64,000 nt of DNA, from the NCBI GenBank assembly GCA_964016885.1, contig CAXHJY010001727.1:32021-96020 (forward strand), written 5' to 3'. The notes beneath the pieces were generated by a model. That model had not been told where the DNA came from. It made no database searches and was given only the letters and a program-made list of their open reading frames with translations. The position numbers and the translations under genes were made by a program. Positions 1 through 64,000 of the stretch are shown here, one piece after another. The stretch comes from Eledone cirrhosa (Eukaryota). Every line of letters starts with the position of its first letter. The stretch's first letter is position 1.

Positions 1-256
1 GTTTTGTTTCCTTGAGCAAGGCACTTTATTTCACATTGTTCCAGTTTACTCAGCTGTAGAAATCAGATGATAGGACTGGGGTCCCTATCATTCCACTGCA
101 AAGTGGTCGTGTAGGCGCCACGGAAAAAAAAAAAAGCATCCAGCACTCACTGTAAATGAGGTTGGTGTTAGGAAGGGCATCCAGCTGTAGAAATCAAGCC
201 AGAATCAGTCCCCGTTCCACCCTTGCAAGCAGGGAAAAGCGGACGTAAAATGATGA
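1..256 (+). mobile_element. tRNA-derived SINE family A (5' part outside the window)
   Basis: Contains the CCTTGAGCAAGGCACTT core and a 3' tail GGACGTAAAATGATGA. Homologous to the copies at 8478-8855 and 37600-37933. Confidence 0.85.
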
Positions 257-460
257 GATATATATATTGTATTTTATCTGATGAGAGCGTACCAAAATGT
301 TGATAAATATGGTTTTATAAAGATAGTTTCCATTTATTAATATCATTGATATTATACTCCAGAAGAAAGGCTGTAGAGTGCTTCGAATCTGTTATAATTA
401 AATTTGTTGAATAACCAACAAATTAAATACCTCTTTGCATATACATATATATATATATAC

Positions 461-491
<31 letters not shown>

Positions 492-760
492 CAAATATAA
501 TTTCAGCGAGATTGCATTTCGACTGTGGTAAAAAAACAAAGCGAAACGCAATTTTCGAGATATGCGACAAGCGCTCAATGAACTAAAAGAAGACCAGAGC
601 AGTTAACATACGTTATAAAGGCCAAACAAACTGAAAACGGCGGTCATGAAGCTATCAGCCACCGGAGCCGAAAAAACGAAGCATGCTAAACAGGTTAAAC
701 AAAAAAATTTACCTGGACCTCCTGGAAATTGATGGTATAATCCATATATATATATATATA

Positions 761-1550
761 TACAGGGTGCGGACGGTATTTAACCACACATGTATTTTTA
801 GTCATTTTATTTGACTAATTTTTATTGAACTTCCATTTCAGAAAATAACAATGAAAATAACTATGCTTACTAATGAAATGAAAAGGCATGCTGTGATTGT
901 GGCTTTGAAGGCTAAGCATGGGGATTTAGAAATTTCGTTTTCTGAAAGTTGCAAGATCTTTTGTCCACAAGATTCGGTGTGAGTTAGAGAAAGAAGATGG
1001 AAGCGTATTACCTGTATCAAACGTAAAAAACATTCCAAACACTGGGATTCTATCAGGACACCTGAATTTATTCAGGAAGTTAAACAAAACATTGATGACA
1101 ATTCAGGAAAATCAATGAGATCAATTGCAAAAAAATGGTGTCAGAAAACACAGAAATGTTGTGTATGAAGACATCAGATACAAATCTTACGTGATGAGAA
1201 GAGGTAAATTCATGTCAGAAAAAACAAAAGAAAAGCGTTTAATCAGATCCAAAAGACTTTTAAACAAACTTAAAAATCCATCAGAAGATGGTGTGATTTA
1301 TTTTTCTCAGATGAGAAAAACTTTGACCAGGACCACAAAACTAATAGAAGAAATGACAGGTGGCTATGTGCAGACCCTTCTGAGGTTCCAAGAGTAATGC
1401 ACACAAAATTTCCTGCAAGTGTCATAGTTTTGGGTGTTGCTAGCAATGAAGGACATGTGATGCCTCCTCACTTTTTTCCACAAGGCCTTAAGGTGAATGC
1501 TGCTGCATATATTGAGGTTCTGGATAAAGTTGTTAAGTCTTGGATCAACA
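761..1550 (+). mobile_element. Decayed Tc1/mariner transposon, 3'-truncated
   Basis: Starts TACAGGGTG after (TA)n. Frameshifted transposase reads MKRHAVIVALK...RTPEFIQEV...YKSYVMRRG...FSDEKNFDQD...NDRWLC...HTKFPASV...GHVMPPHFF...YIEVL. It is interrupted by a PLE fragment. Confidence 0.85.
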
Positions 1551-2195
1551 GTGACTACCTTTCTATTTGGGTCTAGTTCAATACTGAGCCCATGGTTCTT
1601 AAAGAAATGCCGAATTCGCCTCTTCATTCTCTCCACAATAGTGGTGCTGTGGTCATAGACTGTGAAGAGAGCATCGTCACGATATAATCCGCCAACCAGG
1701 CAGGTGATTTCTTCTTTTATCTGCTTCAGCAGGAAGAGCCGAACCAGGTCCGTTATCTGTGCGGAGTCGCTGGAGCCCATCGTGATGCCAAAGTTATTTG
1801 GCCATTCACTCCTGGTCCAAAGGTCCCCACCGAAACGGATCAAGGTCTTTCGGGCGGCGTGGATGATGCCTACCTCCTCGCGGGTTAGCTCCGTATTGGA
1901 CATCGCTAAAATAAGAGCCTTATTAAGTATTATGGGCGAGATTGAGTAGTAGTAGCCAGCAATATCCAGTTGGATAAAGCTGGTCCTAATTTTCTCAGGT
2001 AATACCGTAAACCATTCTATTACCTCTCCTGCGCATGACCATTGCTGTAATCTAGTTTTTTTTCCGAAGCTTAGGCAAAATCCTATCTAGTATGCTTTTA
2101 CTGACGACCTCCGGAGTAAACAAACCAACCTGCGTACTTCGTCGAGTGCTCCAATCTGCATACTAACGTGTCCGTAAACAACCAACATATACTCA
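1550..2195 (-). mobile_element. Penelope-like retroelement RT fragment with an inverted 5' tail (about 2109-2195)
   Basis: Minus-strand motifs SKSILDRI, FIQLDIAGYY.SI, FGITMGSSDSAQITDLV and GGLYRDDALF are homologous to the PLE ORF at 51.3 kb. Confidence 0.85.
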
Positions 2196-2641
2196 TATAT
2201 ATATATATATATATAATTTACTTCTTCCCAAGCGTGGACCTAATAAGACTGTTTTGCATTTCTGTGTTTATCTTTTTTATTCTTTTATATTTTTTAAGGG
2301 GAACGTTAAAAAATTAAAAAATACAAACGAAAGACAGGGTCATCGGTCGTTGAGATGGACTTTGGCAGTTTCGACCCCTACCAACGATACTGCTAGTCGA
2401 CCCGGTGTCACAGCGTCAGACACAAGCCAAAACATTAATTTATAGCAATTAAGCTATAACATGTACACAGAATTTTATGTGACGTCAGGAAAAAAAGCGT
2501 GGGGTATATTATATATATATATATATATAAAATATACACACATACACACCAGTTTCAGCACTCGATGCGTGGGTCCAGTTGCCGGTGTGGTATTGTATAT
2601 TTGGTATTACACCTAGTAGGTACTCCTGTCATTAAGAAAAC

Positions 2642-2727
2642 CACGATTCTGATGAACTATCGATTCCAGAGTCAGGCACAAACGATACTGATTGAGCAAA
2701 TCGATCGTAAAATACGAGTCACGCGTG
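2642..2727 (+). ncRNA. Degenerate hammerhead remnant
   Basis: CACGATT-CTGATGA-ACTATCGATT..AATCGATCGT-AAAA (GAAA mutated)-TACGAG-TC-ACGCGTG. It shares CAGAGTCAGG in stem II with the 41015-41108 copy. Confidence 0.5.
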
Positions 2728-2837
2728 AATAAACATAATGATGCTATTTTGATACCTCATTATTATATTTGGCAGTCCCTCCCCAAAATTGCTGGCTTTG
2801 TGCCTGTATAAGAAACCATTATTATATTTGGCAGTGA

Positions 2838-2910
2838 ACCTCCATAGCTCAGTGGTTAGAGCACTGGTCTTGTAAATCAGGGGTCGTGAGTTCAATTCTC
2901 GCTGGGGACT
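2838..2910 (+). tRNA. tRNA-Thr(TGT), possibly a pseudogene
   Basis: ACCTCCATAGCTCAGTGGTTAGAGCACTGGTCTTGTAAATCAGGGGTCGTGAGTTCAATTCTCGCTGGGGACT has D, anticodon (TGT) and T arms intact, A/B boxes and a TTTT after it. The first two acceptor-stem pairs are mismatched. Confidence 0.85.
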
Positions 2911-2924
2911 TTTCTGATATTTTA

Positions 2925-3118
2925 AGGATTGGCAGTATCGGTAGAGGGTTGGGTTAGACGCCATGCTTTGCAGCATAGAATTACGGCCCTTTACGGTATG
3001 GGTTCAAATCCCACCGAGGTTAGCTTTGCCTTTCATCCGTATGGGGTCGATAAAATAAAGTACCAGTAATGCACTGGAACAATTGCTGGCCTTGTGCCAA
3101 AAGTAGAGACATTATTAT
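2925..3118 (+). mobile_element. SINE family B
   Basis: GATTGGCAGTATCGGTAGAG...GGTTCAAATCC...TTTGCCTTTCATCC...GCCTTGTGCCAAAAGTAGA..(ATT)n. Homologues lie at about 3870-4020, 6295-6512, 15810-16025 and 16190-16562. Confidence 0.8.
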
Positions 3119-6100
3119 ATATAAATGAAAGAAATGACTTCAAGATTAGAGCTGTTTCATTCATATGAAATAGGAATAATTTTAACTTTGGTCATTTCCC
3201 AATCCTCGTCTATCTTTCCGTTGTCTTTGTCCTATGCACCCACCCCTACCACTTGTTTTGAAAAATCAATAATACTGTCTACATTTACAACTGCCTCAGC
3301 CATTGATCTCTGCCAGCTTTAACAGTAATTACATAAACGTTTGTGGAATACTCAGCCATTCCATTGACTGAACACCACCACCAATACTGATTGCAGTCCA
3401 TTCACTAGTTATAACTAAGTTAATATGACTTGGTAAAATCTAAAATATTATTTCACATCATCATTAATTAATGATAAAATGGAAAGGAAGCTTAGGTTTT
3501 GGTCTTCGAACCAAACATCATATAATAGCTAAAAAGGTATTTCAAAATAGGTTTCTTCATTCAATGAACAGATCAGTACGGAAATTTGCAAAAAACTGAA
3601 GTAAATGTTTTAATTTCTAATGTAATGCAGTTATGCTGGTTTTCTATTTTTCAAGAATATCTTCCTGTGGTTTCATGTGGTACAGGACATTAAGACTTCT
3701 TCCATAGGAAACTAACCTTTTATTGCTCAATCTATCTATCTATTTGAACACCAGACATCCTGCTTGTGTGATCATGTGGCATATATAACGTAGAGGAATA
3801 TAAACAACATTAATAGATGGTAAAAACAATATTTCTCCAAATGACATGGTCTAATTTGATAAAAGTAGGTGGCAAACTGGCAGAAACGTTAGAACATCAG
3901 ATAGAATGCTTTGTAATTTTTGTTTCGACTCTTCTTCGAGTTCAAATTCCACTGAGATCAACTTTGCCTTTCATCCTTTCGAGGTCAATAAAAAAAAAAA
4001 TGTACGAATCTAGTACTGAGGTCCATCCTTCCTCTATATCTCTTTCTCACTATATATCCTTCTCTGGAAGAATCTGTATTCAGACCTGGAGAGATGGGCT
4101 CCGCCAGCTTTTAAAATTCCCTAGGTCAATATGGCACCCTCAGGAGTTAAGGGGCCATCCATCCATCCAAACTCATGAAATACATATTGCTAATAGTCAG
4201 CATGTAGTTGTTTTGACAAAAAGCACCTATCCTACACTGTAAAGTGGTCGTGTAGGTGACACCTCAAAAAGCACCCAGTCCACACTGTAAATAAGGTTGG
4301 CGTTAGGAAAGGCAACCAGCTGCAGAAACCAAGATAGGATCAGTTCTGTATGAGCAAGACATGGTCACCTGACCTAGCATTGCCCACAACAGGACAAATC
4401 ATCTAGCCCATCCTAGTATGGAAAATGGACATAAAAAGGTGATGATCATGATTATAATTGTAAAATTTAGCTGGTGAGTTGGCCAAGTTGTTAGAGTGTA
4501 GAACCAACTATTTTAACCCTAAAAATAGCAATCCACAAAAACCACCTGTTAGTGTTCAAATTTAAATTCAAATCTTCAACTGAAATTTTATTAATATAAA
4601 TAAAATTTCAGTAAATATTTACAAACACCATGTGTGAACCTCAAATTTTTTAAATTTATAAATGTATTTCCTCAACGCCTTCATAAATTGTAGGAAGCTC
4701 AGGTGGAGAAAATAACTGCAATTAGTCAGTTGTTATAAAATATTTTATAAAAATCAGGTAAAAACATTTCTTCCACCTCTAAGGGTTTTTACCTGAGCTT
4801 CCTACATCTTATAAATTAAGTATCTGTTTTTATTATATTGAAATTTAGTTTTCACAAAGACTGATAATTCTTGATTATTTTGCTAACAAAAACATGAATC
4901 AGTATATTTTTGTTAGAAATATGGTCACAAAACATTTAAAGTGTTTGTTCTTGTGCTCCATCATCCTACTATGGTCAACTTTGTCTTTTATCTTTTTGGG
5001 GTCAGTAAATTAAAATACTAGACCAAGGCAGCAGATTATCAGTGCTCAACCAAGCATAAAAACATGAAAGCTAGACACATTTTGCATCTGATCTCCCACA
5101 ATGCTGTTACCCTGTATGCTGATCTGGTGCCACAACAAACAACAGCCAGTCCACCCTGTAAGGTGGTCATGTTGGTGACAAGACAAAAAGCACCCAGTCC
5201 ACTCTGTTACATGGTTTTGGTGCTATGATAAAAAGCACCCAATCCACACTGTAATATTTAGCATTAGGAAGGGCATCCAGCTGTAGAAACCAAGCCAAAA
5301 TACAGATCCATATGAGCAAGAGATGGTCATCTGACCTGAATTATCTAACATAACCTGTCTAACCAATGCAATTGTAGAAAATGGATGTAAAACAATGAGG
5401 ATGATGATGGTTAGGGTGATGATGATGATCAATCTTATTTCTACTCTGGTTTGGAATAATGTAGATAGTATCAATATTTAAAGCATCGATAAATGACATT
5501 ATACTTAGTTTTTTTTCTTTTAATTTTATACAGATCCCTGGCTTGTCTGGGAAATCAGTAACCACCACTTCAGTACTGAGTTAGTCTATGTAGATCTGTC
5601 TAGCAGGAAAAGCAGGCGTTAAAATGATAATGATGATGTATTTTTCCATACTAGCATGTGGGAGAGCTGTAGTTAGAGCAATTTATTTTTAATAGCATAA
5701 AACTCTTCTTCTAAACCAAAATCCAGGACCCTCTCACTCCTGTTGGCTGAACTCCTCCTTGGTTGACTTCCACAGCTTCCTAGCTCTGGCCATACTGGAC
5801 CATGTGGGTCCGAGGTAAATATACTTACTACTAAATAACTAGCGGTGAAATAAGTGGAACTGGTTAGTAAGGCAAACTGGATCAAGAATAATTAGTGTAA
5901 CTAGCACATTTTCCATGAAAATACAATATAACCACCATATGACTTGTCTATTGGACCAACAAAACCTTAATTCAAAATATGTTACGTAGTAAATACTGTA
6001 TGTAAAGTGAAGATGTGATTTACACACACAAGTATATATGGTGTGTGCCAAGTCCAGAAGCACAAACACTTCTGACCATGTAGTCAATAGACAAATACTT

Positions 6101-6746
6101 TAAGCTCTCAATCATGCACCATTTATCAATCATCATCATTGTTTAAGGTATATTGTTGATGTTTGCATGGGTTAGGCGGCTGTCACATACTGAGGCTAGA
6201 TGGGTCAGGTGACTTGGTCCTGCTCATATGCATTTGTTTGGTTTCTATAACTGGATACCCTCCTAATGCCAACCACTTTACAGAGATTAGGAAGCAAATT
6301 GGCAGTATCAGTAGAGCATTGGACAACATGTTTTGTGCCATATAATAATGGCCCATTACATTCTGAGTTCAAATCCAGCAGAAGTTACCTTTGCCTTTCA
6401 TCTTTACAGGGTCAATAAAATATGGTACCAGTAACACACTGGGGTAAATTTAATCGACTTTTCGCTTCCTTTCAAATTGCTGACCTTGTGCCAAAAGTAG
6501 AAACAATTATTAATACAGAGAGGCTCAAATGTGAAACTCTTCAAATATCTTAATGAAAATAAGTAAAGCAGCTTAATTTTAAAATTTAATTAGTATAATG
6601 TAGTCGTGAATAAAAAAAAATGTTAAAAGAGACTGAAAAATGTCAAGATAATATTAATGATATCTGAATTGGGTTGTAAAAATGTTCATGAATTTTGCAG
6701 TTATATTCAGTCACTGCACTTTTCCTAGCCATACTTAGGAATTTGG

Positions 6747-6787
6747 TCATGGTCTGGGTGGCGGGCCTCTCATACCAGGTGGTGGGC
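6747..6787 (-). CDS. SNRPB: Terminal coding exon of an Sm B/B' snRNP protein gene (GPPPGMRGPPPRP*)
   Basis: The minus strand reads TTTTATTTTTTCAG|GC CCA CCA CCT GGT ATG AGA GGC CCG CCA CCC AGA CCA TGA. It has a strong polypyrimidine acceptor and a phase compatible with the 14357 donor. The PPPGMR..PRP C-terminus is typical of SmB. Confidence 0.85.
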
Positions 6788-7029
6788 CTGAAAAAATAAA
6801 AAATGTAATATATAAATACATCATATGGTATGAAAATGAAGGAAAAAAAGAATTTGAGGAACTTAACATGATGAATCCAGTATACTCTGTATAGGAAGAG
6901 CATCCAGCTTAGAAATCAAGCCCAAAATGGAACGCATGAGCAAGTTATAGTATTCCTGCCCATAGTATCAGAGCTATGATCTCTCAATTCAGAGAAGTAG
7001 CAGCTCTACCTGGAGTGAATCCTGATCTC

Positions 7030-7460
7030 TGAGCTACACACTCAATTGAATAACATTACTCCAAGGAATCTTTGGAGGAAGCCCATTTCAGCTGCTTGTA
7101 TTCGCAATCATATTCTTTCAGTCACTGCCTAAGATTCATGGCCATAAGCAAGAGTTGGCACGAATACTAAATTGAAGAAAGTGAGTTTGGCTTTTACACC
7201 TACCTCCTTTCTTCTGACTACTGAATGCTGACGCATTACTGCACCAATTCCTGCAATTCTTGCGCTTAATTCCACCTCTTGCCTTTCATCACTTGTGAAC
7301 ATGGCTGAGATACTTAACTTCACCTACTTCAGTGGAACTTTATTCATATGTACAGTGCAGTAGGCAGGCATCCTTGAGAGGACAAGTATCTCAGTTTTCG
7401 CAGCACAGATTTTCATTCCAACCATGCAGCACACGGCATCAAGCCTATCAAGTGTGAGTC
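7030..7460 (-). mobile_element. Degraded RTE-type LINE ORF fragment
   Basis: Peptide ARIAGIGAVMRQ...KAKLTFFNLVFVPTLAYGHES followed by a RIQAAEM-like segment. Confidence 0.7.
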
Positions 7461-8220
7461 TATATATCATACTTGAAAATAATTAAGTAGGGGCTGGCAT
7501 CAGGAAGGGCACCCAAACACATGAAAACTGCCTCGAAAATGTCTCACCAAACACATACCAGCATGAAAGAGGATGTAAAATGATAATTATGATAATTTAT
7601 ATATAATGATTTAGTAATATGTTCACACCCACTTGACCAGTCTGACAAGCAAACCAACGTTGGGGTTAGGTTTATAGCCTCCATAAATGACCTTTAGCCA
7701 ATTGTCTGTGAAACAGGGATAAGAGATCAATACATAATAAAAACAAACATGTAAATGAAACTTCATCTTTTTTTCTTATTCATACACGTAAAAATAGCCA
7801 CACACAAACATACATAGAAACAATACAAAAGTCATGCACACACACACACAAGAAAATAAAGAACCCACACTCATACCAATAATATAAGGCTTGGAGACAT
7901 GCATGTGTACACACACAGAAGCAATAATGCACACCTATCAATTTCACCCCATCAGCACACACACAACCACACCCATGACACACCTGAACCCACCACTTCA
8001 GCCCAGAATCCTGGACGACTTGCCTACCACACCCAACCGTCTCTAAACTTTAATGTGACCACCTGTTCTCTCCCTATCAGAACGCTCCATTTCCTGAGGA
8101 AGGACTTCCATCCGAAACTTCAAACCCTCCTCCTAAGCGTGATATTAATAATACTTAGTGTTTTGCATCCCTGTGTTTTTTGTTTTATTTGTTCAACTAT
8201 ATATAGTAGAGATTAAATGT

Positions 8221-8417
8221 TTAACCCTTTAGCATTTAAACCGGCCATATCCAGCCAGAATTCTCTCACCCCTTTCTGTTCAGACTGGCCATAACCAGCT
8301 GCTCATACTTATGTTAAGGTATTGTTCTCAAAATAAATACTATCAAAATCTCATAAATTCAATATTATGTGAAAATACAATAGTAAATATAGAGTAATGT
8401 AAATGCTAAAGGGTTAA
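8221..8417. mobile_element. piggyBac-type MITE
   Basis: TTAA-CCCTTTAGCATTT ... AAATGCTAAAGGG-TTAA, with the same TIR as the piggyBac at 11621. Confidence 0.85.
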
Positions 8418-8477
8418 GCAAAAAATTTCTGCTTTCAACCTTAGCAGGATCATCTGAAACTTATTAGTATATATTAT

Positions 8478-8855
8478 TATCATCATTTTACGTCCACTTT
8501 TCCCTGCTTGCAAGGGTGGGACGGGGACTGATGCTGGCTTGATTTCTACAGCTGGATGCCCTTCCTAACACCAACCTCATTTACAGTGAGTGCTGCCTGC
8601 TTTTTTCCATGGCGCCTACACGTCCACTTTACAGTGTGTGCTGGGTGCGTTTTTGCCGGGGCACTTCCACAACCACTTTGCAGTTGAATGATAGGGACAC
8701 CAGTCCTATCATCTCATTTCTACAGCTGAGTAAACTGGAGCAATGTGAAATAAATTGTCTTGCTCAAGGAAACAACACATCACCTGGTCTGAGAATTGAA
8801 CCCGCAACCTTTCGATTGCAAGGCCAATGCTCTAACCACTAAGCCATGTGCCTCC
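8478..8855 (-). mobile_element. SINE family A, full length
   Basis: tRNA-like head (GGAGGCACATGGCTTAGTGGTTAGAGC...GGTTCAATTC), core and RTE-like (ATG)n tail. Confidence 0.88.
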
Positions 8856-8890
<35 letters not shown>

Positions 8891-11620
8891 TAAATATGTA
8901 TATAATATAACAGATTTTAAATATTTTCAGACCAAATACTTAACTTAGTTTCAACTGTGTACTTTTAAAAAGCATCCCAGCAGCTGGGTTAGTTTGAGAT
9001 TTTATTTCTGGCAGTGTTGCAATTCTATGTGTATGTTATTGTCTACTAGAGCACTAAAACTTCTGCCTCATGTAGCCACAAGAGACTACAACTGAGCTCC
9101 AACCAATTATTGTCATAAACAGTTAAACACTGTGGGAATCAATATCTCTAACTAAATTATGACCGTCAGTGATCTATACAGCACTTTACTTAGCTGCTGT
9201 TGGCAACTACAACACACTAAACAACAACAACATGAACAGCAGAAATTTCAACAGCAACAGCAGAAATTGGAAAATTCAGACTAAGGGAGAGAGTAAGAAA
9301 AAGAGAAAAAGTAGGGGAGAGGGAGAAATCTTCAAAGTAAAGAAAAAGAAAGGAGAGAGGGAGGGTTGTATTTGGTTAAATTGAACTTGTTTGATGGAAA
9401 AATGTGAGAGTGGAGTGAAGTGGCAATGGTGTGGAGTGGTGTGGTAGTAAAGTGATGGGAAAGGGAGGCAATTAAGAAAGTATCTTGTAGGCACAAAAAC
9501 ACCTGACAGTGCCCAAAGGCAGACTGTTAATGCATATTCTAGCTGTAGAATACAATAAATGGAAAGCAGTATTCAAAAAGATGAAATTGCTTTAATTTGA
9601 TAGCCCAGCAGATAAATTCAGAATGTCACAACCATGGGCCATCGCAGAGGTAATTGCAAACTTGTGTAGTGAGAGAATGTATCTTGTATGTCGGTGAAGA
9701 AATTGCAGACGAGATATTTTTGGTCTCTCGCTAAATAATAATAAATGTTGATGGTGGTGTTGGTGGTAATGGTGATAGTTGTGATGTTGGGGGGTGATGA
9801 TGCTGGTAGCAATGGTGGTGATAATATTGATAATATTGATGATGGTTGTAATGGTGATAGCGGTGTCAATGGTGATGATGATGATGATAATATTACTGCA
9901 ACAAATAATAAATGTAGCTAGAAAATCAGAAAGGGAAAAACTGGAAAAGCAAGAAAACCACTACAGTCACAATACATAGAAAGAGAAACATCACCACTAT
10001 CAAAGTTTAACAACTGAAATACACCTTGTGTTTATTTTCTGCTAGATTCTTCCATTAGATCAGTGATTAAGAACCCTTTTTTATTTAAATGAATTCTCCT
10101 ACCCTTCACTCCTAGCTACAATTAATCCCCTCATAGATTGTTCACTGTGAAAATAAATGAAAGAAAGAAGAAATACTTATACTGTGAGAAGAATGGATAT
10201 GCAACTGAATGTGCATACTGTTTTTAAACCCTTTTGTTACCCAACTGCCTGAAACCACTGCTAGTTTTACAATACAAAAATAGTTTATTTTAAGGTCTTT
10301 ATATTTATCTAAAATCCTTTCAGCATAACTTATCAAAAGATCTTACATAAAATTATGTTCCAAATACTAGCTTAGTAATAGTTATATTACAAAATTCCTC
10401 CAAATTCTTGATTATTTTCAAAACTATTTGCAAATTATAAGCAGTGTCTTTCATTAAAAATATGATACTGGTGTTGGTGATTCTCATGATAAAGAACCCA
10501 GTACACGCTGTAAAGTGGTTGATGATATGAAAGGCATCCAGCCATGGAAAGCTTGCCAAACAGAGGGTTGGGAGGACAACAACTCTTTTAGTGCTGGTGC
10601 CATGATAAAATGCACTTGGCAGAATGTGGAACTGTATATATGAGATGCAATCCCCAGCCTGTCTGGGAGGTCAGTGGCACCACTTCAGTACTGATTCGGA
10701 CTGTGAAGGTCCATCCAACACTTGCTAGCAGGAAAAGTGAACATTAAATGATGATGATAAAAGGGTGTGTGGAGCCCCCAGCTGAGAACTGCTGCTCAAG
10801 ATTATTTCCAAATACACAACATTATAGGTAACCAAGATAAAATTATACTGTCAGGATATCTAAACTGACTCTTAATTAATAACTGCATTGTTTCTTTCCA
10901 GAGACATTTGGTCATTCCATGCGAGTATCCTTGGTCACCCTATGAACTTTTTGGCCAACCCTCGTAGGTAGGAGCAACTGTCATGCAGATTTTACAATAC
11001 GAAGTTGCTTCACAGAATAAGATAGATACTTCAAGGTAAGTATAAAGGAAAGGAGCCAAATGTTTTCATTGATCTTTCCATTGTCCATACTATCCGCCTG
11101 TCACAACTCTTGGCAGAGGCATCCCCACTTTTCTGATGACAGTACAGTGGGATTTAAATTCAAAATGTACAGAGTCAAAACAGATACACCAAAGCAACCT
11201 ATCTGACCCTTTCACAATTCTAATCTACTACTGCCCCTAAATCAGGATTTTATCAACCATGAAATGATGAAATATAAAGGTGACCTCAGTGCAGAGTGCT
11301 GGAACAAAGACTAACAACTTTGCCAATTAAATGCTAGACTATGATAAAAGCATTTTAAATTGTTTAATAGCTTTTTTCAACATCTTTTCTCCAGAGTCAG
11401 AGTCTACATTAATGGTTTCGTAACTTAGTCACTTATTTTTTTTAAGAATCACTTACACAATTTTTTTTAAACTGTGGAAACATTACCTACATTTCATAGA
11501 CAATCTCCACCAAATTTATTTTAATAAGACATTAAATAAAACAAAAATTATGTTGAGACACCTTAGCTCACCAAAATCTGAAATTGGTAGTTTTTTTGTT
11601 TTTTTTTTGTAGAATCCACT

Positions 11621-14130
11621 TTAACCCTTTAGCATTCGCATTAATTTTCAAATGTCATGCATGCTTATCTGTTCGCATTTATTTTGAGTTAATCATACTC
11701 AAGAGGGTTATCAATTTCATTTGTTTGTAATTTTCTTAATTTTCTATGTGCAGACTTGAAATTTTGTCAGTAGATGTTAAAATATCAATAATTTACAATT
11801 GTATATTTTTACCAATTTTTTTTGTTAAATTTGACTTTTATGGGCAGGTGAAATTAATTAACAGGTGTAAAAGTAATGACTTTATGGATAAACACAAAAA
11901 TTAAAACTTTATCTGACTTACCTGCTAGATTTGTTACAAAGAATATCCAACAATGACCTAGATGTTGACTTCCAACAATTTTAGCACATTTCCGAACAGG
12001 TGAATTAATTTAAAATGCAGGTATACAGTTTTAGTCTGTCTCTACATTTCATGCAAATATTTTCATTGAAAAAAATGTATAAAACCCTTTCACCAGTCAA
12101 AATAATATTGGCAATATACTCTTACACAATGTACTGAGTAGATTTATATAACAGAATGTGCCCAATATATAAGTTCATTAACAGGTGTGATGCAGGTGTG
12201 GTATCTAATGTGTTCCAATATATTTAAAAATATTTTTTCAATATTGTCAGACAATATTTCTATCATGATATTGGCCAAACAGCCTTTACATAATGGCACT
12301 TTGCAAAAAGGACACATAAATGTGGTTTGAATTGCATAACCTTTAACAGTTTTTCTCTTTTGCAAAGAGCACATTCGGCAAACCTTCTTCCTCCCATTAA
12401 TTTTCTCCACTTTGTGAAAATCCAATATTTTCCGTGTTTACCTCAGATAATTTCGACTTTCTCCCAGCTTTGTGTTTACGAGAAGAATATCCTCCACGTA
12501 GTTGAGAGGCAACGTCTACACGAAATTTCATGTGGCAGTAGTAAATTTGGTGGTGGCGGATTCTTGTGGCTTTTAGTGAATACAATAAAAGAATTCACAA
12601 TGGTTAAATTCACTAAAAACCACAAGATATATCTCCACCATTTTTTTCCAGGGCGTCCAACTGGGTAATACGCGCAATATTGGTCGGATTTGTCAACCCC
12701 ACCCATATATTTATTATAGGAGAGGTTGACTAAAGGAACAAAATTTGCCGCTTGTCTTTATACAATGTGGCTAACAAGTTCCCTTTTTTGCAATTGGAAA
12801 ATGTCCCCTCTCTTTTTAAATTTTGGGATTTTCATTTCTTGGGGTAGCCCTTTGCGATTCCCCATTATTGTACCACATGTGTACGTATTTACGAGGGCAA
12901 GATCCTCTCCTAGACGTACTGAAGAAAAAAAAACGATCAAAATATATGTGTCTGTGTTGAGAGTGAAAGGGTTCAGTCAGAGACCACACAACATCGTACG
13001 CCAAGCCATATTTTCTCTCTCCGTTGTGTTTCTTTCCTGTGTAAACATCAAAGTTTACACAGTAGCCTGTGTCCGATTCACCTTGATGCCCCATTTAGTA
13101 GGTTTAGCTGGCATGTATTGTCTAAAATGAATCCTACTCTTATACCCAATCATAGCTTCATCAACACTAAGATTTTTTCCCAGGTATATACACTGTTTTA
13201 AATTTTTCCGAGAACATTTTAATTACTGGTCGAACTTTATACAGAGGGTCATAATTGAAATCATTTCTACCAGAGGCATTTGAAGTATCAACCAGATGCA
13301 AATATTGGTTTAATTTCAAATACCTTGTTTTTGGCATAATACTCGATATATAAGGGTCGCTAAACCTTATATCAGTGCTCCAGTAATTCCACAGTCTTGA
13401 AAATTGTTTTATACCAAACAATGTTTACGGTAAAAAACGCTTGCATCTCCGCAGCATCTGTCGGTCACTGATCAGGTTTTTTTTTATATGAAATCTGCTG
13501 TTGGGTATATCGATTTGTCTCTTTTGCCACAACTTCGAAGAAAGTTTGTGGCAAAAACAAAAAGAAATAATCCAGTGCTTTAGCATCGGGAGGTAATATA
13601 TGCTGTGGACCAGTATTTTCAACAAAATCGGGAACATGTATTGGTGTGGTATTTTTCGACCATGTTGCTGAAATATCTTCAATGGCACCCTGGAGATCTG
13701 CTTCGCTTTCACTTTCAAAATAACAATCTTCGTCGGACGAAATTTCAGAAATATAAACATCAGATTCATTTGATGATATATCACTAATATTACCGTTTGT
13801 TTCTTGTTTATTCTGAATGTCGTCTTGTGTAAAACCTTCAAAGTCGATATTGCTACTTTCAGAAACCATGTTGATACAAAAAAAATTTGTTGCACTTTCA
13901 AAGTTAAAAAAACGTGTCGCTTTAACTTGTTTCACTATATTAAGTGTTAATTTTCGCGGTAAAGGCCTAATCTCGCAGTAGTCTCGAATTGACGAGATTT
14001 TGATGATGGTTTGTTTATTTTTAGAACGATATTTTAGTGTAGGTGTTTTCAGGCGCTTTCGGGCGGTTTGAACAAATGAAGGGGAAATAATTTTGGATGC
14101 TTTCGGGCGGTTTGAACACTAAAGGGTTAA
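11621..14130 (-). mobile_element. Full-length but frameshifted piggyBac (PGBD4-like) DNA transposon
   Basis: TTAA TSDs at 11621-11624 and 14127-14130, TIRs CCCTTTAG..TTC, and a subterminal direct repeat GCTTTCGGGCGGTTTGAACA twice. The transposase is in pieces from about 13868 to 12200: acidic N-terminus, DPLYKVRP, VDEAMI, MGGVDKSDQ, KKWWR, and a C-terminal CxxC...CxxC..PLC cysteine-rich domain. Confidence 0.93.
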
Positions 14131-14356
14131 GGAAACACTGCTCTCAAGAGACTAGCTGAAGTGTTCAGGTTTCTAGAGTCATACAGAGACTCCATAAAAC
14201 TGACCTCCCCACTACATCAGCAGAGAGAGAGAGAGAGAGATAAATGGATAGACAGAGATCGATAGAAAGAGAGAGAGAGATGGATAGAGAGAGCTGGACA
14301 GACAGAGAAAGAGCCAATTAGGATATTAATATTTAAAAAAACGGTAAATAAAATAC

Positions 14357-14467
14357 CTGGTGGTGGTCCTCTCATAGAAGGTGGAGGTGGCGCACTGCGT
14401 CCCATTGGAGGAGGTCCTCGCATTCCCATCATCATGTTTCCAGGAGGTGCAGCACCCCGACCTGGAG
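14357..14467 (-). CDS. SNRPB: Internal 111-bp exon of the Sm B/B' gene (PGRGAAPPGNMMMGMRGPPPMGRSAPPPPSMRGPPP-G)
   Basis: Bounded by a TTTTAG acceptor and a CAG|GTATTT donor, phase 1-1. It encodes Pro/Gly/Met/Arg repeats of the SmB tail. The Sm-domain exons were not found in the window. Confidence 0.82.
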
Positions 14468-14571
14468 CTAAAATAGATAAATCATCAACATTAATAAGAG
14501 TTCCAATAAACTATACATACATACATAAGTTGATGTAATGAAATCTTGTCTATATGCCCAATAGGCTACAC

Positions 14572-14914
14572 CTGAGTTTCCCAAACTGGGCAATATCGCC
14601 CAACGGTGGGGAATTTCAACTGTTGGGTGGGAGATGAACAACTGAACAGAAAATGGTGAGTAATTGGAAATTTTGGTAGACAATATAGGATTTTTAGTAT
14701 TAAGAAGGTATTTAAACATATATTACCCGGAAAAAATATTCAAAAGAGATATACAAAGAAACTGAAAAAAAAAAAACACAGGAGGCTAAATGGGGAACAA
14801 CAAACTTTTACCAAACAGTTATGGTACGCTTTTGAATATTTACTATATTGGTGGGTGATGGAAAATGTTTCCATGTGAAAGTGGGTGATGATGCAAAAAA
14901 GGTTTGGACCCCTG
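14572..14914. mobile_element. hAT (Charlie-like) MITE
   Basis: Ends CTGAGTTTCCCAAACT and AGGTTTGGACCCCTG; 8-bp flanking repeat GGCTACAC/GGCTAAAC. Confidence 0.7.
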
Positions 14915-15380
14915 GGCTAAACATATACAGGCTAGGGTGTTCTAATCATAATTTCAACTAACAGTAGTACAAAACATCAACATATTTCAACTGGTATTTG
15001 ATAATGTTCATGATCACTTTTTTAGGTCAATTACTTGGGGAAGGACTATATTATCTGCTGGTCATTCTTTCACAGTGACAGGAAGCAGGATTTGAACTTA
15101 CAACACAGTCAGAACGGATAATGCAAAAAGCATCTTGCCCAAATCTTTAACAATTCCACTGCCTCTAGATTAGCACTTTATTATGAAAGGGTTAAATGAA
15201 ATAGTTCATGTTAAGAAACCAAGACACTTATTCCAAAAATACATTCTGCAATAAACTAAAATGGTTTTGTAGAGAATTTTTCCATTCATTTAGCATCAAT
15301 GAGATTTCACTTAACACTTTGAGTGCCAATGCCACTTTGGTTAATTTACTACTCCAGACAAGAATTACTAAGATTACATA

Positions 15381-15600
15381 TTAACTCTTTCAATAGCAAA
15401 CAGTTTGAAACTGCTTCTGGTTCTCTGATATAAAACTGTTTTTATCAAAGAACCTTCCATCATAATTTTAGGTAAGAACATTTAGATATGTTCCAAACAC
15501 TAACTAAATAATGGGAAAGTTAATTCTTGATTATTTTCAAAATTATTTGAAAATCATAAGCAGTGTCTTCCATTAAAAATTTTGTAACAAAAGGGGTAAT
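15381..15600. mobile_element. Degenerate TTAA-flanked MITE (family also at about 10225-10470 and 33219-33380)
   Basis: TTAACTCTTT...AAAGGGGTAA ends; shared internal TATGTTCCAAA.AC.AGCT.AATAAT and AGCAGTGTCTT motifs. Confidence 0.6.
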
Positions 15601-16875
15601 TTTTTTTGTATTTTTCCCCAAAAAAAATTCTTTCAAATAAAATACAAAAGATATTTTGTTCAAAATTTATTTATTTTAGTTTGGAAACTACAGACCCGGC
15701 ACACAACAGGTGGGTAATAAAACGCACCATTATGTGTATGGCATGCAAAAATTTAACACCATATGCTACACTCACACAGATAAAAAAAAAGAAATTGAAG
15801 AAATCTTTTAATACTAAGCACAAAGCCAGCAATTATGGGGAACATCGATTATATAAACCCACTATTTGACTGGTACCATATTTTATCGATAGCAGCAAAC
15901 TGGCAAAGTCATTAGAACGTTGGTTAAAATGCTTTGTGGTATTCGTTCCAAATCAAATCCCACAAAGGTCAACTGTCTTTCATCCATTTAAGGTCAATAA
16001 AAAAAAGTACCAGTTTAGTACTGGGTCGATTCTTCCTCTATCTCTTTCACTTCCTTTCTGTTACTCGCAATCCTTCTCTGGAAGAATTCTGCTGTATTCA
16101 GACCTGGAGAGGAGGTGGGCTCCACCAGGTTTTCAAATGCACTAGAAACAGCATATGTCAATATGGCACTCCTACAGCTTCCTCAGGAGTTACAGATTCA
16201 TACACATATTTTATCAACCTTGGAAGGATGAAAGGCAAAACTAACCTTGAGAGGATTTGAACTTAGAATGTAAAGAGCCGTTACTTTATGCTGCAAAGCA
16301 TGCTGTCTGACACTGTACTCATACTGCCAATCCACCACCCTACTCCGTTCTAATAATAGTTTCTGATTTAGGCACAAGATCAACAATTTTAGGGGGATGA
16401 GAAAGTCAATTAAATCAAGTCCAGTGCATTACTGATGCTGTATTTTATTGACCTTGGAAGGATGAGAGGCAAAGTTAACCTCGGCAAGAATTGAACTGAG
16501 GATGTAAAATGCCATAACAATGCCACAAATCATGTTGCTCGATGTTCTACCAATACTACCACAAATTATTAAAGTCTAAATAACAACAATATCAACAAAG
16601 AGTCATCAGTTTAGATTAGAGAAGAAATCTCATGAAAAAAACAAAGAAGAAGAAGCTAAAATTACTCTTGTAAGAGAAAAATCTGGAAGTCAAACGAAAG
16701 AATTAAGAAGCTTGCAGCTAACTTACACTATCATACATCTACAAGCAACATTTTTACAACATAATTTAAAAATAATAATAAATTCAAACAGAATTCATAA
16801 AATATACTGCTTGTAAACATTTATCATAGAATAATGAAACAAATAAAGTGAATAAAACAATTAAATTGTATGAGT

Positions 16876-16941
<66 letters not shown>

Positions 16942-17564
16942 ACACATAAAAGCATTTCTAAGAACAGAAAAAAGCAGTTGCAGAAGATTTCATGCCTTGG
17001 TAGGCTGATGTCCATTGAAAGAAGAAGACATAAGAAGGACAATATAGGAATCAATTCCTGCAACATATTGCCGATTTAACTAGTGGCAATATCTTTATAA
17101 TGTTTCGCATTTTTATATTATTTTTCACTCAGATGGAAATTTTTAATGAAACAACATATCAACAACAAGTATATAGTAGAGAGAAGAGAGAGACAGTTTG
17201 CAAAAAAAATAAACAAACAATATATACTTACACACCTATATACAGATATATATATACACACATGTATATATACACACACACATATATAAATATATATATA
17301 TACAAATATACATATACACACACATATATACATATATATATATATACACACATATATACATATATATATATATACACATATATATACACACATATATACC
17401 TATATATATATACACACGCATATATATATACATATACACATATACACATACATACATATATATATATACACATATACACGCATACATATATACATATATA
17501 TACATATACACATACACACATACATACATATATATACACATATATACATATACACATATACACA

Positions 17565-19322
17565 CATCATCATCATCAACGTTTAACGTCCGTGTTCCAC
17601 GCTTGCATGGGTTTGGACGGGGGTATTCCCACTTGAGGCAAGAGTGATTGTCTTGCTCGCATAGGACTGTCTGGCAGGTTTTCTACAGTTGGATGCCCTT
17701 CCTAACACCAACCACATTTACAGTGTGGGACTGGGAGGTTTTTACCGTGTTGCCTACACGGCCACATTACAGCGTGGACTGTGTGTTTTTTTGTCGTGAC
17801 ACCTACACGATCTCATTTGTTTCGGCCTGGATGTTGTGGCACCAACATAACTTTACATAGGAGGGGGTGGTGTGGATGGGGTGTGGGTGGTGGGTGTATT
17901 TTGTTAGAGATGCCTACTGGCTGTAGTAGGTTTTACTATGTATTTAGGTAAGGCGGGTCTTCTCTATTACTGAGTACCGCCAAAGGTCTCGGTCCAGTGA
18001 CATTGTCTTGGTGAGGTGTAAGTGTGTGAGGTCGGAGTTTATCAGCTCATCCCAGGTTTTTCTGGGTCTACCTATTCCGTGGCTACCGTGTATCTTTATT
18101 GCCCTGCACTTTGTTATATAGCTATCGTCCTTCATGCGCATTACGTGACCATACCAACGTAGCCTTCTCTCGAGTAGACAACATCTGATCCCTCTTATTT
18201 CTAATTCTTTCCTTAGTTCGTTTATGCTTTGTCGTTCACGTATATTACTATTACACATCCAGCGGAGCATGCAAGCTTCGTTTCTCTCTAGTCTGCGTAT
18301 ATCTTCTGCACACAATGCCCAGGTCTCACTGCCATGCAACATTGCTGTTCGTATGCAGGCATCGTACAACCTGCCTTTCATTTTTAGGGAGAACCCTTTA
18401 GCAACTAATAGTGGTATAAGCTCTCTGAACTTTTTCCACCCAGTTCTGACTCTAGCTACTGTACTTTCAGAGCACCCTCCCCCCACTGCTGATTTTGTCA
18501 CCCAGGTAACGGAAGCTGTCCACTATTTCTATAGAACCCTCTGCGCAGCTGAAAGAGCTAGTATTTTGTGGGCACTTGCTGCTACTTATTGCGCCGGAAC
18601 ACCGGCCACATGTAAAATCTATGTTCTTAGTTAGCTTACCTGTGATACCACTACATCTTTTATGCACCCAAACATTGCATTTGGGACACAAAATGGAATT
18701 TCTACTTTCGCCTTTCCTACACTCTGCACATGGCCACTTCCCGGAGGGGACCGCCGCCTTATTTTCTTTCATACAAACTAGAACTTTAGTCTTAGCCAGG
18801 TTAATTTTAAGGCCTTTTGATTCTAGGCCGTGCTTCCATGTTTGGAATTTCTTCTCTAGCTCGGCCATTGATTCAGCTATGAGCGTTAGATCATCTGCGT
18901 ATAGGAGTTCCCATGGGCAGCCGGTCTTGAACTCCACTGTTATAGCCTGGAGGGCAATAATAAATAGTAGGGGGCTAAGAACAGATCCCTGATGAACACC
19001 AACTTTTACACTAAACTCTTCACTATATTCGTTGTTAATTCTAACCTTGCTGACTGTTTCTTTATACATGGCTTGTATAGCTCTCACAAGCCATTCATCA
19101 ACATCTAGTTTTCTAAGAGCCCACCAGATAATGGAACGGGGGGACACTGTCGAAGGCCTTCTCCAAGTCGACGAAAGCTAAGTATAGGGGTTTACTTTTA
19201 GCTAGGTACTTCTCCTGTAGTTGTCGTACAATGAAAAGAGCGTCTGTGGTACTTTTGCCTGACACAAACCCGAACTGCATTTCATCTAGATCAATTCGCT
19301 CTCTGATTAGTTGCTCTATTAC
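17565..19322 (-). mobile_element. RTE-clade LINE, 5'-truncated, with two frameshifts
   Basis: Motifs [33 protein letters not shown] and GRPRKTW; 3' UTR ends GGACGTTAAACGTT(GAT)n. Same family as 59400-61473. Confidence 0.95.
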
Positions 19323-19432
19323 ATACATATATATATATATACATATATATATACATATACACATATACACACATACATACATATATATATATACATATAT
19401 CTACACATATACACACATACATACATATACAC

Positions 19433-19463
<31 letters not shown>

Positions 19464-19474
19464 TATATATATAT

Positions 19475-19519
<45 letters not shown>

Positions 19520-19666
19520 TACACATATATATATATATATACATATATATACACATATATATATATATATATACATATATATATACACACATATATATAC
19601 ACATATATATATATATACACACATATATATATATATATACACACATATATATATACATATATATAT

Positions 19667-19709
<43 letters not shown>

Positions 19710-19842
19710 TATATATATATATATACACACACATATATATATATACACACATATATATATATATACACACATATATATATATATATATACACACATATAT
19801 ATATACACACATATATATATATATATACACATATATATACAC

Positions 19843-19877
<35 letters not shown>

Positions 19878-20957
19878 TAGACATATATATATATATATAC
19901 ACACACATATATATACACATATATATATATACATATATATACACACACATATATACACATATATATATATATATACACACACATATATATACACATATAT
20001 ATATATACATATATATACACACACATATATACACACATACATATATACACACATACATATATACACACATACATATATACACATATTTATATACAGACAT
20101 ATATACATACACACATTTATATACACACATATATACATACACATATGTATATACACATATATATACATATATACATACACACATTTATATACACACATAT
20201 ACATACACATTTTTATACACACATATATACATACACACATTTATATACACATACACACATTTATATACACATATATATATACATATATACATACATACAT
20301 ATATACACACATTTATATACACATATATATACATATATACATACGCATATATATATACATAAATACATACACATATATATATACATAAATACATACACAT
20401 ATATATATACATAAATACATACGTATATATATATACATAAATACATACACATATATATATTACATAAATACATACATATATATATATAAATAGATACATA
20501 CACATATATATATACATAAATACATACACATATATATATACATAAATACATACATATATATATATAAATACATACATATATATATATAAATACATACATA
20601 CATATATATATACATAAATACATACATATATATATATACATAAATACATACATATATATATATACATAAATACATACATATATATATACATATATATATA
20701 TATATACACATATATATATACATAAATACATACATATATATATATATATACATAAATACATACATATATATATATACATAAATACATACATATATACATA
20801 TATATATACACATATATATACATAAATACATACATATATATATACATGTATATATACATATATATATACATATATATATATACATATATACACATACATA
20901 AATACATACATATATATATACATAAATACATACATATATATATACATACATATATAT

Positions 20958-20990
<33 letters not shown>

Positions 20991-21118
20991 CATAAATACA
21001 TACATATATATATACATACATATATATATACATACATATATATATATATATATATACATAAATACATACATATATATATACATACATATATATATACATA
21101 AATACATACATATATATA

Positions 21119-21727
21119 TGGTGGCTGCCAACTCGTTTTCGAGTACGGCCACTGCTTTATATCCATGTAGGAGAACCCCTACCGATGCGCTGAACGAATG
21201 TGACTTTTTAGTCCAGCCAGCGACTTGAAAACTCTGGTACAAAGACTACACTTGTGACCATTATTGACACATAGTGCAGGGCCCATGGTACCATGTGATG
21301 ACAAGTGTAGAGAGATCTCCAGATATAAAGCAATGCCTGTGCTGTGAAGCTTTTATAGTGAGCAAAGGCACTGCACAAAGCCAGTCCCACTCTCTTAACC
21401 AAGATGATATTTACCAAAAAGAAGAACAAGTCAACATCATTGGATACCATCAGGGTTGCAGCTGTTATATCAGAGTTTTCCTTCTCCTAGAATTCTGCCT
21501 TGACAAAGGCTAAGGGGTCATCTCTCCCGGTGATTTTGGATGGCTATTTAGTCTTAAGAGCTCCCTTGCCCTTTGACAGGTTTTGTTTTTAGTCATGCAG
21601 GATGTCCAAAGTCACCCTCCTCACCAAGAAACCTTGGTGGGGTTGCCAGTTTAGTCGCCAACGACCCGACCATGAGACAGGTTGTACTGGGATACATGTT
21701 ACCAGTAGCACCAACTGGTGACCTGAC
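21119..21727 (-). mobile_element. Non-autonomous bipartite RTE-derived element, copy 1
   Basis: The 5' part has the RTE 5'UTR-like CTAGGAGAAGGAAAACTCTGAT. The 3' part encodes a C2H2 finger ([25 protein letters not shown]) and an RTE-like 3' hairpin. Confidence 0.72.
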
Positions 21728-22001
21728 ATATATATATAAATACATATATATATACATATACATACATATATATACACATATATATACATATACATACATA
21801 TATATACACATATATATACATATATATATACATATATATACATATACATACATATATATACACATATATATATATATACATATATATATATACACATATA
21901 TATACATATACATATACATATATATACATATACATACATATATATACACATATATATACATATATATACACATATATATATATATACATATATATATATA
22001 C

Positions 22002-22032
<31 letters not shown>

Positions 22033-22395
22033 TATACATATACATACACATATATATACATATATATATATATACATACATATATAAACATATACATACA
22101 TATATATACACATATATATATACATATACATACATATATATATATATATACATATACATACATATATACATATATATACACATATATATACACATATACA
22201 TACATATATACATATATATACACATATATATACATATATATATATATACATATACATATATATATATACATATATATATATATACATATACATACATATA
22301 TATACATATATATACATATACATACATATATATACATATATATACATATACATACATATATATACATATACATACATATACATACATATATATAC

Positions 22396-22426
<31 letters not shown>

Positions 22427-22439
22427 CATATACATATAC

Positions 22440-22490
<51 letters not shown>

Positions 22491-22562
22491 CATATATATA
22501 TACATATACATATATATATACATATACATATATATATATATACATATATATATACATATACA

Positions 22563-22596
<34 letters not shown>

Positions 22597-22608
22597 CATA
22601 TATATACA

Positions 22609-22660
<52 letters not shown>

Positions 22661-22672
22661 CATATATATACA

Positions 22673-22758
<86 letters not shown>

Positions 22759-22770
22759 CATATATATACA

Positions 22771-22804
<34 letters not shown>

Positions 22805-22821
22805 CATATATATACATATAT

Positions 22822-22868
<47 letters not shown>

Positions 22869-22913
22869 TACATATATATATATATACATATATATATACA
22901 TATATATATATAC

Positions 22914-22944
<31 letters not shown>

Positions 22945-23051
22945 CATATATATATATACATACATATATATACATATATATATATACATACATATATATA
23001 CATATATATATATACATATATATACATATATATATATATACATATATATAC

Positions 23052-23082
<31 letters not shown>

Positions 23083-23112
23083 CATATATATACATACATA
23101 TATACATATATA

Positions 23113-23182
<70 letters not shown>

Positions 23183-23193
23183 CATATATATAC

Positions 23194-23246
<53 letters not shown>

Positions 23247-23275
23247 CATATATATACATATATACATATATATAC

Positions 23276-23392
<117 letters not shown>

Positions 23393-23513
23393 CATATATA
23401 TATACATATATATACATACATATATACATATATATACATACATATATACATATATATACATATATATATATATACATATATATACATACATATATACATA
23501 TATATATATATAC

Positions 23514-23564
<51 letters not shown>

Positions 23565-25253
23565 CATATATATATACATATATATATACATATATATATA
23601 CATATATATATACATATATATATATATACATATATATATACATATATATATACATATATATATACATATATATATATACATATATATATACATATATACA
23701 TATATATATACATATATATATACATATATATATACATATATATATACATATATATATACATATATATATACATATATATATATACATATACATATATATA
23801 TATACATATACATATATATATATACACATATATATACATATATACATATACACATATATATACATATACATGTATATATATATATACATATATATATATA
23901 CATATACATATACACATATACATATACATATACATATATATATACATATATACATATACATATATACATATACACATATACATATATACATATACACATA
24001 TACATATACATATACATATATATATATACACACATACATATATATATATACACACATACATATATATATATACACATATATATATATACACACATATATA
24101 TATATACATATATATATACATATACATATATATATATACATATACATATATATATACATATATATATATACATACATATATATATATACATATACATATA
24201 TACATATACATATATATATATACATATATATATACACATATACATATATACATATACATATATATATATACATATATATATACACATATATATATACATA
24301 TATATATATACATATATATATACATATATATATATACATATATACATATATATATACACATATATATATACATATATATATATATACATATATATATACA
24401 CATATATATATATACATATATATATACACATATATATATACACATATATATATATACATATATAAATACACATATATATATATACATATATATATATACA
24501 TATATATATATACATATATACATATATATATACATATATATATATACATATATATATATACATATATATATACACATATATATATATACATATATATATA
24601 CACATATATATATATACATATATATATACACACATATATATACACATATATATATACACATATATATATATATACATATACATATATATATATACATATA
24701 TATATATACATATATATATATACATATATATATATACATATATATATATACATATATATATATACATATATATATATACATATATATATATACATATATA
24801 TATACATATATATATACATATATATATACATATATATATACATATATATATATATACATATATATATACACATATATATATACATATATATATACACATA
24901 TATATATACACATATATATATATACATATATATATATACACATATATATATATACATATATATATACATATATATATACACATATATATATACATATATA
25001 TATACACATATATATATACACATATATATATACATATATATATACATATATATATACATATATATATATATACATATATATATACATATATATATACATA
25101 TATATATACATATATATATACATATATATATACATATATATATACATATATATATATACATATATATATATACATATATATATATACATATATATATATA
25201 CATATATATATATACATATATATATACACATATATATATACATATATATATAC

Positions 25254-25368
<115 letters not shown>

Positions 25369-25436
25369 CATATATATACATATATATATATACATATATA
25401 TATACACATATATATACATACATATATACATATATA

Positions 25437-26030
25437 TGGTGGCTGCCAACTCGTTTTCGAGTACGGCCACTACTTTATATCCATGTAGGAGAACCCCTAC
25501 CGATGCGCTGAACGAATGTGACTTTTTATTCCAGCCAGCGACTTGAAAACTCTGGTACAAACACTACACTTGTGACAATTATTGACACATAGTGCTGGGC
25601 CCATGGTACCCTGTGACGACAAGTGCAGAGATCTCCAGGTATAAAGCAATGCCTGTGCCGTGAAGCTTTTATAGTGAGCAAAGGCACTGCACAAAGCCAG
25701 TCCCACTCTCTTAACCAAGATGATATTTACCAAAAAGAAGAACAAGTCAACATCATTGGATACCATCAGGGTTGCAGGTGTTATATCAGAGTTTTCCTTC
25801 TCCTAGAATTCTGCCTTGACAAAGGCTAAGGGGTCATCTCTCCCGGTGATTTTGGATGGCCATTGACTCTTAAGAGCTCCTTTGCCCTTTGACAGGTTTT
25901 GTTTTTAGTCCTGCAGGATGTCCAAAGTCACCCTCCTCACCAAGAAACCTTAGTGGGGTTGCCAGTTTAGTCGCCAACGACCCGACCATGAGACAGGTTG
26001 TACTGGGATACATGTTACCAGTAGCACCAA
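25437..26030 (-). mobile_element. Non-autonomous bipartite RTE-derived element, copy 2
   Basis: Near-identical direct repeat of 21119-21716. Confidence 0.72.
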
Positions 26031-26221
26031 GTATATATATGTATATATATATGTATATACATATATATATACATATATATATACATATATATATACATAT
26101 ATATATACATATATATATACATATATATATACATATATATATACATATATATATACATATATATATACATATATATATACATATATATATACATATATAT
26201 ATACATATATATACATATATG

Positions 26222-26253
<32 letters not shown>

Positions 26254-26470
26254 TATATATACATATATATACATATATATACATATATATATACATATAT
26301 ATATACATATATATATACATATATATATACATATATATATACATATATATATACATACATATATATATATACATACATATATACATATATATACATATAT
26401 ACATATATACATATATACATATATATATATATACATATATACATATATACATATATATATATATACATAT

Positions 26471-26505
<35 letters not shown>

Positions 26506-26582
26506 CATATATACATATATACATATATATATATATACATATATACATATATACATATATACATATATATATATATACATAT

Positions 26583-26613
<31 letters not shown>

Positions 26614-26682
26614 TACATATATACATATATACATATATACATATATATATATACATATATATATACATATACATATATATAC

Positions 26683-26761
<79 letters not shown>

Positions 26762-26818
26762 CATATATACATATATACATATATACATATATACATATAT
26801 ATATATATACATATATAC

Positions 26819-26849
<31 letters not shown>

Positions 26850-27456
26850 CATATATACATATATATATATATACATATATACATATATACATATATATAC
26901 ATATATACATATATATACATATATACATATATATACATATATATATACATATATATACATATATATATATACATATATATATATATACATATATATATAC
27001 ATATATATACATATATATATATATATACACATATATATATATATATACACATATATATACATATATATACATATACATATATATATATACATATATATAC
27101 ATATATATACATATATATACATATATATACATATATATACATATACATATATATATATACATATACATATATATATATACATATACATATATATATATAC
27201 ATACATATATATACATATACATACATATATATACATATACATATATATATATACATATACATATACATATATATATATACATATATATACACATATATAT
27301 ATATACATATATATACACATATATATACACATATATATATATACATATATATACACATATATATATATACATATATATACACATATATATACACATATAT
27401 ATATATACATATATATACATACATATATATATACATATATATATACATATATATAC

Positions 27457-27489
<33 letters not shown>

Positions 27490-27666
27490 CATATATATAC
27501 ATATATATACATATATATACATATATATATACACATATATATATATATATACACACATATATATATATACATACATATATATATATATATACATATATAT
27601 ATACACATATACATATATATATATACATATATATATATACATATATATACATATACATATATATAC

Positions 27667-27729
<63 letters not shown>

Positions 27730-27839
27730 CATATATATATATACATATATATATATATACATATATATATATACACATATATATATATACACATATATAT
27801 ATATACACATATATATATATACACATATATATATACACA

Positions 27840-27873
<34 letters not shown>

Positions 27874-27966
27874 CATATATATACGCTATTCCGGGTTGAA
27901 TCGGAGGTAACCACAGTAAGTAAGGTACTCAATACATAGCAGAGTATAACAGTTTTAATATAGATG

Positions 27967-28011
27967 AGATTCTACAGGACTAGAACTGTTTCATTCATTA
28001 GAAATCATCAG
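27967..28011 (-). ncRNA. 5'-truncated hammerhead remnant
   Basis: Reverse complement: CTGATGA-TTTC TAAT GAAT-GAAA-CAG..CTG-TA-GAATCT; the 5' arm of stem I is replaced by microsatellite. Confidence 0.6.
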
Positions 28012-28023
28012 ATACATATATAC

Positions 28024-28054
<31 letters not shown>

Positions 28055-28071
28055 CATATACATATATATAC

Positions 28072-28140
<69 letters not shown>

Positions 28141-29304
28141 TATACATATATATACATATATATACATATATATATATACATATATATACATATATATATA
28201 TACATATATATACATATATATATACATATACATACATATATATACATATATATATACATATATATACATATATATATACATATACATACATATATATACA
28301 TATATACATATATATACATATATATACATACATATATATACATATATATACATATATATACATATATATACATATATATATACATATATATACATATATA
28401 TACATATATATACATACATATATATACATATATATACATATATATACATATATATACATATATATATACATACATACATATATATATATACATATATATA
28501 CATATATATATATACATATATATACATATATAATACATACATATATATATATATACATATATATACATATATATATATACATATATATACATATATATAC
28601 ATACATATATATATATACATATATATACATATATATACATACATATATATATATACATATATATATATACATATATATACATATATATATATACATATAT
28701 ATACATATATATACATACATATATATACATATATATACATATATATATATACATATATATACATATATATACATATATATATATACATATATATACATAT
28801 ATATATACATATATATATATATATACATATATACATATACATACATATATATATACATATACATATATATATATACATATATACATATACATATATATAT
28901 ATACATATACATATATATATATACATATATACATATACATATATACATATATATATACATATATACATATACATATACACATATATACATATACATATAT
29001 ACATATATATATACATATACATATATACATATATATATATATATACATACATACATATATATATACATATACATATACATATATATACATATATACATAT
29101 ATATACATATATATATATACATATATATATATACATATATATATATACATATACATACATATATATATATACATATACATATATATACATACATATATAT
29201 ATATATATACATATACATACATATATATACATATACATACATATATATATATACATACATATATATATATATATACATATATATACATATATATATATAC
29301 ATAC

Positions 29305-29335
<31 letters not shown>

Positions 29336-30216
29336 CATACATATATATATACATACATATATATATACATATACATATATATATACATATACATATACAC
29401 ATATATATATATATATACACATATATATATACATATATATATATACATATATATATATACATATATACATATACATATACATATATACATATACATATAC
29501 ATATATACATATACATATATACATATATATATATACATATATATATATACATATATATATATACATATATATATATACATATATATATACATATATATAT
29601 ATACATATATATATATACATATATATATATACATATATATATATACATATATATATATACATATATATATATAAATATATATATATACATATATATATAT
29701 ACATATATATATATACATATATATATATACATATATATATATACATATATATATATACATATATATATATACATATATATATATACATATATATATATAC
29801 ATATATATATATACATATATATATATACATATATATATATACATATATATATATACATATATATATATACATATATATATATACATATATATATATACAT
29901 ATATATATATACATATATATATATACATATATATATATACATATATATATATACATATATATATATACATATATATATATACATATATATATATACATAT
30001 ATATATATACATATATATATATACATATATATATATACATATATATATATACATATATATATATACATATATACATATATATATATACATATATATACAT
30101 ATATACATATATATACATATATATATATACATATATATATATACATATATATAAATATATATATATACATATATATACATATATATATATACATATATAT
30201 ACATATATACATATAC

Positions 30217-30267
<51 letters not shown>

Positions 30268-30268
30268 C

Positions 30269-30315
<47 letters not shown>

Positions 30316-30332
30316 CATATATATACATATAC

Positions 30333-30363
<31 letters not shown>

Positions 30364-30392
30364 CATATATATACATATACATATATATATAC

Positions 30393-30429
<37 letters not shown>

Positions 30430-30430
30430 C

Positions 30431-30461
<31 letters not shown>

Positions 30462-30575
30462 CATATATATATAATATACATATATATATACATATATATA
30501 CATACATATATATATATACATATATATATATATACATATATATATACATATATATATATATACATATATATATAC

Positions 30576-30693
<118 letters not shown>

Positions 30694-31389
30694 ATATAGA
30701 TATACATATATATACATATGTATATATATGTATATATATGTATATATATGTATATATATGTATATATATGTATATATATGTATATATATGTATATATATG
30801 TATATATGTATATATGTATATATATGTATATATATATATATATATATATACATATATATACATATATACATATATATACATATATACATATATACATATA
30901 TATACATATATATACATATACATATATATACATATATATACATATATATACATATATATACATATATATACATATATATACATATATATACATATATATA
31001 CATATATATACATATATATACATATATATACATATATATACATATATATATATACATATATACATATATATATATACATATATATATATACATATATATA
31101 CATACATATATATATATACATATATATACATACATATATATATACATATATATATATACATATATATATATACATATATATATATACATATATATACATA
31201 TATATATATACATATATATATATACATATATATATATACATATATATACATATATATATATACATATATATATATACATATATATACATACATATATATA
31301 GATACATATATATACATACATATATATATATACATATATATATATACATATATATATATACATATATATATATACATATATATATATAC

Positions 31390-31429
<40 letters not shown>

Positions 31430-31930
31430 ATACACATACATACATACACATACATACATACACACACATATACATACACATATACATATATATACATACA
31501 TATACATACATACATATATATACATACATACATACATATATACATACATATACATAGATACATACATATACATAGATACATACATACATACACACACATA
31601 CATACATACATACATACACATATACACATACACACACATACATACATACACACATACATACATATATACACATACATACATATACACACATATACATACA
31701 TACATATATATATACACATAGATATACATATACACATAGATATACATATATATATACATAGATATATATATACATATATATATACATACATATATACATA
31801 CATATATACATACATATATACATATATATACATACATATATATATACATATATATACATACATATACATACATGTACAGATATATATATACATAAATGTA
31901 CATACATATACATACAAATATGTACATATA

Positions 31931-32160
31931 AGTAGAAGGGGTATTTAATTTGTTTGAATAATCCCTAATATATTTCCACTATCCAGTGAATTTCCAACCG
32001 ATAAGGTATGATTTTCATGGGTACATCTCTATTTATAAAACAAACTTTGTATTTTATCTGATGAAAGCGTACCAATGTTGTCTCGGTAGCCTTGAAATAT
32101 ATATAATAAAATAAATATGGTTTTATAAATATAGTTTCCATTTATTTAATATCATTGTAT
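31931..32160 (+). mobile_element. Short PLE-type element (inverted tail plus hammerhead pLTR), same family as 269-438
   Basis: 32049-32160 aligns with 269-350. The start (AGGGGTATTTAATTTGTT) is the reverse complement of about 416-433. Confidence 0.75.
32050..32113 (+). ncRNA. Minimal type I hammerhead ribozyme
   Basis: TATTTTAT-CTGATGA-AAGCGTACC..GGTAGCCTT-GAAA-TATATA-TA-ATAAAATA. Confidence 0.85.
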
Positions 32161-32936
32161 ATGTACATACATATACATACATACATACACATGCATATAT
32201 ATATATATATAAACTTTTTCAAATATATAATAAATAAATGCAGGCTTTCTTTTTCTTTAAATAAAATATAGTTTTTAAGAACCAGAAATATAATAACAAA
32301 CTGAATAGAGAAAACCCAGTTGAGTCATCTAAATAGTATGTTAGTTCGATGAATGCATATATACAAAGAATAAAGTGAAGATGAAGGAGAGCAGACAAAG
32401 GATGTCAGGAGAAAAACCCCTTCAGGAATAGAAGAATTAGAGAACAAATATAGTTTCGGAAAGAAGAAAATTTTATGAATAAATATTTGCAATTTAAGGT
32501 TTGTTTTTTAACCTCATCATCGCCATAGACTTTCATAAACTGAGACTCGCCTCACTCTATCTTTTTTTTCTTTCCAAAATTATATTAAACAAATTTGCTA
32601 TCATATAATGCTTTAATCCTTCAAGAAAAGCACAGTATAAATTCACTGCAAAACAAACTGATATTAAAAGCCATGACAACATGAAGCCAAAAGCTATCAT
32701 GTGCAACAAAACACACACACGATAGATAGCAAGTGGAATTACTCCACATTTTCAGTACAGATTAAGAGTTTTAAGGATAAACTACTCTAAAAAAATATAT
32801 ACACCCATGTAATCACAAGGCTTGAAAATTATTTAGGACCCAAGAGTAGATACCAGCCTAAAACTTAGCTCAATATAGTGAGGTGGTGTAGCCACAATGT
32901 AGTGTAATCAAATAGACAGCGCAATGGAAATCTGAG

Positions 32937-33175
32937 TTAACCCTTTAGTTACCAACCCAGCCAAAACCAATTCTAATTCTATGAAATAAAACCACCCATT
33001 TTAAAAGGTTTCCAATCTAAATTAAAATCTTCCAACATAATTTTATATTAGAACCTTACATCAAATTACTATCTTACTAATGAAGTGATTAATAATTTTA
33101 GTAAATCTCTCAAAGTTCTTCATTAATCAATTGAAATAGTGTATTTCATTAAAAATGTGGTCACGAAAGAGTTAA
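32937..33175. mobile_element. TTAA-flanked piggyBac-type MITE
   Basis: TTAA-CCCTTTAGTTACCA ... TGGTCACGAAAGAG-TTAA. Confidence 0.7.
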
Positions 33176-33584
33176 AACTATCTTCTGAAAAAACAAAAAA
33201 CAAAAACACTACAGTACTTTAACCATTAGGTTAACATATTTCTAATGCAAAACACTGATTTTCAAATAATGCATTAATGATCAAGAATTTGAAGGATTTA
33301 GTAAGATAACTTTCTCATTATTAAGCTGATGTTTGGCGCAATAGCTTAAAGATTCTTACATAAAATTATGATAGTAAGTTTTTAGATAAATATAAACACT
33401 TAAAAACCATGACAACATTAAGCCAAAAGCTATTGTATACAACAAAACACACATGATATAGATAGATAGCAAGTGAAATAATTCTACATTTTTAGTAGTT
33501 TCAGTCATGTTTTGTTTTCATTTTGTTCTTGGTTTTCCAATGACAAGCTCAAGAATCTTATGAATAAACCACCTTAAGAGATTA

Positions 33585-33592
33585 TATCTATA

Positions 33593-33637
<45 letters not shown>

Positions 33638-34063
33638 ATATCTATATCTATATATATCTATATATATATATATCTATATATATATATATATCTATATCTA
33701 TCTATCTATATATATATCTATATCTATCTATATATATATATATCTATATCTATCTATATATATATATATCTATATCTATCTATCTATATATATATATATC
33801 TATATCTATCTATATATATCTATCTATATATATATATCTATATCTATCTATCTCTATATCTATCTATCTATCTATCTCTATATCTATCTATCTATCTCTC
33901 TCTATATATATATATCTATATATATCTATATATATCTATATCTATATATATCTATATATATATCTATATATATATCTATCTATCTATATCTATCTATATC
34001 TATATCTATCTATATCTATATCTATCTATATATATATATATATATCTATATCTATATCTATAT
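33585..34063. repeat. (TA)n/(TATC)n microsatellite; the same type continues at 36873-37106
   Basis: TATATC/TATC units on both flanks of the Tx1 element. Confidence 0.95.
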
Positions 34064-36872
34064 CTAGCTGCGGATAGGAATAGGAAGGAAAGGGAGCTAA
34101 TAGATAGAGTAGAAGAGGCAATTAGAAGCGGTGACGTGGCCAGAGTGCTAGCGTCGAGAACGGCTTTGAGCCAGTTTTTCGACGCGAAGCACGAAGGCTG
34201 CGTTGTCCGAAGTAAAATACGTGCTCTAGGGAACGAGGGGACCAAAGCTGTTAGCTGGGCCCGCGTGACAGAGGCCAACAGTGGAACTAAATCCACCATC
34301 CGGTCTTTGCGAGACCTGGATGGACGGGCGATTCTTGAGCCTAAGCAGATGTGAGGCCTTTCAAAGGCACTTTGCCCGACTGTTCGGGAGGGGCGGGGAG
34401 CCGGTTGGGAACGTGGACTTCGGTCCATACCTCGACGGCCTGCCGCGCCTCTCGGACAGGGAGGCGAAGTCCTGCGAGGAGCCGATTTCGGCCGCTGAGA
34501 TAGAGGACGTGCTGAGCCAATGCGGCAAACGCAAATCCCCGGGTCTCGATGGTCTTCCTTACGAATTATATCTAGCTATGCCGGACTTGTTCCCCGATAT
34601 TCTCGAGGCAGTCTACTGCAACTGGCAACAGAACGGGAGAATTCCCTGTACTGTGACCAAGGGCGTAGTCACGCTAGTGAGGAAGGACGAGAACAAGGGG
34701 GACGAAATAAGTAACTTCAGGCCCATAACTCTGCTAAATACAGAGTTACAGATTTTGGCCAAGGTGCTAGCAAAGAGGTTGGCGCTTGTCGTGGGCAACC
34801 TGGTGGGAGATGTGCAGTAATGCGCTATCCCGTCCAGGTCCATCCATGACAACCTCCACCTCATGCGATACATCATAGAGAGGGTTGGGAACGAACCCGG
34901 CTTTGGTGGGGCTCTGATCAACTTGGATCAATCTAAGGCGTTCGATAGGGTCGACCATGGTTACCTGGATGCGGTGCTAGCGGCGGCAGGCTTCGGACCC
35001 GTTTTCAGGGGCTGGATCACTGCTATGCACAGCAGCCGCATCTGCTCTAGGGTCAAGGTGAACGGCTACCTCTCGGAGCCGTTCAAAATCGCGCGGTCCA
35101 TCCGACAAGGGTGCCCTCTCTCCTCCCTTCTGTATGTGTTGACTCTCGAGCCACTACTGCGGAAGTTGGAGTTGTTGCAGGGCATCCCTTTGGAACCGGG
35201 ATTGCGGAAAGCGGTGTCGGCCTATGCCGATGACATGACAGTAATGGTGTCGACGGCCTCCGAAATCGAGGCGGTCGGCACCTTACTGGAGGAGTACGAA
35301 AAAAGTTCACAGGGGCTAAGCTGAACCGGGACAAGTCGATCGGTTTGCAACTCGGCACGTGGAGGGGCAGACCGATGCCCTCCGATGGCGTCGTCGGACG
35401 CTGGACGGAGGGACCGGTGAAGTTGCTCGGGGTCTGGTTCGGACCGGACCTCCAGGTGGAGAAAAACTGGGTGGAGGTTACGAACAGGGTGTTTGCACTG
35501 ACCCAGAAGTGGGCCAGTTGCAAACTATCCCTGAAAGGTCGGGCGGAGGTGGCGAACACCTACATAGCGTCCGTCATCTGCTACCGCCTGACCGTAGTGC
35601 CCTGCCCAAGGGAAACCCTCACCAAGATGGAGCGCGCGCTCTTCCAATTCCTTTGGAAGAGGCGGGCTCCTATGGTGAGGAGATCCATCTGCTGTCAACA
35701 CCCTTCGAAAGGAGGGCTGGGGACGCCGTGGTTAATGATGCGTAAACACGCATTAAGGCTACGGCACCTCTACGTATTCCTCACCGGACAACCGGTGTGG
35801 GCCTCGTTTGTGAGACGAACCTTTCCCAGACTCGTCTCACTCACCGAGCTGCAATCCTGGGTCAAGCAAAGACCGAGAAAACTGGGCGCCTGGCACACTG
35901 AGTGTGCCCAGGCGCTCACCGCCCTCTGGCAGGCGGATCCGGTTATCACTGGAGACTCCACCGCAACATTCTATAGAGGGCTAGTACGCAGCAGGTGCGA
36001 CGACGCCCTCGGAGAAGCCCTAGACATGGAGGAGGACGAACTGGCCAGCCTGTTCGGTAGGACATTCAGCCCGAGACCTATGGACAACTTCCAGAAGTCC
36101 CCGGCCTGGCAGTGCTACCGAGGGGCTTTACCCGTTCGAGAAAGGCTCTACAGACACGGGCGCCCGGGTAGGGACCCCGCCAAAAAGATCTGTCCCAGAT
36201 GCGTGTGCGACGAGGAAACCGTTGCACACGCATTGGTACACTGCTCGGGCATTGCCGATCTGTGGGGCTATGTCGAACAACTGCTGTCAAGGGTGGGACC
36301 GATCCGGTTGACCACCGAGTCTATTGTAACGATCAAGCCGCCTCCCCTCTTCAAAAACGAAGGAGAGGCGGTGTTTCTGTACGTAATAGCCATGGCGAAA
36401 GAGGTTGTAAGGTGGACGCATCTGAAAGGACTGAGGTCAGACACCTTTCTCTCTGGCCAACAACTGGTCCGTTTCTTCCGATATCATTTCGGAAGAAGGA
36501 TCAGGATGGAGAGAGAGGTGCTGCACCCCAGCCGTTTTTATGAAAGATGGGTGAAAGTGGCGAGAATGGCCCGTGTGAATGGGCCTTCACTCTACATCAG
36601 ACTATAGGTGAGGAAGATGAAAGACCAAGGGAGCACCCCTTCTCTGTGCTCCTGAGGAGAAGGGTTGCACACTTTTTTTCGGGGGTGTGTGCGACCCCCC
36701 CAAGGCGCCTCCTCTCTATTGAGGACTTTGTTATAAATTTTATTTTTTGTTATATTTTATTTTATTTTTATATATTGTTATTGCCTCCTCCTTATTGAGG
36801 ACGCCTTGTTTTGTAAACTCCCCCCATTGTACTTGTCCCACTTTTGATGCCCTGGTGGCAAATAAAAGAAAC
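34064..36872 (+). mobile_element. L1/Tx1-clade LINE, 5'-truncated, disrupted ORF2
   Basis: KSPGLDGLPYELY, NFRPITLLN, LDQSKAFDRV, RQGCPLS, AYADD, LSLKGRA and a CPRC...ETVAHALVHC zinc knuckle; stop at 36607 and AATAAA at 36861. GC-rich relative to the host. Confidence 0.93.
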
Positions 36873-37106
36873 ATATCTATATATCTATATATATATCTAT
36901 ATCTATATCTATATCTATATCTATATCTCTATATATATATCTATATATATATCTATATATATATATCTATATATATATATCTATATATATATCTATATAT
37001 ATATCTATATATATATCTATATATATATATATATATATCTATATATATATATCTATATATATCTATATCTATATCTATCTATATATATCTATATATATAT
37101 ATATAT

Positions 37107-37548
37107 TTCAGGTCTCTACATTGCTGTAGTAGAGTCTGTGCTGCTGTATGGGTCTGAGACTTGGACACTGACCAAGAAACTCACTCAGATGGTGGATGGG
37201 TGCTCCACGAGAATGCTGAGGATGGCTCTGAACATTAATCAGTATACACTGAAGATGAAAAACTCAGAGCTGTATGGGAGCATCCCAAAAGTCAGCTCAA
37301 AAGTGACACAGAGGAGACTGGGGTTAGCTGGACATGCTCACCGACATCCAGAGTTGACATTGCACTCAGTGCTCCTTTGGGAGCCCCTACATGGACACAC
37401 TAGAAGAGGAAGACCAAGGTTAACGTATGTTGATGCCCTAAGGACAGACACTGGTCTGTTGGAGATGCAGGACATGGCAGCAATAATGAGGGACAGAGAC
37501 CGCTGGAGAGAACTCGTCCATGGATCTCGGGAATTTTACCCGCCTTAG
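37107..37548 (+). mobile_element. 3' fragment of a second RTE-like LINE family
   Basis: [15 protein letters not shown]...RMLR...[11 protein letters not shown]...[11 protein letters not shown]. Confidence 0.85.
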
Positions 37549-37550
37549 AT

Positions 37551-37599
<49 letters not shown>

Positions 37600-37601
<2 letters not shown>

Positions 37602-37933
37602 AGGCACATGGCTTAGTGGTTAAAACATTGTCCTTGCAATTGAAAGGTTGTGAGTTCAATTCTCAGACCGGGTGCTGTGTTGTTTCCTAGAGCAAGACAC
37701 TTTATTTCACATTACTCGAGTTTACTCAGCTGTAGAAATGAGATGAAAGGGACTGGGGTTCATATCATTCCACTGGTGGTCGTGGAGGTGCCACGGCAAA
37801 AAAGCACCTAGCACGCACTGTAAATGAGGTTGGTGTTAAGAAGGGCATCCAGCTGTAGAAATCAAGCCAAAATCAGTTCCCGTCCCACCCTTGCAAGCAG
37901 GGAAAAAGCGGACGTAAAAATGAAATGATGATG
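37600..37933 (+). mobile_element. SINE family A, full length
   Basis: Same head, core and tail as 8478-8855. Confidence 0.88.
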
Positions 37934-38431
37934 ATATATATATATATATACATACACCCATGCAATTAGAATTATATAAACTATTAGCAGTAGTATTAAC
38001 GCAACTTGATTCAGAATATATGGAAGTATATAGAATATGTCTGTGTATAATAAACATACATTGTGATATCATAGCTACCTCAGTATACTGCAATAGGAAA
38101 TTTCAAACCATTAAACATATCATATTGCTAGTGAGAATGATCCTCCCTACACACACACATTATATATATATCATCACCATTTAACGTCCATTTTTCCATG
38201 TTAGCATAGGTTAGACTGGTTGTTCCGTTTCAGGCAAGTTGGGAAAGGTGACCGTGTCATGCTCACACGGGACTGTTTCTGGCTTGGTTTCTATGGCTGG
38301 ATGCCCTTCCTAATGCCAACCATATTTACTGTGTGGGCTGGGGTTCTTTTTGCTGTGTCGCCATCATGACCACTTTATAGTGTGGGCTCGAGGCTTCACT
38401 AGATGTATGGTAAGATGAGGTGGGGATGGTG

Positions 38432-38472
<41 letters not shown>

Positions 38473-40496
38473 ACTTCAAGCTTCAGCCTGTGCCTATGGG
38501 TAGGCAGGTCTTCTGTATCACTGCATAACACCAGATATCCCAGTCCTGTATCAATATATGATATATATATATATATACACCCATACAATAATCTTTGACC
38601 AAGCAATGTAACTTTTTGTATGGCCACTTGACCTGCAAAAGACAATCTTTAATATGGAGACTATATCATTATTTTAAAGACAATTTTTCATGTTGGTATA
38701 TGTTAGGCCAACACTGCACGTTTTAAAACTCCTCTTTTTTTTTAATGGCCTAGTCAAGAGGAAGGTTAGCACCCATGAACATCTGGGCTGCAAGATTGAT
38801 GGCAGGAAGTTGTCTGCAGGTTGGATACCTAGCCTAAATTATTGCAATAGAGAGGACTTTAGTAAAGGCAACTGAGGGCCAAATAGTGGTGATATAAACA
38901 GAATGACAATGATTTGACATCCAATTTTCCATGCTAGTATGAGTTGGACGAGTTGTCATGGTTGAAGACAAGGACCAGGGCAACCTCATCTTGTTCATTC
39001 ATTCTACATTTGGCACAGTTTCTATGGCCGAGTGCCTTTCCTAACACCAACCACCTTACAGGGTCTACTGAATGTGTTTTCTTAGCATCACCACTACTAT
39101 TTTACAGAATAAATTGGGTGCAGTTTTTCAAGGCACCAGCACTTTATAGATTACATATACGAACATGCTTCAAAATAATACAATTTTTAAAATATAATTA
39201 CTGATGAAATCAAATGATGCATCTGTCCACACATGCCTATAGTGTGGTTGGTGACAAGAAGGGTATCCTGCCATAGAAAACTTGCCAAACAAACGGTGAC
39301 AAAGACATGGAAAATGACAATGATGAAATGCATGTGTGTGTGTGACTGTACTGATAATCTACATGATAAACACACCCAGTACACACTAAAGTGATTGATG
39401 ACTGGAAGGGCATCCAGTCATAGAAAGCTTGCCAAACAAAGGGTTTGGAGGACCCTTCAGCTGTGTCAAAGACATGACAATCTTCCTAGAGCTGGTGTCA
39501 TAATAAAATGCACTCAGAGCATATGAACATTTAGTAAGAGGGTGCAGGAAGGTCTCTGGCCCATCCAAGATGTCAGTAGTATCACTTCAGTACTGACTTG
39601 GTCTGTGACAACCTGTCCAACCTTTATTAGCAGGGAAAATAGACATTAAATGATGATGATAATGACAATGATTATATATGCAAGTGTGTCTTTTTGTGTT
39701 TACAGTTGTGTCAATGTTTATATCTCATAACTTATCAGTTCTACAAATAGAGATCAATTAAAAAGTATCAGATTTGGGAGCAATTATGATTGACTAAATG
39801 AAGTTGGTGTCCCAGCATGTAAATAACCTGATTTTACATCCACTTTCCATGCTGGAACTGACAACCAGTTCATACTCACACATACACAAACAAACTCTAA
39901 ATCTTAAAATAACTATCATGTGTAAAAAAAATATATATATATATATATAAAGAAACATCAAATTTTCATTTATATTTAGAAGATTGTTGACAGAATATTA
40001 AAATTTTGAATATAAGAAAGCTTAATGATGCAAAAACTGATAATGTTAGATGTAAAGCAAAAATATGATTCGATTTTTATAGGATTTTTGTTGCTATTTT
40101 CATACAATTTCTTTTTAATCTTCCAAAAATTAATTTTTTGTTGAAATTTTTCCTATAATAAAATAACTGAAATTTCCCTATAATCAAATTATATTGTTTT
40201 GAACTTTTAGAAATAAAACATGTCTATATATATATATATATATATAATAAAAAGCCCCCCCCCCCTCCCCAACAACTCACATAAAGAAATTTAATTACTA
40301 AAATCATATTTTTAAATGAATTTTGGAAATAAATTTAAAATTAAATCAACTGATTCTAGAAAGATTCATACATACATAATATATATATATTAATACACAA
40401 ACATACATATATATATATATATATAAACAAATACAATTACACATGTATATATATGCACGCACATATATATCAATTCACATACATATACACATATGC

Positions 40497-40527
<31 letters not shown>

Positions 40528-40790
40528 GTGTTTATATATGTATGTATATATACATATGCATATATTCACACATACACACGCACACATCTGACACATCACT
40601 CTATAATTAGTATATTCTTTTAAAATAGATTTCCTGCAAACTAAATCTTACATTTGCTGTCAATTGCAGCTGTTTCTCACCTGTCAACAACTAAAACTGA
40701 TTTAATACTATGATTGGATTAATTAATTAATAAATCAATATTTATTCAAAAAGTAAAAAATGAATGATAAATCAAACAAAAAGACATTCA

Positions 40791-40842
<52 letters not shown>

Positions 40843-41014
40843 ATACATACACAAGAGAGAGAGAAAGAGACATATACATACATATAATTGGTGTTGGATG
40901 CTTAAAGCGTCCGTATGCGGTAGGCCGTTTGAGCACTCGATGCTCTCATACAGCAGAGTATGATATTACAAAAAAAAAAAGAGAATCAGTGTTGCGACGA
41001 ATGGAATTTATTGG

Positions 41015-41108
41015 ACATATTACAATTGTTTCTCTGGCGACCAGCTCCATGCACTTTCAATGTGATTATCGAACCTGACTCTGAAAATCGCAAGGTCCTC
41101 AGATACGT
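41015..41108 (-). ncRNA. Minimal type I hammerhead ribozyme
   Basis: Reverse complement: ACGTAT-CTGAGGA-CCTTGCGA..TCGCCAGA-GAAA-CAATTG-TA-ATATGT; the base of stem II is imperfect. Confidence 0.75.
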
Positions 41109-41365
41109 TTTGATTCTACAAAGCATATATACATACAATATACACATACATACATACACAGATATACATATATATATGTATACACATACATACATACACA
41201 GATATACATATATATATATGTATACACATACATACATATATATACACATACATACATACAGATATACATACATAGCTTGACCACAGCCACATAGCGATTC
41301 TTAGCCATTTTTTAATCTAATTTTGGCGCAATCGGGTTAGAAAACTAGATGTCTGATTTTGAGTT

Positions 41366-41444
41366 TGTCTCCTGATGAATCCTAACTCAAGACATTCCTA
41401 TTATTTGGATGTCTAAAAATACGGATGAAACCATGGTAGAGATA
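41366..41444 (+). ncRNA. Minimal type I hammerhead ribozyme
   Basis: TGTCTC-CTGATGA-ATCC..GGAT-GAAA-CCATGG-TA-GAGATA. Confidence 0.88.
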
Positions 41445-41841
41445 TAATTACGGTATGTACACATTTCTTCTAAGTTTAATTTTACACCTAATTGTGTATG
41501 GTTGATGATATATTTAGTCAGTTTCTACATGCTGGCGAAATGTTGGATAAATAATCTATTGGGGCCACCGCGAAGAGGCCACTTGCAGTTATTTGTCGGA
41601 GATTTCTTCATAAGAGCCTTTCTTCTTATAGCTTGGTCTAATTGATTTTTTATATGGTTAATTATGCTAATTAGAAGAGGAAATAGAATTATTAGATAAA
41701 ATATATACTAAGGACATGATTTATGATATATATATATGTATGTATATACATATATACACATACATACATACAGATATACATACATATATATATATATATA
41801 TATGTATGTATACACATATATACACATACATACATACAGAT

Positions 41842-41883
<42 letters not shown>

Positions 41884-42097
41884 ACACATATATACATATA
41901 TATATATATATATGTATGTATACACATATATACATATACACATACATATATATACAGATATACATACATATATATATATTAGGGTAAACATTGATGCAAT
42001 TCAATTCAAGCACTCAACGTACTTTTTCCACATAGGAGTGACGGAGTAAATATCGAATAAGGAAAAGCGAAGTAGTTTCAGATGTTCAAGTCCTTTA

Positions 42098-42287
42098 ATA
42101 ATAATTGTTTCTACTTTAGGCACAAGGCCAGCAATTATCCAGTGCATTACTGGTACTTTATTTTATCGACCCCGTAAGGATGAAAGGCAAAGTCAACCTC
42201 GGCGGGATTTGAACTCAGATCATAAAGGGACGTAACTATGCTGGAAAGCATGGCGTCCGACCCTCTACCGATACTGCCAATCCACCA
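42098..42287 (-). mobile_element. SINE family B inserted into a PLE-derived element just 3' of its hammerhead
   Basis: Reverse complement closely matches 2925-3118. Confidence 0.82.
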
Positions 42288-42289
42288 AT

Positions 42290-42363
42290 GCTGTGATATA
42301 TATTTCAATGGCGACATTGGCCACACAGTTCTGTGTGCGAGTGTCGTGACATCATCAGACAGC
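42290..42363 (-). ncRNA. Minimal type I hammerhead ribozyme
   Basis: Reverse complement: GCTGT-CTGATGA-..CGACA..CACACAG AA CTGTGTG..TGTCG..-GAAA-TATATA-TC-ACAGC. Confidence 0.78.
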
Positions 42364-44035
42364 TTGTTACATAATAAGGTTATGTTTCCGAGGCAATCCA
42401 AATTGAATCGACATGGGAACGGATGAAATGCGTGCTTTTGGGTTTATCACCCGTTCCCCTGTGAGTACCAATTCACCCCCACCGGTCTGCGCGTGCACAT
42501 GTCCAAAGGAAGTTGACCATTAGCTACCGCAGATTTCAACGAAATTCGCTTAGTCAGTTCACCCTCTCAGCGACACAATGGCCCGTACCATAGTTTACTG
42601 CTACCCATCTCGACTTTGGTAATCAGTCGAAAGCCAGATGGGGTGGGAGAGTGTTAGTTTTTACTGGTCATAATACTACCTCTCACCTAGCGTGGACAGT
42701 ACGACTGACCATCAACTCAAAGGGAAAATGAACTTAATTCTAGGTATCATGATTTTACATTGTAAGTTAAGAGTGAGAGTTGGAAATAAAAATTAAGTCC
42801 TAAATCAAGTATCAGAAATTATAAATTAAACAATTAAAAAATTAACAATGAGTAATTAAAAGTTAGAAATTTTTTTCAATTGAGGATTCGGATTGAGGTG
42901 AGTAAAAAAATATAGATTGAAGTGAGTAAATAATATGGAGAGAGATGTTTAAGTAAGAAGTTCTGAGAGGGATTCTAGTGTCACAGTTACTCTATCCACA
43001 TATTGAACGACAGTGCCGTACATTAGAACGGAGGGTAAGCTAGAGCATTCAAGGCATTAGTCAATCTGGTACAGTCATAATTTCCATCACATGGAACAAT
43101 ACCAAAGAAAAACAGACATAGAAGAAAAAAATGCAAAAACAATATGCAAAATGATCCATATGATTGTCATTCCGTCCATGTATAGATTGAATTGAGGGGG
43201 CTTCTGTTCAAATGCGATTTGATGCAGGGAAATAGGGGTTTATCTTATTTTTTGTTTCCGTGTATTTATCCTGCCGAAAGTTACTATTATGTCCGGCCAG
43301 TTTCAGGCGTTTCCATCCCCACGGTAGAGGGAATTTCCGGGGTAGCTCATGGTTGGTTCCTCTCTTCTCCACCATATCGGTTACATCGTAAAGCGCTCAA
43401 CTAATTGGAGCTAAATTATTAGGGTAAACATTGATGCAATTCAATTCAAGCACTCAACGTACTTTTTCCACAATATATATATGTATGAAAACGTACATAC
43501 ATACATATATATACGCATACATATATATACGTATACACATAAATATATATACATACATACATATATATATATATATATGTATACACATACATACATATAC
43601 ACATACATATATCTATATACACATACATACATACATATACACATACATACATACATATACACATACATACATATATATACATACAAACATACATACACAT
43701 ACATACATACAAACATATATATATATACACATACATACATATATATATACATACGTACATATATATATACACACATACATATAAACACATACATACATAT
43801 ATATATACACATACATACATATATATACACATACATACATATATATATATACACATACATACATATATATACACGTACATACATATATATACACATACAT
43901 ACATATATATACACATACATATATATATATATACATACATATATATATACATACATATATATATACATACATATATATATACATACATATATATATATAC
44001 ATACATATATATATATACATATATATATATACATA

Positions 44036-44253
44036 TAATATAAGATCAAAAGATGGTTAAACGAGTTCCATGTATTTTATTATGCGCATTTCAAAAACAA
44101 ACATCATCATGCAATAATGTTTGTGTTTTCATCAGATAAAACAGGAGAACATGATATGAAGGCTAAAAAACACTTGTGGGTAGTGCAGTTTTAAATCAAC
44201 TTATCCGATATCTGCATTGCTTTATTGTACTACAATAAAACTCACCTCCTACA
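44036..44253 (-). mobile_element. 218-bp mini-copy of the 51.3-54.1 kb PLE (inverted tail plus pLTR)
   Basis: 44200-44253 is the reverse complement of 51259-51312. 44036-44199 is the reverse complement of about 53965-54130 with a few substitutions. Confidence 0.9.
44074..44142 (-). ncRNA. Minimal type I hammerhead ribozyme
   Basis: Reverse complement: TTTTAT-CTGATGA-AAACACAAACATTATT GCAT GATGATGTTTGTTTTT-GAAA-TGCGCA-TA-ATAAAA. Confidence 0.88.
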
Positions 44254-46841
44254 TTATATATACATATATATATCTATATCTATATATATACACATACATA
44301 TATATATCTATATATATACACATACATACATATATATATGTATCTATATATATACACATACATACATATATATATGTATCTATATATATACACATACATA
44401 TATATATACATATATATATATATATACACATACATACATATATATACACATACATACATATATATACACATACATACATATATATATACACATACATACA
44501 TACACATACATACATATATATATACACATACATACATATATATATACACATACATACATATATACACATACATACATATATATATACACATACATACATA
44601 TATCTATATATATATATATACACATACATACATATATATACATATATATATATACACATACATACATATATATACATATATACACACATACATACATATA
44701 TACACATACATATATATACATATATACACATACATATATATACATATATACACATACATACATATATATACATATATACACATACATACATATACATATA
44801 TACACATACATACATATATATACATAAATACATATATATACATAAATACATATATATACATATATACACATACATACATATACATATATACACATACATA
44901 CATATATATACACATACATACATATATATACATATATACACATACATATATATACATATATACACATACATACATATATACACATACATACACATACATA
45001 CATATATACACATACATACATATATACACATACATACATATATATACACATACATACATATATATACACATACATACATATATATATACACATACATACA
45101 TATATATATACACATACATACATATATATATACACATACATACATATATATATACACATACATACATATATATATATACACATACATATATATATACACA
45201 TACATATATATATACACATACATATATATATACACATACATACATATATATATATATATACACATACATACATATATATATATACACACATACATACACA
45301 TACATACATATATATATACACATACATACATATATATATACACATACATACATACACATACATACATATATATATACACATACATACATATATATATACA
45401 CATACATACATATACATATACACATACATACATATATATACATATATATATATACATATATATATATACACATATATATATATATACATATATATATATA
45501 CACATACGTATATATAAATATATATATATATATACACATACATATATATAAATATATATATATATATACACATACATATATATACACATACATATATATA
45601 AATATATATATATATATATACACATACATATATATAAATATATATATATATATATACACATACATATATATACATACATATATATAAATATATATATATA
45701 TATATACACATACATATATATACATACATATATATAAATATATATATATATATATACACATACATATATATACACATACATATATATACACATACATATA
45801 TATAAATATATATATATATATATACACATACATATATATAAATATATATATATATATATACACATACATATATATACACATACATATATATAAATATATA
45901 TATATATATATACACACATATATATACACATACATATATATAAATATATATATATATATACATATATATATGTATACACATACATATATATATATATACA
46001 TATATATATGTATACACATACATATATATATATACATATATATATGTATACACATACATATATATATACATATATATATGTATACACATACATATATATA
46101 TACATATATATATGTATACACATACATATATATATATATACATATATATATGTATACACATACATATATATATATATACATATATATATGTATACACATA
46201 CATATATATATATATACATATACATATGTATACACATACATATATATATATATACATATATATATGTATACACATACATATATATATATATACATATATA
46301 TATGTATACACATACATATATATATATATATACATATATATATATGTATACACATACATATATATATATATATACATATATATATGTATACACATACATA
46401 TATATACACATACATATATATATATACATATATATATGTATACACATACATATATATATATATACATATATATATGTATACACATACATATATATATATA
46501 TACATATATATATGTATACACATACATATATATATATATACATATATATATGTATACACATACATACATATATATACATATATATATGTATACACATACA
46601 TACATATATATATGTATACACATACATATATATATGTATACACATACATATATATATGTATACACATACATATATATATGTATACACATACATACATATA
46701 TGTATACACATACATACATATATGTATACACATACATACATATATGTATACACATACATATATATATGTATACACATACATACATACATATATATATGTA
46801 TACACATACATACATATATATACATACATATATATGTATAC

Positions 46842-46875
<34 letters not shown>

Positions 46876-46879
46876 ATAC

Positions 46880-46913
<34 letters not shown>

Positions 46914-46995
46914 ATACACATACATATATATACATACATATATATGTATACACGTACATATATATACATACATACATATATATGTATACACATAC

Positions 46996-47031
<36 letters not shown>

Positions 47032-47152
47032 GTATACACATACATATATATACATACATATATATGTATACACATACATATATATGTATACACATACATA
47101 TATATGTATACACATACATATATATATACATACATATATATGTATACAAATA

Positions 47153-47637
47153 CATCATCATCATCATCGTTTAACGTCCATGTTCCACGCTTGCATGGGT
47201 TTGGACGGGAGTTTTCCCACTTGAGGCAAGAGTGGTTGTCTTGCTTGCATAGGACTGTCTGGATGCCCTTCCTAAGACCAACCACATTTACAGTGTGGAA
47301 CTGGGAGGTTTTTACCGTGTTGCCTACACGGCCACATTACAGCGTGGACTGTGTGTTTTTTGTCGTGACACCTACACGATCTCATTTGTTTCGGCCTGGA
47401 TGTTGTGGCACCAACGTAACTTTACATTGAAAGGGGCGGTGTGGATGAGGTGGGGGTGGTGTGACGGGGGCGTATTTTGTTAGAGATGCCTACTGACAGT
47501 AGTAGGTTTACTTTGTATTTAGGCAAGGCGGGTCTTCTCTATTACTGAGTACCGCCGAAGATCTCGGTCCAGTGACATTGTCTTGGAGAGGTGTAAGTGT
47601 GTGAGGTCGGAATTTATCAGGTCGTCCCAGGTTTTCC
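47153..47637 (-). mobile_element. 3' end of the same RTE family
   Basis: Encodes [26 protein letters not shown], plus the 3' UTR and a (GAT)n tail. Confidence 0.92.
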
Positions 47638-48209
47638 TATATATACATATATATACACATATGTATATATACATATATATACATATACACATATATATAG
47701 ATACATATACATATACATATATACATATACACATATATATAGATACATATACATATACATATATACATATACATATACATATACATACACATATACATAT
47801 ATACATATACATATACATACATATACATACATACATATACATATATATACATACATATACATATATATATACATATATATATACATACATATATATATAC
47901 ATACATATACATATACATACATATACATATATATATACATACATATACATATATATATACATACATATACATATATATATACATACATATACATATATAC
48001 ATATATATATACATACATATATACATACATATACATATCTACATATACATATATAATATATACATACATACATATATACATACATATATATATATACATA
48101 CATATATACATATATATATACATATATATATACAAACATATATATATACATATATATATACATACATATATACATACATATATATATACATACATATATA
48201 CATATATAT

Positions 48210-49141
48210 ATCCAGGATCTGGATGCCATATACAAATGGGCGGAAGAAAACAACATGCAGTTTAATGCTGGCAAATTCCAAGCCCTACAATACAAACCTG
48301 CAAACACAAACACAAATATAGCGGAACACAGCTACACAGGACCAGGAGGGACCGATATCCCCGTGTCAAAATCGATACGAGACCTGGGCATAGACATGAG
48401 CGATGATGCATCTTTTTCTTCACACATCATGAAGGTGGCGACAGCATGTAGACGATTCGCTGGCTGGATCTTGAGGACTTTCCTTACAAGAGATCGAGAC
48501 ACCATGTTGACACTGTGGAGGACTTTTGTCCTAAGCCGCCTGGACTACTGCTCCCAGCTGTGGTCACCCCATAGTGTCAAACTAACCACAGAGCTTGAGG
48601 CAATCCAGCGAAGCTACACCAAGAGGATTGCCAAGATGAGGGAGACAAGCTACTGGGAGAGGCTGAAGGAACTGAACCTCTACTCCTTGGAGCGAAGACG
48701 GGAGAGATACGCAGTGATCTACATGTGGAAAATCCTGGAGGGACTAGCACCAAACTTTGGCATTGGGAGCTGGACCAACCGTCGAACAGGACGTCACTGT
48801 GTGGTGCCAAAGGTCCCGTCTTCCACATCTAGAATAAGGAGCAGGTATTGCAATAGCCTGGGATTCAAGGGCCCTCAACTCTTCAACAGGCTGCCGAGGC
48901 ATCTGCGAGACTTGCATGACGTGGAGGTGGATGTCTTTAAGAAACATCTCGACACCTTGTTATCCAGGATCCCAGATGAGCCCACAGCAAGACACGAGGG
49001 AAACCTAAGGGCAGCAGCAACAAACTCCCTCCTACACCAGTGGCCAACCTATACAGGCTGGAGATAAAATGTGTAGCAACAAGGGCGGTGCCCCAGCATG
49101 GCCTCAGCCGGATGGCTGAAACAGGTAAAAGAGTAAAAGAG
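48210..49141 (+). mobile_element. CR1-group LINE 3' fragment
   Basis: [38 protein letters not shown] and [18 protein letters not shown]; short 3' UTR ending in (GTAAAAGA)2. Confidence 0.9.
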
Positions 49142-49952
49142 TATGTATATATACATATACATATATACATACATATATATACACATACATATATATATAC
49201 ATACATATATATATACATACATATATATATACTTATATATACATGTATATATATACATGTATATATATACATATATATACATACATATACATGTATATAT
49301 ATACATGTATATATATACATATATATACATACATATACATATATATATATACATACATATACATACATATATATACATACATATACATACATATATACAT
49401 ACATATATATACATATACATACACATATATATACATATATATACACATATATATACATATATATACACATATATATGTATATATACATATATATATACAT
49501 ATATATACATATATATATACATATATATACATATAGATATATACATATATATACATATAGATATATACATATATATACATATATATGTATAGATATATAT
49601 ACATATATATACATATATATATAGATATATATACATATATATACATATATATACATATACATCTATATACATATACATACATATACATCTATATACATAT
49701 ACATATATATACATCTATATACATATACATCTATATACATATACATCTATATACATATACATATATATTATACATATACATACATATATACCTATACATA
49801 TATATATATACATATACATATATACCTATACATATATATATACATATATATATATACATATACATATATATATACATATATATATATACATATACATATA
49901 TATATACATATATATATATACATATACATATATACCTATATACATATATATA

Positions 49953-49983
<31 letters not shown>

Positions 49984-51003
49984 ACATATTTATATACAAA
50001 CACATATATATATATATAAATACATATATATACATATATATAATATATATACACATATATATATATACATATACACACATATATATATATATATACATAT
50101 ACACACATATATATATATATATACATATACACACATATATATATATACATATACACACATATATATATATTCATATACACACATATATATATATATACAT
50201 ATACACACATATATATATATATACATATACACAAATATATATATATATACATATACACACATATATATATATATACATATACACACATATATATATATAT
50301 ACATATACACACATATATATATATATACATATACACACATATATATATATATACATATACACATATATATATATACATATACACATATATATATATACAT
50401 ATAACACATATATATATATACATATACACATATATATATATACATATACACACATATATATATATACATATACACACATATATATATACATATACACACA
50501 TATATATATATACATATACACACATATATATATATACATATACACACATATATATATATACATATACACACATATATATATACATATACACACATATATA
50601 TATATACATATACACACATAATATATATATACATATACACACATATATATATATATACACATATATATATATACATATACACACATATATATATATATAC
50701 ACATATATATATACATATACACACATATATATATACATATACACATATATATATATACATATACACATATATATATATACATATACACATATATATATAT
50801 ACATATACACATATATATATATACATATATATATGTATATATATACATATATATACATATATATATATATACATATATATACATATATATATATATGTAA
50901 TATATACATTATATACATATACATATATATATATATACATATATATATATACATATATATATACATATACATATATATATATATATACATATATAATATA
51001 TAC

Positions 51004-51036
<33 letters not shown>

Positions 51037-51119
51037 CATATATATATACATATACATATATATATATATATACATATATATATACATATACATATATATA
51101 TATATATACATATATATAC

Positions 51120-51154
<35 letters not shown>

Positions 51155-51201
51155 CATATATATATACATATACATATATATATATATATACATATATATA
51201 C

Positions 51202-51234
<33 letters not shown>

Positions 51235-51258
51235 CATATATATATACATATACATATA

Positions 51259-54130
51259 TGTAGGAGGTGAGTTTTATTGTAGTACAATAAAGCAATGCAG
51301 ATATCGGATAAGAAGCACTCTACAGTTTGTGGGACTGGAGTATGCATAATATAAGATCAAACTTCGACATCACAATGGGAGCATCCGATTCATCCCAATT
51401 GACTGATTTAATTGGTATCTTCATTTTGAACTCTTTGAGTCGGAAAATTCCTCAACTTCGCGGTGGAATTTATCGTGACGATGGACTCTTTACTATCCTA
51501 AATTGCAATATAGTTAAACTTAATATTATTAAGAACAATATACGTAATCTCTTTAACCAACATAACCTAAAAATTGAATTTGATAATAGTACCAAACTAG
51601 CTAATTTCTTGGATGTATCTCTTAATCTTGACACTGGCCTATATTACCCTTACCATAAAAACAATGAGAATCTTAATTATGTTAACTTTAAATCTAACCA
51701 TCCTACCAATATCAAGAATGCTATAGTTAATAATATTGGAAATAGAATATCTAACATATCTTCTAATAAAAACATCTTTGATGCTAACGCCAATTACTAT
51801 AATAACGCACTTTCTAAAGCTGGCTATCCAGATAAAATCAAATATAATAAAGAAACAAATTCTAGGAAAACTTACAGTAGAATATTTAATCATAACCATT
51901 CCAATAATTTTAATAAAAGACCTAGATACAAAAACATAATCTGGTATAATGCTCCTTTCTCCATCTCTATTAATAACAATATTCCTAAATTATTTTTTAG
52001 TGCCTTAAATAAATGCTTCCCTCCCTCACATATCTATAGTAAAATATTTAACAAACACACCATTAAATTTTCGTATTCTACATCCTCCAATATTTCCAAC
52101 ATCATTTCTAAACACAACAACAAAATATTAAATACTAAATCTCTTCCTTCCAATATTGAATCTCATAATAACAATAATAGTACTCCTGACGTCATTGTAA
52201 ACCCTAGGCTAACTTCTGTAAACCCAAATGCAACGTCAAACACAACTTCGCTAAATGTTCATAATCCAACTCTAAATCAAGAAACTATTATTCCTATTAT
52301 TCCTATCGCAAACAACTTCTCCAATCCAATTCCTTCTATAGATAACACTAGATCACTCATTAATAATCTCTCTAATTGCAACTGCCGCATTAAAAATAAA
52401 TGTCCTCTCAACAACCATTGCCTCGATAAAAACTTAATTTATGAATGTAAAATTATAACTAGCACCAACTCCTTCACCTATTTTGGCTCCACTTCCACCT
52501 CTTTTAAAGCTCGTCTCTATAATCATCATTCATCTTTCAAATACAAACTTAAAAGAACTAACACTGCTCTCTCAGAACTCATATGGTCCTTAAAAGACAA
52601 AAACATTAAATATAACATCTTTTGGAAAAAGATTTCTTCTGCATCCTCGTACTTGAACAGTTCTCTATCTAAAATCTGTAATCTCTGCCTAAATGAAAAA
52701 TTTACCATTATCTCTAACCTAGAATCCATAATAAATAGACGCTCGGATTTGTTTTCCATCTGCCTTCATAAATTCCATAGAACTTTTCACAAAGTATACA
52801 GTTAATATTCAATTCTTTATCAATTTAGAATCTTTTCTCAAAGGCACATATACATACACCTCTTTAAAATATACCCATCTACCTTACTTTAAAGGGCATT
52901 ATATACTCTATAGTACTCGTTTATTCATTTACCTCATCCTATCTTCTCGTAAAACAATAACATTTGTTTTTGACATTTTGAATATTCATCCGCAATCATT
53001 ATTATTTTTTTTTCCCTCTATCATAAATCTTTTTAATCTCAATTTCATCCTTAATTTATTATTATATATATTTTTTTTAATATATACTCATATATTCTTT
53101 AAAATATACCCATCTACCTTACTTTAAAGGGCATTATACACTCTATAATACCCGTTTACTCATCACCCTCATTATATCTCTTCGTAAAACAATAACATTT
53201 GTTTTTGACATTTTGAGTATTCATCCGCAATCATTATTATTTTTTCTCTCTATCATAAATCTTTTTAATCTCAATTTCATCCTTAATTTATTATTATTAT
53301 TTTTTTCTCCCCATCAACGAACTCATTATTAATACATATGAATTCAATATAAATTTTTCTCAAATCCTATACATAAACATTTTCTCTTTGCTAATTTTAA
53401 GATTCCTACATTTCTCCTTTTGAATATTCACCCACAATTATTATTTTTTTCTCTCTATCTCCATACATAATCTCCCTTCGTTATTTTTTTCTCTCTATCT
53501 CCATACATAATTTCCCTTCGTTAATTTTCAAATTCCTTTAATTTATACATTATCTTCCAACGGTTCCCAACCTCTCTATATTAAAACATTATATCTTTTT
53601 CTCAGTTATAAAAACTATCTCTTTCTCTCTATCACCCATCTCTCCCTTTCCACCTTCACTCTCATCTCCTCCCCTTTTTTTCATCCTTTCCACCCCCACC
53701 CCTCCCTAAATATAATATATTTTTTCCTCGCACATATCCTCCCTTCGTTAATTTTCAAAATTTTTAATTTATACAGTATCTTCCAACGGTTTTCAACCCC
53801 TCTATATAAAATATATCTCCTCTCTGTTATAAAAACTATCTCTTTCTCTCTATCACCCATCTCTCCCTCTCATCTCCTTCCCTTTTCATCCTTTTCTCTC
53901 CCCCCCTCTCTAAATAAAATATTTTTCCCAATATCACACATCAATCTAAAACCACTTTTCATATGTTGATTTAAAACTGCACTATCAACAAGTGTTTTTT
54001 TAGCCTTCATATCATGTTCTCCTGTTTTATCTGATGAAAACACAAATATTATTGTTTGATGATGTTTGTTTTTGAAATGCGCATAATAAAATATATTGAA
54101 CTCCTTTAACCATCTTTTGATCTTATATTA
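51259..54130 (+). mobile_element. Penelope-like element: inverted 5' tail (51259-51361), RT and GIY-YIG ORF (to 52805), long 3'UTR and hammerhead-containing pLTR
   Basis: FDITMGASDSSQLTDLIG, GGIYRDDGLF, NFLDVSL, YVNFKSNHP, CNCR..CPL..C and IYECKI...TYFGST. TAATATAAGATCAAA at about 51347-51361 is the reverse complement of the element's 3' end. Confidence 0.93.
54024..54092 (+). ncRNA. Minimal type I hammerhead ribozyme
   Basis: TTTTAT-CTGATGA-long stem II-GAAA-TGCGCA-TA-ATAAAA; predicted cleavage after 54085. Confidence 0.88.
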
Positions 54131-59399
<5,269 letters not shown>

Positions 59400-61473
59400 T
59401 CGACCCAATAGAGGGACCAGCAGTGTTAGTCGAGGGGAGTATAATAAGGCAATCAAGGATATGAAGACGGGTAAGGCGGCTGGGCCTTTGGAAATAGTTG
59501 CTGAGATGCTGAAGGCATCTGGCACGGTGGGACACACCATGGTCACCCGCATAGTTAACCAAGTCGTACAGAATGGGGTTTTTCCGAAGGACTGGCATAG
59601 CAGCATCATCGTTAACTGTTATAAGGGTAAAGGAGACGCCCTAGATAGGAGTAACTATAGAGGCATTAAATTAATCGACCAGGTCATGAAGGTCACGGAA
59701 AAAGTAATAGCGCAACTAATCAGAGAGAGAATTGACCTAGATGAAATGCAGTTCGGGTTTGTGTCAGGCAAAAGTACCACAGACGCTCTTTTCATAGTAC
59801 GACAACTACAGGAGAAGTACCTAGCTAAAGGTAAACCCCTCTACTTAGCTTTTGTCGACTTGGAGAAAGCCTTCGACAGAGTCCCCCGCTCCATTATCTG
59901 GTGGGCTCTTAGAAAACTAGGCGTTGACGAATGGCTTGTGAGGGCTATACAAGCCATGTATAAAGAAACAGTCAGCAAGGTTAGAATTAACAACGAATAT
60001 AGTGAAGAGTTTAGCGTAAAAGTTGGCGTCCATCAGGGCTCTGTTCTCAGCCCCCTACTATTTATTATTGCCCTTCAGGCTATAACAGAGGAGTTCAAGA
60101 CAGGCTGCCCATGGGAACTCCTATACGCAGACGACCTGACACTCATAGCGGAATCAATGGCCGAGCTAGAGAAGAAATTCCAAACATGGAAGCACGGCCT
60201 AGAGTCAAAAGGACTTAAAATTAACCTGGCTAAGACCAAAGTACTAGTTTGTAGGAAAGAAAACAAGGCGGCGGTCCCTTCTGGGAAATGGTCGTGCTCG
60301 GTGTGTAGGAAAGGCGTAGGTAGAAACTCCATTTTATGTCCTAAATGCAAAGTATGGGTGCATAAAAGATGTAGTGGGATCACAGGTAAGCTAACTAAGA
60401 ACATAGATTTTACATGTGGCCGGTGTTCTGGTGCAATAAGTAGCAGCAAGTGCCCACAAAATACTAGCTCTTTCAATTGCGCAGAGGGTTCTATAGAAAT
60501 AGTGGACAGCTTCCGTTACCTGGGCGATAAAATCAGCAGTGGGGGAGGGTGCTCAGAAAGTACTGTAGCTAGAGTCAGAACTGGTTGGAAAAAGTTCAGA
60601 GAGCTTATACCACTATTAGCTGCTAAAGGGTTCTCCCTAAAAATGAAAGGCAGGTTGTACGATGCCTGCATACGAACAGCAATGCTGCATGGCAGTGAGA
60701 CCTGGGCATTGTGTGCAGAGGATATACGCAGACTAGAGAGGAACGAAGCTTGCATGCTCCGCTGGATGTGTAACAGTAATATACGTGAACGGCAAAGCAT
60801 AAACGAACTAAGGAAAAAATTAGAGATAAGAGGGATCAGATGTTGTTTACTCGAGAGAAGGCTACGTTGGTATGGACACGTGATGCGCATGAAAGTCGAT
60901 AGCTGTATAACAAAGTGCAGGGCAATAAAGATAGACGGTAGTCACGGAATAGGCAGACCTAGAAAAACCTGGGACGAGCTGATAAACTCCGACATCACAC
61001 ACTCACACCTCTCCAAGACAATGTCACTGGACCGAGACCTTTGGCGGTACTCAGTAACAGAGAAGACCCGCCTTACCTAAATATATAGTAAAACCTACTC
61101 CAGCCAGTAGGCATCTCTAACAAAATACACCCCGTCCCCACCACCACCACCCCCACCCCATCCACACCACCCCGTTCTATGTAAAGTTATGTTGGTGCTG
61201 CGCCATCGAGGCCGAAACAAATGAGATCGTGTAGGTGTCACGACAAAAAAATACACAGTCCACGCTGTAATGTGGCCGTGTAGGCAACATGGTAAAAACC
61301 TCCCAGACCCACACTGTAAATGTGGTTGGTGTTAGGAAGGGCATCCAACTGTAGAAAACCTGCCAGACAGTCCTATGCGAGCAAGACAATCACTCTTGCC
61401 TCAAGTGGGACTACCCCCGTCCAAACCCATGCAAGCATGGAACACGGACGTTAAACGTTGATGATGATGATGA
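59400..61473 (+). mobile_element. RTE-clade LINE, 5'-truncated, with an open RT ORF (59461-61080)
   Basis: Complete RT motifs (NYRGIKL, QFGF, DLEKAFD, QGSVLSP, YADD), an embedded C4HC3 PHD-like finger and a (GAT)n tail. Confidence 0.96.
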
Positions 61474-61596
61474 TATATATATATATATATACACATATAT
61501 ATATATATACATATACATATATATATATACATATACATATATATATATACATACATATATATATATATACATACATATATATATATACATATATAC

Positions 61597-61628
<32 letters not shown>

Positions 61629-61688
61629 ATACATATACATATATATACATATACATATATATATATACATATACATATATACATATAC

Positions 61689-61735
<47 letters not shown>

Positions 61736-61822
61736 CATATATATATATACATATATACATATATAGATATATATACATATATACATATATATATACATAT
61801 ATATATATATATACATATATAC

Positions 61823-61853
<31 letters not shown>

Positions 61854-62014
61854 CATATATATACATATATATATATATACATATATATATACATATATAT
61901 ATACATATACATATATACATATATATATATACATATATATATATACATATATATATACTTATATATATACATATATATATACATATACATATATATATAC
62001 ATATATGTATATAC

Positions 62015-62047
<33 letters not shown>

Positions 62048-62110
62048 CATATATATATACATATATACATATACATATATATATACATATATACATATAT
62101 ATATATATAC

Positions 62111-62155
<45 letters not shown>

Positions 62156-62156
62156 C

Positions 62157-62187
<31 letters not shown>

Positions 62188-62202
62188 CATATATATATAT
62201 AC

Positions 62203-62249
<47 letters not shown>

Positions 62250-62404
62250 CATATATATATATACATATATATATACATATATATATATACATATATATAT
62301 ACATATATATATACATATACATATATATATACATATATATATATACATATATACATATATATATACATATATACATATATATACATATACATATATATAT
62401 ATAC

Positions 62405-62467
<63 letters not shown>

Positions 62468-62476
62468 CATATATAC

Positions 62477-62507
<31 letters not shown>

Positions 62508-62546
62508 CATATATATATATACATATATATATACATATGTATATAC

Positions 62547-62579
<33 letters not shown>

Positions 62580-62590
62580 CATATATATAT
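61474..62590. repeat. Interrupted (TA)n array; another runs 63561-64000
   Basis: Directly visible. Confidence 0.97.
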
Positions 62591-63560
62591 ACATATATAT
62601 ATATATATACATAGCGGCGATGAATTAGTTTTGCGAGGTTTTTTATATGAAATCGTGTGTCGAAACCGATATTGTTATATTTGGGGAGGGTCATATTTGC
62701 GTAATATTGCCAGAATTAATAACAGAACACACTCACTGTTTGGTTGGTTTTCGCTTCTCGCTGTCTTTTATATATATATATCTGCGATCTAACTTACTCG
62801 GTCCTCAATGTTGCCATTGACTGACCGGCGGTCAAAAATAATACAGATACAATATAGACAAACACATATATATATAGTTTACATAAATCTTTCGTTGCAC
62901 ATCTGCAACATCGTCAGTGGTGTTATATTCATTGTTCCTCCTGTTGTGTTGTATGTCTACGCCATTTTTTTTTGTTCAGTCTGTCTATATATTTATTTAT
63001 TTATTTGCTTGTTTGTTTATCTTATTTTATTTTATTTTGTCTTCTTTGCGCATGCGTTTGCGTGTGTGTATAGTGTTATGTGTGATGTGTGACTAGTGTG
63101 TATAGTGTTGTCTGCTGGGTGACTAGTGTGTGTTTATGTGCTTGTGTATGTATTTATTTATCTTATTTTATTTAATTTACTTTACTTATTTATTTATACT
63201 TCTCTTAGGTCAGTGTTGTTTGTTTGGGTGTTGTTGTTGTTCCACTCATTCTTTCTGTTTAGCTTTGGTCTTCTAATTTCTATTTCACTGGCCTCTCTGA
63301 TTTGCCTATCTGCTGGGTCATTCCTATGTTTAGATATTATTCTAATTTCTATGTTGTCTATGTTACCGTCATGGTGTTGTCTAGCATGTTCGTATAGTAC
63401 TGACCCGTTTTTTCGTCCTTTTAGTTCCCCCCAGTGTTGGTCTATCCTTTCACCTATGCTACGAGAAGCGAGAAGCGAAAACCAACCAAACAGTGAGTGT
63501 GTTCTGTTATTAATTCTGGCAATATTACGCAAATATGACCCTCCCCAAATATAACAATAT
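62590..63560 (-). mobile_element. Penelope-like element fragment (GIY-YIG C-terminus, 3'UTR, tail) with an inverted 5' tail
   Basis: [11 protein letters not shown]...[11 protein letters not shown]...RQIREASEI...PKLN at 63194-63467; 94-bp inverted repeat at 62669-62762 and 63467-63560. Confidence 0.85.
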
Positions 63561-63578
63561 ATATACATATATATATAC

Positions 63579-63613
<35 letters not shown>

Positions 63614-63638
63614 CATATATATATACATATATATATAC

Positions 63639-63693
<55 letters not shown>

Positions 63694-63694
63694 C

Positions 63695-63727
<33 letters not shown>

Positions 63728-63728
63728 C

Positions 63729-63781
<53 letters not shown>

Positions 63782-63964
63782 CATATATATATACATATAT
63801 ACATATATATATACATATACATATATATATACATATATACATATACATATATATATATACATATATATATATACATATATACATATATATATACATATAT
63901 ATATATACATATACATATATATATATACATATATATATACATATACATATATATATACATATAC

Positions 63965-63999
<35 letters not shown>

Positions 64000-64000
64000 C

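Follow-up and report, generated by a model that had tools for sequence, protein, structure and literature searches.

Insertion ends at two positions, each just 5' of its own copy of a duplicated hairpin, in Penelope-like elements of Eledone cirrhosa assigned to the Hydra clade

In LINE-1 twin priming, each of two nicks in the target primes a cDNA from the same RNA, which produces an inversion. The second LINE-1 start lies at random internal matches and is used occasionally, whereas in the elements described here the presumed starts are fixed and their paired use is usual. Penelope-like elements (PLEs) are the closest mobile relatives of telomerase reverse transcriptase (RT), and the origin of their inverted ends and tails is posed as a question in the available text of two studies (PMC8557442; PMC11167929). 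According to the available text of Frangieh et al. 2024 (PMC11167929), the Poseidon-clade element PAc of Anolis carolinensis has two internal RT starts in vitro that bracket a tail, placed inside an AC-rich stem loop and not 5' of one; its protein, predicted to be dimeric, nicks and extends both target strands in AT-rich DNA, and the start site is reported as the same for both strands. Two internal starts and both-strand nicking are hence already known from PAc and are not new. The copies studied here resemble PAc in having two putative RT starts 3' of a hammerhead-like motif with a tail between them, in genomic ends that fall on these sites, and apparently in the use of uncleaved RNA. They differ in tail length, 70-90 nt as against 30-40 nt in PAc, and the available PAc text describes no duplicated cis-element, one-of-each coupling or common inner end, although two GGCC...GAC motifs appear in its figure text.

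For the Hydra clade, the available text of Craig et al. 2021 (PMC8557442) ascribes the tail to nuclease resolution and reports few families, whereas several families with 10^4 copies are present here; their consensus file contains two hairpins that this text does not mention. Penelope elements of Adineta vaga likewise have head-to-head arms, a tail on one pLTR and palindromes at the inner junction, but the explanation given there differs: self-priming on an antisense template (PMC3846280).

The window, a stretch of 64,000 nt of the Eledone cirrhosa genome, holds copies that split among six families (A, C, E, F, G and H) and not one (Table 1). We assign them to the Hydra clade from protein motifs and from their (TA)n target, which is the insertion target in the families checked across loci. 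A single ORF with a PLE-type RT is present as a 727-aa frame at locus L209, which carries FDI and GxYRDDG motifs and for which 25 homologs were found. Hydra-clade marks given in the available text of PMC8557442 are DKT in place of DKG, an N-terminal RWK, a CxCX5C linker, absence of CCHH, and CxxC and CxH near the end of the nuclease. Here DKT is present (SDKTNN in P0002, D122 nearly invariant), as are CNCRIKNKC, CNLC and CLH (P0001), and CCHH is absent; the N-terminal motif reads RWI here, and RWR and RWK among homologs. The same text gives Hydra elements as "generally" <3 kb, which the family A unit (C1:5.050-5.053 Mb) exceeds at ~3.3-3.5 kb because its 3' UTR is repeated. The tandem or inverted pLTRs and one-sided tail of EN+ PLEs were both found. 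A putative GIY-YIG-like nuclease at the C-terminus was read by eye from the pattern IY...YFG...FKAR; a PDB profile search gave 0 matches and no solved relative, and a Pfam search of the window ORF fragment gave no match. At least three families have >10,000 anchor matches each in this genome. A metagenome scan for relatives returned 196 candidates, 0 of them confirmed.

Table 1. Features of the window, with positions counted from its first nucleotide
Feature	Position	Strand	Remark
Family A inverted arm, outer end 51260 = site 2; hairpin 1 (51342-51315) and AT-rich spacer hairpin	51260..51360	-	
5'-truncated Hydra-type ORF: end of RT core, CxCX5C linker, GIY-YIG-like nuclease at C-terminus	51361..52805	+	motifs compared with PMC8557442
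Site 0, common inner (5') arm end, ~166 nt before site 1	53960..53977	+	putative role
Hammerhead-like motif of minimal type I (CUGAUGA...GAAA; stem III is a palindrome)	54018..54095	+	motif scan
Site-1 end (54130) of family A sense arm, ~4 nt 5' of expected hairpin 1 start, abuts (TA)n	54119..54130	+	
Family A mini-copy, site-1 arm spanning site 0 to site 1 (end 44036)	44036..44199	-	
Family A mini-copy, inverted site-2 arm (end 44252), 53 nt, no overlap with site-1 arm	44200..44252	+	
Family C short inverted site-2 arm (end 31932)	31932..31960	-	
Family C sense arm, hammerhead-like motif from 32058, end 32160 = site 1	31961..32160	+	
Family C arm, sense end 438 = site 2; hairpin 1 = 355-381; ribozyme motif partly deleted	267..438	+	
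Family E RT fragment, 43% identity to family A protein across 160 aa	1560..2086	-	
Family E inverted arm, end 2194 = site 2	2105..2194	+	
Family F arm, ribozyme core to site 2 (sense end 27885); hairpin 1 = 27946-27925	27885..28011	-	
Family G arm, sense end 40885 = site 2; hairpin 1 = 40960-40933	40885..41141	-	
Family H ORF-less 1.3-kb unit, slightly >1 unit, sense end 41980 = site 2; hairpin 1 = 42048-42010	41980..43472	-	
SINE inserted in family H unit	42098-42283		
Hairpin 2, visible since the family H unit reads through site 2 (43420); absent from the preliminary description	43393..43412	-	

The preliminary description of this locus held that insertions end at two defined positions, and a census bears this out. 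All ends that it named were re-placed within 0-5 nt of its numbers, at site 1 or at site 2 (Table 1). Among 100 family A anchors (the first 100 of 23,583 exact matches, a sample unbiased as to ends), 50 ended at site 1 and 45 at site 2, four read through and one had a deleted hairpin; 95 of 100 thus lay at one of the two sites and none in between, which is not a chance pattern. Arms with a ribozyme core reached site 1 in 112 of 113 cases. Common ends might also arise by segmental duplication of a few insertions, as the equal spacing of two adjacent stubs at C1:5.39 Mb could suggest, but the census refutes this and leaves it next to no probability: copies number in the tens of thousands across several families, loci are unlike one another in their inner junctions and in their subfamily variants, and the non-microsatellite flanks of two window copies show no side-for-side match. 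We regard the two ends as probable RT start sites in the Hydra clade, a reading drawn from genomic junctions.

A further possibility is that short TA-rich pairing of the nicked (TA)n primer with the RNA, or RNA 3' ends, would alone set the ends, with the hairpins incidental. Both sites carry TA/AT dinucleotides that the junction classes track, and family A has AATAAA ~40 nt 5' of site 1. The RNA is nevertheless rich in other TA stretches, yet 0 of 100 ends lie between the sites, 1 of 113 falls short of site 1, and such pairing would explain neither the one-of-each combination of ends nor the conservation of the motif across phyla. We consider this explanation improbable.

Comparison among families provides the basis for a different view of what lies 3' of each end. 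The preliminary description had the two ends bracket one hairpin, with the second start at a fixed distance 3' of it. The hairpin, a 4-bp base stem RCTC/GAGY with a 3' bulge followed by RC, was found as the motif T-ACTY...GAGT-RC in six of the named copies; the tails of the 44 kb and 32 kb copies are too short to contain it. From hairpin 1 to site 2 the distance in the window is 55 nt in family A, 57 in C, 45 in E, 40 in F, 48 in G and 30 in H, so the proposed range of about 30-55 nt holds, but one fixed distance does not. Within a family the distance is constant, as a fixed-distance start would give; between families, however, the value runs from 30 to ~60 nt, whereas a second, downstream hairpin copy lies at a nearly constant distance from site 2, within a few nt. 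The single-hairpin version is largely refuted already, and we leave it very little chance. Rather than flanking a single hairpin, the two ends each lie 5' of a separate copy.

On the RNA the layout is two tandem short hairpins, 70-91 nt apart, located 3' of the hammerhead motif and 5' of the ORF. At both sites most insertion ends fall 2-8 nt upstream of the hairpin copy that goes with the site, with overlapping offsets at sites 1 and 2 and some ends at -8 to -11, in an analysis that left many arms unclassified owing to variants. Hairpin 2 was seen in read-through copies of families A, C, F and H; clean read-through copies numbered 0 of 40 in family G and 0 of 5 in family E, where a second hairpin is thus putative. 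Over 4,185 nt of the element's body there was no hairpin 2-like match. Across 14 hairpins the base stem is paired in 96%; copy 1 has A-U where copy 2 has G-C, a double change that counts as one inherited event. One of the hairpin comparisons aligned hairpin 2 of family F wrongly. At -3 to -6 kcal/mol the stability of the hairpins is low, and their region folds no better than shuffled sequences (z -1.2 and -1.5). The same duplication is visible by eye in the published consensi Hydra-1_Ajap and Hydra-1_Crog, from other phyla. Our literature search, which covered sources outside subscription journals, found no earlier account of a duplicated hairpin or of coupled priming.

How the two ends combine within a locus agrees with the earlier proposal that the inverted-tail shape arises when the two target strands each take one of the sites. 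Site 1 was paired with site 2 in 25 of 29 loci of family A (p=5e-5 against independent site choice), 22 of 23 of family C and 11 of 11 of family F. Like-with-like pairs made up 4 of 29 in the family A census, 1 of 23 in family C (L262, site 1 with site 1) and 0 of 14 in family H; L103 and L138 have site 2 on both ends and nearly identical arms. The median difference between arms within a pair is 1 in family A and 0 in family C, compared with 5 and 9 between loci. Both arms of a pair derive from one template. Arm identity could also be attributed to gene conversion or fold-back.

In a fold-back scheme, reverse transcription would start once, at site 2, the 3' end of the cDNA would fold back and be copied as DNA, and the return strand would be stopped or cut at site 1, by a block at hairpin 1 or by nuclease resolution. 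One long and one tail-less arm, nearly identical, are what it predicts; site 0 carries a 6-nt palindrome, PMC3846280 put forward self-priming at such sequences, and resolution of the tail by the nuclease is suggested in the available text of Craig et al. 2021 (PMC8557442). Fold-back cannot, however, copy sequence missing from the first cDNA, and site-1 arms often extend well beyond the site-2 arm in the 5' direction (L066, L116, L130, L201 and both window copies), by hundreds of nt and up to 2,770 nt, the 51-54 kb copy included. Arm lengths that were assigned automatically come out too long where a stub is symmetric; 12 junctions out of 44 were resolved, and only clearly asymmetric cases were used here. 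The arms of the 44 kb copy overlap nowhere, and frequent one-sided deletions would be needed. Nor does fold-back give a reason for the same conserved motif 3' of both sites at similar offsets, and PAc has two starts on the RNA in the available account (PMC11167929). We judge fold-back unlikely, though less so than the other alternatives.

The best explanation as a whole is probably that one protein subunit serves each hairpin and primes from one nicked target strand. Each hairpin would bind one subunit, which would nick a single strand of the (TA)n target DNA and begin cDNA just 5' of its own hairpin. The two cDNAs would grow toward each other and be joined at their 3' ends to give a head-to-head repeat, with the stretch between the hairpins, the tail, ending up on one arm only. 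On an RNA that begins at site 0, the cDNAs would run off after ~165 and ~255 nt and so produce the stubs, which are abundant.

Site 0 is the probable 5' end of the RNA. A cap-derived G at the fixed inner tail end, seen at 30 of 30 loci in a rare-word DNA search, was found in 0 of ~92 arms in a pattern search and was discarded as a search artefact. The hammerhead-like motif has the core motifs and stem I in a motif scan, with an Rfam score below gathering and a fold z of -0.69; the only Rfam match above gathering was a tRNA. To judge from the genomic footprint of arms running through the motif, the template is uncleaved there, and most arms pass through it to site 0 or further, although ligated circles would look alike. 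None of six ORF-bearing arms stops at site 0. Because hairpin 2 lies outside every normal end, the ORF could be copied only from a template on which hairpins follow it; a ribozyme-made circle, strand transfer from one pLTR copy to another, or a multimer would each provide one. We put forward tentatively, as a possibility, that the duplicated hairpin programs twin priming by loading two subunits, that the ORF is copied mainly from circular RNA made by the ribozyme, and that the hammerhead is essential. Double read-through tandems numbered 0 among the first 100 of 229 read-through sites listed.

In lacking an ORF, carrying a hammerhead and forming tandem arrays with ends of the PLE type, family H resembles non-LTR retrozymes, whose RNAs circularise, but at 1.3 kb its unit is longer than the 51-972 nt given for them (PMC7229834; bioRxiv 10.64898/2026.07.22.740005). 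The hairpin provides a candidate cis-element common to family H and the PLEs that would let the PLE protein move family H, and a short signature for locating PLE ends and non-autonomous partners. As a defined, duplicated element for which starts are predicted a few bases upstream of either copy, it also lends itself to simple mutation and spacing tests in the existing assay. If true, programmed twin priming and a circular template would jointly explain the inverted pLTRs, the one-sided tail, the partial tandems and the mobilisation of retrozymes.

All the ends named in the preliminary description were found in the window, 0-5 nt from the positions it had given. They distribute over six families (A, C, E, F, G and H) of Penelope-like elements (PLEs) inserted in (TA)n, and microsatellites of this type are abundant there. 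The family A protein carries the DKT, CxCX5C-linker and CxxC/CxH motifs, which PMC8557442 gives as hallmarks of the Hydra clade; protein comparison makes family E a relative of family A, and the sole named protein homolog is from Argonauta, so the host is probably a cephalopod. A motif scan located T-ACTY...GAGT-RC in six window copies.

PLE copies and neighbouring features (window positions unless a genome locus is given)
Feature	Position	Remark
Family A copies	51.3-54.1 kb; 44 kb	
Family C copies	267-438; 31.9-32.2 kb	
Family E copy	1.56-2.19 kb	
Family F copy	27.9 kb	
Family G copy	40.9 kb	
Family H copy	42.0-43.5 kb	family has no ORF
Microsatellite tracts (2-5 kb) around family A insertions	44248-47150; 49134-51259; 54131-59398	far longer than at most loci on contig C1; perhaps expansion or an assembly effect
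SINE-like repeat	42098-42283	in family H copy, between ribozyme motif and site 1
Further copies of this repeat	2926-3118 and elsewhere	
tRNA match	2838-2910	55 bits; SINE-like repeat immediately after
63-nt perfect inverted ends	62689-63540	minus-strand hammerhead-like core at 62917; could be a further PLE stub
Hammerhead-like core	41372 (plus)	within 41267-41718; microsatellite on flanks
Direct repeat, 586 nt	21123-21708; 25441-26024	97% identical; ~3.7 kb microsatellite between
Element matching RVT_1 and PHD	17574-19311; 59715-61463	opposite orientation, 94% identical
Family C anchor between two family A arms (L214)	G000:C1:10048437-10052554	PLE families nest in one another's (TA)n flanks
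Family H array, 1.3-kb units	G000:C1:130882088-130893822	minus to plus strand mid-array; head-to-head insertion with multimer arms

The defined ends are real and genome-wide. We searched the 3.0 Gb genome with family-specific anchors, and every census covers the first listed matches of its search. The family A anchor, directly upstream of the first end (site 1), has 23,583 exact matches; among the first 100 listed (contig C1), a script called 51 arms ending at site 1, one of them with a deleted hairpin, 45 at site 2 and 4 read-throughs continuing past site 2, and none of the 100 ended between the two sites. Among the matches listed, the 66 arms of family C (28,056 matches) comprised 39 at site 1, 22 at site 2, 2 read-throughs and 3 others; the 34 of family F (12,852 matches) gave 14, 14, 3 and 3, one of the last terminating inside the hairpin; and the 36 of family H (914 matches), whose anchor favours hairpin-bearing arms, gave 10, 20, 3 and 3. 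For family G (225 matches), 32 of 40 listed arms, a set selected on the hairpin, ended at site 2. Arms holding the ribozyme core reached site 1 in 112 of 113 cases.

Site 2 had been described as lying at a fixed distance 3' of the hairpin. This distance proved variable (30-57 nt in the window, up to ~60 in family C), because a second hairpin copy sits just past site 2, as read-through copies reveal in families A (L008, L062, L187), C (L253, L265), F (L302, L314) and H (L268, L270, L290 and window 43412-43393). In families G (0 of 40 arms; one remnant, L336) and E (0 of 5), no clean read-through was found that could display it. Families A and C space their two copies by 90-91 nt, family F by 71 nt, and ends at both sites lie close to their own hairpin copy. 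In family A the site 2 offsets were -7 to -5 (48 arms), -5 to -3 (15), -10 to -8 (8) and 2 single, with 9 further arms unclassified and 4 read-through; those at site 1 were -6 to -3 (27), -6 (14), -11 to -6 (10) and -3 (2), with 44 further arms unclassified owing to variants or read-through. Ranges rather than single values reflect TA microhomology, and the offsets of C, F and H fall within the family A range. Of 56 cells in the 4-bp base stem, 96% are paired; the first hairpin copy has A-U where the second has G-C, a difference that is a single inherited change. The folds are weak, and conservation of the hairpin sequence points to recognition by a protein.

Head-to-head pairs mostly combine the two ends. 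In family A, a hand tally found site 1 facing site 2 in 25 of 29 neighbouring pairs of this kind (p = 5e-5), the remainder being two site-2 and two site-1 like pairs. The arms of site-2/site-2 pairs in the family A census differ by 4-5 and are perhaps separate insertions; L103 and L138 are real exceptions. The mixed pairing held in 22 of 23 family C pairs (one additional pair includes a read-through arm), in 11 of 11 of family F, and in 11 of 11 of a set picked upstream of both sites. Family H gave 9 clear pairs, 3 whose partner arm stops in (CT)n where site 1 would be and 2 with read-through arms, and no like-with-like pair among these 14. Arms within a pair differ by a median of 1 per 100 nt in family A, versus 5 between loci (48 pairs), and by 0 versus 9 in family C (17 pairs), even at 2.5-5 kb separation; such near-identity indicates either one template or conversion.

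The simplest account would be that both strands of the (TA)n target prime in coupled fashion on one RNA, with one protein subunit per hairpin. The main rival, one start and then fold-back, predicts the same pairing. Only with frequent one-sided deletions would it also predict a site-1 arm that greatly outreaches its site-2 partner; yet the site-1 arm is much longer at L066, L116, L130 and L201 and in the window family A insertion (2,770 versus ~10 nt), and the two arms of the 44 kb copy do not overlap. Coupled priming has a biochemical precedent in Poseidon of Anolis carolinensis (PAc), which, according to PMC11167929, nicks and extends both strands, has two internal starts coinciding with its tail ends, and is predicted to dimerize. 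The text of Supplementary Figure 1 there gives PAc RNA a pair of similar motifs (GGCCA...AGCC...GAC) at a spacing of 41 nt, near its 30-40 nt tail length; this pair may be what corresponds in Poseidon to the duplicated hairpin.

Inner ends cluster ~166 nt before site 1, at site 0 (window 53960). Among site-1/site-2 pairs with arms of at least 100 nt, 23 of 41 span 300-340 nt, so both arms stop at site 0. In addition, ends at this position abut sequence that does not mirror them (L070, L091, L107, L125 and the 44 kb copy), which argues that site 0 acts as a template end, not merely a palindrome. A transcription start would be the likely cause.

Published consensi (File S7 of PMC8557442, gauged by eye) display related arrangements. 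Two such hairpins open the Hydra-1_Ajap consensus, which stops immediately short of the first; in Hydra-1_Crog the end falls beyond copy 1 and the start ~5 nt ahead of copy 2, the stem of which is changed yet paired; Hydra-2_Amil and Hydra-2_Ajap finish with copy 1 and a further 25-27 nt; Hydra-1_Amil and Hydra-1_Obim were readable neither way. The idea of two starts is already known, as is the one-sided tail, whose restriction to one end is in print in PMC8557442 and PMC3846280. We found no prior description of the duplicated hairpin or a counted one-of-each coupling in the accessible portions of the literature searched; the duplicated hairpin that would position both ends, the measured coupling and the consequence for the template appear to be new.

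That consequence concerns ORF copying. Hairpin 2 lies outside 95 of the first 100 listed family A ends, and there are 229 exact sites of read-through (no same-strand tandem in the first 100), so ORF-length cDNA needs a circle, strand transfer or unseen multimers. Family H forms tandem arrays. Six read-through arms have 5' ends at about -14, -37, -109 and -206 and, in two cases, beyond -420, none of the six at site 0; these small numbers lean towards circles or multimers. Hammerhead-driven circles are demonstrated for retrozymes (PMC7229834 and bioRxiv 10.64898/2026.07.22.740005), whereas for the Hydra-type families they would be a proposal; ribozyme cleavage was dispensable for PAc in vitro (PMC11167929). 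The duplicated hairpin, the coupling of the ends and the consequence for the template are open to direct testing.
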